Shown: positions 1-64,000 of the stretch, one piece after another
Layout of the letters: each line of letters opens with the position of its first letter
Numbering within the stretch: the first letter of the stretch is position 1
DNA from: Deferribacteres bacterium
Lineage (GTDB): Bacteria > Zhuqueibacterota > Zhuqueibacteria > Zhuqueibacterales > Geothermadaptataceae
Assembly: GCA_020633655.1 (NCBI GenBank)
Contig: JACKDF010000005.1
Location: 321,424 to 385,423, forward strand
Length of the DNA: 64,000 nucleotides
Reading direction: 5' to 3'
Program-made: the position numbers and the translations under genes
The notes under the pieces: model-generated
The model's input: only the letters and a program-made list of their open reading frames with translations
Told to the model about the DNA's origin: nothing
Database searches by the model: none

Positions 1-1467
1 AATCGCAGCAAGGCGGGCGACGAGTGCGTTGAATTGTTCGGCTTCTTCTTTCAGTTCTTCGCAGACGTTTTTCAGTTCATCTCTGGCAATCGTGTCTTTC
101 ACTTTGCCGGCCGCAAATCCGGTGAGTAAACCAAAGCCCTTGATGGGATTCCGGAGCGCTTTGCCAACATTTTTCAGATATTCGCCGGGGCCCTGAATGC
201 CGGAGAGGGCAACAAACATGCGCAGAATTTCATTTGTGCCTTCAAATATCCGGTGAATTCGTGCATCCCGAAGATAACGCTCGTAGGGATAGTCAGCGGA
301 GTAACCCAGTCCACCTGCAATTTGAACAACTTCATCCGAAGCATCCCAGACGACTTCTGAACCGTAAATTTTGCAAATTGCAGATTCCAGAGAAACATCG
401 ATGCCGCCTTTATCATGCAAACCCGTTGTTAGATAAACGATGCTTTCAAGGGCATAGGTTTCGGAGGCAATTTTAGCAATTTTCTGTTTGATGAGCTGAA
501 ATCGGTCAAGCGTCTTTTGAAATTGCTCCCGGGATTTAGCATGATCCATCGCCTGTCTCAGCAACTCTTTCATTCCACCGATGCAACCTGCAGCTAAACC
601 CAGGCGACCTGTGTTCAGCGTTTCCATAGCGACGAGAAACCCTTTGCCGATGGGGCCAAGCATATTTTCCACGGGTACGACAACATTATCGAAATTTAAA
701 CTTGCAGTGTTGGAGCCGCGAATACCAAGTTTATGTTCTTTTTTTCCACGAGATACACCTTCGCTGTCAAGTTCGACAATAAATGCGGTGATTTTCTCTT
801 TTTCTTCTCCGTTTTGCTGCACGGTGGTTTTTGCAAACACAGTGGCAATTTGGGCTACCCCACCGTTTGTGATCCAAATTTTTTCGCCGTTGAGAATAAA
901 TGCAGTTTTGTTTTTATTGAGAACAGCTTTGGTTTTTATACCCGCAGCGTCCGAGCCTGCGCCCGGTTCGGTCAAAGCAAAAGCCGCAACATATTCACCG
1001 GAAGCTAATTTGGGGAGGTATTTCGCTTTTTGTTTTTCGGTGCCAAAAAGGACGATACCGTTGGTTCCAATACTTGCATGGGCGCCGAACATAACGGCGA
1101 TTCCCGTATCATAACGGCAAATTTCCTCGAACACACGACAATAGGATGTCTTGCTTACACCGGCTCCCTCATATTCATCGGAAATTGGGAGTCCGAACAT
1201 GCCAATTTCCTTCATTCCATCCATGACTTCATCGGGAATTTGTGCAATTTTGTCGATTTCGACGGGATCGACGCTGTTTTCAGCAAACTCGTTCCAGGCT
1301 TGTAAAATCATTTTCAGGTTTTCTTTCTCATCTTCATCCTGCTGCGGATAGGGGAATAGAATTTCCTGTTGTATTTCTCCCATAAACAAGGATTTCATAA
1401 AGCTGAGTGTTTTGTCGTCTTTCATAATGCCCTCGACTTTTATTTTGACCTTTTTAGTAAATTCCAT
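1..1467 (-). CDS. acyl-CoA dehydrogenase, long (VLCAD/ACAD9-like) form; 3' end runs off the window start
   Basis: Absent from the ORF track because it is open to the window edge. My minus-strand translation from the ATG at 1467-1465 gives MEFTKKVKIKVEGIM...AFALTEPGAGSDAAG...GEKIWITNGG...YERYLRDARIHRIFEGTNEILR. It then continues through a C-terminal extension to position 1, still in frame. Confidence 0.9.
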   Translation of the reverse strand, partial: MEFTKKVKIKVEGIMKDDKTLSFMKSLFMGEIQQEILFPYPQQDEDEKENLKMILQAWNEFAENSVDPVEIDKIAQIPDEVMDGMKEIGMFGLPISDEYEGAGVSKTSYCRVFEEICRYDTGIAVMFGAHASIGTNGIVLFGTEKQKAKYLPKLASGEYVAAFALTEPGAGSDAAGIKTKAVLNKNKTAFILNGEKIWITNGGVAQIATVFAKTTVQQNGEEKEKITAFIVELDSEGVSRGKKEHKLGIRGSNTASLNFDNVVVPVENMLGPIGKGFLVAMETLNTGRLGLAAGCIGGMKELLRQAMDHAKSREQFQKTLDRFQLIKQKIAKIASETYALESIVYLTTGLHDKGGIDVSLESAICKIYGSEVVWDASDEVVQIAGGLGYSADYPYERYLRDARIHRIFEGTNEILRMFVALSGIQGPGEYLKNVGKALRNPIKGFGLLTGFAAGKVKDTIARDELKNVCEELKEEAEQFNALVARLAAI

Positions 1468-1576
1468 GGATTGTTGGGGGTGCGCCGCGGATTAAGTATT
1501 CCAGCTTATTTTCGGTGAAATTTTATTTCATTCTGGTGGCTTACAAGCGATTTTGTTTTCATGTGAATTCTATTCA

Positions 1577-1614
1577 TAAAAAAGCCCCACAAATTGTTGC
1601 GGGGCTTTTTTTTT
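1577..1614 (-). terminator. Rho-independent terminator-like hairpin between the hydratase/dehydrogenase gene and the acyl-CoA dehydrogenase gene
   Basis: AGCCCCAC / GCGGGGCT stem (1583-1606) flanked by an A-run on one side and a T-run on the other, so a U-tract follows the stem on either strand. It starts 2 nt after the stop at 1616. Confidence 0.6.
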
Positions 1615-1615
1615 A

Positions 1616-3973
1616 TCAGGAATAGAAACGTGATTCTTTTTGCGCCATGTCACGGATAAGTTGCGCGGGTTCAAATCGTGGTCCGCATTTTTCTTTATAA
1701 TACTCTAGGCGTTCCAGCACTTTAGTTGCTCCAATGCTGTCTGCGTAGGTGAGCAAACCGCCATGGAAAGGCGGAAATCCGGTTCCGAAAATCATACCAA
1801 TATCCACATCACGAGCCGTTTTTACGATACCATCTTCCAGACAACGTGCGGCTTCGTTGATCATCATATAAACGCATCGTTCTTTGATTTCCTGTGCGGG
1901 TATTTCTTCCGCCTCATTGCGCAAAGCACTCAAAACCTTATAGGTTTCCGGGTCAACTTCTTTTTTCTTTGCATTGTATTTATAGAAACCTGCCCCGGAT
2001 TTTTTACCGAAGCGTCCGGCTTCAAACATTTTCGCTACAACTGCGGAGGCTGGCATCCGATCGCCATAGGCTTCCTGTAATATCCCGGCAACTTTATGTG
2101 TTACATCGATTCCGACTTCATCATAAAGTTCCAGCGGTCCCATTGGCATGCCGAATTCCAGGATAGCTTTGTCGATGGAATCTATTTTTTGTCCTTCTTC
2201 GAGCAGCATTGCAGCTTCGTTCATATAAGGAGCGAGAATTCTGTTCACGAGAAATCCTGGGCTGTCTTTGACCACTATCGCTGTTTTGCCGATGGCTTTG
2301 GAAAATTCTACCAGGCTGACAATGGTTTCATCGCTGCTTTTTTCTCCGCGAATGACTTCGACCAAAGGCATGCGGTGAACAGGATTAAAAAAGTGGAGTC
2401 CGGCAACCTTTTCCGGTCTCGTAGTCGCAGCTGCCATCTCCGTTACCGGCAGTGACGAAGTATTTGAAGCAAGGATGGCGCCTGGTGGGACTGTTTTGTC
2501 GAGTTCAGAAAACACCGATTTTTTGATGTCCAGCTTTTCAATGATTGCCTCAATTACCAAATCAACTTTATTGAAGCCTGAATAATCTGTAGTCCCTGAA
2601 ATGAGCCCCATTTTCTCGTTCATTTCTCTAGGTTTCATGCGTCGTTTTTTGACCATTCCAAAAAATACGGAGGAAGCCTGCTCCATACCTTTGGCAATTG
2701 CGTTAAGATTGATGTCCTTCATGCGAACAGGGTGACCTTTGTGTGCGAGAAGTTGTGCGATTCCGCCGCCCATTACACCGGCACCCAGAACACCAACACG
2801 ATCGAATTTGAGTGCATCACCTTTGAAATCGGGAGCACCATTGTCTTTTTTCAGATCTTCCGTGAGTTGAAAAACTTTTACCAGGTTTTTACAAACCGGT
2901 GTTACGACAAGTTCACCCAGAAATTGTGCTTCAATATTCAATCCTTCAGAAAGGGAAGTGCTCATGCCCTTCTGCACTGCTTCCAATGCGCGCAATGGGG
3001 CAGGGTAGTGGCCTTTTGAGGTCTTCAGTGTCATTTTCCTCGCTTGATCGAAGAGTACTTTGCGGCCAAGGGGATTTTTTTCCAAAAGGTAGGATTGCAT
3101 GTTATTTTTCCGGTTGCGGCGTTTTTCAATGCGTGCTTTGCCTGCCGGGGTCATGACTTCTTCTGCAAATTTATATACCGCTGTCATGATTTCCCCATCG
3201 GGTATTTCAGCGGGAATGACCTGATCGATGATGCCGTCACGGTAAGCTTTTTGTGCATCCACCCGGCGTCCGGTGAGAATGTAATCCAGTGCTTTTTGGA
3301 TGCCGATTAACCGGGGCAGGCGTTGCGTTCCACCCCAACCTGGTAGAATTCCCAGCATGACTTCTGGAAGGCCGATTTTGACATGGGATTTGTCCACAGC
3401 GATGCGATAGTCGGCTGCAAGCGATAATTCGGTACCTCCACCCATGCATGTCCCATTGATAAAAGCAAATTTTGGCATGGGTAAATAGCTGAATTTTCCA
3501 AAAATCCGGTGGCCTTCTTTGCCGATTTTCTCACCTTCGGCAGGATCGGTTATATTTTGAATTCCGGAAATATCAGCGCCAGCAATGAAATTCGTCTTTT
3601 TACCGCTCGTTAAAATAAGGGCGCGCATACTTGTGTTGTCCACTAATTTATCACACACCGATTCCAGCTCAAGCAGTACCTCTTCATTGAAAATGTTTAC
3701 TGATTTTCCTGCCATATCAAAGACCAGCAAACCGATGCCGTCTTTTTCTGTCAGTTCAAAATGACTAGCTTTTGCGGTTTCTTTTTTTGCAACTTGTTTT
3801 TCTTCTAACATGGGTGGCATTGCCTCCGTCGGTCTTGCAACCTTGCTTTCCGATTTCGCTGCTGTTTTTGGGGCTTTGCTCGGTTTTGTCACTTTTTTCG
3901 CAGTGTCGGTTTTTTTCTTTTCCTCAACCTCGGATTTTACTACATCCTTGGTTTTCTTTTTATCTTCAGCCAT
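1616..3973 (-). CDS. fused enoyl-CoA hydratase / 3-hydroxyacyl-CoA dehydrogenase (FadJ/FadB-like) with a Lys-rich N-terminal extension
   Basis: ORF 1616..4000. Crotonase region (FINGTCMGGGTELSLAADYRIA) followed by an NAD-binding HAD region (VGVLGAGVMGGGIAQ). I prefer the ATG at 3973, which has a GAGGA 5 nt upstream, over the TTG at 4000. Confidence 0.9.
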   Translation of the reverse strand: MAEDKKKTKDVVKSEVEEKKKTDTAKKVTKPSKAPKTAAKSESKVARPTEAMPPMLEEKQVAKKETAKASHFELTEKDGIGLLVFDMAGKSVNIFNEEVLLELESVCDKLVDNTSMRALILTSGKKTNFIAGADISGIQNITDPAEGEKIGKEGHRIFGKFSYLPMPKFAFINGTCMGGGTELSLAADYRIAVDKSHVKIGLPEVMLGILPGWGGTQRLPRLIGIQKALDYILTGRRVDAQKAYRDGIIDQVIPAEIPDGEIMTAVYKFAEEVMTPAGKARIEKRRNRKNNMQSYLLEKNPLGRKVLFDQARKMTLKTSKGHYPAPLRALEAVQKGMSTSLSEGLNIEAQFLGELVVTPVCKNLVKVFQLTEDLKKDNGAPDFKGDALKFDRVGVLGAGVMGGGIAQLLAHKGHPVRMKDINLNAIAKGMEQASSVFFGMVKKRRMKPREMNEKMGLISGTTDYSGFNKVDLVIEAIIEKLDIKKSVFSELDKTVPPGAILASNTSSLPVTEMAAATTRPEKVAGLHFFNPVHRMPLVEVIRGEKSSDETIVSLVEFSKAIGKTAIVVKDSPGFLVNRILAPYMNEAAMLLEEGQKIDSIDKAILEFGMPMGPLELYDEVGIDVTHKVAGILQEAYGDRMPASAVVAKMFEAGRFGKKSGAGFYKYNAKKKEVDPETYKVLSALRNEAEEIPAQEIKERCVYMMINEAARCLEDGIVKTARDVDIGMIFGTGFPPFHGGLLTYADSIGATKVLERLEYYKEKCGPRFEPAQLIRDMAQKESRFYS

Positions 3974-4064
3974 TTTATCCTCAAAATTTATCTGTAACAA
4001 TAATTTTTTTTATCCACTCAGGCTCTTTTTCTGAGGGAATTCCTGTCTTACCGGTGAAAGCGCC

Positions 4065-5351
4065 TTACTTTCGTTCAACCACCATTGCAGCACCCTGACC
4101 GCCGCCAACACATAATGTTGCCAGGCCAAGATTCAGGTCGCGGCGTTGCATTTCCTTCAGGAGAGTAAGTACCAGTCGCGCGCCGGAGCTGCCAACGGGA
4201 TGTCCCAGGGCAATTGCTCCACCATTCACGTTTAAAATTTCACGATTGATCTCGCCCGTAGCTTTTTCCAAACCAAGGCGTTCTTTAGCAACTTTATTGT
4301 CTTTAAAAGCGATTTCATTTGCGATAACCTGTGCTGCAAAGGCTTCATTGAGTTCAATGAGCTGGATGTCAGAGAATTGAACACCAGCATTGTGCAGTGC
4401 TTTCGGTGCTGCGAGGGCCGGCCCAATCCCCATGCGTTTTGGATCAACTCCTGCAACCGCATAGCTGCGGATGTAGCCCAACGGCTCGTAACCTAATTCC
4501 TTTGCCTTCTCGGCACTCATGACGAGCAAGCAGGCTGCGCCATCGGTTATCTGGCTGCTGTTTCCCGCAGTTATGGAGCCGTACATTTTGTCAAAAAATG
4601 GTTTTAATTTCGCAAGGGATTCTTTCGATTGATCTTTGCGTATACCATTATCCTCATGGACAGGCATTTTGTATTTGGGCGGTGGATAAACGGGCAGCAT
4701 TTCTTCGCGCAATTTACCCAAATCTGTTGCCTGGGTTGCGCGTTGGTGACTGAGTAGTGCAAGTTCATCCTGCGCTTCACGGGAAATGGAATATTCTTTT
4801 GCGAGTACCTCCGCTGTTTCTCCCATGTTTAAATTGCAAATGGGGTCAGTCAGGCCGAGTTGCAGTCCGATGATTGGTTTGAAATGTTTAGCGCGTAACT
4901 GAGAAAATGCCGCCAATTTTTGCCCAGCAGAGCGAGCTTTCATGGCAGCACCCATAACATTTGCATAACTTTTAGGGTACAGCAACGGAATATTACTCAT
5001 GGATTCGGCACCACCAGCCAGGATGATATCTTCTTCGCCTGCTTTAATTTTTAAGGCGGCGAGGGCGAGAGCTTCCATGCCGGAAGCACAGTTGCGACCA
5101 ACAGAAAAAGCCGGCGTTTTCATGGGCAATTTAGCCATCAGTGCAATAACACGAGCAATGTTTGCTGCTTCAGGTGGTTGAGCAATGTTACCAAAAATGA
5201 CCTCATCGATCAGCTCCGGGTCTATCCCGGTACGTGTTACAAGCTCGGACAAAACAAGACGCCCCAATTCCTGAGCGGGCAAATCATTAAATAAGGTTCC
5301 TGCTTTGATAAAGGGGGTTCTTAATCCATCGACAATGACTACATCTCGCAT
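4065..5351 (-). CDS. fadA: acetyl-CoA C-acyltransferase (3-ketoacyl-CoA thiolase)
   Basis: 428 aa. Thiolase signatures: RNCASGMEAL (active-site Cys), NEAFAAQV, GGAIALGHPVGSSGARL, CVGGGQGAA. Confidence 0.93.
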   Translation of the reverse strand: MRDVVIVDGLRTPFIKAGTLFNDLPAQELGRLVLSELVTRTGIDPELIDEVIFGNIAQPPEAANIARVIALMAKLPMKTPAFSVGRNCASGMEALALAALKIKAGEEDIILAGGAESMSNIPLLYPKSYANVMGAAMKARSAGQKLAAFSQLRAKHFKPIIGLQLGLTDPICNLNMGETAEVLAKEYSISREAQDELALLSHQRATQATDLGKLREEMLPVYPPPKYKMPVHEDNGIRKDQSKESLAKLKPFFDKMYGSITAGNSSQITDGAACLLVMSAEKAKELGYEPLGYIRSYAVAGVDPKRMGIGPALAAPKALHNAGVQFSDIQLIELNEAFAAQVIANEIAFKDNKVAKERLGLEKATGEINREILNVNGGAIALGHPVGSSGARLVLTLLKEMQRRDLNLGLATLCVGGGQGAAMVVERK

Positions 5352-5367
5352 AGGAAAAGTCCTTTAC

Positions 5368-5988
5368 TCACTTTAGGTTATTGTTTTTTATTTTCATACC
5401 GGAAAGAAAGATTTCGGCAATTTGATTTGCACTCTCCTCAAGATCAAATTTTTTGTTTTTTGCAAGGATAAGTACAGTCGAAAATTCATCCAGGGCACCA
5501 AAAAGAACACGTTTTGCAATACTCAATTGTATGTCTTTGCGAAATATGTTTTTTTCCTGGCCTTCTTCAAGAATCTCATTGATCAGGTTCAAATAATCCG
5601 CGATACTCGTACCAGCATACTCCTTGATAAATTTATTGCTTTGTCGCAATTCGAGCTGCACCATTGCCGCGATATCTGGTTGGGTTTCTACCATCTCTAA
5701 ATGCAGATGCGCAAATTTCTGTAATTTTTTAACAGGGGAGTCTAGGAGCAGAAGTTTTTCGCGGAAATCCTGAATGATACGACCGACGCTTTCTTCAAAA
5801 ACGGTGATGAGAATCTCATCTTTATTTTTGAAATAGAGATAGATTGTTCCATCGGCTACACCAGCGGCTCTAGCGATTTGTGAGATTTTTGCATGATAAA
5901 AGCCATTGGAAGCAAAAATTCTGGCAGCTGCTTGAAGAATGCGATCACGTTTTTCGGCACGGCGTTCAGCTACAGTTGTATTTTTCAT
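5368..5988 (-). CDS. TetR/AcrR-family transcriptional regulator, first gene of the beta-oxidation operon
   Basis: 206 aa. N-terminal HTH typical of TetR (RILQAAARIFASNGFYHAKISQIARAAGVADGTIYLYFKNKDEIL). It lies 16 nt upstream of the thiolase gene. Confidence 0.88.
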   Translation of the reverse strand: MKNTTVAERRAEKRDRILQAAARIFASNGFYHAKISQIARAAGVADGTIYLYFKNKDEILITVFEESVGRIIQDFREKLLLLDSPVKKLQKFAHLHLEMVETQPDIAAMVQLELRQSNKFIKEYAGTSIADYLNLINEILEEGQEKNIFRKDIQLSIAKRVLFGALDEFSTVLILAKNKKFDLEESANQIAEIFLSGMKIKNNNLK

Positions 5989-6010
5989 TGTTTCTCAAGC
6001 TCTTGTAAAG

Positions 6011-6034
6011 AAATGAATGATTGTTCATTCATTT
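6011..6034. promoter_or_regulatory. candidate TetR operator (perfect 10-bp inverted repeat with a 4-bp spacer)
   Basis: AAATGAATGA ttgt TCATTCATTT, 22 nt upstream of the TetR start codon, in the divergent tetR / fadL-like intergenic region. Confidence 0.5.
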
Positions 6035-6452
6035 AATATAGGATAGAAATTGTAAAGATCAAGAGGGGAATATTTAAAAGTTTTTAATGTAAGTTGCGGG
6101 TTCTGTTGGTTTATGATAATTTTTAATGTTTTTTATTAGAAAGTGTTTTTATCTGAGCTTTTCTCTAATGAATATGTCGACGAAAACATTTCATGACTAT
6201 TTTTATTTGTTGACAATTAACAGTTTTTACAGTACGTTAAAGGTCGCGAATTTAAACGAATTTTTTTGCTGTTGCTGCGTGTTTCATGACAACAAAAAAT
6301 GTAGTTATTTTTATCTTTCCATTTCATTAAAAACAAAACCAAAATATTAAATAAAAATGTGAAATTGGTGGTTTGCACAATTTATGAATATGATCCCACC
6401 ATTGGCAAACTGCCCGTAGTTTATTCATCACTCACTAAAATCGGAGGGTTTT

Positions 6453-7751
6453 ATGAAAAACAATCTAAAACGGTTGTTTATTGGGTCAATGCTCGCTGCT
6501 GGATTATTGACGTATAATAATTCAGTCCAGGCTGGCGGATTTAACCTCTATGAATTCGGTGGACGGGCCTCTGCGCTTGCAGGCGCAATCGTTGCTCAAT
6601 CCGCTGATGCTTCAACAGTTTTTTACAATCCTGCAGGTGTCGCTTTCCTTGACAACAGCCAATTCTATGGTGGAGTCACATTGATTTTCCCCACAGCAAA
6701 CTTTGTTGGTGTATCTCCAATGTTTGATAATACAGTCCATGATGCTGTACAAAATATATTTACCCCGGTTGGAATTTACTATGCTCATAAATTAAATGAT
6801 AAAGTGGGATTTGGTATTGGACTAACCAACCCTTTTGGGTTGGGATTGGAATGGGAAGATGATTTTCCGGGTAGAGCGATTTCTCGGAATGCACTCGTTG
6901 AATCCTATTATATTTCCCCGGTTGTAGCGTACAAAGTAACCCCGAATTTCAGTATAGGTGTTGGGGCTGATTTAGTCATTGCTAAAATTGATTTAATTCG
7001 CAATATAAACGTTTTTGACAGTGAAGGTTCTCCCGGTTATGACGTTGGTGAAGTTGAGTTGAGTGGCAGTTCTGATCTTTCCTATGGGTTTAGTTTTTCG
7101 GCGCAATATCAAGCTGAAAAATGGTCTGTTGGTTTTATGTACCGCAATGGTATAACAAATGAATTTAAAGATGGCGATGCAGCTTTCGCTTTCCATGACG
7201 ATCTTACCGTACCGCAAGCGGCGGCTGTTGCCGGTGCTTTGTTACAAGATCAGCATGTAAGTACAACCCTCGATTTCCCCGGATTCTTCTCTGTAGGTGC
7301 CAGCTATCAGGCAATGGAAAAATTGCGGGTTGAAATGGATTACATGTGGTTCCAGTGGTCCGTTTTTGATCAGCTTCAACTCGATTTCGAAAATGAGAGC
7401 ACACCGGACCAAACAATTCCTTTTGATTATGAGGATTCCTGGCAATTGCGTTTGGGTGGTGAATACGCGCTCAATGAGAAGTTAGACTTGCGTGCAGGTT
7501 ATATCTTCGATAAAACACCACAGCCAATTGAATCAGTAAGCCCACTGCTTCCCGATGATGACCGTCATGATATTAGCGTTGGTATAGGTTACAAAACTGG
7601 CCGTTATGTCATCGATGCTGGATACATGTTCGTTAATATTGGTGAACGCAGTACGGTTGAAAATGGTGTTGGTATGAACCATAATGGATTTAACGGAACA
7701 TACAACTCCCGTGCTGATCTGTTCTGGGCAAGCTTTGGTGTGAACTTCTAA
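6453..7751 (+). CDS. outer-membrane long-chain fatty acid / hydrophobic compound transporter (FadL/TodX/OMPP1 family)
   Basis: 432 aa. Signal peptide, N-terminal GGFNLYEFGGRASALAGA...VFYNPAG motif, alternating beta-strand pattern, C-terminal Phe. Confidence 0.85.
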   Translation: MKNNLKRLFIGSMLAAGLLTYNNSVQAGGFNLYEFGGRASALAGAIVAQSADASTVFYNPAGVAFLDNSQFYGGVTLIFPTANFVGVSPMFDNTVHDAVQNIFTPVGIYYAHKLNDKVGFGIGLTNPFGLGLEWEDDFPGRAISRNALVESYYISPVVAYKVTPNFSIGVGADLVIAKIDLIRNINVFDSEGSPGYDVGEVELSGSSDLSYGFSFSAQYQAEKWSVGFMYRNGITNEFKDGDAAFAFHDDLTVPQAAAVAGALLQDQHVSTTLDFPGFFSVGASYQAMEKLRVEMDYMWFQWSVFDQLQLDFENESTPDQTIPFDYEDSWQLRLGGEYALNEKLDLRAGYIFDKTPQPIESVSPLLPDDDRHDISVGIGYKTGRYVIDAGYMFVNIGERSTVENGVGMNHNGFNGTYNSRADLFWASFGVNF

Positions 7752-7783
7752 TTCAATTGAATTCAAGAGAAACGGAGATAAAT

Positions 7784-9235
7784 ATGAAGAGAACTTTAAT
7801 CATCGCTCTTATGTTTGCGAGCGTTATTCTATACTCCGGCTGTGACTTATCAGCACCAGATCAGCCGGAACTCAATGCAACCCTCGGTCAGGTCGTTGCA
7901 CAGGGTAAATTCGTTGCTGTTGGTAATAGTTTAACCGCAGGATTCCAGTCCTCCGGTATGGTTGAAACCGCTCAGGTTAACAGTTATCCAGCTCTTATTG
8001 CGCGTCAGTTGGGCAAACAATCATTCCAGCAACCGCTCATCGCGGAGCCGGGAATTGGGAGTACCTCGGGAATGACGCCACTGCAACTTGTTAACGGAGA
8101 TATTACTGCACAGCCGCTCACAGTAAATCCATTAACCTTACTGAAAAATGCGACACTTGCACGTCCATACGACAACCTTGGTGTGCCAGGCGCAACCTTG
8201 CATGATGTTTTCAATGCAACAGGTGCTGCTACCTCCGCAAGTGGTTCAAACCTGTTCTTTGATATGATATTGCGTAATCCAAATTTAGGAAACACAACAC
8301 AAATCGAGCAAGCAATATTGTTAAATCCTTCCCTGATGATTCTATGGATCGGTAACAACGATGCACTTGGTGCCGCTCTTGCAGGTGGGAATATAAACTT
8401 GCTCACTCCAACGGCAAATTTTACAGCGGACTACACCAGTGTTTTAACGAAAATTCGTACAAGCACACATGCCGCGTTGATTTTAGCAAATATTCCATAC
8501 GTAACCGATATTCCCTTTGTAAATGCATTGGATGGTGTTATCAATGCCGGTATGGGTGTTCCTGTCATCTCTACAGTTGCTGATGTCAATGGCGATGGTG
8601 TCAACGAAGTTGTGAATGTTGATTTTAATCCACTCCCTAACGCTGAACTCTACGTTCCTTTGGTAACGGAAGAAACCGGTGTTGCACATTTGACGATCCC
8701 CGCCCTTTCCATGTATCAGGCAGGCGTCGGTGTACCTGATTCCGCGGCTTTGGTCGCAATGGGATTTCCATCTTTAAATGCTAGTGCAATGGTTGCAGCA
8801 ATGAAAGCAAATGGATTGGTTCCCACAGGTCAACCATTACCAGGTTCGGTTACCATTACAGCGAGCGAAGCTACCACAATTAAAACTCGTGTTGATGAAT
8901 TCAATGGTGTCATTGCAAGCCTGGCACAAACATTTCAGGCGCCGGTTGCCGATATGAATGCTGCCTTAAGCGTTTTGAATGCATCGGGTATTGATGGTAT
9001 GAGTGGAAAATTTGTTCTGCTCGATCCAGTACACACTGCATTTAGTCTAGATGGTGTTCACCCGAATGATGCCGGATATGCAATTGTTGCGAATCAGTTC
9101 ATTACGGTGATCAACGGTGCCCTCGGACTACAGGTTCCGCAAGTAAATGTTTCGGATTATGCTGGTCAGTACGTTGGTAAGCCAGTAGCAAAAATAGCTT
9201 TAGAGGCTGCTGAACAAGTGAAAGCTATTTTTTAA
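7784..9235 (+). CDS. SGNH/GDSL-type hydrolase lipoprotein
   Basis: The ORF track starts at a TTG at 7757. The ATG at 7784 is preceded by GGAG and gives MKRTLIIALMFASVILYSGC (lipobox). Block I is GNSLTAGFQS and block V is DGVHPNDAGY. Confidence 0.8.
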   Translation: MKRTLIIALMFASVILYSGCDLSAPDQPELNATLGQVVAQGKFVAVGNSLTAGFQSSGMVETAQVNSYPALIARQLGKQSFQQPLIAEPGIGSTSGMTPLQLVNGDITAQPLTVNPLTLLKNATLARPYDNLGVPGATLHDVFNATGAATSASGSNLFFDMILRNPNLGNTTQIEQAILLNPSLMILWIGNNDALGAALAGGNINLLTPTANFTADYTSVLTKIRTSTHAALILANIPYVTDIPFVNALDGVINAGMGVPVISTVADVNGDGVNEVVNVDFNPLPNAELYVPLVTEETGVAHLTIPALSMYQAGVGVPDSAALVAMGFPSLNASAMVAAMKANGLVPTGQPLPGSVTITASEATTIKTRVDEFNGVIASLAQTFQAPVADMNAALSVLNASGIDGMSGKFVLLDPVHTAFSLDGVHPNDAGYAIVANQFITVINGALGLQVPQVNVSDYAGQYVGKPVAKIALEAAEQVKAIF

Positions 9236-9253
9236 TTTTAATTAGAAATTTTT

Positions 9254-9291
9254 AAAAAAAGGTTGGTTTCGCCTGGCGAGCCAACCTTTTT
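9254..9291. terminator. bidirectional terminator hairpin between convergent genes
   Basis: A-run, then AGGTTGG...CCAACCT stem with an inner TCGCC/GGCGA stem, then a T-run. It sits between the SGNH gene (+) and the TraB/GumN gene (-). Confidence 0.7.
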
Positions 9292-10194
9292 TTATAGTTT
9301 TTTAGTTTTGATTCCCCGTGCCTTTAATAACTGAACGACACTATCGTTCCCCGTCAGATGCCCTGCCCCAACGACAATAAAATATTTTTTACCTTCTGAC
9401 AGCAAATCTTCAATTTTCGGAACCCAGGTTTTATTCCGTTCCACCAGGAGTCGATCATACAGTTGCGGAAATCCGTTAAATCCTTTCGAAAGTAATTGCT
9501 GTAACTCGTTGTTCTTGCCTTTCTCCCATGCATGGAGCATTTTCGTCATGTCTTCTTCAGCATCTTTTGAATCCTCAAGCGTTTTTTCTAAAAAAGCAAC
9601 TTGCAAATCCATGGGTAAATCGTTGAACAGATTCATTTGAAAATCAATGGATTCAAGGCCGATAAGGGGCATGTTGCGTTCCTGCGCTTTTTCGGCAAAG
9701 TGATAATCCAGTCCCAATGTTGCGTCCATTCCCATTTTTGTTGCTTCCAGGGCAGTAATCGTCATGGCGATAAACCATGGTTTACTCCGTGGGAAAAACT
9801 GGATACTTACACCCAGACCGGATAAATAATCAGAAGCTTTCTTGTATATTTCAGGCGAGACGACGTCCTTAAATAATTGCTCATTTGCAAGCTGACTGAT
9901 CTGCATCATTCGTGCTGCAGTCTGGGGCAGTTTTAAACTGTCCATATCCGCTTCCAATACAAGATCGCTACATTCATCAAAGGCTTTGTAGATTTTTTCT
10001 GGCAATGGATAATTCTCTTTTTTCAGAAAATGAACAGATCCGAGAAGATAACTATGATTGCCGTTTTTTGAAATTTTCCACAGGGTTTGTGCCTGAGCAC
10101 CGTTTGGAGTTTGAAGTAGGAAAAAGAATGCGAGGACGAGAGGGAATAGTGCGTTGTATACTGAAGATTTGAAATTGTCAAACATTGATTTCAT
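9292..10194 (-). CDS. TraB/GumN family protein (secreted or periplasmic)
   Basis: 300 aa. Signal peptide, LWKISKNGNHSYLLGSVHFL near the N-terminus, YFIVVGAGHLTG near the C-terminus. Confidence 0.8.
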   Translation of the reverse strand: MKSMFDNFKSSVYNALFPLVLAFFFLLQTPNGAQAQTLWKISKNGNHSYLLGSVHFLKKENYPLPEKIYKAFDECSDLVLEADMDSLKLPQTAARMMQISQLANEQLFKDVVSPEIYKKASDYLSGLGVSIQFFPRSKPWFIAMTITALEATKMGMDATLGLDYHFAEKAQERNMPLIGLESIDFQMNLFNDLPMDLQVAFLEKTLEDSKDAEEDMTKMLHAWEKGKNNELQQLLSKGFNGFPQLYDRLLVERNKTWVPKIEDLLSEGKKYFIVVGAGHLTGNDSVVQLLKARGIKTKKL

Positions 10195-10271
10195 CCTTGA
10201 ATTGGTATTTCAAACCGCAAAACACACGAATTAGAGTTCATCCGTGGAAGTCGTCATTGGAATGCATTTAT

Positions 10272-10314
10272 CCGGAATCCACTATTGGGTGAGGCTGACG
10301 AAAATGGATTCCGG
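10272..10314. repeat. intergenic 9-bp-stem hairpin (CCGGAATCC ... GGATTCCGG) followed by a GGAATGACG motif
   Basis: Seen directly, downstream of acs. See the finding for this region. Confidence 0.5.
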
Positions 10315-10452
10315 CTAAAAACGTGCTGGAATGACGAAAAAAATGGCATTTCCACATGGATATGAATTACACGAAATTTGTGATACATTCATATCACTTT
10401 CCCCTAAATCATCTTTTCGGTGTTTAGTGTATTTCGCGGTTATGCATATAGG

Positions 10453-12390
10453 TTATAATTTATTTTCTACCAAATTTTCAACAACAGTAGGATCAGCCAG
10501 TGTTGATGTATCGCCAACATTTTCCAAATCACCGGAGGCGATTTTTCGCAAAATACGCCGCATAATTTTACCTGATCGTGTTTTCGGCAGGGCAGGGGTG
10601 TATTGAATTTTATCCGGTTTTGCATGCGGACCGATGTGTTTACTTACTGCAGCTAAAATGGCTGCGGTCATTTCTCCATCCGGTTCGATGCCACTCATTG
10701 GGGTAACAAAAGCATAGATCGCCTCGCCTTTAATATCATGCGGGAAACCTACGACAGCGGCTTCAGCAACTCCCTCAGCCTGTCCAATAGCACCCTCAAC
10801 TTCAGCAGTTCCAATACGGTGACCGGAGACATTGAGCACGTCATCAACGCGTCCGGTTATCCAGTAGTAACCGTCTTCGTCACGCTTTGCACCGTCGCCG
10901 GTGAAATAATAACCCGGGAAGCGCAAGAAATAAGTTTGAATGAAACGCTCATGATCGCCGTATACGGTGCGCATAATCGACGGCCAGGCTTTTTTTATTG
11001 CCAGATAGCCAGCCCCAGCCCCTTCGATTTCGTTACCGCTTTCATCCAACAAGACTGGTTCGATACCAAAAAATGGCAAGGTCGCGGAACCCGGCTTCGT
11101 GGTGGTTGCACCCGGAAGCGGTGTAATGAGAACGCCACCTGTCTCTGTTTGCCACCAGGTGTCAACGATTGGACAATTTTCTTTCCCAATAACGGTGTGG
11201 TACCACATCCATTCCGGTTCTTTGATGGGTTCGCCTACGGTACCTAAAAGGCGAATAGAAGACAGATCGTGTGCGTTTGGCCATTTGTCACCTTCTTTCA
11301 TCAACGCACGAATTGCTGTGGGCGCGGTATAAAACTGGTTGACTTTGTGTTTTTCGACGATTTGCCAGAAACGGCCATAATCCGGATAATTCGGGACGCC
11401 TTCATACATCATTGTGATGGCACGGTTTGCCATTGGGCCATAAACGATATACGAGTGGCCGGTAATCCAGCCGATGTCTGCAGTACACCAGTAAATGTCC
11501 CCTTGCTGGTAGTCAAAAATGAGTTCGTGGGTCATAGCGGTATAAAGCAGATATCCGCCAGTCGTGTGTAAAACACCTTTAGGTTTTCCCGTCGAACCGG
11601 ATGTGTAGAGAATGAAAAGCGGATCTTCTGCATCCATTTCCTCTGCATCGCAGAACGGTTCAGCGTTGGCCATGAGTTCATCCCAGTAATGATCGCGGCC
11701 AGGCTGCATTTCCACATCATGGCCGGTGCGACGAACGACAACGACATGTTCGATGGATGGGCATTCGGAAACAGCGTTGTCCGCATTGATTTTCATGGGA
11801 ATATCGTGTTTTGTGCCACGAACACCGCTATCCTGGGTGATAAGAATTTTGCAGGCGGAGTCGTTAATACGGTCGCGCAGGGATTCAGCGCTGAATGCAC
11901 CAAAGACGATGGAATGCACAGCGCCAATACGAGCACAGGCGAGCATAGCAACCGGCAGTTGTGAAATCATTTGCATATACATACAGACCCGATCCCCTTT
12001 TTTAATTCCCAAAGATTTGAGAACATTGGCAAATTTTTGCACTTCTCCTAGAAGTTCATTGTAGCTGAAAGCTGCCGATTCATCAGGATCATTGCCTTCC
12101 CAAATAAGTGCAGTATCCTTGCCATGTCCATCATTTACGTGGCGGTCGAGACAATTGTAGCTGACGTTAAGTTTCCCACCCTTAAACCAGGCAATCTCTC
12201 CTTTAACAAAATCGTATTCGCGTACAGTCTCCCACTTTTTAAACCAGTGTAATCGCTCTGCTTCTTTGGCCCAAAAGCCCTCGGGATCTGCTATGGATTC
12301 ATTGTAACGTTTCGTGTACGCGTCAAGAGAACGGACGTGTGCCTTTTCTGATGTTTTGTTGGATGGGGGGAATTTTTTTACGTCAGCCAT
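10453..12390 (-). CDS. acs: acetyl-CoA synthetase (AMP-forming)
   Basis: 645 aa. YTSGSTGKPKG AMP-binding motif, WWQTETGG, and a typical Acs N-terminus and C-terminus (PKTRSGKIMRRILRKIA). Confidence 0.97.
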   Translation of the reverse strand: MADVKKFPPSNKTSEKAHVRSLDAYTKRYNESIADPEGFWAKEAERLHWFKKWETVREYDFVKGEIAWFKGGKLNVSYNCLDRHVNDGHGKDTALIWEGNDPDESAAFSYNELLGEVQKFANVLKSLGIKKGDRVCMYMQMISQLPVAMLACARIGAVHSIVFGAFSAESLRDRINDSACKILITQDSGVRGTKHDIPMKINADNAVSECPSIEHVVVVRRTGHDVEMQPGRDHYWDELMANAEPFCDAEEMDAEDPLFILYTSGSTGKPKGVLHTTGGYLLYTAMTHELIFDYQQGDIYWCTADIGWITGHSYIVYGPMANRAITMMYEGVPNYPDYGRFWQIVEKHKVNQFYTAPTAIRALMKEGDKWPNAHDLSSIRLLGTVGEPIKEPEWMWYHTVIGKENCPIVDTWWQTETGGVLITPLPGATTTKPGSATLPFFGIEPVLLDESGNEIEGAGAGYLAIKKAWPSIMRTVYGDHERFIQTYFLRFPGYYFTGDGAKRDEDGYYWITGRVDDVLNVSGHRIGTAEVEGAIGQAEGVAEAAVVGFPHDIKGEAIYAFVTPMSGIEPDGEMTAAILAAVSKHIGPHAKPDKIQYTPALPKTRSGKIMRRILRKIASGDLENVGDTSTLADPTVVENLVENKL

Positions 12391-12634
12391 TTGTAAGCCT
12401 CCAAAAAAGTATATTTCTTGAAATTAAACCGCTTCATTCATGCAATCGTATTTGAGATAAAAAGCAGATTTACTGGTCATCATCCGTGTGCAATTTGCAT
12501 GAAAAAAGCTGGCCTGGATGATTTTTGAAAGGAAGTTTATGCAATTCGTTATGATGAATTCATTGGATTTATACATTCTTGCCTGGTTATGCGGAGAAAA
12601 ATATAATGGGAATTGAAGAGAAATACAAAAATTA

Positions 12635-13639
12635 TTAATTTTTTGATGTGTTAAGGGCCACTATTCGTTGTCCGGTATATTGATCAACAGGTGCTGTTCC
12701 AAGTAAGTTGTCGATCTCGGTCATAGTTGACTCGGAAAGTTGTATCCCTGCAGCTTTCACGTTTTCTTCAATTTGTTCCGGCCGTGATGCCCCGATGATC
12801 GCACTTGTTACCGCCGCTGACTGGAGCGTCCACGCAAGGGCTAACTGTGTCAGAGTGAGCTCGAGGTCATTGGCAAGGCGCTTCAAGTCATCAACTTTGG
12901 ATAAGGTTTCAGGCGTGAGACGTTTATGCATGAAGTGGTTAATTGCCTGATTGGCAGCACGACTGTCTTCGGGAATCTGTCCTCCGCTGTATTTCCCGGT
13001 CAAAATTCCTTGTGAAAGTGGCGAAAATACAACGATCCCCAAACCATTGTTGTAACAGGTTTGCATTACTTCAATTTCGAGGCTTCTATTGAGCATATTG
13101 TAAATAGGTTGGTTGCTGACCGGTTGATAGCACCCCAATTGCCGGGCGATACCAACTGCTTCCTGGATTTGGGCTGATGACCATTGGCTCACACCCCAAT
13201 AGAGAATTTTTCCTTGCTGCACCAGATCACTCATGGCACGTACAGTTTCCTCGAGAGGCGTTTGCTCATCATATCTATGGCATTGGTATAAATCGAGATA
13301 GTCGGTGCGTAATCTTTTTAAAGAGGCATGCACTGATTCGAAAATATGCTTTCGTGATAAGCCCTTATCGTTTGGGTTGTCGGACATGGGAAAGTAGCAC
13401 TTTGAAGCGAGAACGATTTTTGACCGCTCATGATCGTGTAATGTTTCCCCAAGAAAAAGTTCAGCTTCACCATTGTTATAGGCATCCGCCGTATCGTAGA
13501 AATTTATTCCCAAATCATGGGCGGTTTTAATACAAGCCTTTGCCAGAGTCATCTCGGTAGTATTGCCATAAGTCAACCAACTGCCAAGGCTTATTTCACT
13601 GATTTGTAACCCGGTTTTTCCAAGATTTCTGTAAAGCAT
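12635..13639 (-). CDS. aldo/keto reductase (Kv-beta-like subgroup)
   Basis: ORF 12635..13651 begins at a GTG. The ATG at 13639 (MLYRNLGKTGLQISEISLGSW) has a GGAG about 10 nt upstream. YWGVSQWS motif is present. Confidence 0.88.
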   Translation of the reverse strand: MLYRNLGKTGLQISEISLGSWLTYGNTTEMTLAKACIKTAHDLGINFYDTADAYNNGEAELFLGETLHDHERSKIVLASKCYFPMSDNPNDKGLSRKHIFESVHASLKRLRTDYLDLYQCHRYDEQTPLEETVRAMSDLVQQGKILYWGVSQWSSAQIQEAVGIARQLGCYQPVSNQPIYNMLNRSLEIEVMQTCYNNGLGIVVFSPLSQGILTGKYSGGQIPEDSRAANQAINHFMHKRLTPETLSKVDDLKRLANDLELTLTQLALAWTLQSAAVTSAIIGASRPEQIEENVKAAGIQLSESTMTEIDNLLGTAPVDQYTGQRIVALNTSKN

Positions 13640-13653
13640 TTTGTCGAACACTC

Positions 13654-13866
13654 CTAACTTTTTTTCTTTTCTTCCAATCTTTTATCCAGCATATAATCGG
13701 CTAAAATAAACGCTTCCTCTGCTGTCCATTCATTTGGCTTGTGCCCGTTTGCCAGCAGGCCTTGCAACGCGTGGGCAGCAAAATAATCCCTTAAAGTCAT
13801 CCCTTTGTATTCGGTTTTCTCACCTTTCAGCGGAAATGCCGGGCCGGCGATGTTTGTTTTCTTCAC
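13654..13866 (-). CDS. hypothetical 70-aa protein, probably translationally coupled to the AKR gene
   Basis: GTG start. The stop lies 2 nt before the ORF-track start of the AKR gene. Contains TLRDYFAAHALQGLLAN. No family recognised. Confidence 0.4.
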   Translation of the reverse strand: MKKTNIAGPAFPLKGEKTEYKGMTLRDYFAAHALQGLLANGHKPNEWTAEEAFILADYMLDKRLEEKKKS

Positions 13867-14470
13867 ACTTTACTCCTGAATTGAAAAAATAACTCTGAAT
13901 TTAGTCGTTAAAAATATAGATTTTTGACTGAATAAAATCAACTGGTTAAATTCCGGTTCGCTTTTTGAGTTCAATTTTATCGTGAGATTATCATATGAAA
14001 CGTCTTCGCAGATTAATACTGTATGACTAAATTCGAGATATTAATAATTTATTTCAAAATTCTTAATTTGGCTTAATTATTTATTCTAATTATAATGATT
14101 GTCTAAATAAATTTTGAAAGTTTAATTTATTTTGACCAATTAAGATGCGTTACGCATCAAAAATAAAATATAATTTTTCTTTTTTTATAAAACCTATTAA
14201 AAAAACTTGATTGTGCGCGCCAAAAGCATGATACTCCGCAAGCTGGATTTCCCAATTTAATCATGCGTTTTAATTGGGTTTTAAAAAATTGTTTTTAGAT
14301 GGTCAAATAAAAGCATACTTTCCTGAATCACTTAAATCCCTGTAAAATCATTCTCTATAATTGGTAAAAAGAATTTAACTGTAGTGCTCCAGGTCAAATC
14401 CTTTAGCACTTGTAAAATAAAGCGAAGCGCTGATAGGAACACTCATCCTAAAGCTTTCTTTAGCTAAAAC

Positions 14471-16942
14471 ATGTTAGAATTTGACAAAGCCCCGCATATT
14501 GGAATGGGTATGGACCAACGAAATTCAGACAAATTGATTTGCTTTCATTGCGGCGAAGTATGCGATAATGACGACATTCGCATTGAGGACAAAATTTTTT
14601 GCTGCCAGGGATGTCGGATCGTCTATGAAATAATTGCTGAAAGCGGTCTCGATAGTTATTATGACATCGAAAATAAACCCGGGATAAAAGGACTTGAAGA
14701 CGTCCCCCAAAACAAGTTCGCCTACCTGGATGATGCTCAGATTACTGATAAATTACTCGATTTTCAGGATGAAAATACAGGCACTGTTACTTTTTCAATT
14801 CCACAAATCCATTGCAGTGCATGCATCTGGCTTCTCGAAAATTTGCATAAATTCCATCCGGCTATTCGTTCCTCCAAAGTCAATTTCTTAAAGAAGGAAG
14901 CCTTCATCGTATTTTCCCGTGATCAGTTGAGCTTGCGTCGGTTAGTCGAAATGCTGGCCTCCATTGGTTATGCCCCGGATATCAACCTGCAGTCAATCGA
15001 ACAAAAAAATACACCGAGTGCTTCTCGCAAACTGTGGCTAAAGTTGGGGGTTGCAGGCTTTGCATTCGGCAATGTCATGCTGCTTAGTTTTCCTGAATAT
15101 CTCGCTGGGGAAGGGGAGATTGAACCTTATTTCCTGCAGTTTTTTTCATATTTGAATATCCTGCTTTCACTTCCTGTGCTTTTGTATTCCGCATCAGATT
15201 ATTTTCGCTCCGCCTGGGTGGGATTGCGGAAAAATATGATCAATATGGATGTTCCCATTTCTTTGGGAATGCTCGTGCTGCTGGGCCGCAGTTATTGGGA
15301 AATTTTCACAGATACCGGCACAGGTTATCTCGATTCCTTTACTGGATTGGTCTTTTTTCTTCTCATTGGTAAGCTTTTCCAACAAAAAACCTATGATTCA
15401 CTCAGTTTCGAACGTGACTATAAAAGTTATTTTCCCATTTCAACGACATTGATCAAAGACGGTGGAGAAGAAGCTATTTCAATTTCCAAGCTTAAAGTGG
15501 GAGATAGAATTATCGTTCGAAACCGGGAACTGATCCCGGCAGACGCCACTTTGCTGTCACCCTCGGCGCAAATCGATTATAGTTTTGTAACCGGGGAATC
15601 TCGACTTGTGACGAAGAAAAGCAGTGATTTTATTTATGCCGGGGGAAGGCTTGCAGGTATGGCTGCGGAATTTGAAATAAATGAGGAAGTTTCACAGAGC
15701 TATCTGACCCGTTTATGGAACCACGATTCATTTACAGAGCACGCAAGAAGCACGGTTTCAACGATTTCAGACACAGTCTCCAGGTATTTTACATATATCG
15801 TTTTCAGCATCGCCTTGATTGCTGGTCTGTTCTGGTTGCCGCGCGATATGGTCGTAGCGTGGGATGCCTTTACCGCGGTGTTGATCATAGCATGTCCTTG
15901 TGCCCTTGCGCTTTCAATTCCATTTACACTGGGTAATGCCTTGCGTTTGCTTGGCCGAAGTTCCTTTATCGCGAAAAATATCGAGACTATTGAAAATCTT
16001 GCTGGAATCGATATGATTATTTTTGATAAAACTGGAACCTTAACCATGCAGAGCAGCGATGCGGTTATTTTTCACAGTTTTACAGATGAATCGCTTACGC
16101 AGAAAGAAATGAGGCAGATTAAAACTTTAGCCCGGCAATCAACGCATCCGCTGAGTTACCGTATTTACCAGAACACAGTAGGAAACGTATCCGATAAACT
16201 TGTTTCTTACGAAGAAGTTGAAGGCGCAGGCATTTCCGGAGAAATTGAGGGCAAAAAATATCAATTAGGCTCAAAGCAATGGTTGATTTCAAAGATCGGG
16301 TCGTTTGCAAACGGTCTGGACAGCAGTGTGGGCAGTTCGACTTATGTTGCAATCGATGGAAAAATTCGTGGTCGATTTGAATTCAAAAATACTTTTCGTC
16401 CTGGTCTGGAAAAGACGATTTCTGAATTAGAACACAACTATACGATTGCTTTGCTTTCCGGTGACAGCGACCACGAACGCGAGCAATTACAGGAATTATT
16501 CGGCACAGACAAAGAGCTCCGTTTCGAGCAAAGCCCGGCAGATAAACTTGAATACATTCTCGAAAAGCAGCGCCAGGGAAAAAATGTATTAATGATCGGT
16601 GATGGCCTGAACGACGCTGGTGCTTTAAAACAAAGTGATGTCGGCGTTGCTATTTCAGACGATATTTCCGCTTTTAGTCCAGCCTGTGATGCAATTTTAG
16701 TAGGAAATCGGTTGCACAATTTCTCCAGGTTTTTAAATTTCAGCCAATCGTGTATTAAAATTGTTTATCTAAGTTTTATACTCTCTTTTATCTATAATAT
16801 AGTTGGATTTTTCTTCGCAGTACAAGGCTTGCTATCGCCTCTGTTTGCGGCGATTCTTATGCCATTGAGCTCGATAACCGTTGTTTCCTTTGCGACATTG
16901 GCAACAACCATGCAAGCAAGGCGGAAGGGAATTATCGGATGA
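14471..16942 (+). CDS. ccoI: heavy-metal (Cu) translocating P1B-type ATPase, CcoI/FixI type
   Basis: 823 aa. N-terminal Cys-rich domain (CFHCGEVCDNDDIRIEDKIFCCQGC), CPC (IIACPCALALS), DKTGTLT, GDGLNDAGAL. The exact start codon is uncertain. Confidence 0.92.
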   Translation: MLEFDKAPHIGMGMDQRNSDKLICFHCGEVCDNDDIRIEDKIFCCQGCRIVYEIIAESGLDSYYDIENKPGIKGLEDVPQNKFAYLDDAQITDKLLDFQDENTGTVTFSIPQIHCSACIWLLENLHKFHPAIRSSKVNFLKKEAFIVFSRDQLSLRRLVEMLASIGYAPDINLQSIEQKNTPSASRKLWLKLGVAGFAFGNVMLLSFPEYLAGEGEIEPYFLQFFSYLNILLSLPVLLYSASDYFRSAWVGLRKNMINMDVPISLGMLVLLGRSYWEIFTDTGTGYLDSFTGLVFFLLIGKLFQQKTYDSLSFERDYKSYFPISTTLIKDGGEEAISISKLKVGDRIIVRNRELIPADATLLSPSAQIDYSFVTGESRLVTKKSSDFIYAGGRLAGMAAEFEINEEVSQSYLTRLWNHDSFTEHARSTVSTISDTVSRYFTYIVFSIALIAGLFWLPRDMVVAWDAFTAVLIIACPCALALSIPFTLGNALRLLGRSSFIAKNIETIENLAGIDMIIFDKTGTLTMQSSDAVIFHSFTDESLTQKEMRQIKTLARQSTHPLSYRIYQNTVGNVSDKLVSYEEVEGAGISGEIEGKKYQLGSKQWLISKIGSFANGLDSSVGSSTYVAIDGKIRGRFEFKNTFRPGLEKTISELEHNYTIALLSGDSDHEREQLQELFGTDKELRFEQSPADKLEYILEKQRQGKNVLMIGDGLNDAGALKQSDVGVAISDDISAFSPACDAILVGNRLHNFSRFLNFSQSCIKIVYLSFILSFIYNIVGFFFAVQGLLSPLFAAILMPLSSITVVSFATLATTMQARRKGIIG

Positions 16943-17106
16943 CAATAATATTTTTACTTATTTCAATTAGTCTTCTGTTAGCATTAGGGTTTTTGGTTGC
17001 TTTTATCTGGGCAGTGAAAAGCGGCCAATTTGATGACGCATACACACCCTCTGTAAGAATGCTAATGGATGATGTCACTCACAAACCTAAAAGGATGGAG
17101 AAGTAG
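16939..17106 (+). CDS. ccoS: cbb3 oxidase maturation protein CcoS/FixS (55 aa, not in the ORF track)
   Basis: My translation: MTIIFLLISISLLLALGFLVAFIWAVKSGQFDDAYTPSVRMLMDDVTHKPKRMEK. One TM helix plus the W-x-VKSGQFDD signature. Its ATG overlaps the ccoI stop (ATGA). Confidence 0.85.
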   Translation: MTIIFLLISISLLLALGFLVAFIWAVKSGQFDDAYTPSVRMLMDDVTHKPKRMEK

Positions 17107-17109
17107 TGT

Positions 17110-19581
17110 ATGCCTGTTGAACAATTCTATTACGACAATCGCATAACGCGAAATTTTGCGATTGCAACAATGCTCTGGGGCGTTGTAGGCATGCTTGTGG
17201 GTATAATTGTCGCGCTGCAAATATACCTGCCGGAGTTAAATCTTGGCATTGCCTATACAACCTTTGGCCGCCTGCGCCCGCTTCATACGAATGCGGTTAT
17301 TTTTGCTTTTGCCGGAAATGCTATTTTTATGGGCATCTATTACAGTTTGCAAAGACTGTGTAAAGCCCGTATGTGGAGCGATTTTCTCAGTAAATTTCAT
17401 TTCTGGGGCTGGCAATTAATTATCGTTTCTGCTGCATTAACTTTGGTTTCAGGAATCACAACCTCTAAAGAATATGCAGAGCTTGAATGGCCAATCGATA
17501 TCGCAATTGCAGTGGTTTGGGTTGCCTTTGCAGTGAACATGTTTGGAACCATTATCAAACGTCGTGAGCGTCACATGTACGTTGCTATCTGGTTCTACAT
17601 TGCAACGGTTGTTACTGTTGCTGTGCTGCACATTTTCAACTCCCTTGAATTGCCCGTTTCCTTTCTGAAAAGTTATTCAGTTTATGCCGGTGTTCAGGAT
17701 GCTCTTGTTCAATGGTGGTATGGTCACAATGCTGTGGCTTTCTTTTTAACAACACCATTTTTAGGCTTAATGTATTACTATCTGCCCAAAGCCGCAAATC
17801 GCCCGGTATTTTCCTACCGTCTGTCAATTGTCCATTTCTGGGCGTTGATTTTCATTTACATTTGGGCTGGACCCCACCACTTGCTGTATACCTCATTGCC
17901 AGATTGGGCTCAAACATTAGGTATGGTATTCAGCTTAATGCTCATTTCACCCTCATGGGGTGGTATGCTTAACGGATTATTGACCTTGCGTGGTGCATGG
18001 GATCGTGTACGTGAAGATCCAATACTTAAGTTCATGGTTGTTTCCGTAACGGCATACGGGATGTCAACATTTGAAGGACCGATGCTTTCTATTAAAAGTG
18101 TGAATGCCCTGTCGCATTATACGGACTGGACAGTTGCCCACGTTCATGTTGGTACCCTTGGCTGGAACGGATTTCTCACGTTTGGCGTTGCCTATTGGTT
18201 ATTTCCACGAATCTACAAAACCAAACTGCATTCTGTTTCACTGGCAAACCTGCACTTCTGGATAGGAACGCTCGGTATCTTGTTCTGGGTTATCCCGATG
18301 TACTGGGCCGGTATTACACAAGGTTTGATGTGGAAGCAGTTCACCAGTGATGGCCTCTTGCAATATCCGAACTTCCTTGAAACCGTATTGCAAATCGTTC
18401 CAATGTATATTATTCGTTCCATCGGTGGAACCATCTATTTTGTGGGTGTTTTGATCGGTGTTTACAATTTATATAAAACAGCGAAGAGTGGAAGTCTGGT
18501 AGCTGATGAAGCTGCAGAAGCACCAGCACTGGAGCGCGAAGAAGGCGCTCATGGCCATATTTACTGGCACCGTTGGATTGAAAGTCGTCCAATGCGTTTT
18601 CTGGTGGTAACATTGATCGCAATTCTTATTGGTGGCATGGTAGAGATTATTCCTTTCCTGACCGACAAGAGTCAGATTCCGACCATCGCGACAGTTAAAC
18701 CCTATACACCACTTGAGCTTGAAGGGCGTGACCTCTACATCCGTGAAGGCTGTAACAATTGCCACTCGCAAATGGTGCGTCCATTCCGCTCTGAAACAGA
18801 ACGTTATGGTGAATATTCAAAAATTGGTGAGTTCGTTTATGATCACCCATTCCTGTGGGGATCAAAACGTACTGGCCCAGATTTGCAACGGGTCGGTAAA
18901 AAGTACCCCGATGGCTGGCATTTCAACCATATGCGCGATCCTCGTTCGATGTCTCCCGGTTCTTTGATGCCACCGTATCCATGGTTGATCAGCAATACGC
19001 TGGATGCAAGCAACATCAAAGGCAAGATTAGCGCAATGCGTACACTTGGTGTACCTTATGAGGAAGGTTACGAGGATAAAGCTGAAGCCGATATGAAGGC
19101 ACAAGCAGAAACTATCGTAGCCAATTTAAAAGCCTCAACAGTTGAGACGAGTGCAGACAAAGAAATAGTTGCCTTGATCGCTTTTTTACAGCGTCTTGGC
19201 ACGGATATCAAAGTAGGCAAAGAAGTTGAGACCACAGATATTAGCTCCTTACCAGTTCCGGATGTCACCGCCCTCACGGACGATGCAAGCATCGAAAGTG
19301 GTAAAGCGATCTGGCAGAAAAACTGCGTCGTCTGCCACGGCGATCAGGGACAAGGTCTCATTGGTCCAAACATGACCGATAAATACTGGATTCATGGAAA
19401 TGGGAGTATTGGTACAATCCTGAATGTTATTCGTGAAGGTGTGCCTGCGAAAGGGATGATTTCATGGAAATCAACCTTAACAGAGAAAGAAATGCTTCAG
19501 GTAGGCAGCTTTATCCTGGCAAAATTGCAGGGAACAAATCCGCCAAATCCAAAAGCACCTGAAGGTAATCTGGTCGAATAA
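17110..19581 (+). CDS. ccoNO: cbb3-type cytochrome c oxidase, fused CcoN-CcoO with an extra C-terminal mono-haem cytochrome c domain
   Basis: 823 aa. A multi-TM CcoN part (HVHVGTLGWNGF) comes first. The CcoO part follows, with a TM helix plus YIREGCNNCHSQMVRPF. The last ~110 aa carry a second CxxCH (NCVVCHGDQG) and are paralogous to the CcoP haem domain. Confidence 0.93.
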   Translation: MPVEQFYYDNRITRNFAIATMLWGVVGMLVGIIVALQIYLPELNLGIAYTTFGRLRPLHTNAVIFAFAGNAIFMGIYYSLQRLCKARMWSDFLSKFHFWGWQLIIVSAALTLVSGITTSKEYAELEWPIDIAIAVVWVAFAVNMFGTIIKRRERHMYVAIWFYIATVVTVAVLHIFNSLELPVSFLKSYSVYAGVQDALVQWWYGHNAVAFFLTTPFLGLMYYYLPKAANRPVFSYRLSIVHFWALIFIYIWAGPHHLLYTSLPDWAQTLGMVFSLMLISPSWGGMLNGLLTLRGAWDRVREDPILKFMVVSVTAYGMSTFEGPMLSIKSVNALSHYTDWTVAHVHVGTLGWNGFLTFGVAYWLFPRIYKTKLHSVSLANLHFWIGTLGILFWVIPMYWAGITQGLMWKQFTSDGLLQYPNFLETVLQIVPMYIIRSIGGTIYFVGVLIGVYNLYKTAKSGSLVADEAAEAPALEREEGAHGHIYWHRWIESRPMRFLVVTLIAILIGGMVEIIPFLTDKSQIPTIATVKPYTPLELEGRDLYIREGCNNCHSQMVRPFRSETERYGEYSKIGEFVYDHPFLWGSKRTGPDLQRVGKKYPDGWHFNHMRDPRSMSPGSLMPPYPWLISNTLDASNIKGKISAMRTLGVPYEEGYEDKAEADMKAQAETIVANLKASTVETSADKEIVALIAFLQRLGTDIKVGKEVETTDISSLPVPDVTALTDDASIESGKAIWQKNCVVCHGDQGQGLIGPNMTDKYWIHGNGSIGTILNVIREGVPAKGMISWKSTLTEKEMLQVGSFILAKLQGTNPPNPKAPEGNLVE

Positions 19582-19633
19582 CAGGTTCAACAGATAGTAA
19601 GCTGTTCAGGTGGCTAAAGTCTGAACAGCTTAA

Positions 19634-19831
19634 ATGGAGTTTACTATGTTTAAAGAGGCATTAACACATTTGCACGGGAATGATCTGGTACCAATTATTT
19701 TTCTTTGCGTCTTTATCGTATTTTTTGTCCTGATGATAAGCTGGGTCATGAAAATCGATAAAAAAACAATCAAGGAATATGCAAAGATGCCATTGGACAA
19801 TCCAGATGCCCTTTCCACTAAAGGAGAATAA
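19634..19831 (+). CDS. ccoQ: CcoQ/FixQ-like small membrane subunit
   Basis: 65 aa with a single TM helix and a C-terminal ...YAKMPLDN, positioned between ccoNO and ccoP. The start may be the ATG at 19646. Confidence 0.65.
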   Translation: MEFTMFKEALTHLHGNDLVPIIFLCVFIVFFVLMISWVMKIDKKTIKEYAKMPLDNPDALSTKGE

Positions 19832-19835
19832 ATAT

Positions 19836-20510
19836 ATGGCTCAACAATATGATGATAAACTGTTGGATCACAATTATGACGGGATTCAGGAGTTGGATAA
19901 TAACCTGCCACCATGGTGGCTTAATTTGTTCTATTTCACGATTATTTTTGCTGTAGTTTACGTTTTGTACTATCACGTTTTCAGTATGGGCTTTTTGCAG
20001 GAAGATCTTTATAAAAAAGAAATGGATCCAAATTACGAAAAACCGGCTGAAACAGCGATGGTGATTCCGGGTTACACTAATCCGTATTACACGGGTAAAG
20101 CCGAGCAAACACCTAAATCGTTGTTTGCAAGTACGCTGATGGCCGCACCAGCCCCGACACAACAACTGACTGCACCAACACAGACAGAGTTGACTCCGTT
20201 GACGGATGCCGCTTCTCTTGGCAGTGGCAAACAGATTTGGGCAACGAATTGTATTGCGTGTCATGGTGCGAATGGTGAAGGTCTTATTGGTCCCAATATG
20301 ACCGATGATTACTGGATTAACGGCAAAGGCGATATTGCCAGCATCGTTGAAGTGATTACCAATGGCCGTCCTGTAAAAGGCATGATCCCCTGGAATGCAA
20401 CGTTGTCGCAACAGCAAATACTTGAAGTAGGAAGTTATGTATTAACCCTGCAAGGAACAAATCCACCGAATGCCAAAGCACCAGAAGGCACAAAGGTAGG
20501 AATGGAGTAA
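19836..20510 (+). CDS. ccoP: cbb3 oxidase subunit CcoP, mono-haem form
   Basis: The ORF track starts at 19779. The ATG at 19836, preceded by AAGGAG, gives MAQQYDDKLLDHNYDGIQELDNNLPPWW (FixP N-terminal motif). There is a single CxxCH (NCIACHGANG). Confidence 0.88.
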   Translation: MAQQYDDKLLDHNYDGIQELDNNLPPWWLNLFYFTIIFAVVYVLYYHVFSMGFLQEDLYKKEMDPNYEKPAETAMVIPGYTNPYYTGKAEQTPKSLFASTLMAAPAPTQQLTAPTQTELTPLTDAASLGSGKQIWATNCIACHGANGEGLIGPNMTDDYWINGKGDIASIVEVITNGRPVKGMIPWNATLSQQQILEVGSYVLTLQGTNPPNAKAPEGTKVGME

Positions 20511-20516
20511 AATGAA

Positions 20517-21941
20517 ATGAGTGATGATAAAATGACAGTGAATGCGGATTACAAACGTGATGAGAGTTTTCGCGATACGATCGGAACAGTTGATCAGGCC
20601 GGTAAAAGAATCTGGATTACACCGAAGAAACCAAAGGGAAAGTTCTACAATGCACGAACTATTGTTTCCCTGTTTTTGCTGGCATTGCTTTATTCAGGAC
20701 CATTTATCCGCATAGGTGGGCAACCGCTGTTGTTGGTGAATATTTTCGAACGTAAGTTTGTAATATTCGGTGCTGCTTTTTGGCCGCAGGATTTTCATCT
20801 TTTCGCATTGATGCTGCTCAGTTTTATCATCTTCATTGTCACTTTTACCGCAGTTTTCGGGCGGGTCTGGTGTGGTTGGGCCTGTCCGCAAACAGTCTTC
20901 ATGGAGATGGTGTTCCGGAAAATCGAATATTGGATTGAAGGCGATGCTGCAAAACAAAGAAAATTAAATGCAGCACCCTGGACACCATCCAAAATTTTTA
21001 AAAAAGGTTTCAAGCAAGCAATTTTCTTTCTTATCGCGTTCTCTATCGGCAATACATTCATGGCATACATTGTTGGAAGTGAACAATGGTGGCAGATTGT
21101 CAATCAGTCCCCGGCGGAACATTTTTCGGGCTTTACTGCCGTGATGGTATTCAGTTTTATATTTTACTTTGTCTTTGCTTATTTTCGTGAACAGGCGTGT
21201 GTTATTGTGTGCCCCTACGGGCGCTATCAATCTGTACTTCTCGATAAGAGCTCAATTGTTATTTCCTATGATTTTACTCGAGGGGAGCCTCGTGGGAAAA
21301 AATCCCGAAATAACCCTGATGCAGAATTAGGTGATTGTATCGATTGCCACCAATGCGTCGATGTGTGTCCGACCGGTATCGATATTCGAAACGGTACACA
21401 GTTGGAGTGCGTTAACTGTACCGCGTGTATCGATGCCTGTGATGACGTCATGACCAAGGTGAAACGACCCACTGGGTTGATCCGTTTCGCCTCCTATAAT
21501 GGGATTAAAACAGGCGATAAGCGCATTTTTACCCCACGTGTGATTGGTTATACAGCCGTTTTAATGCTGATTATCCTGATTTTTACCGGTGTGCTTCTCA
21601 CCCGTAAAGATGTGGAAACAACCGTGCTTCGAACGCCTGGTATTTTATACAACGAGACCGCTGATGGTGGCTTCAGCAATGTTTATAATTTTAAAATCGT
21701 GAACAAAACCTTTAATGAAATTCCTATTCATTTCACAATAAAAGACATGAAAGCCAGAATTCGCCTGAATCAAGGTGATCTTATCGTGCCGAAAAACGAG
21801 CTCTATTCATCGACCATGGTCATCGAGCTGCCTCGAAGTGAATTGCATGCAGGTCGAAACAAAATTACTATTCAAGTGTGGCGAGGTGAAGAACTCATCG
21901 AAGATGTGGATACAACCTTTCAGGCACCGGACAAACTATAA
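20517..21941 (+). CDS. ccoG: cytochrome c oxidase accessory protein CcoG/FixG (4Fe-4S ferredoxin-type membrane protein)
   Basis: 474 aa with TM helices. CGWACPQ, CIDCHQCVDVCP and CVNCTACIDAC cluster motifs. Confidence 0.92.
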   Translation: MSDDKMTVNADYKRDESFRDTIGTVDQAGKRIWITPKKPKGKFYNARTIVSLFLLALLYSGPFIRIGGQPLLLVNIFERKFVIFGAAFWPQDFHLFALMLLSFIIFIVTFTAVFGRVWCGWACPQTVFMEMVFRKIEYWIEGDAAKQRKLNAAPWTPSKIFKKGFKQAIFFLIAFSIGNTFMAYIVGSEQWWQIVNQSPAEHFSGFTAVMVFSFIFYFVFAYFREQACVIVCPYGRYQSVLLDKSSIVISYDFTRGEPRGKKSRNNPDAELGDCIDCHQCVDVCPTGIDIRNGTQLECVNCTACIDACDDVMTKVKRPTGLIRFASYNGIKTGDKRIFTPRVIGYTAVLMLIILIFTGVLLTRKDVETTVLRTPGILYNETADGGFSNVYNFKIVNKTFNEIPIHFTIKDMKARIRLNQGDLIVPKNELYSSTMVIELPRSELHAGRNKITIQVWRGEELIEDVDTTFQAPDKL

Positions 21942-21944
21942 AAA

Positions 21945-22415
21945 ATGGAATCAAAGAAAAAAACAAAGTGGCCACTTTATCTGACGCTGGTAATAGCTGT
22001 TTACATGTTATCAATGATATCATGGGCTATTTTCTCCTTTACGCAAAAAGTTGACCTAGTGGAAAAGGATTATTACCAGAAAGGAGTGGCCTACTCCGAG
22101 CAAATTGACAGGATTAAAAGTTCACAAAATTTGCCGGAACAGCCTACCGTTCAAATTGATAAAGAGCGGGATTTGCTTGTCTTGAGTTTTCCTGCTTCTT
22201 TTGACCGGAACAAGGTAAAAGGTCTGATTATGTTCTATAGACCTTCCGATTCGAGTTTGGACTGGACAACACCATTAATGTTTGATGCAAATCACCAGCA
22301 GGTCTTTCCCGCAAGCAAACTGGTGGATGGCTTTTGGAAGATTAAATTGAACTGGTCGGATGGCATCAGAGAATTTTACCATGAACAGAGTTTAACGGTG
22401 GCGAGGGAAAAATAA
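21945..22415 (+). CDS. FixH/CcoH family protein
   Basis: 156 aa. N-terminal TM helix followed by KDYYQKGVAYSEQIDR, in the canonical position after ccoG. Confidence 0.75.
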   Translation: MESKKKTKWPLYLTLVIAVYMLSMISWAIFSFTQKVDLVEKDYYQKGVAYSEQIDRIKSSQNLPEQPTVQIDKERDLLVLSFPASFDRNKVKGLIMFYRPSDSSLDWTTPLMFDANHQQVFPASKLVDGFWKIKLNWSDGIREFYHEQSLTVAREK

Positions 22416-23116
22416 TGTTTATTATGACAGCGCTTGTTTTGGGATTAGTAGGTGGTTTTCATTGTGTCGGTATGTGCGGACCGCTGGTACTGGCTTTGCC
22501 CGGCACCGGAGAAAACTCCCTTCCAGCCTGGACTCGCAAGTTATTTTATAATTTTGGTCGGGCTTTCACATACGCCTTAATGGGATTTGTTATGGGCATC
22601 ATCGGCCAGGCCATTTCTCTCGCCGGATTCCAGAGGGCGCTGTCAATTATACTTGGTGTGACTATCCTTATTATTGTCTTCATTCCCAGTCGCTATACAA
22701 ATTCGATGACCAGTTTTTTCACAACTTCCAAAATTTGGAAAAAAACATTTGGACGCTTGCTGCAAAAACAAACAATTCCGTCTTTTTTCATAATAGGTGT
22801 TCTCAATGGATTTTTACCGTGTGGTCTTGTGTATACCGCACTTGCTGGTGCCGTTGCAACGGGATCTATTGTGAATAGCACGATCTTCATGATCGTTTTC
22901 GGACTTGGTACAGCGCCAATGCTGCTTCTCACTTCCTTGCTCGGCGGGCTACTCTCCGTTCGCTGGAAATCTCTTTTCAACCGTCTCATTCCTATCGCTG
23001 CAACAGCCCTTGCGGTTATCCTCATTTTACGCGGATTGTCTCTGGGAATTCCGTTTTTGAGTCCTGTTTTACAAGACAGCTTTGAAACGGTCAATAAAAC
23101 AATGCACATGCACTAA
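22415..23116 (+). CDS. DsbD_2 / TauE-SafE-like membrane protein commonly found at the end of cco clusters
   Basis: 233 aa, polytopic, with a GGFHCVGMCGPL motif. Its start overlaps the previous stop. Confidence 0.7.
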   Translation: MFIMTALVLGLVGGFHCVGMCGPLVLALPGTGENSLPAWTRKLFYNFGRAFTYALMGFVMGIIGQAISLAGFQRALSIILGVTILIIVFIPSRYTNSMTSFFTTSKIWKKTFGRLLQKQTIPSFFIIGVLNGFLPCGLVYTALAGAVATGSIVNSTIFMIVFGLGTAPMLLLTSLLGGLLSVRWKSLFNRLIPIAATALAVILILRGLSLGIPFLSPVLQDSFETVNKTMHMH

Positions 23117-23292
23117 TTCCGCATTTTTCCTTTCATATACAATCGAAGTTTTTAAATTACTGGGTTCGCGGGAGCGTAATAATTCGGGTATCACTGCCCT
23201 GTACTCCCATTGTATTAACCCGGTTGCCTGACCAAATTGCATTAAAATGAATGAAAACGGCTGTTTGCTCCGTTGCGGGATGAGATGAGAAT

Positions 23293-24066
23293 ATGGTTGT
23301 ATACCTGACACAAGCACTTGGACGCAATGTTTTACAATTCCTCGAACGGGCAGGTGGGACGTTTATTCTACTTGCACAAATAATTTTTGAATCGCGGACA
23401 GCCTGGCGTGACCGACGAATAATCATTGAACAGATGCATGCCGTTGGCGTGATGTCTCTGCCCCTGGTTTCTGTCACATCGCTGTTTACCGGTGCGGTTT
23501 CCGCATGGCAGGCTGCTTATCAGTTTGAAGGAATGGTTTCCCTGACCTACCTTGGTGGTGCCACTGCCATAGCAATCTTCATGGAGCTCGGACCGGTGCT
23601 CACGGCTCTTGTTCTCGCTGGCCGTGTTGGCGCTTCAATCGCAGCTGAGCTGGGGACGATGAAAGTGACCGAACAAATCGATGCATTGGAATGTCTGGCC
23701 ATCAGTCCGGCACGTTATCTCGCCATGCCTCGATTTTGGGGCGTGACCATTATGCTTCCAATACTCACTGTCTACGCGAATATTATCGCTCTCTTTGGCG
23801 CCTATGTCGTTGCATACACATTACTCGAAGTAAGCGGTACTATGTTTTTTGATAGCGTGCAAACATTTTTCGAATTGCGCAATGTTTTGGGTGGTTTGAC
23901 AAAATCAGTTGCCTTTGGTGCAACCATATCGCTTGTCGGTTGCTATGTTGGTTTTCAAACCCACGGCGGTGCCGAAGGCGTTGGACGTTCAACCATTGAT
24001 GCTTTTGTGCTTTCCGCAATTCTTATTTTAATAAATGATTATATTTTGGCTTTGCTGATTTTTTGA
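23293..24066 (+). CDS. mlaE: MlaE-family ABC transporter permease
   Basis: 257 aa. Typical MlaE/Ttg2B pattern (QMHAVGVMSLPLVSVTSLFTGAV...ALECLAISP). Confidence 0.88.
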   Translation: MVVYLTQALGRNVLQFLERAGGTFILLAQIIFESRTAWRDRRIIIEQMHAVGVMSLPLVSVTSLFTGAVSAWQAAYQFEGMVSLTYLGGATAIAIFMELGPVLTALVLAGRVGASIAAELGTMKVTEQIDALECLAISPARYLAMPRFWGVTIMLPILTVYANIIALFGAYVVAYTLLEVSGTMFFDSVQTFFELRNVLGGLTKSVAFGATISLVGCYVGFQTHGGAEGVGRSTIDAFVLSAILILINDYILALLIF

Positions 24067-24092
24067 TAAGTAAAAGTGTGCCGTGATTACGC

Positions 24093-24143
24093 GGCTTTAT
24101 TCATAGACACCAGGATTGGGCAAGAGGATATCCCTGCCCATCC
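24093..24143. repeat. partial copy of the hairpin repeat family (see 25029 and 51011)
   Basis: 24095-24120 ctttattcatagacaccaggattggg closely matches the reverse complement of 51175-51201 (ctttattcatgaacaccatgattgggg). It is followed by the local hairpin GGATTGGGCA/TGCCCATCC. Confidence 0.55.
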
Positions 24144-24261
24144 TTTACTTTGGGCGTTGCAGGAATAGCGCAGATTAATACACAAACAAAAGAAGAATTT
24201 TTAAAATAACTCAGATGTCTTTGCGAAGTGCACCGTACTTTCACCGCTACACGATAATCCG

Positions 24262-24999
24262 ATGATCCAGATTCAAAACGTTTATAAATCTTTCGAAGAC
24301 CAGCCCGTTTTAAGGGGAGTTACCCTCGATATAAAAAGAGGGAGCAGCCACATCATTATCGGACGAAGTGGTTGTGGTAAATCGGTTCTGCTTAAGCACA
24401 TTGTTGGTTTGATGCGACCTGATTCAGGTGATATATTAATTGATGGCCATTCAATCGTCAACATGCGGCGGCGGGACTTGTACAAAACCCGGATTAAAAT
24501 CGGCATGCTTTTCCAGGGCGCTGCGCTGTTTGACTCGATGAACGTTGCCGAGAATGTCAGTCTTGGCGTTCGCGAGCACAGACTTTTTCCCGCGAATGAA
24601 ATCGATGATCGCGTCGCTGCCAAACTGGAATTGGTTAACTTGCCAGGTATTGAAAAAAAATTGCCTTCTGAATTATCCGGTGGCATGAAAAAACGTGTCG
24701 GTCTCGCTCGCGCTTTGATGATGGAACCGGAATACATGCTTTACGATGAACCAACAACAGGCCTCGATCCGGTGACAGCGGATGCAATTAACGATTTAAT
24801 AAACAGTGTGCGTGATAAATTGGGGGTTACTTCAATAGTTGTTACCCACGACATGGCCAGTGCTTACAAGGTTGGCGATTCGATTTCTATGCTGCATGAG
24901 GGGAATGTTATCTTTTCAGGCACACCCGAATCTATTCGCACCCATGAGGACCCTATTGTGCAAAATTTTATTACTGGAAGTAAAGTTGTAATGCACTAA
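24262..24999 (+). CDS. mlaF: MlaF-type ABC transporter ATP-binding protein
   Basis: 245 aa. Walker A GRSGCGKS, signature LSGGMKKRVGLARAL, Walker B MLYDEPTTGLD. Confidence 0.9.
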   Translation: MIQIQNVYKSFEDQPVLRGVTLDIKRGSSHIIIGRSGCGKSVLLKHIVGLMRPDSGDILIDGHSIVNMRRRDLYKTRIKIGMLFQGAALFDSMNVAENVSLGVREHRLFPANEIDDRVAAKLELVNLPGIEKKLPSELSGGMKKRVGLARALMMEPEYMLYDEPTTGLDPVTADAINDLINSVRDKLGVTSIVVTHDMASAYKVGDSISMLHEGNVIFSGTPESIRTHEDPIVQNFITGSKVVMH

Positions 25000-25028
25000 T
25001 TCTCTCGATACCCTGTTTTACGAGTGAA

Positions 25029-25209
25029 CTAGCCTGCTTTATTCGTAAATCCAAGATTGGGGGCTGTGTCAAAACATGAATTAACGGCCGTAACTCGACA
25101 TTTATGTCGTAAGTTTAAGCTTAAAAATGAGCGACATGAATGTCGAGTTACATGTTTTGACTCAGCCCCCATCGCTAACTTTGAGCATTGTATGAATAAA
25201 GCAGGCTAG
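25029..25209. repeat. MITE-like long imperfect hairpin element, full copy A
   Basis: The termini CTAGCCTGCTTTATTC (25029-) and GAATAAAGCAGGCTAG (-25209) are exact inverted repeats. The subterminal GGGGGCTGTGTCAAAACATG (25059-25078) pairs with CATGTTTTGACTCAGCCCCC (25151-25170). There is also an inner GTAACTCGACAT/ATGTCGAGTTAC stem. Confidence 0.75.
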
Positions 25210-25240
25210 ATGACGCAAATTTTTATTAAAATAATCCTGG

Positions 25241-26617
25241 ATGGAGCAGGTTATTAATCGCAAAAAAGAAAAGACCCAATTTGTTTGCCAAAGCTGTGGT
25301 TATGTTGCCATAAAATGGCTTGGCCGTTGTACCGAATGTGGCGCTTGGAATAGTTTTGTCGAAGAATCGGTGGTTGTACAGAAAAGCCACCGGTCCGCAC
25401 AGACTCGTGAAAAATCACAAGCCGTTCCGCTGCATAATATTACATCCCATGAAGATGAGCGAATCCTGTTCCAAAGTGCTGAATTAAATCGTGTTTTGGG
25501 GAATGGCCTTGTTAGGGGCTCCCTGGTGCTGATCGGAGGGGATCCGGGAATCGGTAAATCCACATTGCTGTTGCAGGAAGCAGCGGCCGCGGGAAAACCG
25601 GATTTTCAGGTTTTGTATATTTCCGGGGAAGAATCGAACCAACAAACCAAACTGCGAGCAACCCGCCTTGGACTCGATTCGCAACACCTTTTATTGTTGG
25701 CAGAAACCAATCTTGAAGTCATTTTGCATGCCATTGAAGAATCGAAGCCGCAGCTGGTCATCGTCGATTCCGTACAGACCATTTACCAGCCGGAAATGGA
25801 AAGTGCACCGGGAAGCATTTCACAAGTACGCGAATGTGCACTGCGATTTCTGGAGCTGGCAAAGAGTAAAAATGTCCCGGTGATTCTTGTTGGCCATGTT
25901 ACGAAGGAAGGTTATCTCGCCGGGCCAAAAGTCCTGGAGCATATGGTAGATACACTGTTGCAATTTGAAGGCGACCGGCAACAGTTCTTTCGCATTTTAC
26001 GCGCCGCGAAGAATCGATTCGGTTCAACCCGGGAAATTGGTATTTTTGAAATGCATGAGACGGGCATGATCGATGTTTCCAATCCCTCGGAAATATTCCT
26101 TAGCCAGCGCAGTAGCGAGGCCTCAGGATCTGCGGTTGTTTGTGCGATCGAAGGTACACGGCCAATTCTGGTAGAAGTACAGGCTTTGGTTACGAGCACA
26201 AATTACGGTACGCCGCAGCGCACTGCCACTGGTTTCGATAGCAAGCGTCTTGCCTTGCTTTTAGCCGTGCTGGAAAAACGTATCGGTTTGCGTTTGGGCA
26301 TGTACGACGTGTTTCTCAACGTAGCTGGCGGTGTGCGTTTGGATGAACCGGCTGTCGATCTTGGCATTGTTGTCGCAATCGCTTCTTCCATGAAAAATGC
26401 AACGGTTCCACAGGACATGATTTTTATTGGTGAAGTTGGGCTAACAGGGGAAGTACGTTTTGTCCCTCAACTGGAACAACGAATAAATGAAGCAGCAAAG
26501 TTAGGTTTTAAAAAAGCGGTCGTACCAAATCTTGGTGGGAAAAAAATCACTACCCCGAAAAATTTTGAGCTTATCGAAACAATTCGACTCGATGATTTGT
26601 TTGACCAGATATTCTAG
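25241..26617 (+). CDS. radA: DNA repair protein RadA/Sms
   Basis: 458 aa. N-terminal zinc ribbon (CQSCGY...CTECGAWN), Walker A GGDPGIGKSTL, KNRFG motif, Lon-like C-terminal domain. Confidence 0.96.
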   Translation: MEQVINRKKEKTQFVCQSCGYVAIKWLGRCTECGAWNSFVEESVVVQKSHRSAQTREKSQAVPLHNITSHEDERILFQSAELNRVLGNGLVRGSLVLIGGDPGIGKSTLLLQEAAAAGKPDFQVLYISGEESNQQTKLRATRLGLDSQHLLLLAETNLEVILHAIEESKPQLVIVDSVQTIYQPEMESAPGSISQVRECALRFLELAKSKNVPVILVGHVTKEGYLAGPKVLEHMVDTLLQFEGDRQQFFRILRAAKNRFGSTREIGIFEMHETGMIDVSNPSEIFLSQRSSEASGSAVVCAIEGTRPILVEVQALVTSTNYGTPQRTATGFDSKRLALLLAVLEKRIGLRLGMYDVFLNVAGGVRLDEPAVDLGIVVAIASSMKNATVPQDMIFIGEVGLTGEVRFVPQLEQRINEAAKLGFKKAVVPNLGGKKITTPKNFELIETIRLDDLFDQIF

Positions 26618-26644
26618 ACTTTATTCACTTTATATGGAAATATT

Positions 26645-27790
26645 TTGAGTTCTCAATTCAACTTCCAACTCAAACACACAGACCAAAATTCCAAAGCACG
26701 CCGGGGTAAAATAAGTACAGCTCATGGTGATATTGAAACGCCGGTTTTTATGCCGGTGGGCACGCAAGCCTCCGTCAAATCCCTGAGCCCCCACGAACTT
26801 GTCGATGCCGGCAGCCAGATTATTCTCGGAAATACTTATCATCTTTACTTGCGGCCCGGAACCGAACTTTTGCGCCAGGCTGGCGGACTGCACAAGTTTG
26901 CTAACTGGGATAAACCGATGCTGACGGACAGCGGGGGGTACCAGGTATTCAGTCTCGCCGGACTTCGAAAAATCCACGAAGATGGCGTGCGCTTTCAATC
27001 CCACATCGATGGCAGTTACCACGATTTTACCCCGGAAAATGTCATGGAAATGCAGCGCCTCATCGGTGCAGATATCCTCATGGCCTTCGATGAATGCCCG
27101 CCTCATGATGCCGACGAAAATTACGTGGCACGTTCCAATGCGGTGACTGTCGAATGGGCCAGACGTTGCAAAGTTGCGTGGCTGGAAAATGAGCCGGAGT
27201 ATGGCTATTCACAGGCGTTGTTTGGTATTGTACAGGGTGGCACATTCGAAAAATTGCGGCGGCAAAGTGCTGAGCAACTGGTGGAACTTGAACTACCCGG
27301 TTATTCGATTGGCGGTCTTTCTGTTGGTGAACCCGCACCGGCGATGTATGCCATGACGGAAGTGGCAACAGAGGTATTGCCAATCGATAAGCCACGATAT
27401 CTCATGGGCGTGGGCAAACCGGAAAATCTCGTCGAAGCTGTCAATCTTGGTGTCGATATGTTTGATTGCGTCATGCCGACCCGCAATGGCCGCAAAGGGC
27501 AGGCGTTTACCTGGCAGGGAACCCTCAATTTGAAGAATGCGCAATTCAAGGATGATTTTCATCCCATCGATGAGAAGTGCCGTTGTTATGCTTGTCAGCA
27601 TTTCACCCGTGCTTATATTCGCCATTTATTGCAAGCCAACGAACTTTTCGTCATGCGTCTGGTCAGCTTACACAATATTCAATTTTACCACAATTTAATG
27701 GCCGGGATGCGGGAAGCAATTGAACAAAATCGTTTTGTCGCGTGGCGGAAGGAGTTTTATTCGCGTTACAGGTCGGGTGATAAGGAGTAA
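26645..27790 (+). CDS. tgt: tRNA-guanine transglycosylase (queuine tRNA-ribosyltransferase)
   Basis: 381 aa from a TTG start. HGDIETPVFMPVGTQASVK, DSGGYQVFSL, GGLSVGE, and the zinc site CxCxxC...H (CRCYACQHFTRAYIRHL). Confidence 0.95.
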   Translation: MSSQFNFQLKHTDQNSKARRGKISTAHGDIETPVFMPVGTQASVKSLSPHELVDAGSQIILGNTYHLYLRPGTELLRQAGGLHKFANWDKPMLTDSGGYQVFSLAGLRKIHEDGVRFQSHIDGSYHDFTPENVMEMQRLIGADILMAFDECPPHDADENYVARSNAVTVEWARRCKVAWLENEPEYGYSQALFGIVQGGTFEKLRRQSAEQLVELELPGYSIGGLSVGEPAPAMYAMTEVATEVLPIDKPRYLMGVGKPENLVEAVNLGVDMFDCVMPTRNGRKGQAFTWQGTLNLKNAQFKDDFHPIDEKCRCYACQHFTRAYIRHLLQANELFVMRLVSLHNIQFYHNLMAGMREAIEQNRFVAWRKEFYSRYRSGDKE

Positions 27791-27898
27791 AACCCGGATT
27801 ACTTACCGTTAAACTCCTTGTTTCTTTTTTTATTTTAAATTTTAAATTAATGAGCTGAGAAAAAAACAATATTCAAAAAAACAAAAACGGAGAAAGCA

Positions 27899-28213
27899 GT
27901 GGAACTTTTGAACACATTTCTTTTTATGGGCACGCAACCTGGACAGGGAGCGGCCAATCCAATAGGGACTTTTTTGCCAATCGTTCTGATATTTGGCGTC
28001 ATGTATTTCTTTATGATCCGCCCGCAGATGAAAAAACAAAAGGAGCATACAAATATGCTCGCAAGTCTTGAAAAAGGGGATAAAATCGTGACTTCCGGTG
28101 GAATCTTCGGCAAAATTGTCGGTGTAAAAGAGAATGCCTTTACGATAGAAATTGGTAAAGACAATAAAATCGATATTTTGAAATCAGCTGTGTCACAAAA
28201 GTTGGAGAGTTAA
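27899..28213 (+). CDS. yajC: preprotein translocase subunit YajC
   Basis: 104 aa. TM helix followed by FFMIRPQMKKQKEH...LEKGDKIVTSGGIFGKI. GTG start with a GGAG 7 nt upstream. Confidence 0.9.
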   Translation: MELLNTFLFMGTQPGQGAANPIGTFLPIVLIFGVMYFFMIRPQMKKQKEHTNMLASLEKGDKIVTSGGIFGKIVGVKENAFTIEIGKDNKIDILKSAVSQKLES

Positions 28214-28762
28214 ATGGCCCTTTTGCCCATTCGAAAATATGGCGATCCGGTTCTTCGTGCGAAAGCCAAACCGGTAGAAATATTTGACGAATCATTAGCG
28301 ACTCTTGCAGAGGATATGATCGAAACGATGCGTGATGCGGAAGGCATTGGGCTTGCGGCACCACAGATTGGTCAGTCCCTTTGTTTAATTGTCGTCGATA
28401 TGGCATTAATTGAGGAAGGGAAGGAAGCAGTCGCCTACGTTAATCCTGTCATTCAGGAACGGTACGGCGAAAAATACACCATTGAGGAAGGCTGCCTGAG
28501 CATTCCGGGAATCACGGAAAATGTCACACGTGAACAAAATATTCGCTTAACCTACCAGGATTTAGCCGGCAATGAACACGAAGAAGAATGCAGTGATACT
28601 TTGGCTCGTGTAATCATGCATGAAGTTGACCACTTGCTTGGTGTATTTTTTACAGATCATCTCGGCTCGATGCGGTTGCGTATGTTGAGCAAAAAACTCA
28701 ACGCTTTGCAATTCGAAGCGCAAAAAGAACTCATTGAATTTCGCAAATTGGGGCTTGCTTAG
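28214..28762 (+). CDS. def: peptide deformylase
   Basis: 182 aa. GIGLAAPQIG, EGCLSIPG and HEVDHLLG motifs. Confidence 0.96.
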   Translation: MALLPIRKYGDPVLRAKAKPVEIFDESLATLAEDMIETMRDAEGIGLAAPQIGQSLCLIVVDMALIEEGKEAVAYVNPVIQERYGEKYTIEEGCLSIPGITENVTREQNIRLTYQDLAGNEHEEECSDTLARVIMHEVDHLLGVFFTDHLGSMRLRMLSKKLNALQFEAQKELIEFRKLGLA

Positions 28763-29701
28763 ATGGCGCGTATCGTATTCATGGGTACGCCGGATTTTGC
28801 TGTTGCCAGTGCCCAGACATTATTTGAAGCTGGGCATGAAATTGTTGCAGTCGTCACTGTGCCCGATAAAAAAGCTGGCAGGGGAAATAATTTACATGAA
28901 TCAGCCATGAAGGTTTGGGCAAAGGAACACAAAATTCCGGTTCATCAACCAATTGACTTGAGCGCAGAATCATTCATCGAACAATTGAAAGCATGCCAGG
29001 CTGATTTATTCATCGTTGTTGCCTTTCGAATTCTGCCGCGTCCGGTTTTTACGATTCCCCCACGAGGAACAATTAATTTGCATGGTTCTCTGTTGCCTGC
29101 TTATCGTGGAGCTGCACCGATTAACTGGGCAATTATAAATGGTGAATCCGTCACTGGCGTTACAACATTTTTAATCGATGCAAAAGTTGATACCGGTGAG
29201 ATGTTGCTGCAGGAAAAAATCCCCATCGGGGAAAATGAAAACTTCGGTGAGCTCTATGATCGCATGAAAGTCATTGGTGCCAGGCTTTTGCTAACGACCG
29301 TTGAAAAATGGATGCAAAAGGAAATCGAATCGGAGAGACAGGATGGGGACGTCACGAAAGCGCCGAAAATTACCCAGGAAACTTGCGAAATTATCTGGTA
29401 TAAAAGCGCAAAACAAATCCAAAATCTTGTTCGCGGTCTGGCTCCCATTCCAACAGCATTTACCTGGTACAAACAAAAACGTCTAAAAATTTATCAGTGC
29501 GAAGTACTCGATGGCCGTGCTGAAAAAGCGCCGGGAACCATTATCACCGCGGATGCGAAAAATGGTGTGCTGGCCGTTGCCACAAGGGCTGGCCTGCTGC
29601 ATCTCACCGAAGTTCAGCTGGAGGGGAAAAAACGTTTACCTGTGGCTGATTTTCTCCGAGGCAATCAAATTAAACCAGGGGAAAGGTTTGGCGCTGCATA
29701 A
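28763..29701 (+). CDS. fmt: methionyl-tRNA formyltransferase
   Basis: 312 aa. RIVFMGTPDFAV, NLHGSLLPAYRGAAPINWAI. Confidence 0.95.
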   Translation: MARIVFMGTPDFAVASAQTLFEAGHEIVAVVTVPDKKAGRGNNLHESAMKVWAKEHKIPVHQPIDLSAESFIEQLKACQADLFIVVAFRILPRPVFTIPPRGTINLHGSLLPAYRGAAPINWAIINGESVTGVTTFLIDAKVDTGEMLLQEKIPIGENENFGELYDRMKVIGARLLLTTVEKWMQKEIESERQDGDVTKAPKITQETCEIIWYKSAKQIQNLVRGLAPIPTAFTWYKQKRLKIYQCEVLDGRAEKAPGTIITADAKNGVLAVATRAGLLHLTEVQLEGKKRLPVADFLRGNQIKPGERFGAA

Positions 29702-31004
29702 AAACAACACGCGTTTGCTCGCAGTGGAACTCCTGAGCACGAATGAAATCGAAGGGGATTATATAAATCATCTCATTGAAAAATCGCGTGGTTTTCAACA
29801 ACTTTCTCCACTGGATCGGGCCCTGTGTCTGGAAATCGTTTATGGCGTGTTGCGTAACAAACGCCATCTCGATGCTGTTATAAAAAATTATATTACAAGG
29901 GGCTATGCATCTTTTTCGAGCCAATTGAAAAATATACTGCGCACGGCCTTTTATCAGCTTTTATTTTTAGAAAAAATCCCTGATTATGCTGTACTTTCTG
30001 AATCAGTGGAAATCGCGAAGCGCACTGTTTCTTTGCGCTACGCCCGGCTGGTCAATGGGGTATTACGCAATTTTCAGCGAAATCCTTATCGTCTGGAAAA
30101 GCCAAAGGATGATAATTTATCCGCTTTAGCCGAGTACTACAGTCATCCCGAATGGCTGGTGAAACAATTTGCCCGGCAGTTTGGCAAAAATGAACTACAG
30201 GCTTTTTTGATTGCAAACAACCAAACCCAATCCGTCTATGTCCGACGCCTGAAGGACATGAAAATGACCGATGCCTTTTCCGAATTTCTTGAACCTGTAG
30301 CAGATTTCCCTCGCTATTTTGAAGTAAAATCGCACTCGGCATTGCAGAATATACCCGGATGGAAAGACGGCGCTTTTTGTGTGCAGGATCCCGGTTCCGG
30401 TATGGCAATTGAATTACTGGCACCACAAGCCGGGGAGACAATTGTCGATTTGTGCGCGGCACCCGGAGGAAAAACAATGGCGATTTCCGCTTTGGTTGGT
30501 GAGAAGGGACATGTGGTGGCTGTTGAATCGGTGAAAAAACGTTTGAATATCCTTGAAGAAAATACAGCCAAAACTGGATTTGAAAATGTGAAATCTATTC
30601 TGGCAGACGCACGCGAGTTTAAGACACAACCAGCCGATGCAGTTCTCATCGATGCGCCATGCAGTGGTTTAGGGGTTATGGCCCGGCGAGCCGATCTGCG
30701 ATGGCAAAGAAAACCCTACGATTTAAAACCATTAGTTCAACTTCAAAAAGAGATACTTGCCAATGCGGCGACCCTTGTGAAACCTGGCGGACGCCTGGTT
30801 TATTCAACTTGTACTATTGATAAATCGGAGAACGAGGAAGTCATAGCAGATTTTTTAGAAAAAAATTCGCATTTTACTATCGAAAAAGCCACTGAATTCA
30901 TCGATAAAAAGTATGTAACCAACAATGGCTTTGTTCGTACATGGCCGCACAAACATGCGATCGATGGGAGCTTTTCAGCACGTTTGCGAAGAAATAATAA
31001 TTAA
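29688..31004 (+). CDS. rsmB: 16S rRNA (cytosine967-C5)-methyltransferase RsmB
   Basis: NusB-like N-terminal domain plus a methyltransferase domain (DLCAAPGGKT, DAPCSGLGV, YSTCT). The ORF-track start at 29511 lies inside fmt. I place the start at the in-frame TTG at 29688, after GGGGAAAGG, giving a ~14-nt overlap with fmt. Start-codon confidence is moderate. Confidence 0.88.
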   Translation: MALHKNNTRLLAVELLSTNEIEGDYINHLIEKSRGFQQLSPLDRALCLEIVYGVLRNKRHLDAVIKNYITRGYASFSSQLKNILRTAFYQLLFLEKIPDYAVLSESVEIAKRTVSLRYARLVNGVLRNFQRNPYRLEKPKDDNLSALAEYYSHPEWLVKQFARQFGKNELQAFLIANNQTQSVYVRRLKDMKMTDAFSEFLEPVADFPRYFEVKSHSALQNIPGWKDGAFCVQDPGSGMAIELLAPQAGETIVDLCAAPGGKTMAISALVGEKGHVVAVESVKKRLNILEENTAKTGFENVKSILADAREFKTQPADAVLIDAPCSGLGVMARRADLRWQRKPYDLKPLVQLQKEILANAATLVKPGGRLVYSTCTIDKSENEEVIADFLEKNSHFTIEKATEFIDKKYVTNNGFVRTWPHKHAIDGSFSARLRRNNN

Positions 31005-31014
31005 CATGGAATAA

Positions 31015-31773
31015 GTGATGAATATCATTCTGGACAAAATAAAATCTCTCTGGTATTACAAATTTATCCGTGTCACAGTATACCTTTTTGCCGCGATGGT
31101 TGTCTTTGGATTTCTCATGGATCTCATCGTCATGCCCATTTATACGAAACATGGTGAAGCAATTCCATTGCCGGATGTAACGAAAATTCGGTATGAAGAT
31201 GCAAAGCGTGCGCTGGCGGCAGAAGGATTTGTTATCGTCAAAAGCGAAGAGCGATACGACTCACGTTTTCCAATGGGTTATGTCATCAAGCAAGTACCCG
31301 AGCCGGGAGCGACGGTGAAATCAGGCCGCCGAGTTAGCGTTATTCTCAGCAAAGGAGAACGCCGCTTTGAAATGCCGAAGATCGTTGGCATCTCTGACCG
31401 GGACAGCAAACTGGTGCTCTCGCGTTTTGGACTTCGACTTGGTAAAAAGAACTATGAATATTCCAGTTATTATCCCAAAGGTGTGGTGACACGGCAATCC
31501 ATCACTCCCGGTGTGGAAGTGCCGATGAACACATTTATCGATTTGACCATCAGTCTGGGTTCTGTTCCGAGTGTCTTCATCGTGCCCTCGGTGGAAGGGC
31601 GAACACTGGACGATGCGCGGGATATCATTGAGCAGGCAGGTTTGCAGATCGGCTCAATTCGCTACCAGCCAATGAATGCGTTGTTGCCGGAAACGGTGAT
31701 AAAGCAATCGCTGCAAAGTGGCACCGAAGTACCCAAGGATACGATGATCAATCTTGTCGTATCGAGTTTGTAG
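31015..31773 (+). CDS. membrane-anchored PASTA-domain protein (three PASTA repeats, no kinase or PBP domain)
   Basis: 252 aa. N-terminal TM helix followed by three ~65-aa repeats with the PASTA pattern (P.v.G....A...L...Gf.v......s....g.V..Q.P..G..v..g..v.l..S.G). Confidence 0.8.
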   Translation: MMNIILDKIKSLWYYKFIRVTVYLFAAMVVFGFLMDLIVMPIYTKHGEAIPLPDVTKIRYEDAKRALAAEGFVIVKSEERYDSRFPMGYVIKQVPEPGATVKSGRRVSVILSKGERRFEMPKIVGISDRDSKLVLSRFGLRLGKKNYEYSSYYPKGVVTRQSITPGVEVPMNTFIDLTISLGSVPSVFIVPSVEGRTLDDARDIIEQAGLQIGSIRYQPMNALLPETVIKQSLQSGTEVPKDTMINLVVSSL

Positions 31774-31779
31774 TAGAAC

Positions 31780-31808
31780 TTGACAACCGGTCAATTAATC
31801 TTTATATT
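31780..31808 (+). promoter_or_regulatory. sigma-70-type promoter candidate (TTGACA - 17 nt - TATATT)
   Basis: ttgaca at 31780-31785, a 17-nt spacer, then tatatt at 31803-31808. It is ~50 nt upstream of the ATG at 31859. Confidence 0.5.
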
Positions 31809-31858
31809 CAAATTCAAATTTACGGCATTTCCCCGATTTATACAGGTCGAGGTGACTC

Positions 31859-32329
31859 ATGAAATTTACCAAAGCAGACATCGAGAATATAGCAGAAGCA
31901 CTTAATGCGACATACAAAGATATGGGCACCAATTATCGTCTCACCATTACTGGTGAAGAGGACAGACGAATTAGCCTCGAAATTTACCCGCACACCAAAA
32001 TCGGGAGTCATGAAGGCAGCCTGCTCATCGTTTATACCTCAAGTGCCTTTCTGCAATTGCAATTTTGTACCGGCTATGTCATCAGTAAAATGCTGGGGGA
32101 AGTCACCTTTGTCGCGCAACACATGGGGCGGATTAGCGGACTCATAGTCGAAGCGGGCGCTGGATGCTCCCTTTACTCAAACGTAGATGAATCTGTGCTT
32201 TCCGGTGATTTCACACGTCTCGGTCCGGAAGTGATGATGTCGAGTATCGCTCTTTCCTTATCAGAGCATCTGCTCGGAAGCGGTGATGAGCGCCTTGACG
32301 CCGATGCACTTGTTGATGGAGATGACTGA
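31859..32329 (+). CDS. hypothetical protein (156 aa, acidic C-terminus)
   Basis: Clean ORF with an ATG start, in the same orientation as and 21 nt upstream of xerD. No motif recognised. Confidence 0.55.
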   Translation: MKFTKADIENIAEALNATYKDMGTNYRLTITGEEDRRISLEIYPHTKIGSHEGSLLIVYTSSAFLQLQFCTGYVISKMLGEVTFVAQHMGRISGLIVEAGAGCSLYSNVDESVLSGDFTRLGPEVMMSSIALSLSEHLLGSGDERLDADALVDGDD

Positions 32330-32350
32330 CGGGTATCACCGCAGCTTTTT

Positions 32351-33298
32351 ATGAAAATGTCGCAACGACAAGATTTCCTGTCTGAACTCATCGATGAGTT
32401 TTTAGCTTTCCTTGCTGCTGAAAAAAATCTGGCGCAAAATACAATTGAAGCCTACGGCCTCGATCTTGCCCACTACCACACCTGGCTCAGCGAAAAAAAA
32501 GTTCCTTCCCTCAACGCAATCGAAACGAAAGACATACGCGAATTTTTATCTGCCCTCGACGAATTAGAGCTTGCTGAAGCAACGGTTGCGCGCAAATGCG
32601 CAGCGATTCGCATGTTCCATCGCTACGTACACGCTGAAAACTATTGTGCCTCTGATCCCGCTCAATTAATTTCCTATAAACGCCGCAAAAGTTATTTGCC
32701 GGATGTACTGGAAATACACGAAATTGAAGCTGTTTTTGATTGTGTCGTCCCGGATACTGCTTTGGGATTACGCGACATGGCCCTTCTGGAATTTTTATAT
32801 GGAACCGGATGCAGAATATCCGAGGCACTGAATTTTGAACGCAGTGATTACTTTGCTGAAGAGAGTTTTGTGCAATTGACTGGCAAAGGCCGCAAAACAC
32901 GGCTTGTGCCGATAGGGGAGGTGGCTGTTCAGGCTATGCAGGATTATCTGCGCTACGGCCGTCCCGAATTGGCAAATCCTTTTATTTCACAGGATGTCGT
33001 TTTCCTCAATAATCGCGGACGAAAACTTTCCCGCATGGGGGCATGGAAAATTATACGAAAATATCTGGAAGCCGCCAAAATTGAAAAACATGCGTCCCCG
33101 CATACTTTCCGCCACAGCTTCGCAACCCATTTGCTCGAAGGAGGCGCTGATTTACGCGCTGTCCAGGAGATGCTTGGGCACGCCAGTATTTCCACGACTC
33201 AGATTTACACCCATATAGATCGCAGTTTTTTGCACACAGTCATACGTGATTTCCATCCGTTGGAGCAGCGCGGCAGGATGAAATCCAAATCGAAATAA
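32351..33298 (+). CDS. xerD: tyrosine site-specific recombinase XerD/XerC
   Basis: 315 aa. N-terminal SAM-like domain (FLAFLAAEKNLAQNTIEAYGLDL). Catalytic region ...GCRISEAL...HTFRHSFATHLLEGGADLRAVQEMLGHASISTTQIYTHI. Confidence 0.88.
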   Translation: MKMSQRQDFLSELIDEFLAFLAAEKNLAQNTIEAYGLDLAHYHTWLSEKKVPSLNAIETKDIREFLSALDELELAEATVARKCAAIRMFHRYVHAENYCASDPAQLISYKRRKSYLPDVLEIHEIEAVFDCVVPDTALGLRDMALLEFLYGTGCRISEALNFERSDYFAEESFVQLTGKGRKTRLVPIGEVAVQAMQDYLRYGRPELANPFISQDVVFLNNRGRKLSRMGAWKIIRKYLEAAKIEKHASPHTFRHSFATHLLEGGADLRAVQEMLGHASISTTQIYTHIDRSFLHTVIRDFHPLEQRGRMKSKSK

Positions 33299-33307
33299 GG
33301 AGTGAGT

Positions 33308-34072
33308 ATGATACTCGCAATGGATGTCGGTAACACCAATATAACTTTAGGATTATACGAAAACGGCCAGCTGACCCAGAGCTGGCGCCTTTCGAGCCAG
33401 GTGGCCCGCACGGAAGATGAAATATGGGTGTTTATGAACATGCTCGGGCGAGGTGCCAATATTGATCTCAGCGAAGTGCATGGCATAGCCCTGGGCTCCG
33501 TTGTCCCCTCGGTGACTGTGTCATTGTTACGTCTGATCAACAAACACCTGAAGGTCAAAGTTGTGGAAGTCTCATCGGATATTGAGTTGGGCATAACCAT
33601 AAAGAACGTTGATCCCCACACGGTTGGTGCGGACCGTATTTGCAATGCCGTGGCGGGCTTTGAAAAATATGGCGGCCCTCTCGTCATTGTGGATTTTGGG
33701 ACGGCAACCACCTTTGATATCGTTTCGGATTTGGGCGAATACCTTGGGGGAATTATCGCTCCCGGCGTGGAAAGCACTGCAAAGAGCCTGCACCATCTCG
33801 CTGCCAAACTGCCTATGGTTGATTTAAAATTTCCCGAAAACATAGTCGGTCGCTCCACGGAAAGCAGCATGCAGTCGGGTTTGATGTTTGGTGGCGCGGA
33901 AATGGTCGAAGGCCTTTTGCGCCGATTGCGTGGTGAAATGGGAGAAAATATCCGGGTTATCGCAACGGGCGGTTTGGCGCCGGTCTTGTTGCCGGAGTTG
34001 CCTTCAGTAGAAAAGGTCGAACCAACTTTGACGCTCAGGGGTTTGTATGAGATTTATTTGAAAAACAGGTGA
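33308..34072 (+). CDS. coaX: type III pantothenate kinase
   Basis: MILAMDVGNTNITLGLY, ADRI (GADRICNA), IVDFGTATTFD. The ATG at 33308 lies 5 nt after AAGGAG; the ORF track starts at the GTG at 33302. Confidence 0.93.
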   Translation: MILAMDVGNTNITLGLYENGQLTQSWRLSSQVARTEDEIWVFMNMLGRGANIDLSEVHGIALGSVVPSVTVSLLRLINKHLKVKVVEVSSDIELGITIKNVDPHTVGADRICNAVAGFEKYGGPLVIVDFGTATTFDIVSDLGEYLGGIIAPGVESTAKSLHHLAAKLPMVDLKFPENIVGRSTESSMQSGLMFGGAEMVEGLLRRLRGEMGENIRVIATGGLAPVLLPELPSVEKVEPTLTLRGLYEIYLKNR

Positions 34073-34118
34073 GCTTTTTAGCAAAGCGTAAGCAGCAGGG
34101 TAGGTTTATGAGTCAGCC

Positions 34119-34772
34119 TTAAACCGTATTATTTACATTAGTAATAAACTCGTGCAACTTGTTTTTGTCCAGTTCATTATTCGATCGCACACCCGAGCAG
34201 ACATCGACGCCAAAAGGTTTTACAGCATTAATCGCCATAGCAACATTGTCCGGTTTTAAACCTCCAGCGAGGAACACAGGAATATCAACGAGGGTAACTA
34301 TTTCTCTACTCAGATTCCAGTCATGTGTTCTTCCCGTGCCACCAAGCTCCTTGATTTCAAGCGCCTGGTTGCCAGAATCTAGAAGTAGTGCATCGACGTA
34401 ATTTGCACTTTCTTTCGCTTCCTTTATGGATTCTTCCCCCACCACATGAATGACTTGTATAAGTGATACTCCCGGCAGGTTTTTTCTTAGAATGCGATAG
34501 TGATCCGTGCTAATACGGTCACATATTTGAATTGTGTTGACACCGCATTTTCTCTGTTGTGCTATTATGCCCTGCACATCTGTCCGTGAAGTGAGAAGAA
34601 ATGTTCCTATGGGTGGTGGTACCCTTGATACGATTTGGGCTATTAAGGATTCAGATATGACGCCCGGGCCGCTTGGCATACTCGAAACGAAACCCAAAGC
34701 GGAAGCACCATACTTTATGGCCGTCGATGCTTCTTCATGGGAACTTATACAGCATATTTTTACTCGTAGCAT
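34119..34772 (-). CDS. trpF: phosphoribosylanthranilate isomerase (orphan trpF, no other trp genes nearby)
   Basis: 217 aa. MLRVKICCISSHEEA..., IQICD/VIHV blocks, LLDSG...GGTGRTHDW, FLAGGLKPDNV, GVDVCSGV. Confidence 0.85.
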   Translation of the reverse strand: MLRVKICCISSHEEASTAIKYGASALGFVSSMPSGPGVISESLIAQIVSRVPPPIGTFLLTSRTDVQGIIAQQRKCGVNTIQICDRISTDHYRILRKNLPGVSLIQVIHVVGEESIKEAKESANYVDALLLDSGNQALEIKELGGTGRTHDWNLSREIVTLVDIPVFLAGGLKPDNVAMAINAVKPFGVDVCSGVRSNNELDKNKLHEFITNVNNTV

Positions 34773-34807
34773 ATTTTTATTGCCTGACGTATCCTTGACT
34801 GGCGCCT

Positions 34808-35050
34808 TTAAGCGTCCGGTACAAGAGGCTTTTTATGTTTGTTCTTTTCGATTATTGTGTCATATGCATTTTTCAGGTCTCGATAGTGCCACTGATCAAA
34901 AATATGGGCTCGCTGGAGTAAAATAGGTGCAAATAATATTGAAGTTAATCCAATAAAAAGCCAATTAAACTTGTGGTCATTTTTTATATACAGAGCATTT
35001 GTAATAAATGAAGTGCCGACTATTAGGCATGATAATGCAAGATTAGCCAC
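34808..35050 (-). CDS. hypothetical small membrane protein (80 aa, two predicted TM helices)
   Basis: GTG start; hydrophobic segments LALSCLIVGTSFI and WLFIGLTSILFAPILL. No family recognised. Confidence 0.4.
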   Translation of the reverse strand: MANLALSCLIVGTSFITNALYIKNDHKFNWLFIGLTSILFAPILLQRAHIFDQWHYRDLKNAYDTIIEKNKHKKPLVPDA

Positions 35051-35076
35051 TGCCTTTCCCTGATTTATTGCCTATT

Positions 35077-35137
35077 AACATTAATCTGCCCATAGTTTTT
35101 TCTTTCCGGTGATGTGTAATATGGGCCAATTAATGTT
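35077..35137 (-). repeat. attC-like imperfect palindrome S1
   Basis: AACATTAATCTGCCCATA (35077-35094) pairs with TATGGGCCAATTAATGTT (35120-35137), with a 25-nt loop. On the minus strand it ends GTTAATA. Confidence 0.45.
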
Positions 35138-35268
35138 TTATCATTTTCATTAAAAGTCAAACGTGTTGTACAGCGATGAATGGTTAAATTCGGGTCTGCT
35201 ACTTTCCGATGATCATTTATAAATTCTAAAATCAATAAAGGGCTATCTGGTTCATTTACAATTATTTT

Positions 35269-36288
35269 TTATTGTCCTTTGCCCTTGTCTTTCTTTTTTA
35301 ATTTCTTCACTTCTTTATCAAAATCAGAAATGAATTTTTCATCCTGAATAATGCGGAATTTTTCATATTCCTTTTCAGCGGTTTCTTTGGCAACGGCGGC
35401 AGAAACTTGGCCGGGGTTGTTCAACACATCGTATTGATTAAACTGCAGAAAGGCATCCAAACGTTCTGCCCATTCCTGCATTTTTATTGGGATTTGCCGT
35501 TCTGCCTGTAATTCTGCAAAATCCAAATACATGGTAACAATACGGTTAAGATTGCGGATTTCTTTTTCATTAAGATAATTCTTGGCAACGGTAACATCAG
35601 ATTTTAAGACTTTACCTTTAGGTGCGTTTTTCCAGGTTGTCAATCCCATGTGGTCCTTAGCGGAATCTGCTCGCTGGGCAATTATTTCAGCTGCTGTGTT
35701 TCCGGTGATGGCCCAGTGCAATTTATTCTGGACTGTTTTGTAGAAAAGTTCGGTTACTGTAGACTGCGGATCGTAATCAATGCTACATTGGGCATAAATA
35801 TCCGTAATCTTCTGGTAGAAGCGGCGTTCACTGGCACGAATTTCCCGGATGCGTTCCAGCAATTCATCAAAGTAATCTTTGCCAAACAATGTGCCGCCCT
35901 GTTTTAGGCGCTCATCATCCAAAGCAAAACCTTTGGTGATAAATTCCCGCAATACGCGGGTTGCCCAGATACGGAACTGCGTTGCCCGGGAAGTATTTAC
36001 CCGATAGCCGACTGAAATAATAGCGTCCAGATTATAATATTCGAGATTGCGGGAGACCTGGCGCTCACCTTCGGTTTGAACTGTCAAGATTTCTTTGACA
36101 GTTGCTTTTTTGCCTAACTCATTTTCTTTGAAGATATTTTGCAGGTGGTAACTGATATTTTGTTTGGTTGCCCCGAACAGTTCAGCCATTTTATTGATTG
36201 TTAACCAAACTGTCTCTTCCCGTACAAGGACTTCTACCTTAACATTACCCTGCGGTGTTGTATATAAAATGATCTCAGAATTTTTCAT
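35269..36288 (-). CDS. rhuM: RhuM family (virulence-associated, Fic/DOC-neighbourhood) protein
   Basis: 339 aa. Characteristic N-terminus ...VKVEVLVREETVWLTINKMAELFGATKQNISYHLQNIFKENEL...YNLDAIISVGYRVNTSRATQFRIWATRVLREF. Confidence 0.88.
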   Translation of the reverse strand: MKNSEIILYTTPQGNVKVEVLVREETVWLTINKMAELFGATKQNISYHLQNIFKENELGKKATVKEILTVQTEGERQVSRNLEYYNLDAIISVGYRVNTSRATQFRIWATRVLREFITKGFALDDERLKQGGTLFGKDYFDELLERIREIRASERRFYQKITDIYAQCSIDYDPQSTVTELFYKTVQNKLHWAITGNTAAEIIAQRADSAKDHMGLTTWKNAPKGKVLKSDVTVAKNYLNEKEIRNLNRIVTMYLDFAELQAERQIPIKMQEWAERLDAFLQFNQYDVLNNPGQVSAAVAKETAEKEYEKFRIIQDEKFISDFDKEVKKLKKKDKGKGQ

Positions 36289-36545
36289 GTTTCACTTTCA
36301 ATTTCATAATTCTCATACGCTTCTTTTGACAACGGAAAAGCCGGATCAATCACCAGAACTTCGTCGTAGTTGAGTTGGTAGAGTTTGTAAACCAGAAAAT
36401 CAATTTTAGATTTTAGTTTTTTAAATTCTTTCTCACTGATTTCTGGTTGAAGTAGTTGATTTACAATTTTAGTAAACACATTTTGTTTGTCACTGGATGC
36501 TGTTTTAATTGGGATTTTTTTCCAATCATCAGGATAAAAATCCAA
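36285..36545 (-). pseudogene. 3'-terminal fragment of a restriction-modification (type IIG/TaqI-like or BREX-type) methyltransferase gene
   Basis: The C-terminal ~85 aa of ORF 36285..36761 (DFYPDDWKKIPIKTASSDKQNVFTKIVNQLL...KSKIDFLVYKLYQLNYDEVLVID) match the conserved tail of such enzymes. The upstream half of that ORF is just the antisense of the intron 5' end. Its stop overlaps the rhuM start (ATGA). Confidence 0.5.
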
Positions 36546-36743
36546 GTGTGTGCCCGGCATGGCACGTGTGTATTTTGAATATCGAAATATACGCAGATTA
36601 TCCAGAGGGTGCAAGTCCCTTATGGGCAAGTTGGCGAAGCCCATTAGCAAGCCGCAAGGGTGTTCCGGGTGACCGGAAATCTGAAGGAAGCGATACTGCA
36701 AGAATCTGTGCGGAGGAATACAAACTGCATATGAGGCATAGCA

Positions 36744-38018
36744 TTGTGGGTAAGTAACCACTTCTTTACAAAGCCCGTAGCCAACAAACTTTGCTATGTA
36801 GATGCAGCAGGAGTCGACGGCAGATCAGTTAACAATCTGTCTTCCTATTTGAAAACGCACTGGAGTTCGATCAAAGAAAGGGTGGAGTCTGGCCGCTATG
36901 AACCTGATGCGATATTGGGTGTGGAAATTCCCAAGAGCAATGGGAAAACCCGGCTTTTGGGTGTTCCAACAGTTGTTGACCGCTTGCTGCAGCAGGCATT
37001 ACATCAACAACTGAGCCCGATATTCGAAAAGGATTTTCAGGAACATAGCTATGGTTTTCGTCCGAACCGCAATGCACATCAGGCGATTAAACAGGCGCAC
37101 AAGAACATCAATGACGGCTATCAGGATATCGTCGATATCGATTTGAAGAGCTTCTTTGATGAAGTGAGCCATGAATTGCTGATGACATTGATATACCGAA
37201 GAGTGAAGTGCCCACTGACCTTGAAACTGATTCGGAAATTTCTTCGAGCACCTATTCAAAAGAATGGGAAACTGGAGAAACGACGCAAAGGCGTGCCACA
37301 GGGTAGCCCACTGAGTCCTTTACTGTCCAATATCATTCTGAATGAATTGGATAAGGAATTGACGAAGCGTGGCCACCGGTATGTGAGATACGCCGACGAT
37401 TTCAGTGTGTACCTCAAGAGCAAGACGGCAGCGAGACGTGTTGGAAATAGTATTTACTTGTTCCTACGCGATGAACTCCGTTTGCCGATTAATCGCGAGA
37501 AAAGTGGAATCCGTCGTCCGAGTAAGTTTTACATGCTTGGTTATGGTTTTGTGCCGGTATTTTGCAAAGGCTCAAAGGGACAGTACCAACTGGTTGCGGA
37601 CATCTTTGCCTTGAAAAGGTTAAAAGAGAAGATCAAATGGATCACCCGCAAGACGACCCCGATGACCTTTGATGAACGGATAGCAAAACTGAACCAGGTA
37701 ATGAAAGGTTGGATGCACTATTTCAAGTACGCAAATATGCATGCAAAACTGCGAGTCATTGATGTCTGGATACGCCGTCGTTTGCGTGGTTGTATCTGGC
37801 ATGATTGGAAGAAACCGAACCGCAAGATGAAGAATCTGATGCGTTTGGGAATTCCGAAAGGGATGGCTTATGCATGGAGCAGAACGCGTATGGGAAGATG
37901 GGCTGTGGCTTGTAGTCCGATATTGAGTACAACGATCACGATTGGTCGTTTGGAAAGTCGTGGCTATGTGTCGCTGGAATCATACTATCTGAAAGTTCGG
38001 AAGACTGTAGGTTCGTGA
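36744..38018 (+). CDS. group II intron reverse transcriptase/maturase (no endonuclease domain)
   Basis: 424 aa. AAGVDG, RLLGVPTVVDRLLQQA, YGFRPNRNAHQA, the YADD box (VRYADDFSVY), and maturase domain X (MKGWMHYFKYANM...RRRLRGCIW). The N-terminal ~20 aa are atypical and the start is a TTG. Confidence 0.9.
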   Translation: MWVSNHFFTKPVANKLCYVDAAGVDGRSVNNLSSYLKTHWSSIKERVESGRYEPDAILGVEIPKSNGKTRLLGVPTVVDRLLQQALHQQLSPIFEKDFQEHSYGFRPNRNAHQAIKQAHKNINDGYQDIVDIDLKSFFDEVSHELLMTLIYRRVKCPLTLKLIRKFLRAPIQKNGKLEKRRKGVPQGSPLSPLLSNIILNELDKELTKRGHRYVRYADDFSVYLKSKTAARRVGNSIYLFLRDELRLPINREKSGIRRPSKFYMLGYGFVPVFCKGSKGQYQLVADIFALKRLKEKIKWITRKTTPMTFDERIAKLNQVMKGWMHYFKYANMHAKLRVIDVWIRRRLRGCIWHDWKKPNRKMKNLMRLGIPKGMAYAWSRTRMGRWAVACSPILSTTITIGRLESRGYVSLESYYLKVRKTVGS

Positions 38019-38051
38019 ACCGCCGTGTACGTGATCCGTACGCACGGTGGT
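38018..38051 (+). ncRNA. group II intron domain V
   Basis: AACCGCCGUGUACG-UGAUC-CGUAC-GC-ACGGUGGU: 34 nt, two helices with a 2-nt bulge on the 3' strand. It starts at the RT stop codon. Confidence 0.75.
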
Positions 38052-38238
38052 GTGAGAGGCGCACTCCGGTCTAACGGGGCCGGAGCCGCCTACTCGATTA
38101 GCATGTATTTCGTTTCTTTTTATTTATTCTTTAAAAATATTTATAAATCTCCAATTTGCTTCCGCATGAATGCGTAACAAGTCTATTACCTTGAAATACA
38201 GCGATTTTTCTCGTTTTTGATGCCGCTGTTTACCAAAC

Positions 38239-40845
38239 TTAACTTTTGTAAACCATTGCATGTTCATCGGGATTGAACCCTTTTGGGAATTTGGTATCAC
38301 CATCAAAATAAGCACCCTTAAGCTTAGTTCTGTTTAAATTCGTTCTACTGAGGTTTGTTGCTCTGAGATCAGCTCCGCTGAGGTTTGCGTTTTTAAGCCT
38401 GACCCTATCAAGTTTTGCATTTCGAAGATTTGTGTTAGTAAGAAAGGCTCCACTGAGATTAGCTTCACTTAAGTTTATTCCACTGAGGTCCATCCCGCTG
38501 AGATTCACTCCGTTGAGTTTACTTTTGCTAAGATTTACTCTATTAAGGTTTGCTCCCCTAAACTTGGCCATATAAAAATCACTACCGCTGAGATTTGCTC
38601 CACTAAAGTCAATCTCACTCAAATCAGCTCCTTTAAGGATAACTCCACTCAGATTGGCTCCTTGATAATCAACTCCACTGAGATTAATTTTCATTAAGTC
38701 AGTTCGCTTTAGATTTGATTTTTTATTATTTATTCCATTAAATTTCATTCCCTTGAGATTAGCTTGCTTTAGATTTGATGCTTTATTATTTATTCCATCA
38801 GGTATAATTTTTCTTATATCAGTTTGTTTTTTTTTATCTTTTATTATACTATTATCGGTAAAAATAATTTCATTTAAATTGACTCCATTATGATCGATCT
38901 CTTTAATGTCTATTCCGTGAAAATTAGTTTGAAAAAGAATGCTGCCTTTCAGGTTGATTCCTTGGATATTAGCATCCTGTAAATCAGCATTACTGAGATT
39001 AGCCATACTGAAATTTGCTCCATTGAGGATAGCTTTACAAAGTTTAGCTCCTTTGAGATTTGAATAACTGAGTTCAGCATTTGTTAAAATAGAACTAGTA
39101 AGATTTGCCCCAGCAAGACTGGTATTATTGAGATTAGCACTTTTGAGATCAGCATTGCTAAGATTAGTTCCTTCCAGATTTGCTCCTTTAAGATCAGCAT
39201 TACTTAAGCAGATACCTTCAAGATCAGCACCACTGAGATAAGCTTCATTAAGTATACTATCGCTTAGGTTGGCATTACAAAGAATTACTTCACTAAGAGT
39301 TGCATTATTTAATTTGGCTCTACGAAGATCTGCTTTTCCTAGGTTAGCTTCACTGATGACAGCACCTTTTAGATCTGCATCCCTAAGATTTGCTTCAGTG
39401 AGTACAGCTTCCATGAGATTAACATTATTTAAATTAGCACCCATCAGGTTTGCTCTAACTAGTTTAAGTCCACTTAGATTGCAATCACTGAAATTCAATC
39501 CAGTAAGGTCTGCTTCGCTGAGATCTATTTCTTGACTATAATGTAACTTAACTAATTCAGCGACAAATTTTTTTATTTGATCTGTCCAATCAAGAAAAAC
39601 GCGATCTTTTACTGGTAATTTAACAAAGTAATTTATGAAAAGGAATTCAAGGATTGATCTATGGGAAAACTTGTAATTCCCATAACCATCTCTATTTAAG
39701 AGGGATCGAGAACTGAGTTCAAGTTCATTTAGATCAATTTTATGAGTTAAAGCGAAAGGTACTAGCTCATGTCGTGGAATTTGACCATTATTTTCCTTTT
39801 GATAGCGATATAGGTGATTTGCAAGTGCTTCAGAAAATCGTCGGAGTGCGACTTTATCACTTATGCGTTCACGGTTGATCCAATGTATAATAATTTCTTC
39901 ATAGATATCATAACTATTTTTATATTCTTTATTAGGATCCATAAAACTCGACATATATTTTAACAACATTGGACGCAAAGCAAGGCTTGGTGCAGCTGAA
40001 ATGATTTGCCAAGCTTTTCTTCGCAGTTTATAATTTAAAATAGAGTATTTTTTCTTGATAAATTTTTGTACCTGCTCATCATTAAATGGAAGCAAGTATT
40101 GAATTGTAAACATTCTGTATCCATCACTTTGATCGGCATTGATGTTTGGTATTGAAGTTTTTCGTTTTATTGCTGCTGAATTAGGAAAAAATTGTGTACG
40201 GCTACTGATTAAAACTCTATTGAAACCTTCTGTTATATCTACCAACTGATTATAACGTGTATTAATACTCTCTATTGCAAATGGGTCTTCATCAAAAGCA
40301 TCGAGAAAAAGAATTGTATTTTTTTTATTCTCTATGTTTTTGATACATTGATCTACATTTTTTGCGTTAAGTCTGAGTACAATAATTTGTTTTTTGCTAA
40401 ATTTCTTATGTCGATAATTACGCATAAGTATATTAATCAAGGCAGCCGTTTTCCCGGTACCAGAATCTCCTAGTAAATACATATGTCGATTCTTTGCCCC
40501 TTCAGACAGAAATTCATCTATTTTTGTAAATAGTTTTTCATGTTTTTTCTCTCCATAGATTTTCTTAAGGTCCTCAGTATAAGATGGGTCACTCGGTGAA
40601 CAATACGGTTCAATATAAATATCAGTATAGCTTTTAATAGTTTCTTCATCAAAAAACTCAAACGTTATTTCATTGTTAATAATTTTTAACGCTTTATTGT
40701 CTTTCCATTTAGTTTTTAACTCTAAAATAGTTTTTATAATTATCAGTATAGTACTGATTCCCCCTATTATTTTTAAAATGGTAAATTGTTTTATATCGAA
40801 TATGTTTGTTAGAAGACTAATTATATCCTGGTTGTGAAAAAACAT
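38239..40845 (-). CDS. STAND NTPase: N-terminal TM helix, NACHT-type P-loop module, long C-terminal pentapeptide-repeat array
   Basis: 868 aa. TM helix at ~aa 22-42. Walker A LLGDSGTGKTAAL, Walker B ILFLDAFDE, then VLISSRTQFF and LLPFNDEQVQKFI (NACHT order). From ~aa 445 there are about 80 A(D/N)LxG-type pentapeptide units, interrupted once by a Lys-rich linker. Confidence 0.85.
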   Translation of the reverse strand: MFFHNQDIISLLTNIFDIKQFTILKIIGGISTILIIIKTILELKTKWKDNKALKIINNEITFEFFDEETIKSYTDIYIEPYCSPSDPSYTEDLKKIYGEKKHEKLFTKIDEFLSEGAKNRHMYLLGDSGTGKTAALINILMRNYRHKKFSKKQIIVLRLNAKNVDQCIKNIENKKNTILFLDAFDEDPFAIESINTRYNQLVDITEGFNRVLISSRTQFFPNSAAIKRKTSIPNINADQSDGYRMFTIQYLLPFNDEQVQKFIKKKYSILNYKLRRKAWQIISAAPSLALRPMLLKYMSSFMDPNKEYKNSYDIYEEIIIHWINRERISDKVALRRFSEALANHLYRYQKENNGQIPRHELVPFALTHKIDLNELELSSRSLLNRDGYGNYKFSHRSILEFLFINYFVKLPVKDRVFLDWTDQIKKFVAELVKLHYSQEIDLSEADLTGLNFSDCNLSGLKLVRANLMGANLNNVNLMEAVLTEANLRDADLKGAVISEANLGKADLRRAKLNNATLSEVILCNANLSDSILNEAYLSGADLEGICLSNADLKGANLEGTNLSNADLKSANLNNTSLAGANLTSSILTNAELSYSNLKGAKLCKAILNGANFSMANLSNADLQDANIQGINLKGSILFQTNFHGIDIKEIDHNGVNLNEIIFTDNSIIKDKKKQTDIRKIIPDGINNKASNLKQANLKGMKFNGINNKKSNLKRTDLMKINLSGVDYQGANLSGVILKGADLSEIDFSGANLSGSDFYMAKFRGANLNRVNLSKSKLNGVNLSGMDLSGINLSEANLSGAFLTNTNLRNAKLDRVRLKNANLSGADLRATNLSRTNLNRTKLKGAYFDGDTKFPKGFNPDEHAMVYKS

Positions 40846-40920
40846 TTTACTATTTTGATCCTATTTTTAGTAATTCTCATTTTGATCAAATTACCTACCA
40901 CCCCACCTGAGACTGATGCT

Positions 40921-40983
40921 AACGTTGAAGTCAGCGGCATGTGGAGCTTGCGGAAGCCCCACATGCCTCTGGACTGACAGGTT
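40921..40983 (-). repeat. attC-like imperfect palindrome S2
   Basis: AAC-GTTGAAGTCAGCGGCATGTGG (40921-40944) pairs with CCACATGCCTCTGGACTGACAG-GTT (40959-40983), with an inner GCTT-gcgg-AAGC hairpin. It starts 5 nt after the stop of the 93-aa ORF. On the minus strand it opens ATATAAC and closes GTTAGCA. Confidence 0.5.
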
Positions 40984-40987
40984 ATAT

Positions 40988-41269
40988 TTATTGCCATTCG
41001 GTGAAATTCAAATAACCTAGATACATAAAAAATAATGTACAAGCAGGGTATGCCAACATTTTTATCTTGTTATTTATCTTACCTAATTCAGGATGAGGTC
41101 TCATACCCAGCCAACATGATACAAAACACAGCACTAAGCCAAACAACAAACAGACACTATCAATGACCATGTTGCTTGAGTAGTAAACTGGAACTAGCAG
41201 CAAGAATCCTGCGTAAATAACAAAATCCGCTGGCTTTATACCCAACCATTCTTTAGTCGATTCTTTCAT
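40988..41269 (-). CDS. hypothetical small membrane protein (~93 aa, three hydrophobic segments)
   Basis: The ORF track gives 40988..41308 from a GTG. The ATG at 41269 (MKESTKEWLGIKPADFVIYAGFLLLVPV...) is more plausible. No family recognised. Confidence 0.45.
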   Translation of the reverse strand: MKESTKEWLGIKPADFVIYAGFLLLVPVYYSSNMVIDSVCLLFGLVLCFVSCWLGMRPHPELGKINNKIKMLAYPACTLFFMYLGYLNFTEWQ

Positions 41270-41284
41270 GTTATTCCCATAAAA

Positions 41285-41423
41285 ATATAACGTTAACGTG
41301 ATGCTCACCTGCTGGCGGGCTTAACAGCACAAAACATAAATAAATTATCAAAACTTCAAATACTGCACTGATCGTGCTGAAATTGCCGCCCTGCCCGCCA
41401 GTCAGGTGCAGCAATAGTTAGGT
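41285..41423 (-). repeat. attC-like imperfect palindrome S3
   Basis: CTCACCTGCTGGCGGGC (41304-41320) pairs with GCCCGCCAGTCAGGTG (41393-41408), with a 72-nt AT-rich loop. On the minus strand it opens ACCTAAC (41423-41417) and closes GTTAACGTTATAT (41297-41285). Confidence 0.5.
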
Positions 41424-41450
41424 GAAGTCAGTAGTACTTTTTAAAAAAAT

Positions 41451-44024
41451 TTAAAGAAATATAATTTCCTTGGGTACCCCATTTTCAAATTCTATCATCA
41501 ACCTCTTATCAAAATGATTATTAGTAAAAGTTACATGAAAATCTATATACTTTTTCAGTCCATCGCCAAATGCAACATTTCCAGTTTGTTGAAAGATATG
41601 ATCCATTTTAGAACTAATGTCCTGTATACTATCTAACTTTGCTTGCGTTTTATTTTGCTCAGCAATCATAATTGACTGAACTGATATTTCACATATTTTA
41701 CAAACTTGATCAGGTTGAATATCTGTATTCTCAATAGAAGTGAATCCCAGCATTTCATTTTTATTTAATAATTTCAAATTAGTTAAGACTGAGCCTGATG
41801 TATTCTTAATACTAATTATAAATTTTCCTGCTAAAACATCAAAATTTCCAATTTTTTCGATAACACATTTTAATTGATTAACTTTATTAATTTCAGGAAT
41901 ACTCTTAGTTTTAATAAAATTATTTTTTATTTCGTAACTATTGGTATTGAGCGACAATACCAAATCGTCATATTTTGAATAAAATTCATTTACTATTTCT
42001 TGTTTTGAGAGTTTGTTTTTACGTTCTTTTACAAAGCTCGATAACAAGCTTTCTTCTTTAGTAAATGTTGAATCAGATAACTTCTCAAATGAATCTAGAA
42101 TTTCAGGTGCTAATTTTTCTACAAGGATAATAGTTTCAGTCGTATCTTGTAGATAATCTGGCATATTCGCAGTAAGACAAAATAGTAAAATATTTGTCCA
42201 TGCCAATTCGGTGTCATTAGTCATTAAGTAGTTAAGACATAGTGTCCTATAGACTGATGCGAAAAGAGGTTTAAGACCAATAGCCTTTTTAGCAAATTCT
42301 ATAGATTTGTTATGTATTGATTTAATATAATAAAGCTGTGAGAGTTTAATATAGGGATACGGATTATTTGGAGCAAGTTCTAATGCCGCATTATAATAAT
42401 TAAGAGCCTGTTCGATATTATCTTTACGTTCATAAACTCTCCCAAGTTGAAAAAAAATCACAGGATCTGAAGGAGCTATTTCTTTCGCTTCCATAAGGAT
42501 TTCTATACAATTATCAAAATTTGCACTAAAAAGATATGCATCTGATAATCGATAGTAACCTAACATTTCTTCAGGTTCTTTTCGTATATACTGACGAAAA
42601 TAGTGTATTGCTCCCTCATAGTCACCTTCTTTCATATAACTTGTACCTAAAAACAAAGATACTCCAGCATTTGTAGATTTTATTATATCTTCATTTTTTT
42701 TTATTATTTGCAGAATTTCATCTGGTGTAATATTTTTATTTTCAAGGAATTGATCCCATGCGCTTGAAGGAGCTCTTAATATTTGTTCAGCCAGACTATC
42801 ATTAAAAGAGTTTATATAAACAACATTATCTCTATGATCTTGAGATATATAAAAAAGCTCAAAATTATTTGTTTCGCTGATTCTCTCAACTTCATCTTCA
42901 AAAAATCCTATTGTAAATTTAAAATTGAAGTATCCAGAATATTTTGAGTTGAAATCAACTAGTATATTTTGACCATCTTTAGATTCTATTACTATATATT
43001 TATTTCCTAAAACAGAACTTATTTTCTTTTTTGGATCAAGATTAACATGAAAAATTTCCCTATCAAACACACCTTTGGCTAATGATCCTACTACAATTCT
43101 TCTTGGAAGCTTTTCATAATTATTTAAAATTAACTCAATTTTGTCAATAGAAATCTGTTTTTCACTTTTATTAAAGAAAAAGAATTTTATTGGATCTCTG
43201 AATCTATCCTCTGAATAACCTTCTAAAGGAAGTAACCGAACTTTCTTTAATATTCCTTTTTCGATACAGTATGCATATTTATATGGGGGAGTAAAATGAT
43301 AAGCCGTTTTAATTGAAAGAGATTTGGATATAAGGGGTTGTTCAAAGACATTTATTATAATATCTTTACTTGAAAATATTTTTGATGATTTGTCAGTGAA
43401 ATGAAGAGAAATATTGCTAGCTCCAACATTTTTCCCCTTAATAATCATACTAATTTTATGCGTGCTATTTTTGTTTAGTTTTACTAGCTGTTCTAAATTT
43501 AATAATTCTATTGATACTATTTGATGATTCATTGTTATAGAATGTAGTTTTATATTTTCAATATCGCGCGTTCCTGTATTTCTCAACATTATATCCAAAT
43601 TTAATTCTTCATGAACTTGAATCTTATATTGGGATTTGTTTTCAATATGAAAAACATCTAATTTTGAATCACTACTAGTAGTGCTGTTGTTTGTCATTCT
43701 ATCAATATTTAAACTATCTAATTGAATTTCGTCTCTATCCTGAATTTTGCTCTCAGAGTTACTATTTACATTGACTATCTCCAGTTCTTTTTCTCCAAAA
43801 TATTGATAGTATATTTCTGTTGCCTTATCAATATTTGTAAGAAGTCCTATTATAGTGGTAAAAAAAGCAATGATCACACTTAATTTTGCTATTAACCATT
43901 TTCTTGGATTTCTGTGTTGCCAACATTTTGAATATGAACTAGTTGATTTAAGTTTTCTATTACATTTCTTTCCTGATTTAAGTATATGTTCACATTGCTT
44001 GTAAGATAATATAGTTTTTTCCAT
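41451..44024 (-). CDS. hypothetical 857-aa protein: Cys/His-rich N-terminus, one TM helix, beta-rich region, TPR repeats, unknown C-terminal domain
   Basis: The N-terminus reads CEHILKSGKKCNRKLKSTSSYSKCWQH, and the TM helix is WLIAKLSVIIAFFTTIIGLL. TPR-like repeats span ~aa 465-610 (GDYEGAIHYFRQYI..., ALNYYNAALELAPNNPYPY...). The gene is very AT-rich. Confidence 0.7.
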   Translation of the reverse strand: MEKTILSYKQCEHILKSGKKCNRKLKSTSSYSKCWQHRNPRKWLIAKLSVIIAFFTTIIGLLTNIDKATEIYYQYFGEKELEIVNVNSNSESKIQDRDEIQLDSLNIDRMTNNSTTSSDSKLDVFHIENKSQYKIQVHEELNLDIMLRNTGTRDIENIKLHSITMNHQIVSIELLNLEQLVKLNKNSTHKISMIIKGKNVGASNISLHFTDKSSKIFSSKDIIINVFEQPLISKSLSIKTAYHFTPPYKYAYCIEKGILKKVRLLPLEGYSEDRFRDPIKFFFFNKSEKQISIDKIELILNNYEKLPRRIVVGSLAKGVFDREIFHVNLDPKKKISSVLGNKYIVIESKDGQNILVDFNSKYSGYFNFKFTIGFFEDEVERISETNNFELFYISQDHRDNVVYINSFNDSLAEQILRAPSSAWDQFLENKNITPDEILQIIKKNEDIIKSTNAGVSLFLGTSYMKEGDYEGAIHYFRQYIRKEPEEMLGYYRLSDAYLFSANFDNCIEILMEAKEIAPSDPVIFFQLGRVYERKDNIEQALNYYNAALELAPNNPYPYIKLSQLYYIKSIHNKSIEFAKKAIGLKPLFASVYRTLCLNYLMTNDTELAWTNILLFCLTANMPDYLQDTTETIILVEKLAPEILDSFEKLSDSTFTKEESLLSSFVKERKNKLSKQEIVNEFYSKYDDLVLSLNTNSYEIKNNFIKTKSIPEINKVNQLKCVIEKIGNFDVLAGKFIISIKNTSGSVLTNLKLLNKNEMLGFTSIENTDIQPDQVCKICEISVQSIMIAEQNKTQAKLDSIQDISSKMDHIFQQTGNVAFGDGLKKYIDFHVTFTNNHFDKRLMIEFENGVPKEIIFL

Positions 44025-44086
44025 TTTTATCCTCTTATGATATTGTTAATTCATAAAATCTAAAAATGTAATATTCATAATCAAAC

Positions 44087-44167
44087 ACCTAACTTGTTTC
44101 TCACCGACTGGGAGAGGAAAGTTATAGCTTGTAAAAACTTGTCGGTGAGGAAAATGACTTGTTTTTT
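44087..44167 (-). repeat. attC-like imperfect palindrome S4
   Basis: TTTCTCACCGAC (44097-44108) pairs with GTCGGTGAGGAA (44141-44152), with a 32-nt loop. On the minus strand it opens AAAAAAC (44167-44161) and closes GTTAGGT (44093-44087). Confidence 0.5.
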
Positions 44168-44264
44168 AGATTATTACCATAAAAATAGAAATTTACATCC
44201 AATTGTTCAACAAAATATATGTTCATCTCCATGCAGGATATCAAAGGCAAAATTTCCATACTTT

Positions 44265-46052
44265 TTATTTTCCCCGCCGGAACGCTAACCATGCCAGGAC
44301 CAGAAAACCACTGGTTGACAAACCGATGGCAAGGATTGTAAGGAAACTGATTTCCCGGGAAATTATGAGCTTGTAGGGATCATCCCGGTCATACCAACAC
44401 GGTACAATAGCTCCCAGTTTGTTTTCTCTAAAGAATTGAAAGGATGCTGCTGCACTCGATATAACGTCGCCCTCTGGTGTTGCGTACCGTGCGGCTATTA
44501 TCGGCATTTGGTGGATCGTGGTTGTGGAACGACTTGTACGGCTTCCGCTCGTCGTTACGGATTTTAAGTAAAAACGACGGTCGAGAATCACTGCTTCCGA
44601 CTTGTCATAATTGGTATAAAGATGCACAGTTTCCATTATCAGTGTGTATGTTATAAGGGCGAAAAGCAACGAGAAAATACCCGCATTCAATCGACCGGCA
44701 ACCCTGGTGAAAGGATGTTTTCTACCCAGAAAATGCCAGGAACCGGCCCAAATCATAATTAGTAAGGGGAAGCTGAAAATCAAAAACAAACTAGCGACGG
44801 TTCCATCGACATATTCTGATTCCGATAATGGCTGACTCAGGTTTAAAAACAGGTCTTCTTCCTCGGAATAGGTTAACACGTTCCGAGCCCGCACATCAAC
44901 AGATAAATCGCCGGTGTCCCAGGCATCCCGAACAAAGATTCGCATGGTGAGAAAACCACTACTGCGTGCAGGCAGTGCTAACAACGGCCAATCAATTTTT
45001 TGGTCCAGTTGTGCCTGATAGGGATTAATAATTTTGCCATTATGCGATGTGCCAACAAACAAAGCTTCCGAATTCAAGGTGGCTTCAACTCTTACAACCC
45101 GTTTTGTGTCTGTATCGTTGGTTAAGCGGATTTTAAGTTCAGCCAGGTCACCGTGCTTCAACGGATCCGGATTTACACTAATTTTTGCAGGCGTTAATGA
45201 ACTTGTACTGTCCAGCTCTATCTGGTCTAACCAGTCCTGTCGCGCATGGCTCAGAAAATTCAGATTCTCGTTGCGATGAATGCTGCCATGGGCATAGTTA
45301 ACAAGCAGCTTGTCGACTTCCGAACTGTTACCCAGCCAATCCGCGACCGTTCGGCCGAAATCATCGACCGCGTTCACCTCGGCGCCATTTTCTGCTAATA
45401 TTTTTACCAGCTTTGGATTTGCTTCATAAACGTACATAAGCGGCGTTCTGCCGTTGTCATCCCGGGCATTTGGATCAGCACCATTGGAGAGCAGGACACT
45501 GGCTATCTCCTCGTTGTGCGTTCGCATCAATAATGTGGTTCCACCTTCCCCACGGGTATCCGGATTCAGCCCCGATTCAAGCAAAGGCTGCAGCATTTCC
45601 GGGGTTTTGGCATCATCAATTAGAGGGCGTCCAAAAGAATCCCGCGGTTCCGGATCACCTAAACCGACCCAGGCCAATTTGCGCACCAATGGCAGGTTGT
45701 CATTGTACATGGCCCGGTCAAGAAGCCGGGCCCGTTCTTCAAGAATTGGCCAGCCAAGGGGTGTTTTTAAAAGCAGGCTATCCGGCCATGCGGGAACGAG
45801 AGTTAATGCGCCTAAAATCAGGAGAGCTAAACTTCCAAGAATTGATACCGCATTTATTGGATGCGTCAGAAATGATTTTAATAACTTTTTCAGACCGAAA
45901 TAAATCAGGATTCCACCTATAAAACTCAGGAAAATAACACCCGCCAGGGGGACCAATCCGTAGAGAAGCCAGACATGCCCTACGGTTATTATCAGATAGA
46001 AAACCGTACCTGTCCAGCCTGGTTTGTCACGTTGCGCCTTGTTCTTTTTCAT
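44265..46052 (-). CDS. polytopic membrane protein with ankyrin repeats and a C-terminal DUF3592-like module
   Basis: The ORF track starts at a TTG at 46121. The ATG at 46052, preceded by AAAGGAGA, gives MKKNKAQRDKPGW... There are N-terminal TM helices and ANK repeats (GGTTLLMRTHNEEIASVLLSNGADPNARDDNGRTPLMY...LAENGAEVNAVDDFGRT). The C-terminal region is a beta-rich segment bracketed by TM helices. The DUF3592 assignment is tentative. Confidence 0.75.
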   Translation of the reverse strand: MKKNKAQRDKPGWTGTVFYLIITVGHVWLLYGLVPLAGVIFLSFIGGILIYFGLKKLLKSFLTHPINAVSILGSLALLILGALTLVPAWPDSLLLKTPLGWPILEERARLLDRAMYNDNLPLVRKLAWVGLGDPEPRDSFGRPLIDDAKTPEMLQPLLESGLNPDTRGEGGTTLLMRTHNEEIASVLLSNGADPNARDDNGRTPLMYVYEANPKLVKILAENGAEVNAVDDFGRTVADWLGNSSEVDKLLVNYAHGSIHRNENLNFLSHARQDWLDQIELDSTSSLTPAKISVNPDPLKHGDLAELKIRLTNDTDTKRVVRVEATLNSEALFVGTSHNGKIINPYQAQLDQKIDWPLLALPARSSGFLTMRIFVRDAWDTGDLSVDVRARNVLTYSEEEDLFLNLSQPLSESEYVDGTVASLFLIFSFPLLIMIWAGSWHFLGRKHPFTRVAGRLNAGIFSLLFALITYTLIMETVHLYTNYDKSEAVILDRRFYLKSVTTSGSRTSRSTTTIHQMPIIAARYATPEGDVISSAAASFQFFRENKLGAIVPCWYDRDDPYKLIISREISFLTILAIGLSTSGFLVLAWLAFRRGK

Positions 46053-46418
46053 TTTAATTATTTCGTCTCCTTTTAAGTGCTCTAAAAATCTGATATGCGG
46101 ACATACGGAAGTAACAGCCAATAGAAGTCATCCCATGATTCGATAAAAACCATCACACCGAGTTGAATGCGGTCAAAACAAAATGACTACAGGCTAGTAA
46201 TCACAGGACAAAACATTGCTATATGACCTTCTTTACCAGGTTCACTTCAGGACTGTGTACTTAATAAACCGGTTGTAGAAGTTATCTCATCCTGTCTAGG
46301 AATGCAAGGATCATTTGGGGCTTTGCCGGAAATAAGACAATATGAATACGCAAGTTACTACTACTTCTTTGGCAAATTCGAGTTTTGCCTAAAAAATAGG
46401 TAAGAGGAAAACAACCCT

Positions 46419-46660
46419 TGACGAGGCCGTCGAAAAACATGCAAATTCGGACCCTGAGCTTGTCGAAGGGCCCGAATTCGAGCGTGGAACCGGGTATTTT
46501 GACACGTCGACTTTACTCAGTGCAGGCAGGCTCAATGTCCGGTTTGTCCCTTTTTCAACAGTTTCGAAAGGATTGCGATTTTACAGAAACTCTTTTACTC
46601 TGGACTCACCAAACCTGAATTATTCTCACGCGCAGAGTCGCGGAGCCCGCTGAGAAAAGC
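46419..46660. repeat. cluster of GC-rich hairpin repeat sequences inside a 0.8-kb noncoding spacer
   Basis: Hairpin AATTCGGACCC...GGGCCCGAATT (46444-46478) containing CCCTGAGCTTGTCGAAGGG; then CTCAGTGCAGGCAGGCTC (46517-46534); then TCTCACGCGCAGAGTCGCGGAGCCCGCTGAGA (46624-46655). Confidence 0.5.
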
Positions 46661-46893
46661 TTTGATGAATTACAAAATATGGCTCTGTATCCTTTTCGAT
46701 TCGACGTTTATCTTTTCGAACTTATTCTTATTCTTGCATGAATAACAGCGGAAAAATCAGTGGTCAGTTTGTGGAAGATGGCAGACAATCTTGAAGGATT
46801 TATCCGTTGAATTAATCGAGAGAATATCCTATCATAAGCAGTCTTTTTCACAGTTCTACAATAAAAAATTTTCCTTCGGCTGGGAGAGTCTGA

Positions 46894-47829
46894 ATGGCGG
46901 TTTCAAAACAACGGCGACTTTTTACGATTTATGCACAAGGTGATCTGGCAGCAGCACAGAAATTGAAACAGCAATTCGCCGAAGTGCAGATCAAGTTGGG
47001 AATCGATCTCGACCGGCGGGTGGACAGCCACGCGTTTTCAGCAGACAAATGTACGGCCTTGCGAAACAGCGATGCGGCCCTTGTTCTCTGGTCGCAATAT
47101 GCAGCCGAGTCGCTTTGGGTGGAAGTTGAAATCCGTGGTGCAGAGGATTTGCACAAACCAGTGATATTGCTGCACCTCGAAGATTTTCCCCTGAATGTGA
47201 ATATGCATCCTGATCTCATCGTAAGTCCTGAGCCTGTTGAAAAGGTGCGAAAACGCATCGTTCACTTTTTAAACCGGCAAAAGGCACGACATCAAACACA
47301 TTCGTTAACACATGACCAATCGAATAATCCTTTCGCCTTGCGGAGTTCCGCTGTAAAACGGTTTAATCCGCTTTCTTTGGAGCATATGGCCCAGAAGCTT
47401 GGTTTCTTTGAAAAAACATTGAATCCCGATGGTTACGGAGTGCGGCATCAGTACGAAAGCGTGGAAGACGGGCGTCTTCTACACGACTATGCAACCGGAT
47501 TGATGTGGCAGGTTGCGGGCTCCGCCCATGAGATAAATTACGAAGTGGCCGCGGGCTATGTGGACGATTTGAACCGCGAGCGCTACAGTGGCTTTCGCGA
47601 GTGGCGCCTGCCTACGGTGGAGGAAGCCCTGTCTTTGCTCGAACCAACGCACTATGAACATGGTCTCTACCTCGATCCACTTTTTGGTGCGTTGCAAAAA
47701 TCCATCTGGACATGCGATGCATTCTCCGGGGAACATTGGACATTGAATTTCAGTGTCGCGCAATGCTTTTTACAGGGCTCTGGCACTGAGCACTTTGTAC
47801 GCGCGGTGCGAACACTCGAAACGCTTTAG
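46894..47829 (+). CDS. TIR-like domain fused to an Lcl_C/DUF1566 (lectin-like) domain
   Basis: 311 aa. The N-terminal ~105 aa fit the TIR_2 pattern (LFTIYAQGD...AAQKLKQQF...SDAALVLWSQYAAESLWVEVEI...KPVILLHLE). The C-terminal part has the DUF1566 hallmarks TGLMWQ ... FREWRLPTVEEALSLL. Confidence 0.65.
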   Translation: MAVSKQRRLFTIYAQGDLAAAQKLKQQFAEVQIKLGIDLDRRVDSHAFSADKCTALRNSDAALVLWSQYAAESLWVEVEIRGAEDLHKPVILLHLEDFPLNVNMHPDLIVSPEPVEKVRKRIVHFLNRQKARHQTHSLTHDQSNNPFALRSSAVKRFNPLSLEHMAQKLGFFEKTLNPDGYGVRHQYESVEDGRLLHDYATGLMWQVAGSAHEINYEVAAGYVDDLNRERYSGFREWRLPTVEEALSLLEPTHYEHGLYLDPLFGALQKSIWTCDAFSGEHWTLNFSVAQCFLQGSGTEHFVRAVRTLETL

Positions 47830-47945
47830 TTGCAAAACAAAACTCCTTGTTTAATCCATGAAATACACGCTCAATGCGATAAAATCAAAGCGCATTGAAC
47901 GTATTTCATTGTTCGAAAAAATAATAACCTGGCAAAATAATTTCT

Positions 47946-50861
47946 ATGATTAATACATCCTCTTTACCTGATTTCTTCAACGCCCTCAAAAAAAGAACCT
48001 CGGGCGACGTGCGTAACGACCGGTTTAGTATCGTGCTCTACAGCACTGACGCCAGCAATTATTCCGTGCCACCCATTGGTGTTTTCATTCCCAGAACAAG
48101 TGATGATGTACAAGCTGCAGTTGAAGTGGCTGCAGAATTTAAAATCCCCGTATTGCCACGCGGTGCTGGCACATCTCTGGCGGGGCAGACGGTGAACGAA
48201 GCACTGGTCATCGATATGACGCACCATCTTGATCGGATTGTGGAGATAAATCCCGAAGAAAAAACCGCACGCGTTCAGCCTGGTGTGGTGGTGGATGAAC
48301 TCAATGCAGCACTTAAAACCAGTGGATTAAAATTTGGACCGGATCCGGCCAGTGCCAATCGTGCAACTATGGGTGGCAGCGTCAGCAACAACGCCACAGG
48401 CAGCCATTCGATTCTTTACGGCATGAGTGCTGACCACGTACTCGCCATGCATGTCGTGCTCAGCGACGGTTCGAAAGCAGAATTTTCGCCACTGAATCAC
48501 GATCAAATTGCTTTTAAGAAGAATCTTTCTACCAGGGAAGGGACGATTTATCGCGGCATTTCCAAAATTGTCGATGAAAAAGCTGAGGTGATTCGCGAAA
48601 ACACGCCCAGGCACTGGCGCCGCGCAGGTGGCTATAATCTCGATCGCTTTGTGGATGGACCGAACTTCTATAAACCACGGGCAACAGATTTCAATCTTGC
48701 CAATCTCCTCTGTGGTGCCGAAGGTTCGCTGGCTGTGATGACCGAATTGACCTGTGGCCTGGTATCGATTCCACCCAAAGCTGCGTTGGCTATTCTTCAT
48801 TTTCAAACTCACCGGTCAGCTCTGTTGGCGACGGAAGTAGTGCTTCAAACTCAACCGGATGCAGTTGAGCTTTTCGATAGCTGGTGCCTGCAATTGACGA
48901 AAAATGCACCGCAGTATGCCAAACTTTTGCGCACCTTTGCTTTGGAGTCTTCAAAGTGTTTGCTCATTGTTGAAGTTTCTGGTGCCAGTGATAGTGAATT
49001 GCGGGCGAAATTGGATAATTTAAAGAAGCATATTCGTAGCAATAAAATTGAATGCGAATTCACCGAGGCCATTGATGCTCAACAACAGCAAAACGTCTGG
49101 GCTGTACGCAAAGCAGGGTTAGGATTGCTCGCCAGTCGTCGTGGAGAAAAGAAACCGGTTGCTTTCATCGAAGATGCTGCCGTGCCTGTCCCGGAGTTGC
49201 CGGATTATGTGCAGGCAATTGAGACTTTCTGCGAGCAGGGCGGGGTGGAAGTCGCCTACTACGCACATGCCAGTGCAGGATGCCTGCATATCCGGCCTTT
49301 CCTCAATTTGAAATCTGAACAAGACATCACTTTCATGAAAGAATTGGCTGTGTTTTCTGCGCAACAGGTGCAAAAGTCCGGTGGCATTTTAGCCAGTGAG
49401 CATGGTGATGGCCGCAGTCGCAGTTGGCTTAACAAATCGTTTTTTGGCGATGAATTGTACCAGCTTTTTTGTGACGCCAAAGCTGCATTCGATCCGGATA
49501 ATTTGATGAATCCCGGCAGTGTTGTGGGTGCGGCTGACATGGATAGGCATCTGCGTTACGGTACTGCTTACAAAACAAGCGAAATTGCAACATTTTACAA
49601 CTTTGAAGACGAGAATGGCTTCGCTGCAGCCGTGGAAATGTGCAATGGTGCTGCGGTATGCAAAAAGAAGAACACCGGTGGGATGTGCCCCAGTTACATG
49701 GTGACAAAAGATGAAAAACACAGCACGCGTGGAAGGGCGAATGCGCTGCGCGCGGCGCTCTCCGGACACTTCCCTCACGATCTGCTGTTCAGTAAAGAAA
49801 TGGCAGACATTCTTGATTTGTGCGTCGAATGTAAAGCCTGCAAATCGGAATGCCCGTCGAGTGTCGATATGGCGAGATTAAAATTTGAATTCCTTGCGCA
49901 ATACAACAAACGCTATGGCGTCTCTTTACGTTCGCGATTGTTTGGCGAATTTGGTCTCCTCAGCCGATTAAGCTCCGGTTTTCCAGCTCGCATTGTCAAT
50001 CCGTTACTCGATATGAAATTCTTGCGGATTTTGATGGAGCAATTTATAGGCATAACAGCCAAAAGGAAGCTCGCACCTTTCGCATACCAAAGTTTTTCGG
50101 ACTATTTCCATAAGCGTACGATCCTATCCAAACCTGATGCTGCGAAAGTCGTACTGTTTAACGATACGTTCAATAATTATTCGCAACCGGAAGTTTTAAT
50201 CGCGGCACTGGAGGTCCTGGAAGCGGCTGGATTTCAGGTGCTGCTTTCGGAACATGGAGATTGTGGCAGGGCGATGATTTCCAAAGGACTCTTCGACCGG
50301 GCGAAAAAAATGGCGCAAACGACTGTGGACCGTCTGATTGGCTTCGCTGAACAGGGTTTGCCAATAGTTGGTGTTGAACCGAGTTGTCTTTTGACATTAC
50401 AGGATGAGTACCGGACGATTCTGCCCGGAGATAAACGTGTCGACGTGATTGCAGAAAATTCTTTTTTATTGGAAGAATTTGTTGTACGCTTTGCTGATAC
50501 GGCAATATTACAGACGAAATTACGGCCTTCTGAGGAGCATGTGCTATTACATGGGCACTGCCATCAAAAAGCATTGGCAGGCACAGACGCGACACATCAA
50601 TTTTTGAACTTGATTCCGGGAGTAAAATGTGAGGAGATCGATTCAGCGTGCTGTGGTATGGCAGGCTCTTTTGGCTACGAAAAGGAGCATTACGACATTT
50701 CAATTGCCATGGGGGAGAGACGGTTGTTTCCGTCGATACGTAAAGCGAAGGAAACAACATTCATCGCTGTTCCCGGTTTTAGTTGCCGGCAACAGGTTAA
50801 GCACGGAACAGCAAAGGTAGCCTTGCATCCGGCGCAGATTTTAGCAGCACACTTGAAATAG
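47946..50861 (+). CDS. FAD-binding (GlcD-like) oxidase fused to 4Fe-4S and CCG (GlpC/HdrD-like) domains, YdiJ-type
   Basis: 971 aa. FAD_binding_4 N-terminal domain (PRGAGTSLAGQ). The central region has CPSYMVTKDEKHSTRGR and CVECKACKSECP. The C-terminal part has two Cys-rich CCG repeats (CHGHCHQKA, CCGMAGSFGY). Confidence 0.85.
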   Translation: MINTSSLPDFFNALKKRTSGDVRNDRFSIVLYSTDASNYSVPPIGVFIPRTSDDVQAAVEVAAEFKIPVLPRGAGTSLAGQTVNEALVIDMTHHLDRIVEINPEEKTARVQPGVVVDELNAALKTSGLKFGPDPASANRATMGGSVSNNATGSHSILYGMSADHVLAMHVVLSDGSKAEFSPLNHDQIAFKKNLSTREGTIYRGISKIVDEKAEVIRENTPRHWRRAGGYNLDRFVDGPNFYKPRATDFNLANLLCGAEGSLAVMTELTCGLVSIPPKAALAILHFQTHRSALLATEVVLQTQPDAVELFDSWCLQLTKNAPQYAKLLRTFALESSKCLLIVEVSGASDSELRAKLDNLKKHIRSNKIECEFTEAIDAQQQQNVWAVRKAGLGLLASRRGEKKPVAFIEDAAVPVPELPDYVQAIETFCEQGGVEVAYYAHASAGCLHIRPFLNLKSEQDITFMKELAVFSAQQVQKSGGILASEHGDGRSRSWLNKSFFGDELYQLFCDAKAAFDPDNLMNPGSVVGAADMDRHLRYGTAYKTSEIATFYNFEDENGFAAAVEMCNGAAVCKKKNTGGMCPSYMVTKDEKHSTRGRANALRAALSGHFPHDLLFSKEMADILDLCVECKACKSECPSSVDMARLKFEFLAQYNKRYGVSLRSRLFGEFGLLSRLSSGFPARIVNPLLDMKFLRILMEQFIGITAKRKLAPFAYQSFSDYFHKRTILSKPDAAKVVLFNDTFNNYSQPEVLIAALEVLEAAGFQVLLSEHGDCGRAMISKGLFDRAKKMAQTTVDRLIGFAEQGLPIVGVEPSCLLTLQDEYRTILPGDKRVDVIAENSFLLEEFVVRFADTAILQTKLRPSEEHVLLHGHCHQKALAGTDATHQFLNLIPGVKCEEIDSACCGMAGSFGYEKEHYDISIAMGERRLFPSIRKAKETTFIAVPGFSCRQQVKHGTAKVALHPAQILAAHLK

Positions 50862-51010
50862 TAAGTTTAATTTACTGAGGCGCAGAGTAAGAATAATTTT
50901 CGTTTTATTCTTACGAAATCCGGATTTTGTCTCACGTTGTGTTTTTCCATAAATCTTGCTTTTCTCCTCTTCTTTTTTTACTATTGGCGTTTGCAAAAAT
51001 TGCCAATTGT

Positions 51011-51208
51011 TAACCTGTTTTATCGATGCAATAAGCAAAGTAAACGTGGGCCTGTGTCAAAACATAAATAGAACGAAGGTTTCCCGCCACGGGGTACGTG
51101 CTTTACACTCAGCGAGGACGCTTTCACTCTAGTAAAATAGCTGTTTGGGTCAAAAATAATGTGTTTTGACTTAGCCCCAATCATGGTGTTCATGAATAAA
51201 GCAGGTTA
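51011..51208. repeat. MITE-like long imperfect hairpin element, full copy B
   Basis: The termini are TAACCTGTTTTAT... and ...ATGAATAAAGCAGGTTA. The subterminal GGGCCTGTGTCAAAACAT (51048-51065) pairs with GTGTTTTGACTTAGCCCC (51161-51178). The terminal and subterminal motifs match copy A at 25029-25209, but the core differs. Confidence 0.7.
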
Positions 51209-51256
51209 AAAGATTTCAATCGTATTTTTATCCATCTCTTCACAGGTAAAATATCA

Positions 51257-52435
51257 ATGAACTTCAACTCATTTATTATCCATTACGCAGAGGTCGCCCT
51301 TAAACGTGGCAACCGTCCATTTTTCGAGAAAACGCTGGTAAAAAATATAAAACAGGCAACACAAGGTTGCGGGCCCATTGAAATCGACCGCCGTTGGGGC
51401 CGCATTCTTATGATGGTCACCGAGAAGACTGATATCGAAGGGGTTATTGCTGCATTGAAAACCGTCTTCGGCATTGCCTATTTTGCCCCGGGAAGAATCG
51501 TTGATCAGGATATTGACAGAATTTCGGAAGCTGCATTAGAGTCCATTGAAGGACAAAGTTTTTCCTCTTTCAAAATCCAAACGCGCCGTGCAAACAAGGC
51601 ATTTCCCATGGATTCTGTTCAAATCAATATTCATGTCGGAAATCAGGTTTGGGATCGCACCAAAGCCAAGGTCGATTTAACCAATCCCGAGTTTACTGTT
51701 CACATCGAAATATTTGATGATGTGGCTCTCGTTTACGGCAAGCGCTACGAAGGACAGGGGGGACTACCGGTGGGGGTAAGCTCCCGAGCGGTGTTGCTGC
51801 TTTCTTCGGGCATCGATTCCCCGGTGGCAGGCTTCCGCATGATGAAACGTGGTGTAAGGCTGTTTTTTGTGCATTTTCATAGCGCACCATACACCAGTAC
51901 CGCCTCAAAGAAAAATGCCGAAAAGCTTGTTGAAATTCTTACCAGGTACCAGTTCAACAGCACGTTATACACCGTGCCTTTTTTGGAAATTCAGCAGCAT
52001 ATTACCAGTGTCGTTCCGGGGCCATATCGGGTGATCATGTACCGCCGCGCTATGCTTGCTTTGGCTGAAAAAATTGCACGAAAAAACCGTTGTGATGCCC
52101 TTGTCACTGGTGAAAATGTTGGGCAGGTAGCCTCACAAACGCTGCCCAATATTCAAGCGATAAGCGATCCAATTTCTCTGCCGATATTCAGACCGCTGTG
52201 CTCCTTTGATAAAAAAGAAATAATTGCCGAAGCCCGGGTGATCGGGACGTTTGAAACCTCCATTGAACCATATGAAGATTGCTGCACTTTGTTTGTACCA
52301 GAAAATCCGGAGACGAAAGCAAAACTGCATATCGTACATGAGTATGAAGCAAAGCTGGAACTGGAAAAATACATGCAGCAGGCGCTGGAAGGTGCTGAAA
52401 CGATCAATTTTAAATTTGAGAACAGGAATCAATGA
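51257..52435 (+). CDS. thiI: tRNA 4-thiouridine(8) synthase ThiI (no rhodanese domain)
   Basis: 392 aa. N-terminal ferredoxin-like plus THUMP region (HYAEVALKRGNRPFFE), PP-loop LLLSSGIDSPVA. Confidence 0.9.
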   Translation: MNFNSFIIHYAEVALKRGNRPFFEKTLVKNIKQATQGCGPIEIDRRWGRILMMVTEKTDIEGVIAALKTVFGIAYFAPGRIVDQDIDRISEAALESIEGQSFSSFKIQTRRANKAFPMDSVQINIHVGNQVWDRTKAKVDLTNPEFTVHIEIFDDVALVYGKRYEGQGGLPVGVSSRAVLLLSSGIDSPVAGFRMMKRGVRLFFVHFHSAPYTSTASKKNAEKLVEILTRYQFNSTLYTVPFLEIQQHITSVVPGPYRVIMYRRAMLALAEKIARKNRCDALVTGENVGQVASQTLPNIQAISDPISLPIFRPLCSFDKKEIIAEARVIGTFETSIEPYEDCCTLFVPENPETKAKLHIVHEYEAKLELEKYMQQALEGAETINFKFENRNQ

Positions 52436-53286
52436 CATTAAAAAAAGCTGTTTTTCAAGCTGGTGATCCGGTTATCTTTTTCGATAAAAAAGAGCGCAGT
52501 TATTACGCTATTCTAGAAGCAGAAAAAATTCAGAATATCCGTGGTGATTTTATCCCCCATGATGAAGTTATTGGACGTGAAGACGGTGTTACTCTCTTTT
52601 CTCAACGTAATAAACCTGTACATGTTTTTCGCGCTACGTTGAGCGAACAAGTTTTATATATGCCAAGAGGTGCACAGGTCGTTTACCCGAAAGAAATCGC
52701 CTTAATAACAACCTATGCCGATATTTTCCCCGGTGCTAAAGTTGTCGAGGCAGGACTGGGTTCCGGCGCCTTGACTTCGGGGTTGTTGCGTGCGGTGGGT
52801 GAAAAAGGTACAGTTGTGAGTTATGAAATTCGCGATGATTTTATCAATAACGCGAGCAAAAATCTCAAGAACTTTTTTGGTGGCATGCCGGACAATCATA
52901 TTATTAGACAAATGGATGTGTATGAGCAATTTGAAGATGCTGATGCCGATCGTCTTGTACTGGATTTGCCGGAACCCTGGCGTGCAATAGAAAATGTAAC
53001 CCCACATTTGCGTTCTGGCGCTTTGATTTGTTGTTACATACCAACCATATTGCAAGTAAAAACCTGCGTTGATGAACTCATACGGTCACGTTGTTACATC
53101 CAGATTCAAGTCATCGAAACACTCGAGCGTGAATGGAAAGTCGACAATGTGAGCGTACGACCGAGCCAGCGTATGGTTGGGCATACGGCATTTCTTGTCT
53201 TTGCCAGGCGGGTTGAGTTTGGTGTCCAACCAGTGCAGCCTGCAAAAAGCGCCCGAGTTGAGGCGGAACGTGCTTTGAAGCAATAA
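52432..53286 (+). CDS. trmI: tRNA (adenine-N1)-methyltransferase TrmI/Gcd14 family
   Basis: 284 aa. PRGAQVVYPKEIALI..., the SAM motif VVEAGLGSGALT, and DLPEPW. It overlaps the thiI stop by 4 nt. Confidence 0.88.
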   Translation: MTLKKAVFQAGDPVIFFDKKERSYYAILEAEKIQNIRGDFIPHDEVIGREDGVTLFSQRNKPVHVFRATLSEQVLYMPRGAQVVYPKEIALITTYADIFPGAKVVEAGLGSGALTSGLLRAVGEKGTVVSYEIRDDFINNASKNLKNFFGGMPDNHIIRQMDVYEQFEDADADRLVLDLPEPWRAIENVTPHLRSGALICCYIPTILQVKTCVDELIRSRCYIQIQVIETLEREWKVDNVSVRPSQRMVGHTAFLVFARRVEFGVQPVQPAKSARVEAERALKQ

Positions 53287-53666
53287 AAAATGAGAGCAGT
53301 AAAAGTGGAAAATTATGGGTGCTCAGTGCACGCATATTCTTCTTTATTCATCCACCTGCACTACGTTTTGTTATAAACCGACCTGACCCACAAATAGCTC
53401 CTTCTGATTTTTTGTTAGTGTAACTTCACAAAAGGTCTGCGAAAAAATGCCGAAAATTAGAACATCCTCAAGGTACAGCCGGCAGGTGGAATGGATTAGT
53501 TGTGATTAATATGGAGCCGGAGCCGGTGATGATTTCGAATATGAATGCGGTATGAAATTGATTTTCATATAGATGTGAGTGGTCTCAATCTGAATTTCTT
53601 CAACTGACTGTGATTTTGACTTCGAATACGACAATGGATTGCCCAGGCTGTATCTTGATACTTTTA

Positions 53667-54818
53667 TTAATACAAATCGTATGCTGCAAGCCGGCACTCC
53701 AATGGACCGTTATAAAGAATATGCTTTGCGCTTGTCTTCAACCCAACCGATTTTAATAATTCCAGGTTCCCCGTAAAGATAAATCCCTTGTTTCCACAGA
53801 AATTGCGTTTAAAAACATTGCCGATTTCACGGTACACTCCCTTTAATTCCTCAATTTCTCCCATTCGTTCTCCATAGGGCGGATTGCAGATGACGATCCC
53901 GTTTTCTCCACGCGAATGTAAATCAAACATATTACGCGGTGAAAAATTGATCGACGCGCGCATTCCTGCACGACGCGCATTCTCTTTTGCAAAGCCAATA
54001 ATTTGTGATGAAATATCACTTCCAAAAACGGGAGCGTCTGTATTTGCCTTTACGCTGTCTTGTGCTTCGGCAACAAGCTTTCGCCAAAGTTTTTCGTCAA
54101 AACCCGGCCATTGTTGAAAGCCAAAATCGGATCGCAATAAACCAGGAGCGAAATTTCGCCCTATCATCGCTGCTTCTATGGGTAAAGTGCCCGAGCCGCA
54201 CATGCCATCTATAAATGGCTGAGATCCATCGTAACCCGTCAGGAGTACAATGCCGGCCGCGAGCGCCTCTTTTAAAGGCGCGTCTCCTGTTTGCTGACGG
54301 TAACCTCGCTGATGCAAGCTTGTCCCTGACATATCAAGACTGACAGTGCATTGATTGTTGTTAAGATGTACATTCACAAGTACATCCGGTGAATAACGAT
54401 CGACGTTGGGGCGTCGTTCATATTTATTCATAAAGCGGTCAACAATCGCGTCTTTGGATTTCAGAGCGGTGTATTTTGAATGAGTGAGGAAACTGTCCCG
54501 GGCGTTGGCAGAAACGGCAAGGGTATGATCGATGGAAAGGTATTGTTCCCAGGGAATGGCGATGATGTGGTCATAGAGTTCTTGTTCGGAGGATACATTA
54601 AAATCAACTAATCGCAGCAATACCCTCGTGGCACTTCGCAACCATAGGTTCGCCTTGTATCCAATCTTTAAATCACCGGTGAAACCTACACCGCTGCTTT
54701 CTGTTGCAATAGCTTTCGCGTTGAGTAATTTGAGTTCATTAGCAAGAACGGATTCAAGTCCGCTAGGACAGGTGGCAAAATAGGTGTTTAATTCAGTCAT
54801 CTTTTTATGTGTTTGCAC
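53667..54818 (-). CDS. THUMP-domain class I SAM-dependent RNA (guanine-N2) methyltransferase, RlmL/YpsC-like
   Basis: 383 aa. THUMP N-terminal half, GMCGSGTLPIEAA, and the NPPYGERMG catalytic motif. The start is either the GTG at 54818 or the ATG at 54800. Confidence 0.85.
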   Translation of the reverse strand: MQTHKKMTELNTYFATCPSGLESVLANELKLLNAKAIATESSGVGFTGDLKIGYKANLWLRSATRVLLRLVDFNVSSEQELYDHIIAIPWEQYLSIDHTLAVSANARDSFLTHSKYTALKSKDAIVDRFMNKYERRPNVDRYSPDVLVNVHLNNNQCTVSLDMSGTSLHQRGYRQQTGDAPLKEALAAGIVLLTGYDGSQPFIDGMCGSGTLPIEAAMIGRNFAPGLLRSDFGFQQWPGFDEKLWRKLVAEAQDSVKANTDAPVFGSDISSQIIGFAKENARRAGMRASINFSPRNMFDLHSRGENGIVICNPPYGERMGEIEELKGVYREIGNVFKRNFCGNKGFIFTGNLELLKSVGLKTSAKHILYNGPLECRLAAYDLY

Positions 54819-54918
54819 GTAGTAAATGTATTCTTTCAGTGTTTACAAGGTGAATAAAATGAGTGAATTTTCCAATTTAAAGACTGTCTTCCACCTTCAA
54901 GCAAGGATTTTATACTAA

Positions 54919-55848
54919 TCAAAGCGCTTCAATTTCTCGCATGAGGTCCTCATCGATGGTCACCGTACCCGCCGAGGCATTTTCGTTTGCCTGTTTCTCG
55001 TTGCGGGCACCGACAAGGGCAAAAGTGTTTGGCGCCTTGTGAATAATCCAGGCGAGGGCAAGCTGCGCCGTTGTCATTCCAAATCTTGAAGCGATTTGTG
55101 AGAGGCCTTTCACAAGAGCCATGTTTTGTGAGAATTGTGGTTCTTTGAAAAAAGTGCTTTTGCGTCGCCAATCGTCTGCTGCTAAATTTTCTAGTCGAAA
55201 TTTTCCGGTAAGTAGGCCATTTTGCAGGGGACTATAAGCAAGTACACCAGCATTATTTTTCATACACCAGGGCAACAATTCTTCCTCAATTCCACGATCG
55301 AGAAGACTGTAAGGAGGCTGCAGACTGTCCACTGGTGATAGTTTTATGCATTTGTTTAGATTGGCAACATCGTAATTGCATACACCAATGTAGCGCACCT
55401 TTCCTTCTTTACGTAATTTAATCAGCTCTCCCCAGGATTCGTTCACAGAGGTATTGTCATCCATCCAATGGTGCTGATAGAGATCGATATAATCTGTTTG
55501 TAGTCGCGTTAAGCTATCCTCGACTTCGCGTCGAATGCTTTCGGCACCTAAATGCCTGCGGACTTTTTTGTGATTATCCCAAACCAGGCCACATTTGGTT
55601 GCTATAAAAACATCCTTTCGGATTTCCTTGATGGCCTTTCCAACGATTTTTTCCGAATGACCGAATCCATAAACAGGAGCAGTATCAAGCCAATTTATTC
55701 CACTATCAAAAGATGCGCGTATTGCTTTTATTGAATCGTGGTCGTCTTGTGGTCCCCAACCCCATTGCCAAGGTCCACCAATTGCCCATGTCCCCAGTCC
55801 AAGAACTGAAAGTTCAGGCCCCTCGAGACATAGTTTTCTAAATTGCAT
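54919..55848 (-). CDS. aldo/keto reductase
   Basis: 309 aa. LGLGTWAIGG, DTAPVYGFGHSE, IDLYQHHW, NYDVANL. Confidence 0.88.
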   Translation of the reverse strand: MQFRKLCLEGPELSVLGLGTWAIGGPWQWGWGPQDDHDSIKAIRASFDSGINWLDTAPVYGFGHSEKIVGKAIKEIRKDVFIATKCGLVWDNHKKVRRHLGAESIRREVEDSLTRLQTDYIDLYQHHWMDDNTSVNESWGELIKLRKEGKVRYIGVCNYDVANLNKCIKLSPVDSLQPPYSLLDRGIEEELLPWCMKNNAGVLAYSPLQNGLLTGKFRLENLAADDWRRKSTFFKEPQFSQNMALVKGLSQIASRFGMTTAQLALAWIIHKAPNTFALVGARNEKQANENASAGTVTIDEDLMREIEAL

Positions 55849-55869
55849 GGTGCTTTCCCTGCATTAAAA

Positions 55870-56820
55870 TTAAATACCAACCGTTTCTGCTATGAAGCCG
55901 CCGATAGTCGTTAATTCATCATTATTTAGTTGAATATCTGCTGCGGCGATGAGGCTTTCCACTTGTTTCATGTTTTTTGCGGTAATGAGTACAGAGGTTA
56001 TTTCTTTAAAACTGAGTATCCAGGCCACAGTTAGTTGAGATATGGTGATGCCTCTTTCCCTGGCCAATGGTTCAATTTGTTTGTTCAAAACCAGAGACGC
56101 TGAAGGATCTTCGTTGTGGGTGAACATGGATCGAATAAGATCATGGTTGTATTTTGATTTTTCTATACCCAGCTTCACCAGGATATAATACAAAAGGACA
56201 GGACTGTAAGCAAGAACACTTATTTCATTTTCTGCACAAAAAGGGAGGGATTCTTCCTGTATATCACGGTAGGAGAGGCTGTAGGGAAGCTGCATGGTTT
56301 GTAAAGTTGTCAGGGAAAGTGTAGACCGTATTTGTGCTACATCGAGGTTGGCGGCGCCTATATGCCGGATTTTTCCTTCTTGTTTCAGTTTATGCAGTTC
56401 AGACCATATGTCTTCCACCTGGTGATCTGATGGTGGGAGAAAATATGGTTGATATAAATCGATATAGTCGGTTTCAAGTCGCCGGAGAGAGTTTTCCAGT
56501 TCGGAACGTATGGCCTCTGGAGAAAACGACAATTGCAGCTTGTCGGGATTTTGCCAATCAATACCGAATTTACTGGAAATAATTAATTTGTCTCTGGAAA
56601 CATGCGAAATACCCCGGGCTAATAAATTTTCTGCGTGTCCGAAACCGTATAGGGAAGACGTATCGAACCAATTGATACCGGATTCAATTGCGACGTGAAT
56701 TGTTTTCAACATAGCGATATCATCCTGGATTCGCCACGGCTCCTTCATCAGCATAAACCACATGCTGTAGCCTAGTGAGGTGATTTCCAGGCCTTCATTT
56801 CCTGCACGACGCTTCTGCAC
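55870..56820 (-). CDS. aldo/keto reductase (divergent paralogue, GTG start)
   Basis: 316 aa. DTSSLYGFGHAE, IDLYQPYF, GAANLDVAQI. It sits in tandem with the previous AKR. Confidence 0.8.
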   Translation of the reverse strand: MQKRRAGNEGLEITSLGYSMWFMLMKEPWRIQDDIAMLKTIHVAIESGINWFDTSSLYGFGHAENLLARGISHVSRDKLIISSKFGIDWQNPDKLQLSFSPEAIRSELENSLRRLETDYIDLYQPYFLPPSDHQVEDIWSELHKLKQEGKIRHIGAANLDVAQIRSTLSLTTLQTMQLPYSLSYRDIQEESLPFCAENEISVLAYSPVLLYYILVKLGIEKSKYNHDLIRSMFTHNEDPSASLVLNKQIEPLARERGITISQLTVAWILSFKEITSVLITAKNMKQVESLIAAADIQLNNDELTTIGGFIAETVGI

Positions 56821-56878
56821 ATTTCCTCCTGGTGAGCAATCTTTACCTAAAAATTATTTTTACAAGGTTGGAATTCAT

Positions 56879-58426
56879 CTAAAATTTCAGCTCAGCTATC
56901 CCATCCCGCTCGTATATTTTACTCAATTGCCTTAATTTTTCGCTGAGTTCAGGAGTGATGTCATCCTCTTTGTATCGCCACTCCCAATTTTCATTTGGTC
57001 GTCCCGGATAATTCATTCTACTTTTGCTTCCTAATCCGAGCACATCCTGCATGGGGATAAGTGCAGTATTTGCAACAGAAGCGAATGCATAGCGGATAAA
57101 ATCCCAATTTATCTGAGTGCCATCCGAGTTGAAATATTCGCAGGCCTGTTTACGGGCAGTTGCAACCTCTTCAACAGAACGTGTTGAATAGCCTCCATTT
57201 TCATTTTTATACCAGCCTATCGAAGTATCATTATCATGCGTGCCGGTATACACTACACAATTACGCGGGTGATTGTGTGGGAGAAAGGAGCGCGCATCAT
57301 CATTGTTATCAAACGCAAATTGCAGAATGCGAAATCCCGGGAAGCCAAATTCATCTCTCAATGCTTTAACTTCATCGGTAATAACACCAAGGTCTTCCGC
57401 AAGAATGGGTAATCTTCCCAACTGCTGTTCCAGACTCCGGAAAAAGCCAGATCCCGGACCTTTTACCCACCGGCCGTGAATAGCCGTATCAGCCGCGGCC
57501 GGAACCTCCCAGTAGGATTCGAACCCCCTGAAATGATCAATGCGAATAATATCCACCGTTTCAAAGGCAGTGCGAAAGCGTTTTACCCACCACTCATAAT
57601 TTTGTTCAGCAAGTATTTCCCACCTATAGAGGGGATTTCCCCAGAGTTGTCCGGTTTCGCTGAAATAATCCGGTGGTACTCCTGCAACGACGGTTGGCCA
57701 ACCCCCTTCATCAAGATGAAAAAGATGTGGATTTGACCAAACATCAGCGCTATCATGAGCCAGGAAAATAGGTATATCACCAATGAGTTTTATATTTCTT
57801 TCATTTGCGTACGCTTTCAATGCATGCCATTGTTGAAAGAAAAGAAATTGATTAAATCGGGCGGCATTAATCCGGGTAGCTAATTTTTCGCGCCAATCGG
57901 ATATTGCAAGCGGATCGCGCTTTACTAATTCAGGTGACCAGTATGTCCATAGCTGCAGGTCATGGGCCTCTTTTAGAGCAATAAACAAGGCATAGTCCTC
58001 TAGCCAAAACGCATTTTCATGGCAGAATCGCTCAAATGCCTCTTTGAGATGTTGTGCTTGTCCATTTCGGAAATTCTCATGTGCCCTATGTAATTTTTCT
58101 GCGTGAAAGGGCATAACATCCTGATATTTAATGCGATCGGTTGAGAATTCCAACGTCGTATGTAAGTCATCTTTTGTTAACAGCCCATGGGAAACCAAGT
58201 CATCAAGGCTGATGAGTAAAGGATTACCCGCGAACGCGGAAAGTGTTTGGTAAGGCGAGTTCCCGTAGCCTGTCGGATTAACAGGAAGAACCTGCCAAAG
58301 ACCAAGTTTTGCATTATGGAGAAATTCCACAAAATTTTGTGCACATTTCCCCAAATCTCCAATTCCATAGGGACCGGGAAGGGATGTGGGGTGTAGTAAG
58401 ATGCCTCCGGCACGTGTAAATTCCAT
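56879..58426 (-). CDS. malQ: 4-alpha-glucanotransferase (amylomaltase, GH77)
   Basis: MEFTRAGGILLHPTSLPGPYGIGDLG..., IRIDHFRGF, GDIPIF, EDLG, and TGTHDN. I prefer the ATG at 58426 over the TTG at 58438. Confidence 0.93.
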   Translation of the reverse strand: MEFTRAGGILLHPTSLPGPYGIGDLGKCAQNFVEFLHNAKLGLWQVLPVNPTGYGNSPYQTLSAFAGNPLLISLDDLVSHGLLTKDDLHTTLEFSTDRIKYQDVMPFHAEKLHRAHENFRNGQAQHLKEAFERFCHENAFWLEDYALFIALKEAHDLQLWTYWSPELVKRDPLAISDWREKLATRINAARFNQFLFFQQWHALKAYANERNIKLIGDIPIFLAHDSADVWSNPHLFHLDEGGWPTVVAGVPPDYFSETGQLWGNPLYRWEILAEQNYEWWVKRFRTAFETVDIIRIDHFRGFESYWEVPAAADTAIHGRWVKGPGSGFFRSLEQQLGRLPILAEDLGVITDEVKALRDEFGFPGFRILQFAFDNNDDARSFLPHNHPRNCVVYTGTHDNDTSIGWYKNENGGYSTRSVEEVATARKQACEYFNSDGTQINWDFIRYAFASVANTALIPMQDVLGLGSKSRMNYPGRPNENWEWRYKEDDITPELSEKLRQLSKIYERDGIAELKF

Positions 58427-59067
58427 ATATGATTCCAATCGTTTGTTGATACCCTTGCGATCGGTGGGACTTAAGTACGCTTGAAGAAAAGATTTTGCTG
58501 GATGATTCCAGTGTCTCTAAGCAGCGGAATTAGATTCCATGTATTTTTAACCTGTGGAATGCCTCAACCTACGTGATTGCAGGGAGCTGTTGTGTATTTG
58601 AATATTTGCCTGCCAGAAAGGAGTACAGACCTTTGATAGGATGCAGCTTGCATATGTTAACGCTGTGCACTCCGGTAGCAAAGCTGCAAATTTACGAAAA
58701 AACAGATTAAGAATATCTTAAAATCCCAATCGATTTACTTGCTATTGCCTTCTAAAAGAAAACTTAATAATTTTTTTGAATTCCATGAACTTGTGTCACA
58801 TTGCCATGGGGAAAAGTTAACCTACAAATCTAAAATTTTTTAAAACAACACCAAGAATAATAAACAAAGAGTAAGGAGATGTTTCGATTTATTACGAATA
58901 ACTCTATGGAGTTCACTATCAATCTGTAACTTCTCGATCGGCATTTGGAAAAATTGTAAAACGAAAAGGTTAATTGTGATACAAATGTGAGAATTTTTTA
59001 TTTTTACTTCACTCATTTATTCATAAGCATCATTGTATAACCCAATTCCCGAACTGGCGATCATATC

Positions 59068-59102
59068 AAAAAAAAAGCTCTGGTACCGATAATACCAGAG
59101 CT
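59068..59102 (-). terminator. Rho-independent terminator of rpsA
   Basis: A 10-bp perfect stem AGCTCTGGTA / TACCAGAGCT (59076-59085 / 59093-59102) with a 7-nt loop. On the minus strand it is followed by a 9-nt U-tract. It lies 27 nt after the stop. Confidence 0.85.
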
Positions 59103-59128
59103 CTTCATTTTAAAACCTATATTGCGAA

Positions 59129-60742
59129 TTATTGGTCGTCCGAATTGTTAAGCGCAGCTGCTAATAATTCACCAAATGCTGTAATGCCGCCATTTTGTTC
59201 GGAACCATTTTGTGGTTCAGCAGGCTTTTCTCTTTTCTTGCCATGCGGTTTTTTCTTGGATGGTTTTTTTGCTTCTGGAACGATGTGTTCTGGAATTTCG
59301 TTAGGCAAAAGTGAAATGCGCTGTCGTTTTTCATCAATAGCTGTTATTTTTACAGTGACTGCATCTTGGGCTTTGAATTCGGTGCTCATATCCTTATACC
59401 CAATTTTTTTCAATTCGGATAATGGCATTAATCCTGTTAACCCTGGCATTAATTCTACAAAAACGCCATATTGAGTTGATTCCTCAATGGTGCCTTCAAT
59501 GATACTGCCGACCTGAAATTTTTCGCTGATATTCTGCCAGGGATCATCGCTTGGCATCTCATGCAAAGTAAGCCCAACTCTCCTGTTTTTTATATCCAGA
59601 GAACGGATCCATCCTGTTAATGTTTTACCAATGGCATAGTCCGCATCGCCAAGTTTAGTGTTTGATTTGATTTGTGAGACGTGCAGGAGCCCATCAATTC
59701 CAGGTGCAAGCTGTACGAATAAGCCAAAATCGGCTTTTCGTACAACGGTTCCTTTGAAACTATTACCGATTACCAATTCCGCGCTGTATTTTTCCCATGG
59801 GTCCGGTGCAAGATCTTTCATGGAAAGTGATATGCGGTTTTTATCTTTATCCACTGACAAAATGGAAACTTTGACTTTTTCACCAATTTTTAGCATGTCC
59901 GAGGGATGTGTCGTGTAGTCATTACTTAATTCTGAAATATGGAGCAGGCCTTCGATTCCCCCAAGATCAATGAAAGCACCAAAACTTTGGAAACTTCGAA
60001 CAACACCGTCCCTGATCTCTCCGGCTTTAATTGTATCCCAAAAGGATTCTAACTTTTTACCAAGTTCTTTTTTTAGAATTTCTGCACGCGAAACAATGAA
60101 TTGTTTACCATTTTCAGCAAATTCCATTATTTTGAAATCACATACTTGCCCAATAAAAGGCGCTGTTTCTTTTATAAATGAAACATCGAGGTGACTAATT
60201 GGCAGAAATGCACGAACACCTGATACATCAACATCAAAGCCGCCTTTAATTTCACGGGTAATTTTTCCAGTAACGGAAATCCCGGCATCAAATGCATTTC
60301 TTAATTGTGAGTGGTTTTTATTGTTTTGCTCGAGTTTGATTGAGATTGTTAATGGATCCACCCCCACAACCATTCCCTCTATTTCATCCCCTTCTTTGTG
60401 GCCGTCAAGTTCTTTTGTGGCAAGTATTGCTTCAGCTTTTGCACCACAATCCACCAGGGCATTTTCTTCATTAATTGAAATTATTTTCCCTTTTAGCAAT
60501 TGTCCTTTTTCAGGGATAATATAATTCATGTTTTGATCTAATGCTACTGCTAATGCTGGATCCGGGGTTTCATCTTCTTCTAATTCAGATCCAGCCACTT
60601 CAGATTGCATCGTCAGTGTATCAATAACTTCAGGCTCCTTTGCCTTGGGTTTTTCTTTCTGATCAGGTGTTTGTATTGCACTTGATTCGTTTTGAATTTC
60701 GTTTGTTTCAGTCGTTTCGTGTTTTTTTTCGTCATTAGCCAT
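59129..60742 (-). CDS. rpsA: 30S ribosomal protein S1 with an acidic N-terminal and a basic C-terminal extension
   Basis: 537 aa. Repeated S1 (OB-fold) domains, for example GKIISINEENALVDCG, GVVRSFQSFGAFIDLGGIEGLLHISE, GTVVRKADFGLFVQLAPGIDGLLHVS, GTIEESTQYGVFVEL. Confidence 0.9.
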   Translation of the reverse strand: MANDEKKHETTETNEIQNESSAIQTPDQKEKPKAKEPEVIDTLTMQSEVAGSELEEDETPDPALAVALDQNMNYIIPEKGQLLKGKIISINEENALVDCGAKAEAILATKELDGHKEGDEIEGMVVGVDPLTISIKLEQNNKNHSQLRNAFDAGISVTGKITREIKGGFDVDVSGVRAFLPISHLDVSFIKETAPFIGQVCDFKIMEFAENGKQFIVSRAEILKKELGKKLESFWDTIKAGEIRDGVVRSFQSFGAFIDLGGIEGLLHISELSNDYTTHPSDMLKIGEKVKVSILSVDKDKNRISLSMKDLAPDPWEKYSAELVIGNSFKGTVVRKADFGLFVQLAPGIDGLLHVSQIKSNTKLGDADYAIGKTLTGWIRSLDIKNRRVGLTLHEMPSDDPWQNISEKFQVGSIIEGTIEESTQYGVFVELMPGLTGLMPLSELKKIGYKDMSTEFKAQDAVTVKITAIDEKRQRISLLPNEIPEHIVPEAKKPSKKKPHGKKREKPAEPQNGSEQNGGITAFGELLAAALNNSDDQ

Positions 60743-61373
60743 CAGGAGCCATCCTTTTAAAACATTTTTTCATAAAAGCAGAATTTTAATTATTCTAATA
60801 ATAGCCAAAAATTTAGTAATCACATTTTCAATTTTCAAGAATAATTTTTTCTTTCTTTTCTTTAACATGCTATTTTATTCACGGTTTAATGTATTACGGT
60901 GATTTTTGATTAGATATATTTTTTTTTGTTATGAAAAAATATAATATACAATATGTTATAACTTTAATTTTTATAAACAAAAATATGGATTAATTTTCGA
61001 ATACATTATTTTCATATATTGAATGATGTTGCTATTTGTATATTTGATTGATAGTATTTTTGAATAAGATGATTTAATGATCTATTATTCAGGAAAGGCA
61101 TAAATTGCACCCGCTTAATCAAAAACAGAATTCCATGAATAGTGTCGCTAAACCCAATTCAACCTCGTAAGTCCTGATTCAGGGAGCTAATTGCCTTGTT
61201 AGTGAATTATCCATCAGAATATTTCTGATCTAAAATTGTGAATATTGGCTTTTCCCTGGGTACGCCAATAAGGATGTGCTGACTGACAGGATTGCACATT
61301 CAAATCTCAAATATATGCATAATTTTTATACTTGCAATTTATTTGAACCTGTGCGTTCTGTCTTTTGGCTGGA

Positions 61374-61389
61374 TGGCATATCAATTGCA
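61374..61389 (+). promoter_or_regulatory. sigma-54 (-24/-12) type promoter candidate upstream of lon
   Basis: TGGCAT-atcaa-TTGCA has exactly the consensus spacing of TGGCAC-N5-TTGCW. It lies ~97 nt upstream of the lon ATG. Confidence 0.45.
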
Positions 61390-61485
61390 TTTGCGCTCTG
61401 ACCTATCATATGAATGCAAAAGTCTGAATATATGGGAGTTAATTTTGGCACACTTCCATCTCAAATACCCATTAAGGAATGACTC

Positions 61486-63879
61486 ATGAATAAATCTGAT
61501 TTTAATAAATTCGAAACTGAAGAAGAAGTAGAAACACAAATTCCAAAAGTTTTGGCTGTTCTTCCTCTTAGAAATACTATTATTTTTCCTCACCAGATTT
61601 TGCCATTGCAGGTAGGGAGAAGTAAATCGTTAAAGCTGGTTGAAGAAGCTGATGAAGAGAATTCGGAAATTATCGTTGTTGCCCAAAAAAATGCGCAAAT
61701 TGATGAACCCGAACCCAAAGATTTATATCGCTGGGGGACAATTGTTCAGGTAATGAAAGTCTTTCGTATGCCTGATGGAACCCAAAGTATGATGGTGCAG
61801 GGGATTAAGCGTGCCCGAATTCTTGACTATATCGAAAGCGAGCCTTACATGCGTGCCGCTGTCCAACCGGTTTCCGATCATGAAATTGAGGGTATGGATG
61901 TAGAAGCGATGATTGTGAATTTGCGCAATCTGTTTCAAAAGACTGCGGAGTTGGCGCCGTACCTTTCTCCGGAACATACGATGCTCGTCATGAATACCGA
62001 TAATCCGGGGCGTCTGGCTGATGTTATTGGCTGGAATCTCAATGTTTCAATCGAAGATAAACAAAAAATTCTCGAAACTGTTGATATCCGAAAGCGGCTT
62101 GAACATGCAACGCTGATGATTACAAAGGAGTTGCAAATACTCGAATTAGGAAGCAAAATACAAAATCAGGTTCAAGGCGAGATATCCAAAAACCAACGGG
62201 AGTATTACCTTCGTGAGCAATTAAAAGCGATTCGTCAGGAGTTGGGGGAAGATCAGGATGAACGTGTGCTTGAGAATAAGGAATTGGAGAAAAAGCTGAA
62301 GGAAGCGAACTTGCCGGAGGAAGCTTACAAAGTTGCTAAAAAGGAATTGGAACGTCTCACGCAGATTCCACCAGCAGCCGCAGAATACACAGTTTCGCGT
62401 ACCTATCTTGACTGGTTGCTTGCCCTGCCATGGAGTAAATCAACTTCAGATAATTTGGATATTAGCCGTGCGAAAACCGTGCTGGATGAAGATCATTATG
62501 GCCTTGAAAAAGTAAAAAAACGCATTCTTGAATATCTTGCAGTTCGCCAGCTAAAAAGCGATATGAAAGGACCAATTCTTTGTTTTGTTGGTCCGCCTGG
62601 AGTTGGCAAAACCTCCTTGGGAAAATCTATTGCACGGGCTCTGGGGCGAAAATTCTACCGGATGTCCCTGGGTGGCGTGCGTGACGAAGCGGAAATTCGT
62701 GGGCATCGTCGAACCTATATTGGTGCTTTACCGGGGCGTTTTATTCAAGGACTGAAAAAAGTCGAGAGTAATAATCCCGTTATCATGCTGGATGAAATTG
62801 ATAAAGTCGGGCAGGATTTTCGTGGTGATCCAAGTTCTGCTTTACTGGAAGTGCTCGATCCCGAACAAAACAACTCCTTTTCTGACCATTATCTTGATGT
62901 ACCTTTTGATCTCTCGAAGGTTTTATTTATTGCAACCGCGAATGTCTTTGATACGATTCAGCCAGCCCTGCGTGATCGGATGGAGATCATTGAAATACCG
63001 GGATACTCCTCTGAAGACAAGGTGAAAATAGCTCGGCAATACATCATTCCTAAACAATTGGATGGGCATGGTTTGACCGAAGAAAATGTTCAGTTTGCTG
63101 AGGACGCAATTCGTACATTACTCTCCGGTTATACTCGTGAAGCAGGGGTAAGGAATCTCGAACGGGAGATTGCAAATGTGCTTCGTGGAATTGCAAAAGA
63201 ATATGTTGAGGGCAACAAAGAATTGCGACACATCGGTGCAGAGGATATAAAAACATATCTCGGTGCTGAAAAGTTTTATTTTGATGTAAAAGACAGAGTT
63301 TCCAGGTCTGGCGTTTCAACAGGATTAGCCTGGACACCGACTGGTGGAGACATTCTGTTTATTGAAGCAACCAAAATGCCGGGTAAAGGGCATCTTATTC
63401 TCACGGGGCAACTCGGTGATGTTATGAAAGAATCCGCGCATGCCGCGCTTTCCTACATTCGTTCAAAGGCGCAAAGCTTTGAGCTGGAAAACGAAATTTT
63501 TGAGAAAAATGATATTCACGTACACGTACCAGCAGGGGCCATTCCTAAAGACGGACCAAGTGCTGGTGTTGCAATCTTTACGGCAATGTTTTCATTGCTG
63601 ACCGGGAAACTCGTCGCCAATGATGTTGCGATGACCGGCGAAGTAACATTGCGTGGCTTGGTGCTACCCGTTGGTGGTATCAAGGAGAAAGTATTAGCTG
63701 CAAAACGTGCAGGAATAAATAAGGTAATAATGCCGGAAAAAAACAAGAAAGACCTTGATGATGTACCGCGGGAGATTCGCGAAAGTATGGAATTTGTATT
63801 CTTAAGCGAAACAGATGAAGTAATTCAAAAGGCTTTGCTGACCGACAAACCGAAAAAGAGAATCCAAAAGAAAGGATAG
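61486..63879 (+). CDS. lon: ATP-dependent Lon protease (LonA)
   Basis: 797 aa. LON N-terminal domain, Walker A GPPGVGKTS, Walker B IMLDEIDK, and a protease domain with PKDGPSAGVA (catalytic Ser). Confidence 0.97.
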   Translation: MNKSDFNKFETEEEVETQIPKVLAVLPLRNTIIFPHQILPLQVGRSKSLKLVEEADEENSEIIVVAQKNAQIDEPEPKDLYRWGTIVQVMKVFRMPDGTQSMMVQGIKRARILDYIESEPYMRAAVQPVSDHEIEGMDVEAMIVNLRNLFQKTAELAPYLSPEHTMLVMNTDNPGRLADVIGWNLNVSIEDKQKILETVDIRKRLEHATLMITKELQILELGSKIQNQVQGEISKNQREYYLREQLKAIRQELGEDQDERVLENKELEKKLKEANLPEEAYKVAKKELERLTQIPPAAAEYTVSRTYLDWLLALPWSKSTSDNLDISRAKTVLDEDHYGLEKVKKRILEYLAVRQLKSDMKGPILCFVGPPGVGKTSLGKSIARALGRKFYRMSLGGVRDEAEIRGHRRTYIGALPGRFIQGLKKVESNNPVIMLDEIDKVGQDFRGDPSSALLEVLDPEQNNSFSDHYLDVPFDLSKVLFIATANVFDTIQPALRDRMEIIEIPGYSSEDKVKIARQYIIPKQLDGHGLTEENVQFAEDAIRTLLSGYTREAGVRNLEREIANVLRGIAKEYVEGNKELRHIGAEDIKTYLGAEKFYFDVKDRVSRSGVSTGLAWTPTGGDILFIEATKMPGKGHLILTGQLGDVMKESAHAALSYIRSKAQSFELENEIFEKNDIHVHVPAGAIPKDGPSAGVAIFTAMFSLLTGKLVANDVAMTGEVTLRGLVLPVGGIKEKVLAAKRAGINKVIMPEKNKKDLDDVPREIRESMEFVFLSETDEVIQKALLTDKPKKRIQKKG

Positions 63880-64000
63880 TTTTCGTACACAATTATGCTT
63901 CAATTTAAAATCACCATTGGAAAGTAATAAATTTTCAAAATTTCTTTTTCGAATGTTTGTATAAAGCAGTGGAGTTTCAGGTAAAATGAAAAAACGAATT

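Follow-up and report, generated by a model that had tools for sequence, protein, structure and literature searches.

Bacterial NACHT proteins provide anti-phage defence that depends on their Walker A motif. Pentapeptide repeats, FGS domains and transmembrane (TM) segments are all listed for these proteins by Kibby et al. (2022), whose Table S1, in the portion available, contains the combination NACHT+Pentapeptide at least 49 times; the string TM+NACHT does not occur among the rows covered, in a copy of the table that appears to be incomplete. The two NACHT+Pentapeptide rows displayed in that portion are cyanobacterial and belong to clade 9, with NNH3/EAD10 N-termini and modules that are recognized by Pfam-type NACHT profiles. 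The STAND-CLec "putative antigen sensors" are DGR targets (Kaur et al. 2020; Doré et al. 2024). Existing catalogues thus include pentapeptide sensors as well as TM segments and NACHT sensors diversified by DGRs (Kibby et al. 2022; Kaur et al. 2020; Doré et al. 2024). No experimental test of a STAND protein with a pentapeptide sensor was found in the literature consulted.

Avs5 (AVAST type 5) combines a SIR2 NADase effector with alpha-helical repeats, nSTAND3 has been reported for its NTPase, and in PaAvs5-1 an N-terminal hydrophobic sequence is required for both membrane localization and defence. The bNACHT01 type (clade 14, NACHT + SNaCT) is a single-gene system with no recognizable N-terminal effector and a diversifying C-terminal region. 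Tmn is a single defence polypeptide, anchored in the membrane, that comprises a P-loop NTPase and a solenoid arm: the variable cytosolic arm binds a phage protein, the protein is a decamer in the membrane, and the output is a membrane transport event.

The protein described here, MCB9502347.1, is encoded within a 64,000-nucleotide stretch (the window) of a 452-kb MAG contig, JACKDF010000005.1. It has an N-terminal TM helix, a STAND NTPase and approximately 77 in-register pentads in two blocks, a layout that bears out the initial annotation of this DNA, and it would be a variant of an already catalogued type of bacterial immune sensor, with no new principle. The same annotation had set a pentapeptide sensor apart from TPR, WD40 and LRR sensors; this novelty is lost, as pentapeptide repeats are among the sensor types already listed for bacterial NACHT proteins. 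Like bNACHT proteins with "antigen-receptor-type" C-termini, MCB9502347.1 has a central STAND NTPase, the D[GAS]hDE signature and superstructure-forming C-terminal repeats as the proposed sensor. Unlike the pentapeptide rows of Kibby et al., its N-terminus is a single TM helix only, and its module is missed by both PF05729 and PADLOC. Lectin-type members of its family resemble the STAND-CLec sensors in being DGR targets, whereas MCB9502347.1 carries pentapeptide repeats in place of the lectin fold and has no DGR.

nSTAND3 is also the profile nearest to the NTPase module of MCB9502347.1, but in contrast to Avs5 there is no enzymatic effector and the arm is beta-helical. The bNACHT01 type is similar in size, is likewise encoded by one gene and has its Walker A near residue 115–130; it differs in having a short SNaCT domain instead of repeats and no reported TM helix. 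Tmn belongs to another NTPase family, with two TM helices inserted in the P-loop domain and an alpha-solenoid arm, whereas in MCB9502347.1 the single helix is N-terminal, the NTPase is a STAND module that includes a winged-helix domain, and the arm is a beta-helix; the relation is an analogy, with no homology beyond the P-loop. Membership of Tmn/YobI or KAP was rejected: YobI TM helices lie inside the P-loop domain and KAP proteins have four TM helices arranged around it, and here the lone helix (residues 23–43) is upstream of the module, with none inside. Identity of the family with clade 14 of Kibby et al. was also rejected, as the Chitinophaga rupis entry in that clade is WP_089919112.1 and the family member is WP_089909108.1.

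The gene and its STAND NTPase module

The gene is an uninterrupted, intact open reading frame at 38239..40845 on the minus strand (the strand of all features of this gene given below), encoding 868 amino acids and a stop codon. The product is identical in sequence to MCB9502347.1 at NCBI, where it was deposited as "pentapeptide repeat-containing protein". Its GC content is 32.7%, compared with 42.6% for the window, in agreement with the earlier description of the gene as AT-rich. Promoter and terminator scans gave counts no higher than the shuffled expectation.

The NTPase module (residues 61–439; 39529..40665) comprises a conserved pre-NBD strand, an NBD, a helical domain and a winged-helix domain, as judged from AF2, Foldseek and Pfam nSTAND3. 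The Walker A motif GDSGTGKT (residues 126–133, with K132; 40447..40470) is followed by a Walker B with a NACHT-type extension, ILFLDAFDED (residues 178–187; 40285..40314), in which D182-A-F-D185-E186 fits D[GAS]hDE, the NACHT signature at Walker B as defined by Kibby et al. A sensor-1-like motif, SSRTQF (residues 214–219, with R216; 40189..40206), lies at the end of strand 210–216 in the AF2 model. The winged-helix motif YKFSHRSILEFL (residues 391–402, with H395; 39640..39675) comes after the beta-hairpin at 383–393. GDSGTGKT, ILFLDAFDE (178–186), SSRTQF and LLPFNDEQV (251–259) are thus present in the order first annotated.

Across 118 aligned homologues, no variation is seen at D127, K132, D182, D185, E186, R216, Q218 or F219, and A183 is retained in at least 90%. 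The aligned homologues also share a pre-NBD motif (Y77, P80, C82, D86 and P87) and a KFxHRS motif in the winged helix, where K392 and F393 do not vary and conservation is 90–100% at H395, R396 and S397. YKFSHRSILEFL may resemble the FxHxSFQEFLAA motif of animal NLRs. The Walker A glycine and lysine are invariant in 79 genome-derived modules, as are the catalytic residues K132, D182, D185 and E186, and D[AGS]xDE is found at nearly all of 84 family loci.

The AF2 model of the module has a pLDDT of 90 and a pTM of 0.85; helices at 256–378, the beta-hairpin at 383–393 and a helix at 396–407 form a helical and winged-helix extension. In a Foldseek search of the PDB, the best 39 matches were animal NLR NACHT entries (NOD2, E=2e-10), with alignments of approximately 370–480 columns, which exceeds the NBD alone. 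Among STAND and AAA+ clades, NACHT modules are structurally the closest to the predicted fold.

Pfam NACHT (PF05729) did not match the protein, even at E<=10 for the N-terminal 444 aa or E<=0.1 for the isolated module, and a precomputed match was present for 0 of the 120 homologues listed; sub-threshold matches were obtained in 47 of 79 relatives' modules (best E=7.4e-7). The top Pfam match of the module is nSTAND3 (PF20720), which scores 25.7 bits on the full-length protein, 27.2 on residues 1–444 and 27.3 on the isolated module, against a gathering cut-off of 27.2, and reaches 41.6 bits in relatives (P0194). Across the 79 family modules, Pfam matches were to nSTAND3 (66), nSTAND5 (53), NACHT (47), NPHP3_N (37) and nSTAND1 (25). 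Weak hhalign comparisons with single-sequence templates covered 159 columns for the NACHT module of P0194 (P=1e-3) and 19 columns only for nSTAND1.

The label NACHT given in the initial annotation stands in part: the protein carries the D[GAS]hDE signature, and animal NACHT NLRs rank first in Foldseek, but PF05729, the profile suggested as a check, leaves the protein unmatched, and nSTAND3 outscores NACHT. The best HMM match is nonetheless a STAND family and not a non-STAND P-loop family. With intact Walker A and Walker B motifs, a helical and winged-helix extension and this best match, the module is, as far as sequence and model can tell, a STAND NTPase. Sequence and profile matches in the PDB (RFC, Rab7) were set aside as uninformative because the GDSGxGKT loop resembles the Rab P-loop; they are at the P-loop level only.

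The repeat arm and the C-termini of the family

The first pentapeptide block (residues 440–664; 38854..39528) contains approximately 45 pentads in one register, matches PF00805 and PF13599, and is acidic (net charge -11, pI 4.5). The register breaks at a basic, non-repeat linker of approximately 25 residues, NSIIKDKKKQTDIRKIIPDGINNKA (residues 665–689; 38779..38853), which has low pLDDT. The second block (residues 690–849; 38299..38778) contains 32 pentads and is basic (net charge +13, pI 10.3), with the best Pfam stretches at 771–847 and 786–824. A C-terminal cap, DTKFPKGFNPDEHAMVYKS (residues 850–868; 38242..38298), carries a T-x-[FW]-P-x-G-F-[DN]-P motif, which terminates or separates repeat blocks in two other family members (L008 and L025). 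The count of 45 + 32, or approximately 77 pentads over approximately 410 aa, supports the long arm noted earlier, as does PF00805 (A(D/N)LXX pentads), which matches the protein in 11 stretches (E=1.5e-86). A beta-helix is confidently predicted only for residues 440 to approximately 515; confidence is low beyond this point, and the full-length AF2 model is unreliable past it.

The arm had also been annotated as DNA-mimicking, a description that the charge count does not support, as block 1 is acidic but block 2 is basic. Kaur et al. (2020) remark that pentapeptide repeats in the effector position might interfere with nucleic-acid-binding proteins, and it could be argued from this, from the acidity of block 1 and from partial NCBIfam similarity to Qnr and MfpA that the arm is itself the effector: a DNA-mimicking rod that, after exposure or multimerization, titrates DNA-binding enzymes (gyrase, or phage polymerases or terminases) much as Qnr or MfpA does. 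This is highly improbable. The strongly basic block 2 does not suit such a rod, the conserved TM helix would be left unexplained, and relatives carry binding domains at the same position, including DGR-diversified lectin folds, which are a hallmark of sensors. The arm was rejected as an equivalog of Qnr, MfpA or HetL, with NCBIfam scores far under the curated cut-offs (HetL, 221.5 vs 260; Qnr, 104 vs 240; MfpA, 103 vs 360). These proteins belong to the same repeat family, with NCBIfam alignments of 100–200 residues, but are soluble dimers of approximately 200 aa, in contrast to an NTPase-fused arm of approximately 410 aa in two oppositely charged blocks.

The family is defined by its N-terminal module and is sharply delimited, with approximately 2,000 clusters at 50% identity from many phyla. 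The C-termini of 75 members include FGE-sulfatase (15), Lcl_C (14), pentapeptide (11), LRR (8) and HEAT (1) domains, the lectin type being Lcl_C/DUF1566. By NTPase similarity, pentapeptide-type members are interspersed among lectin-type ones: the nearest relatives of MCB9502347.1 (67–68% identity) bear Lcl_C. Several relatives have their pentapeptide stretch sandwiched between the NTPase and a further domain (FGE, EAD1 or a second NACHT); in these it may be a spacer instead of a sensor.

Nine of the 84 loci carry RT/Avd genes. At one of these (L002), a CHAT-nSTAND1-Lcl_C gene and a TM-NTPase-Lcl_C gene of the family (P0016) flank Avd and RT genes, and a template repeat at 6032–6137 matches the 3' ends of both targets, with differences almost solely at template adenines. 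This layout resembles the two-target STAND loci of Doré et al. (2024), some of which have TM segments. On this sequence pattern, some lectin-type family members, such as P0016, are true DGR targets. MCB9502347.1 was considered as a DGR target and rejected, its C-terminus being pentapeptide and not a lectin fold, and the sole nearby RT belonging to a group II intron.

The family brings together three kinds of sensor on one NTPase module: lectin folds hypermutated by DGRs, LRR/HEAT domains, and beta-helices of pentapeptide repeats. If recognized, it would enlarge the known set of bacterial NLR-like proteins by a sizeable branch that is membrane-associated and that has a member missed by Pfam NACHT and PADLOC alike.

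The N-terminal helix and the proposed mechanism

A single hydrophobic (TM) helix, ILKIIGGISTILIIIKTILEL (residues 23–43; 40717..40779), follows an N-terminal tail (residues 1–22; 40780..40845) that is predicted to be non-cytoplasmic. The Kyte-Doolittle score in a 19-residue window is 2.16 at residues 23–41, despite K25 and K38 inside, and residues 23–58 form one long helix in the AF2 model. The helix thus continues into a basic juxtamembrane stretch, KTKWKDNKALK... (residues 44–60; 40666..40716), recognized by charge count and AF2 secondary structure. The tail has 1 K/R, compared with 5 in the 17 residues past the helix, and family-wide the mean K+R is 0.73 on the N-flank and 4.27 on the C-flank; this excess on the C-flank predicts an N-out/C-in orientation with the NTPase and repeats in the cytoplasm. 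A hydrophobic helix is found at the same position in 168 of 194 family members, leaving approximately 13% without a detectable TM helix. In the aligned homologues its hydrophobic character is conserved and its sequence is not, a pattern equally compatible with a plain anchor and a pore former. The two lysines in the helix, the members that lack it and its unconserved sequence were counted against the mechanism proposed below.

No further recognizable effector domain was found in the 868-aa protein, in keeping with the earlier proposal that the membrane helix is its sole candidate effector. The protein is most likely a single-chain, membrane-tethered conflict or immune receptor of the NLR-related type, and its C-terminal slot, which in relatives is filled by exchangeable binding modules (lectin folds diversified by DGRs, FGE-sulfatase, LRR or HEAT), points to receptor-like modularity. 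The single TM helix is predicted to tether the whole protein to the cytoplasmic face of the inner membrane. In the proposed mechanism, the repeat arm would act as a ligand-binding sensor that keeps the NTPase off until an invader molecule or other non-self cue binds. Binding would lead to nucleotide-dependent oligomerization, by analogy with NLRs and Avs proteins. The output is the most speculative step: the N-terminal TM helices, one per protomer, would be forced to cluster into a bundle, and this bundle might perturb or permeabilize the membrane so that the infected cell is arrested or killed. Clustering of the helices is proposed as the output because there is no other effector domain and no conserved partner gene; as a precedent, STAND effectors are "in some cases ... 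pore-forming membrane proteins". As a whole, this explanation (a self-contained, membrane-tethered NACHT-like STAND receptor with ligand-triggered oligomerization and a TM-bundle output) is tentative, with slightly less than an even chance of being correct. If it is true, the protein would be the simplest NLR-type death switch known, lacking an enzymatic effector and consisting of a sensor, an NTPase switch and a single TM helix. It would then be a tractable model of the conversion of oligomerization alone into membrane damage.

The same receptor could instead use its TM helix as a localization device only, at the inner membrane face where phage genomes or ejected proteins arrive; the output would then be sequestration of the ligand in a large membrane-bound oligomer, or an unlinked host factor recruited to it. 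This is possible, if on the unlikely side. It suits a helix that is conserved in hydrophobicity only, and PaAvs5-1, with an nSTAND3-type NTPase, depends on its N-terminal hydrophobic localization sequence; Avs5, however, retains a SIR2 effector, where the family described here has nothing else. Proteins of the bNACHT01 type (clade 14) defend without a recognized effector domain, and one relative with a fused EAD1 adaptor implies that effectors are recruited in trans in that case. Against this, a conserved partner gene was found at 0 of 84 loci, and sequestration by itself is unusual as a STAND output.

In the plant ZAR1-type resistosome, the oligomerized NLR gathers one N-terminal helix per protomer into a membrane-inserted funnel, and before activation this helix is buried and soluble. 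The proposed TM bundle has the concept in common with ZAR1, but the helix of MCB9502347.1 is hydrophobic enough for constitutive insertion, and homology is not claimed. A bolder form of this idea, which we regard as unlikely, is that the family is the barest bacterial counterpart of a resistosome: one TM helix per protomer would be the only effector, ligand-triggered oligomerization would itself build a pore or ion leak, and the sensor slot would accept any rigid binding scaffold. In MCB9502347.1 the bipolar beta-helix (acidic, then basic) could lure phage DNA-binding proteins by its likeness to DNA where the phage genome enters.

Genomic context of the gene and its relatives

Genes near MCB9502347.1 include RhuM/PDC-S05, a type IIG R-M remnant, a TIR-Lcl_C gene and a group II intron. 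No complete known defence system was found nearby. PADLOC models should include bNACHT, Avs and Tmn; PADLOC 2.0 returned no defence match for the gene, only a P-loop-level match to HerA (E=0.005). The "defence-like island" of the initial annotation therefore holds for the individual neighbours but not for a complete or PADLOC-recognized system. The position of an AT-rich gene beside mobile and defence-associated genes was counted in favour of a receptor.

The adjacent RT was rejected as a diversifying gene of a DGR: it is a group II intron protein with RVT_1 and GIIM domains, and Rfam identifies intron domains D1-D4 at 36663–36828 and D5/6 at 38018–38098. No orphan template repeat for the TIR-Lcl_C gene was found within the window.

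Two AT-rich neighbours with predicted membrane segments lie beyond the 5' end of the gene: a 106-aa 3-TM protein (40988–41308) and an 857-aa Zn-ribbon-like/TM/TPR protein (TPR857; 41451–44024). The three genes are contiguous, all on the minus strand, and their common low GC content (27.7–35.8% vs 42.6%) suggests joint acquisition, so that they might form a three-gene system in which one neighbour supplies the effector. Such a system is very unlikely: the intergenic gaps are approximately 140 nt, PADLOC matches neither neighbour, and the genes beside other pentapeptide-type members are unrelated. Homologues of TPR857, the 106-aa ORF, Ank618 or RhuM were found at 0 of 84 family loci, and conserved operon linkage to TPR857 and the 106-aa protein was rejected for this reason.

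The distribution of the family is patchy, with 2–3 paralogues in some MAGs (JABWAN01: L010, L013 and L017) and paralogue expansions in KSB1, Caldithrix and Cytophagia-type MAGs. By this distribution, the swapped C-termini and the DGR-diversified members, the gene is not a conserved core gene, the alternative raised at the outset. The locus designated L001 and some others are surrounded by housekeeping genes. There was no family match in phage genomes, and one match, to a megaplasmid, among plasmids. The absence from phages, the rarity on plasmids, the housekeeping-type loci and the blank PADLOC result were counted against a receptor.

The same sensor, NTPase and membrane logic could also serve a conflict or recognition function outside defence, such as kin/non-kin discrimination or developmental control of cell death in bacteria whose lifestyles are complex. 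Doré et al. (2024) explicitly propose kin recognition as an alternative role of DGR-diversified STAND sensors, and the paralogue expansions, the housekeeping neighbourhoods of some loci and the lack of a PADLOC match are compatible with it. We consider this quite unlikely here: the sensor is predicted to be cytoplasmic, so neighbouring cells would not be directly visible to it, the local context includes RhuM/PDC-S05, the R-M remnant and the TIR-Lcl_C gene, and all tested bacterial NACHT proteins are anti-phage. Several of the relatives listed carry names derived from the C-terminal domain alone, or are named "hypothetical protein".

The gene product and its NTPase module

The gene at 38239..40845 (minus strand) is an intact open reading frame (ORF) encoding a protein of 868 amino acids (aa). 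An identical sequence is deposited as MCB9502347.1, from a metagenome-assembled genome (MAG) labelled Deferribacteres, under the name "pentapeptide repeat-containing protein", from which the NTPase is absent; a 642-aa partial copy is deposited under the label candidate division KSB1. P0001 and P0122, two deposits of this protein sequence (window 38242-40845, minus strand), come from MAGs labelled 'Deferribacteres bacterium' in one case and 'candidate division KSB1 bacterium' in the other; the labels conflict, and one or both are probably wrong. The gene has a GC content of 32.7% versus 42.6% for the window, in keeping with the AT-richness noted in the initial annotation, and the four NTPase motifs quoted there are all present in the protein in the order claimed.

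The module is certainly a STAND NTPase. Two observations favour the narrower 'NACHT' label that it had been given. First, its Walker B motif (D182-A-F-D185-E186) fits D[GAS]hDE, the signature that sets NACHT apart from other STANDs (Kibby et al.); an alignment of 118 homologues shows little or no variation at these positions, and the signature is found at nearly all of the 84 genomic loci carrying family members (proteins sharing the N-terminal transmembrane [TM] helix and NTPase module). Second, the AF2 model for residues 1-444, computed from an alignment of the same number of homologues (118), has a pLDDT of 90 and a pTM of 0.85, and in it a helical domain and a winged helix come after the nucleotide-binding domain (NBD); when this model was compared with the PDB using Foldseek, ranks 1-39 were all animal NLR entries (NOD2 [E=2e-10], NLRP3, NLRC4/NAIP, and NLRP2/7/9), with RuvB, ORC, and CED-4 below them; Avs, NB-ARC, and MalT entries were absent from the top 50. 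Against the label, the Pfam NACHT model does not match the window protein, and the top Pfam model is nSTAND3, at 25.7 bits for the full protein and 27.2-27.3 bits for the isolated module (cut-off 27.2). PDB sequence and profile searches gave P-loop-level matches only, and the gene was not recognised in a PADLOC search. Among 79 genome-derived modules, Pfam matches at E≤0.1 were to nSTAND3 (66), nSTAND5 (53), NACHT (47, best 7.4e-7), NPHP3_N (37), and nSTAND1 (25); one family member, WP_089909108.1, is named "NACHT domain-containing protein" in UniRef. The module is NACHT-like by motif and, as modelled, by fold, and its sequence appears to belong to a clade that Pfam places closer to nSTAND3; we call it NACHT-like, and it may be a NACHT in the strict sense.

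A family with an exchangeable C-terminal arm

An exhaustive phmmer search against 1.84 billion cluster representatives retrieved 2,079 proteins at E≤1e-3 and 1,572 at E≤1e-10, counts which indicate a sharply bounded family whose sequences do not grade into those of canonical NACHT. Members are found in KSB1, Calditrichia, Cytophagia, Acidobacteriota, Gemmatimonadota, Bacteroidota, Proteobacteria, and a few Firmicutes, with two or three paralogues in some MAGs.

The arm of the window protein matches the Pfam pentapeptide repeats with E=1.5e-86. By direct register count, block 1 comprises approximately 45 uninterrupted pentads (residues 440 to ~664) and block 2 a further 32 (residues 690-849), the two being separated by a 25-residue lysine-rich linker; a short C-terminal cap (DTKFPKGFNP...) follows, and relatives show this cap again where their repeat blocks end. 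The blocks (38299-39528, minus strand) are oppositely charged: block 1 has a net charge of -11 (pI 4.5) and block 2 of +13 (pI 10.3), a distribution that would make the arm an electrostatically bipolar rod. DNA mimicry by the whole arm, as initially proposed, is unsupported given these charges, and every match of the Qnr, MfpA, and HetL models to the window protein falls under its curated cut-off.

The C-termini of 75 members comprise FGE-sulfatase (15), Lcl_C/DUF1566 (14), pentapeptide (11), LRR (8), and HEAT (1) domains, the others having no Pfam match. By NTPase similarity, pentapeptide-type members are dispersed among lectin-type members. The closest relatives of the window protein (P0002 and P0003, 67-68% module identity) have Lcl_C arms, which indicates a recent exchange of its arm. 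Other members are longer or composite: P0125 and P0129 carry 800-950 aa of pentapeptide repeats; in P0137 the module and repeats are followed by two FGE-sulfatase matches, and in P0216 by EAD1 and an AAA domain; P0194 has a second NTPase after its pentapeptide repeats, which Pfam recognises as canonical NACHT and which has a glycine-rich multi-TM region/inserts; and in P0177 the family module is preceded by nSTAND1. The repeats in these last four composite proteins look like an inter-module spacer.

RT or Avd homologues, components of diversity-generating retroelements (DGRs), are present at 9 of the 84 family loci. At one of these, L002, the order is a CHAT-nSTAND1-Lcl_C gene (variable repeat 5186-5291), Avd (5492-5899), a template repeat (6032-6137), RT (6158-7681), and the family member P0016, a TM-NTPase-Lcl_C protein (variable repeat 9715-9820). 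Both Lcl_C genes thus carry, at the 3' end, a copy of the 106-nt repeat that lies between Avd and RT, and template and variable repeats differ almost exclusively where the template has an adenine, the one exception being a T>C change; this pattern is the DGR signature. L002 2632-9818 is a complete DGR whose two targets are both STAND genes, and its layout resembles the diversifying systems described by Kaur et al. (2020) as well as the two-target STAND loci of Doré et al. (2024). The sensor slot of the family is therefore modular and, in some members, hypermutated.

Several of these elements are known. Pentapeptide repeats had been put forward as a novel NACHT sensor, but the available part of Kibby et al. 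already lists pentapeptide and FGS sensors, as well as TM segments, in bacterial NACHT proteins, with at least 49 occurrences of 'NACHT+Pentapeptide' in Table S1; the example rows there are cyanobacterial and have NNH3/EAD10 N-termini, whereas the window protein has a single TM helix. TM/NACHT/CLec sensors diversified by DGRs are likewise known (Doré et al. 2024). The literature consulted does not describe, as one family, the chassis seen here, which, judged from sequence, joins a divergent NACHT-like module to a single TM helix at its N-terminal end and to an arm that can be exchanged.

The TM helix and a proposed output

Residues 23-43 have a Kyte-Doolittle score of 2.16 (19-residue window) despite two internal lysines, and residues 23-58 form a single long helix in the AF2 model. 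A helix scoring ≥1.6 is present in 168 of the 194 homologues with a complete N-terminus, at a mean position 21 residues from the start; only its hydrophobic character is conserved, the sequence itself being variable. The hydrophobic N-terminal helix is a family-wide conserved feature and not a chance patch. Topology was assigned by the positive-inside rule: lysine plus arginine averages 0.73 on the N-side of the helix and 4.27 on the C-side, and in 163 of 168 homologues the C-flank has the higher count, so the NTPase and C-terminal arm are predicted to be cytoplasmic.

For the window protein and its family, the analysis establishes the topology, the intactness of the NTPase, an NLR-like fold as modelled, and the lack of a conserved partner gene (discussed below). 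From established STAND/NLR behaviour, ligand binding by the arm would permit nucleotide-dependent oligomerisation. Because the conserved TM helix is the sole remaining element, we propose, speculatively, that the output might be a clustering of TM helices that perturbs the membrane and arrests or kills the cell. A membrane output has precedents in the Tmn decamer and in STAND effectors that form pores; the main rival reading, that the helix is a mere localiser keeping the sensor at the membrane, has a precedent in PaAvs5-1, in which an N-terminal hydrophobic sequence serves membrane localisation.

Genomic neighbourhood

The gene lies in an island of approximately 13 kb (~35-48 kb of the window) with housekeeping genes on either side; no tRNA gene or other feature marking its boundaries was found. 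On the minus strand, a RhuM-family protein (35269-36288; Pfam E=2.6e-117) matches the PADLOC candidate defence family PDC-S05 (E~1e-155). It is followed by a 158-aa ORF (36285-36761, chiefly 36345-36569, minus strand), residues 65-139 of which match the extreme C-terminus of a type IIG restriction-methyltransferase (PADLOC model positions 1165-1244 of 1247, E=9e-5); this ORF appears to be a remnant beside, or disrupted by, a group II intron. The intron (~36663-38098, plus strand) has D1-D4 at 36663-36828 (94.5 bits) and D5/6 at 38018-38098 (38.9 bits, slightly below the gathering score), and encodes an RT/maturase with a GIIM domain (36744-38018, plus strand). The intron and the NACHT-like gene are convergent, with approximately 140 nt between the end of the intron and the stop codon of the gene. 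The window gene was rejected as a DGR target, since this adjacent RT, with its GIIM domain and D1-D4 and D5/6 flanks, belongs to the intron.

Two very AT-rich neighbours at 40988-44024 share the orientation of the gene (minus strand): a 106-aa ORF with three hydrophobic (TM) segments (35.8% GC) and an 857-aa TPR protein (27.7% GC) whose N-terminus is Cys-rich and which has a TM segment and, at residues ~438-610, its TPRs. PADLOC matches neither. A 618-aa ankyrin-repeat protein of normal GC content (44265-46121, minus strand; 46.9%) matches the PADLOC candidate PDC-M72A (E=4e-10) via its ankyrin repeats only. The RhuM, 106-aa, TPR, and ankyrin genes have no homologue at the 84 family loci, and the gene thus has no conserved partner. 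Among other pentapeptide-type members, one context looks defence-related or mobile (MmeI R-M, Mrr, integrase) and one is housekeeping.

A 311-aa TIR-Lcl_C (DUF1566) protein (46894-47829, plus strand) has a lectin domain that shares 33-43% identity with the sensors at the C-termini of NTPase family members. The window contains neither a template repeat nor a DGR RT; full-length relatives of this protein adjoin DGR Avd/RT cassettes beside family members at two loci (L005, 12632-13495; L029, 12356-13165). Elsewhere in the window, two adjacent plus-strand ORFs of equal length (14471-16942 and 17110-19581; 823 aa each) may be a tandem duplication.

Follow-up and report, generated by a model that had tools for sequence, protein, structure and literature searches.

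The lectin-fold systems predicted by Kaur, Burroughs, Iyer and Aravind (eLife 2020, PMC7159879; eLife 2021, PMC8195603) share a common syntax, in which an effector (TIR, caspase, trypsin, kinase or EAD8) is followed by an optional STAND NTPase and a C-terminal lectin fold. Intracellular sensing of invaders has been predicted for the lectin-fold FGS and NPCBM domains, which occur joined to TIR or C-terminal to STAND NTPases (PMC8195603, PMC7159879). TIR-bearing targets of diversity-generating retroelements (DGRs) with CLec domains have also been reported (PMC10907252, PMC7517822), although none of the CLec-type intracellular sensors has yet been studied by experiment (PMC10907252). The DUF1566 domain, or Lcl_C, corresponds to CLec 'category d / CLec2', which was previously described mainly in surface lipoproteins, for example Legionella LdtA (PMC5758913), and not in cytoplasmic TIR fusions. 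The Lcl protein of Legionella pneumophila is a secreted trimer with a collagen-like stalk and binds glycosaminoglycans of the host (PMC11162425). A preliminary description of the gene analysed here knew of no described system that uses DUF1566 as a partner. This holds for DUF1566 itself, for which we found no paper linking it to TIR, but analogous fusions of lectin-fold and CLec domains to TIR have been reported. We likewise found no 'DUF1566' paper treating the domain as an intracellular sensor, and the term is absent from the text of PMC7159879.

The gene lies on the plus strand at positions 46894–47829 of the window, which is the whole 64-kb (64,000-nucleotide) stretch of DNA analysed, and all features below are on the same strand unless they are intergenic spacers. 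Judged from the ORF list and the sequence, it is a complete coding sequence of 311 amino acids plus a stop codon, with an ATG start 5 nt downstream of the Shine-Dalgarno sequence GGGAGAG (46882–46888). The encoded protein, here called TIR-Lcl_C, has two domains, an N-terminal TIR and a C-terminal Lcl_C, and contains no NTPase domain. The ORF is unbroken in at least four sequences. We identified a 99%-identical protein from another sample (P0001), with only three differences from TIR-Lcl_C, and two full-length orthologs (P0002 and P0056) with 45% identity. The domains are connected by a linker of only ~25 residues (aa 135–158, 47296–47367) with poor conservation and low model confidence: pLDDT falls below 50 at aa 135–143 in the AF2 model, identity to the orthologs is only 17%, and the three differences in P0001 (aa 138, 140 and 153) all fall within it. 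No signal peptide, membrane segment or hydrophobic leader was seen when the sequence was read, and we predict that the protein is cytoplasmic because the first TIR strand begins at residue 7 without such a leader.

In many immune proteins the TIR fold has NAD-cleaving activity. The TIR domain of TIR-Lcl_C (aa 1–134, 46894–47295) was delimited by its AF2 model, by Foldseek and by comparison of a family profile with the PDB. The model, with pLDDT of about 85–90 across the region, has the five-stranded flavodoxin-like α/β TIR fold, composed of strands βA (7–12), βB (33–36), βC (61–66), βD (90–94) and βE (108–110) with helices between them and a C-terminal helix at 115–135; the domain is short and has no helix between βD and βE. 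The top Foldseek matches of residues 1–134 in the PDB were the TIR domains of SARM1, TIR-1, TLR15, ThsB, RPS4, RPP1 and AbTir (E about 1e-4 to 2e-3). An entry titled '7cm7, Sarm1 E642A' was among the structural matches, as was the related DNPH1/NDT fold. The structural comparison thus returned the TIR fold for the region, residues 1–110, in which the preliminary description had placed a TIR-like domain.

Single-sequence searches were less sensitive than family profiles. Pfam TIR_2 matched aa 13–97 with 27.2 bits, slightly below the cut-off of 28, and Pfam ThsB_TIR matched aa 54–96 weakly, with 23.1 bits versus a cut-off of 21.2; single-sequence phmmer gave no match in the PDB. The two orthologs exceed the TIR_2 cut-off (34.9 and 38.7 bits), and TIR_2 was matched by 19 of 24 sequence relatives of the N-terminal domain. 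When the TIR family profile was compared with the PDB, AbTir was matched with E=7e-12, together with about 60 more solved TIR chains, including TIR-STING, Cat1, SARM1 and BtpA/TcpB-type structures. A word-index search with the N-terminal 134 aa was blank and missed even the 99%-identical twin, and an exhaustive HMMER search was used instead. This search detected 25 N-terminal relatives at E<=1e-3 among 1.8 billion representatives, of which six were TPR proteins aligned on 'YAQGDLAAAQKL' and were dropped as spurious.

The putative catalytic residue, Glu79 (codon 47128–47130), closes a WxxxE motif, W75-V-E-V-E79 (47116–47130), within the segment SLWVEVEI (aa 73–80). In TIR domains of the NADase type, the catalytic Glu belongs to this motif, in helix αC. 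E79 and S67 are invariant in 20/20 TIR domains of the family and in 6/6 TIR-Lcl_C proteins, and S67, S73, W75 and E79 are all conserved. In the profile comparison with the PDB, E79 aligns with the Glu of AbTir 'WTNYEL', TIR-STING 'WSKFEM' and Cat1 'WCWDEL', which we take to be the catalytic residue (AbTir E208, SARM1 E642); the earlier assignment of a Glu to the catalytic position is borne out. On its modelled fold and its sequence profile, the N-terminal domain can be regarded as a genuine but divergent TIR, a putative NADase acting through Glu79.

The extended Lcl_C/DUF1566 module occupies aa 159–311 (47368–47826). Pfam Lcl_C (PF07603) matched aa 196–306 (47479–47811) with E=1.1e-15 and 58.4 bits versus a cut-off of 34.9. 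Of the two profile searches suggested at the outset, that for the DUF1566 domain scored above its cut-off and that for TIR_2 fell slightly short on the single sequence. The quoted motifs are all present, TGLMWQ at aa 201–206 and EWRLPTVEEALSLL at aa 236–249 in addition to SLWVEVEI, and TGLMWQ and WRLPTxEE are invariant over 38–74 Lcl_C relatives. Modelled alone with AF2 (pLDDT 95.9, pTM 0.91), the module is predicted to have a C-type-lectin-like fold. Its best match among PDB structures was the C-terminal domain of Lcl (8q4e_A, E=2.9e-3, TM 0.45/0.57), followed by the C-type-lectin-like domains of snake-venom proteins, NK receptors and LOX-1; the E-values are modest. The Lcl_C profile matched the same entry, 8q4e, among PDB sequences (E=0.0022). 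The Lcl domain (8Q4E) is thus the best match in both structure and sequence, and the two proteins have a WRLPT...VRAVR core in common. By motif and spacing, W205 may correspond to Lcl Trp315 at the trimer interface, and R238 and E244 to the Arg338–Glu344 salt bridge of Lcl. Unlike Lcl, the window protein appears to be cytoplasmic and is fused to TIR, and the similarity is remote (17% identity, TM 0.45–0.57). The top viral matches of the module were phage DUF1566 proteins.

We compared the N-terminal partners of 74 close Lcl_C relatives from reference genomes. TIR was present in 11, kinase in seven, NACHT/STAND in four to five, trypsin in four, caspase in two and cyclase in one, and EAD8 also belongs to the effector repertoire joined to Lcl_C. 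The 11 TIR domains come from two TIR clades, and because both clades are joined to one Lcl_C subfamily, the pairing seems to have been selected repeatedly. In NNH2-NACHT-Lcl_C, NACHT-Lcl_C and nSTAND5-Lcl_C proteins, without exception, Lcl_C comes last. Kinases, caspases and trypsins likewise end in the module, which thus occupies the sensor position in many effector and STAND proteins. One relative (P0037) lies within an array of TIR, TIR-Lcl_C, TIR-FGE-sulfatase and vWA genes, and in L004 a TIR-Lcl_C gene adjoins a TIR-FGE-sulfatase gene. P0023, an EAD8-TIR-Lcl_C protein, is encoded next to a type I R-M system, and P0005 next to a DruA fragment and IS66. The host lineages are free-living, uncultured environmental bacteria. 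The phage collection contained no homologs, and carriage on plasmids was not found beyond a single weak match on a megaplasmid.

The most variable structured part of the protein is the tip of the Lcl_C module (aa 276–300, 47719–47793). This segment has the highest column entropy in the family alignment, and among orthologs its identity is 28–38%, compared with 54–64% in the core of Lcl_C and 91% in its tail, making it the fastest-diverging structured part of TIR-Lcl_C. In two relatives, from KSB1 (L017) and Cytophagia (L006), DGR cassettes target TIR-Lcl_C genes of the same TIR clade as that of the window, and the final ~30 Lcl_C residues are the DGR variable repeat (VR). Adenines of the template (TR) hold 10/10 mismatches in each of the two VRs in L017 and 9/9 VR mismatches in L006, and IGNLTSQ and YVDD are present in both DGR RTs. 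The L017 TR also matches two more targets on another contig (L013) of the same genome. The window tip aligns with the VRs of both relatives, of which it is the equivalent, and may form the ligand-contact surface of the module.

TIR-Lcl_C is most likely a variant of the lectin-fold sensor–effector class whose existence Kaur et al. and Doré et al. predicted. It has the N-terminal effector, the C-terminal lectin fold and the interchangeable partners that characterise the class in Kaur et al. (2021), whose FGS domain likewise has a C-type-lectin fold, and the bias of those systems to filamentous or multicellular lineages and their link to DGRs are in common with TIR-Lcl_C. It differs in its sensor, which is DUF1566/Lcl_C (PF07603) and not FGE-sulfatase (PF03781) or NPCBM, and the window protein lacks an NTPase, an EAD, a vWA/MoxR partner and a DGR. 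As in the CLec 'antigen sensors' of multicellular bacteria (Doré et al., PNAS 2024, PMC10907252) and the cyanobacterial variable proteins (PMC7517822), a C-terminal CLec domain, variable in those systems, follows N-terminal effector or signalling domains that include TIR. The L017 and L006 relatives resemble the systems of Doré et al. in being real DGR targets with adenine-specific VR changes, unlike the gene in the window, which lacks a DGR there. The central STAND NTPase that marks STAND/NLR-type receptors (Avs, bNACHT) is absent.

We propose that TIR-Lcl_C combines a ligand sensor and a TIR NADase coupled to it in one protein, with a putative role in immunity, a reading to which we give about even weight. 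The Lcl_C module would act as the sensor, its variable C-terminal face (aa ~276–300) binding a specific macromolecular ligand; a protein or glycoconjugate from a phage or another invader is the most plausible candidate. The N-terminal TIR domain would act as the effector, and clustering or oligomerisation of Lcl_C modules driven by the ligand would bring the TIR domains together. TIR enzymes form their active sites by TIR–TIR association. Cleavage of NAD+ dependent on Glu79 would then cause NAD+ depletion or generate a nucleotide signal, and the infected cell would be arrested or die. TIR-STING, TIR-SAVED, Cat1, AbTir and SARM1 also contain a TIR with a catalytic Glu, and the ligand-activated ones are joined to a ligand-binding domain, as is proposed here. 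Activation by ligand-induced oligomerisation is established for TIR-STING, TIR-SAVED and Cat1. The sensors of these three proteins bind small nucleotide second messengers made by a partner enzyme, whereas the lectin-like sensor of TIR-Lcl_C, which has no partner gene, would presumably bind a macromolecule directly.

The genomic setting of the gene bears on its role. At least three lineages retain the gene at a single chromosomal site. In the window it lies between a divergent ankyrin/TM gene upstream and a FAD-oxidase/Fe-S gene downstream. A functional link to the FAD-oxidase/Fe-S gene was rejected as a general feature, the linkage being limited to the orthologous lineage, and the ankyrin gene was rejected as a partner, the orthologs having TetR plus RND efflux genes in its place. 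No partner gene is conserved across the homologous loci, in agreement with the preliminary description of a gene that stands alone, and the 0.8-kb spacer noted there measures 772 bp (46122–46893). A promoter scan found a promoter-like site at 46807–46835 in this spacer, which has neither an Rfam match nor internal repeats and is not conserved in the intergenic region of the ortholog. At the syntenic ortholog locus, TIR-Lcl_C is 45% identical, as opposed to 63–80% for the flanking genes; the gene evolves faster than its neighbours.

The downstream hairpin reported earlier is real. It is an imperfect, AT-rich structure (about 47858–47909) with a 12-nt loop, 29 nt 3' of the stop codon, and the 116-nt intergenic fold that contains it has a free energy of -21.3 kcal/mol (z=-2.8; 0/200 shuffles fold as well). 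It has no U-tract, and the terminator scan made no intrinsic terminator call; possibly it serves as a transcription stop or attenuator ahead of the FAD-oxidase gene. A repeated element was ruled out, as the hairpin occurs once in the window. A DGR target-recognition hairpin was also rejected: the structure is AT-rich with a 12-nt loop, whereas the post-VR hairpins of L017 are GC-rich, and the locus of the ortholog, with 23 bp before the next gene, does not have it.

Known defence families were not enriched among 100 ORFs around 12 TIR-Lcl_C loci, a survey without a control set in which most ORFs were of housekeeping type. Defence or conflict neighbours were seen at P0005, P0023 and P0037 and in the upstream island of the window, which encodes RhuM/PDC-S05 and an nSTAND3-pentapeptide protein. 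The GC content of the TIR-Lcl_C gene is native, and this, together with its retention at one site, is atypical of mobile defence genes and was counted against an immune reading. The housekeeping-type neighbourhoods at most loci and the stable synteny would suit an intracellular receptor whose macromolecular ligand is self-derived or environmental, functioning in regulatory or kin/self-recognition signalling of bacteria that have complex lifestyles, with the TIR as a signalling or protein-interaction module. The kinase and cyclase partners of Lcl_C point the same way, and DGR-diversified multidomain CLec proteins of cyanobacteria, TIR-like ones included, have been read as tuning regulatory pathways (PMC7517822). 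However, TIR, caspase, trypsin, NACHT and EAD8 partners are classic vocabulary of conflict systems (PMC8195603), the conserved catalytic Glu points to an enzyme and not a scaffold, and hypermutation of the tip in relatives and its rapid divergence suggest an arms race. We consider a non-immune role rather unlikely.

No defence system was assigned to TIR-Lcl_C by PADLOC or NCBIfam, and membership of a named system was rejected, since neither gave anything significant; the nearest models were PADLOC ThsB (E=0.018) and NCBIfam ThcB4 (E=0.036, 12.9 bits versus a 220-bit cut-off). Also counted against the immune reading were this lack of a defence model match, the sub-cut-off TIR_2 score, the absence of a DGR template from the window, the identical tip of P0001 and the properties of the one Lcl_C domain characterised so far, which is extracellular and trimeric and binds glycosaminoglycans (PMC11162425). 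Thoeris ThsB, likewise a short TIR from bacteria, shares the catalytic motif of TIR-Lcl_C but has no lectin domain. By analogy with ThsB, the TIR could be a signal generator, making a cyclic-ADPR-type or related nucleotide for a separate effector elsewhere in the genome, with Lcl_C still the sensor. The ThsB_TIR score, weak but above its cut-off, and the ThsB structures among the fold matches are compatible with such a role, and long vertical retention suits a non-suicidal signalling enzyme. Yet the effector that Thoeris places adjacent to ThsB is missing: no ThsA-type gene (SIR2, Macro or TM with SLOG) or other candidate receptor gene lies beside TIR-Lcl_C in the window or in the homologous loci examined, and the Thoeris models were not matched significantly. 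We therefore regard a signal generator of this kind as improbable.

The gene in the window was rejected as the target of a DGR cassette within the window. No second, TR-like copy of the TIR-Lcl_C 3' end was found within the 64-kb window, the L017 and L006 TRs have no match there, and the sole RT of the window (36744–38018) is a group II intron RT, with RVT_1 and GIIM domains and an RF02001 match at 36663–36828. The VR, TR and DGR RT that together define a DGR target are thus found in L017 and L006 and not in the window, and P0001 is identical to TIR-Lcl_C across the variable tip. Diversification in trans by a retroelement outside the window has precedents in the L017 TR, which matches VRs on the separate contig L013, and in the remote variable proteins known in cyanobacteria (PMC7517822). 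Set against the lack of a template and of a DGR RT in the window and the unchanged tip in another sample, this seems highly improbable, and the gene in the window appears to have a fixed specificity.

That the TIR is catalytically inert, or the gene decaying and its product a relic or decoy, could be argued from the divergence of the domain, with only 25 relatives, six of them spurious, among 1.8 billion representatives, and from its short form without a helix between βD and βE. Such decay is hard to square with the ORF intact in at least four sequences, the conserved S67, S73, W75 and E79, the confident AF2 models, and the Shine-Dalgarno sequence and promoter-like site, and we give it very little credence. 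Secreted bacterial TIR proteins have been described as subverting eukaryotic TLR signalling. An exported adhesin or host-directed virulence factor of this type, in which Lcl_C binds host glycans as in Legionella Lcl, would draw on the facts that sulfated glycosaminoglycans of host cells are the ligands of the one Lcl_C domain characterised so far (PMC11162425) and that BtpA/TcpB-type TIR structures are among the profile matches, but it is extremely improbable for a protein in which no signal peptide or membrane segment can be read, whose relatives are joined to cytoplasmic NACHT, kinase and caspase modules, whose host lineages are free-living, uncultured environmental bacteria, and which has no homologs in the phage collection and one weak megaplasmid match only.

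Returning to the single-protein sensor–NADase, we suggest, tentatively and as a possibility short of a probability, that DUF1566/Lcl_C is a third, hitherto unrecognised family of intracellular lectin-fold antigen sensors beside FGS and NPCBM, wired directly to a TIR NADase and existing in a fixed-specificity form, represented by this gene, and in DGR-hypermutated forms in KSB1 and Cytophagia. Lectin-fold domains are the predicted antigen-binding parts of bacterial immune receptors, and most candidates are large multi-component STAND, MoxR-vWA or DGR systems. TIR-Lcl_C has only 311 residues, no partner genes, confident models, a simple candidate read-out in E79-dependent NAD+ cleavage, and a delimited tip that can be compared with those of naturally hypermutated relatives. 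It makes testable both the sensing of an intracellular ligand by a lectin fold and the switching-on of a TIR enzyme by that fold. If the sensor reading is true, DUF1566 would be extended from a domain of surface adhesins and phage tail fibres to a cytoplasmic immune sensor, and TIR-Lcl_C would provide a compact scaffold for engineered ligand-triggered NADases. If DUF1566/Lcl_C is indeed a third family, TIR-Lcl_C would be the smallest two-domain 'variable receptor plus death enzyme' known; about 30 C-terminal residues would determine its specificity, which in principle could be reprogrammed.

The open reading frame proposed in the preliminary description at 46894–47829 (+) proved to be real; it encodes 311 amino acids, begins with ATG, carries GGGAGAG 5 nt upstream of the start, and contains every motif that had been quoted. 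Pfam places TIR_2 at aa 13–97 with 27.2 bits, slightly below the 28-bit cut-off, and ThsB_TIR at aa 54–96 with 23.1 bits, above the cut-off of 21.2 bits. In an AlphaFold2 model based on 45 sequences (mean pLDDT 86.9), aa 7–135 form a five-stranded α/β domain, and Foldseek searches of the PDB with this domain returned the TIR domains of SARM1, C. elegans TIR-1, TLR15, ThsB, RPS4, RPP1 and AbTir, along with the related DNPH1/nucleoside deoxyribosyltransferase fold. Judged by its sequence, the domain is a divergent TIR; when 1.8 billion representative proteins were searched exhaustively with HMMER, only 25 hits reached E ≤ 1e-3. Six of these 25 were TPR proteins and were rejected as spurious, being caused by YAQGDLAAAQKL (aa 11–22, window 46924–46959), the stretch of TIR helix αA that resembles the TPR_10/TPR_12 consensus and gives TPR false positives in sequence searches. 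Pfam TIR_2 was matched by 19 of the 24 scanned relatives of the N-terminal domain. A family profile built from 20 clean members matched solved TIR NADases, with AbTir first (E = 7e-12), followed by TIR-STING, Cat1, PdTIR, TcpB, TLRs and SARM1. The N-terminal TIR domain, on which the proposal had been staked beforehand, is thus borne out by both the Foldseek matches and the AbTir profile match.

Across the 20-member TIR alignment S67 and E79 are invariant, and conservation is 90% or higher at F10, D17 and S73. E79 aligns with the glutamate of AbTir 'WTNYEL', TIR-STING 'WSKFEM' and Cat1 'WCWDEL', which is the catalytic glutamate of TIR NADases (AbTir E208, SARM1 E642). A glutamate in the catalytic position had been suggested from the string ESLWVEVEI; of its three glutamates the last, E79 (codon 47128–47130), is the equivalent. 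The alignment of this residue had also been named in advance as a refuting check, and the proposal withstood it.

The C-terminal DUF1566 assignment is likewise upheld, with Pfam Lcl_C matching aa 196–306 (E = 1.1e-15, 58.4 bits against a cut-off of 34.9). The module is longer than the Pfam model: its well-ordered part starts at about aa 159, and the pattern 'LRS...FF[DE]...N..G...Y' is conserved at ~147–195 in all relatives, regardless of the N-terminal domain. Modelled alone, aa 143–311 gave a pLDDT of 95.9 and a pTM of 0.91. The PDB structure that matched best was 8q4e, the C-terminal domain of Legionella Lcl (E = 2.9e-3); dozens of C-type-lectin-like domains ranked below it, and 8q4e was also found by sequence with the Lcl_C family profile (E = 0.0022). 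That domain is a trimeric, C-type-lectin-like head that binds glycosaminoglycan (PMC11162425). Among viral models, the top matches of the module were phage DUF1566 proteins and tail fibres.

The combination of TIR and Lcl_C recurs in P0001, a protein 99% identical to that of the window, in its 45%-identical full-length orthologs P0002 and P0056, in P0014, and in the more distant P0005, P0023 and P0037. When one genome was scanned for each species, the Lcl_C subfamily proved to have at least 507 relatives, of which the best 80 come from Calditrichia, KSB1, Scalindua/Brocadia, filamentous or multicellular Desulfobacterales, Moduliflexus, Nitrospirota and Cytophagia. Recognisable N-terminal partners in 74 full-length open reading frames were TIR (11), protein kinase (7), NACHT/STAND NTPases (4–5), trypsin (4), caspase (2) and nucleotide cyclase (1). 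Lcl_C always comes last, also in proteins of the types NNH2-NACHT-Lcl_C, NACHT-Lcl_C and nSTAND5-Lcl_C. In STAND/NLR proteins the sensor lies at the C-terminal end, and Lcl_C occupies this sensor position. The subfamily is fused to two distinct TIR clades, the second of which (clade B) was missed by searches with the window TIR, and the fusion therefore arose or was shuffled more than once. One caspase-Lcl_C gene (P0016; L085:6001–9912) is convergent, with a slight overlap, with a larger gene for a 765-aa caspase-domain protein, and this pair is kept on two independent contigs.

The most informative result of the analysis is that relatives are targets of diversity-generating retroelements (DGRs). 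A survey of genes neighbouring TIR-Lcl_C loci revealed two reverse transcriptases, one in Candidatus Zhuqueibacter pondensis (KSB1; L017) and one in an uncultured Cytophagia MAG (L006), whose TIR domains are the closest to the window's TIR clade apart from its orthologs. Both loci have the order ~620-aa Lcl_C protein, small open reading frame, reverse transcriptase, TIR-Lcl_C, and directly upstream of the reverse transcriptase the 3' end shared by the two Lcl_C genes occurs a third time. In L017 this third copy, the template repeat (4376–4471, 96 nt), differs at 10 positions from the variable repeat of the TIR-Lcl_C gene (6931–7026) and at 10 from that of the 610-aa protein; all 20 mismatches fall at template adenines, which make up 24 of the 96 template bases. 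In L006 all nine differences in 64 nt are likewise at adenines. Both reverse transcriptases carry the DGR hallmarks IGNLTSQ and YVDD, and the L006 small open reading frame, read by eye, resembles the accessory protein Avd. From these features we identify these elements as DGRs, complete cassettes spanning L017:3520–7026 and L006:3135–6957 with two targets each, the ~620-aa Lcl_C protein and TIR-Lcl_C. They hypermutate the last ~30 Lcl_C residues of the TIR-Lcl_C proteins. The L017 template also matches two more targets elsewhere in this KSB1 genome, on a separate contig (L013:4746–4842 and 6895–6993), a sign that at least four genes are diversified in trans. The two L006 variable repeats (3135–3249 and 6818–6932) are mutually identical and share a 2-nt insertion relative to the template; since this shifts the frame, they lack the conserved VRAVR tail. 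Gene conversion in the recent past, an artefact of the MAG consensus or a target that has been disabled could each account for this.

The segment targeted in these relatives aligns with window aa ~276–300 and varies more than any other part of the family alignment. Among the three orthologs it is also the fastest-diverging structured segment, with 28–38% identity, compared with 54–64% in the Lcl_C core and 91% in the VRAVR tail. The window gene itself was considered as a DGR target and, as far as the window reaches, rejected: its 3' end has no second copy in the 64 kb, the L017 and L006 templates do not match it, the sole reverse transcriptase in the window belongs to a group II intron, and the sole differences from P0001 are in the linker, at residues 138, 140 and 153. 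Within the family, the window protein appears to be a member whose specificity is fixed.

The gene has native GC (50%) and is followed by a hairpin (~47858–47909), noted previously and now confirmed by folding (z = −2.8, more stable than all 200 shuffles); it is single-copy in the window and has no U-tract, and a terminator scan made no call there. Further 3' lie housekeeping genes for FAD-oxidase/Fe-S, ThiI and TrmI proteins, and the same block adjoins the ortholog P0002. Upstream, TetR and RND genes are common to P0002 and P0056, and the window differs. TIR-Lcl_C evolves faster than its neighbours, as ortholog identity is 45% versus 63%, 80% and 77% for flanking proteins. A 47-nt inverted repeat pair (25030–25076 and 51162–51208, 74% complementary, 26 kb between), whose second arm sits in the gap separating the FAD-oxidase gene from ThiI, may represent a dispersed repeat.

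On the 5' side, a 772-bp spacer, with no Rfam match, repeat or conservation with the ortholog locus, separates the gene from a variable island that begins, on this side, with a divergent ankyrin gene. The island comprises a RhuM-family gene (35269–36288, −) that matches PDC-S05, a phage-defence candidate in PADLOC (E about 1e-155); a group II intron (36663–38018; Rfam RF02001 (D1–D4) at 36663–36828, 94.5 bits, then an RVT_1 + GIIM reverse transcriptase/maturase frame) overlapping the 5' end of a 158-aa frame (36285–36761, −) with a weak type IIG restriction-enzyme match; and an 868-aa STAND-type conflict protein (38239–40845, −) that starts with an nSTAND3/AAA NTPase, ends in a long region of pentapeptide repeats and has no PADLOC match. 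The last gene contains a DNA repeat family (38951–39384) spaced in multiples of 15 nt and is probably foreign because its GC is 33% versus 43% for the window. Next come a gene for an 857-aa TPR protein with an N-terminal Cys/His-rich stretch (41451–44024, −; GC very low at 28%), a likely horizontal acquisition, and the ankyrin gene (44265–46121, −; 618 aa), with mid-protein repeats, membrane-like hydrophobic stretches apparent by eye at both ends, and a weak PDC-M72A match (E = 4e-10) confined to the ankyrin region; TetR and RND efflux genes replace it at the ortholog locus. Elsewhere, neighbouring 823-aa frames (14471–16942 and 17110–19581, +) are probably tandem paralogs, and there are 85%-identical copies of a 40-nt direct repeat at 19526 and 20449.

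PADLOC and NCBIfam place the window protein in no system, and it has no homolog in the phage collection and one weak megaplasmid match. Elsewhere in the family, P0005 adjoins a DruA fragment and IS66, and P0023, an EAD8-TIR-Lcl_C protein, adjoins a type I R-M system. A Desulfobacteraceae MAG (L004:1–4668) carries a tandem array of a TIR protein truncated where the contig stops, TIR-Lcl_C (P0037), TIR-FGE-sulfatase and a vWA protein, placing two different C-type-lectin-fold sensors on paralogous, adjoining TIR proteins. The 100 neighbours of 12 TIR-Lcl_C loci in reference genomes are mostly housekeeping genes, with PADLOC families not enriched. This survey, the lack of an assigned system and the phage and plasmid searches all weigh against a defence role.

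The reading with most support, to which we give roughly even credence, makes the window protein a cytoplasmic one-protein sensor-effector with a ligand-activated TIR NADase and a putative immune role. The lectin-like module would bind a macromolecular ligand via its variable tip, and clustered Lcl_C modules would activate the NADase through Glu79; activation by oligomerisation is proposed by analogy with TIR-STING, TIR-SAVED, SARM1, AbTir and the trimeric Lcl head. A non-immune regulatory or recognition receptor, consistent with the housekeeping contexts, the stable synteny and the way in which DGR targets of cyanobacteria were interpreted earlier (PMC7517822), seems unlikely to us. Marginally less probable still is a Thoeris-like enzyme that generates a signal for a remote effector.

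The sensor-effector reading has published precedents. Kaur et al. predicted that the lectin-fold domains FGS (FGE-sulfatase, a C-type-lectin fold) and NPCBM are intracellular invader sensors; they occur in fusions with TIR and kinases, or form the C-terminal part of STAND NTPases that begin with TIR, caspase, trypsin, kinase or EAD8, and are often DGR-linked (PMC7159879, PMC8195603). Doré et al. proposed DGR-diversified C-type-lectin (CLec) domains as antigen sensors, with experimental characterisation still to come (PMC10907252), and defence-associated STAND proteins also carry FGE-sulfatase-like sensors (PMC12803255). DUF1566 is a DGR 'category d' target domain, chiefly in surface lipoproteins (PMC5758913), and the searchable literature yielded nothing linking it to TIR or intracellular sensing. 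The earlier interpretation of the TIR-DUF1566 pairing is supported, tempered by these close conceptual precedents: TIR-Lcl_C varies a known, hypothetical class and is not a new category. It would not greatly surprise a specialist. Its value is as an unusually small, tractable test case for a lectin-fold intracellular sensor switching on a TIR enzyme, with naturally hypermutated relatives for comparison.
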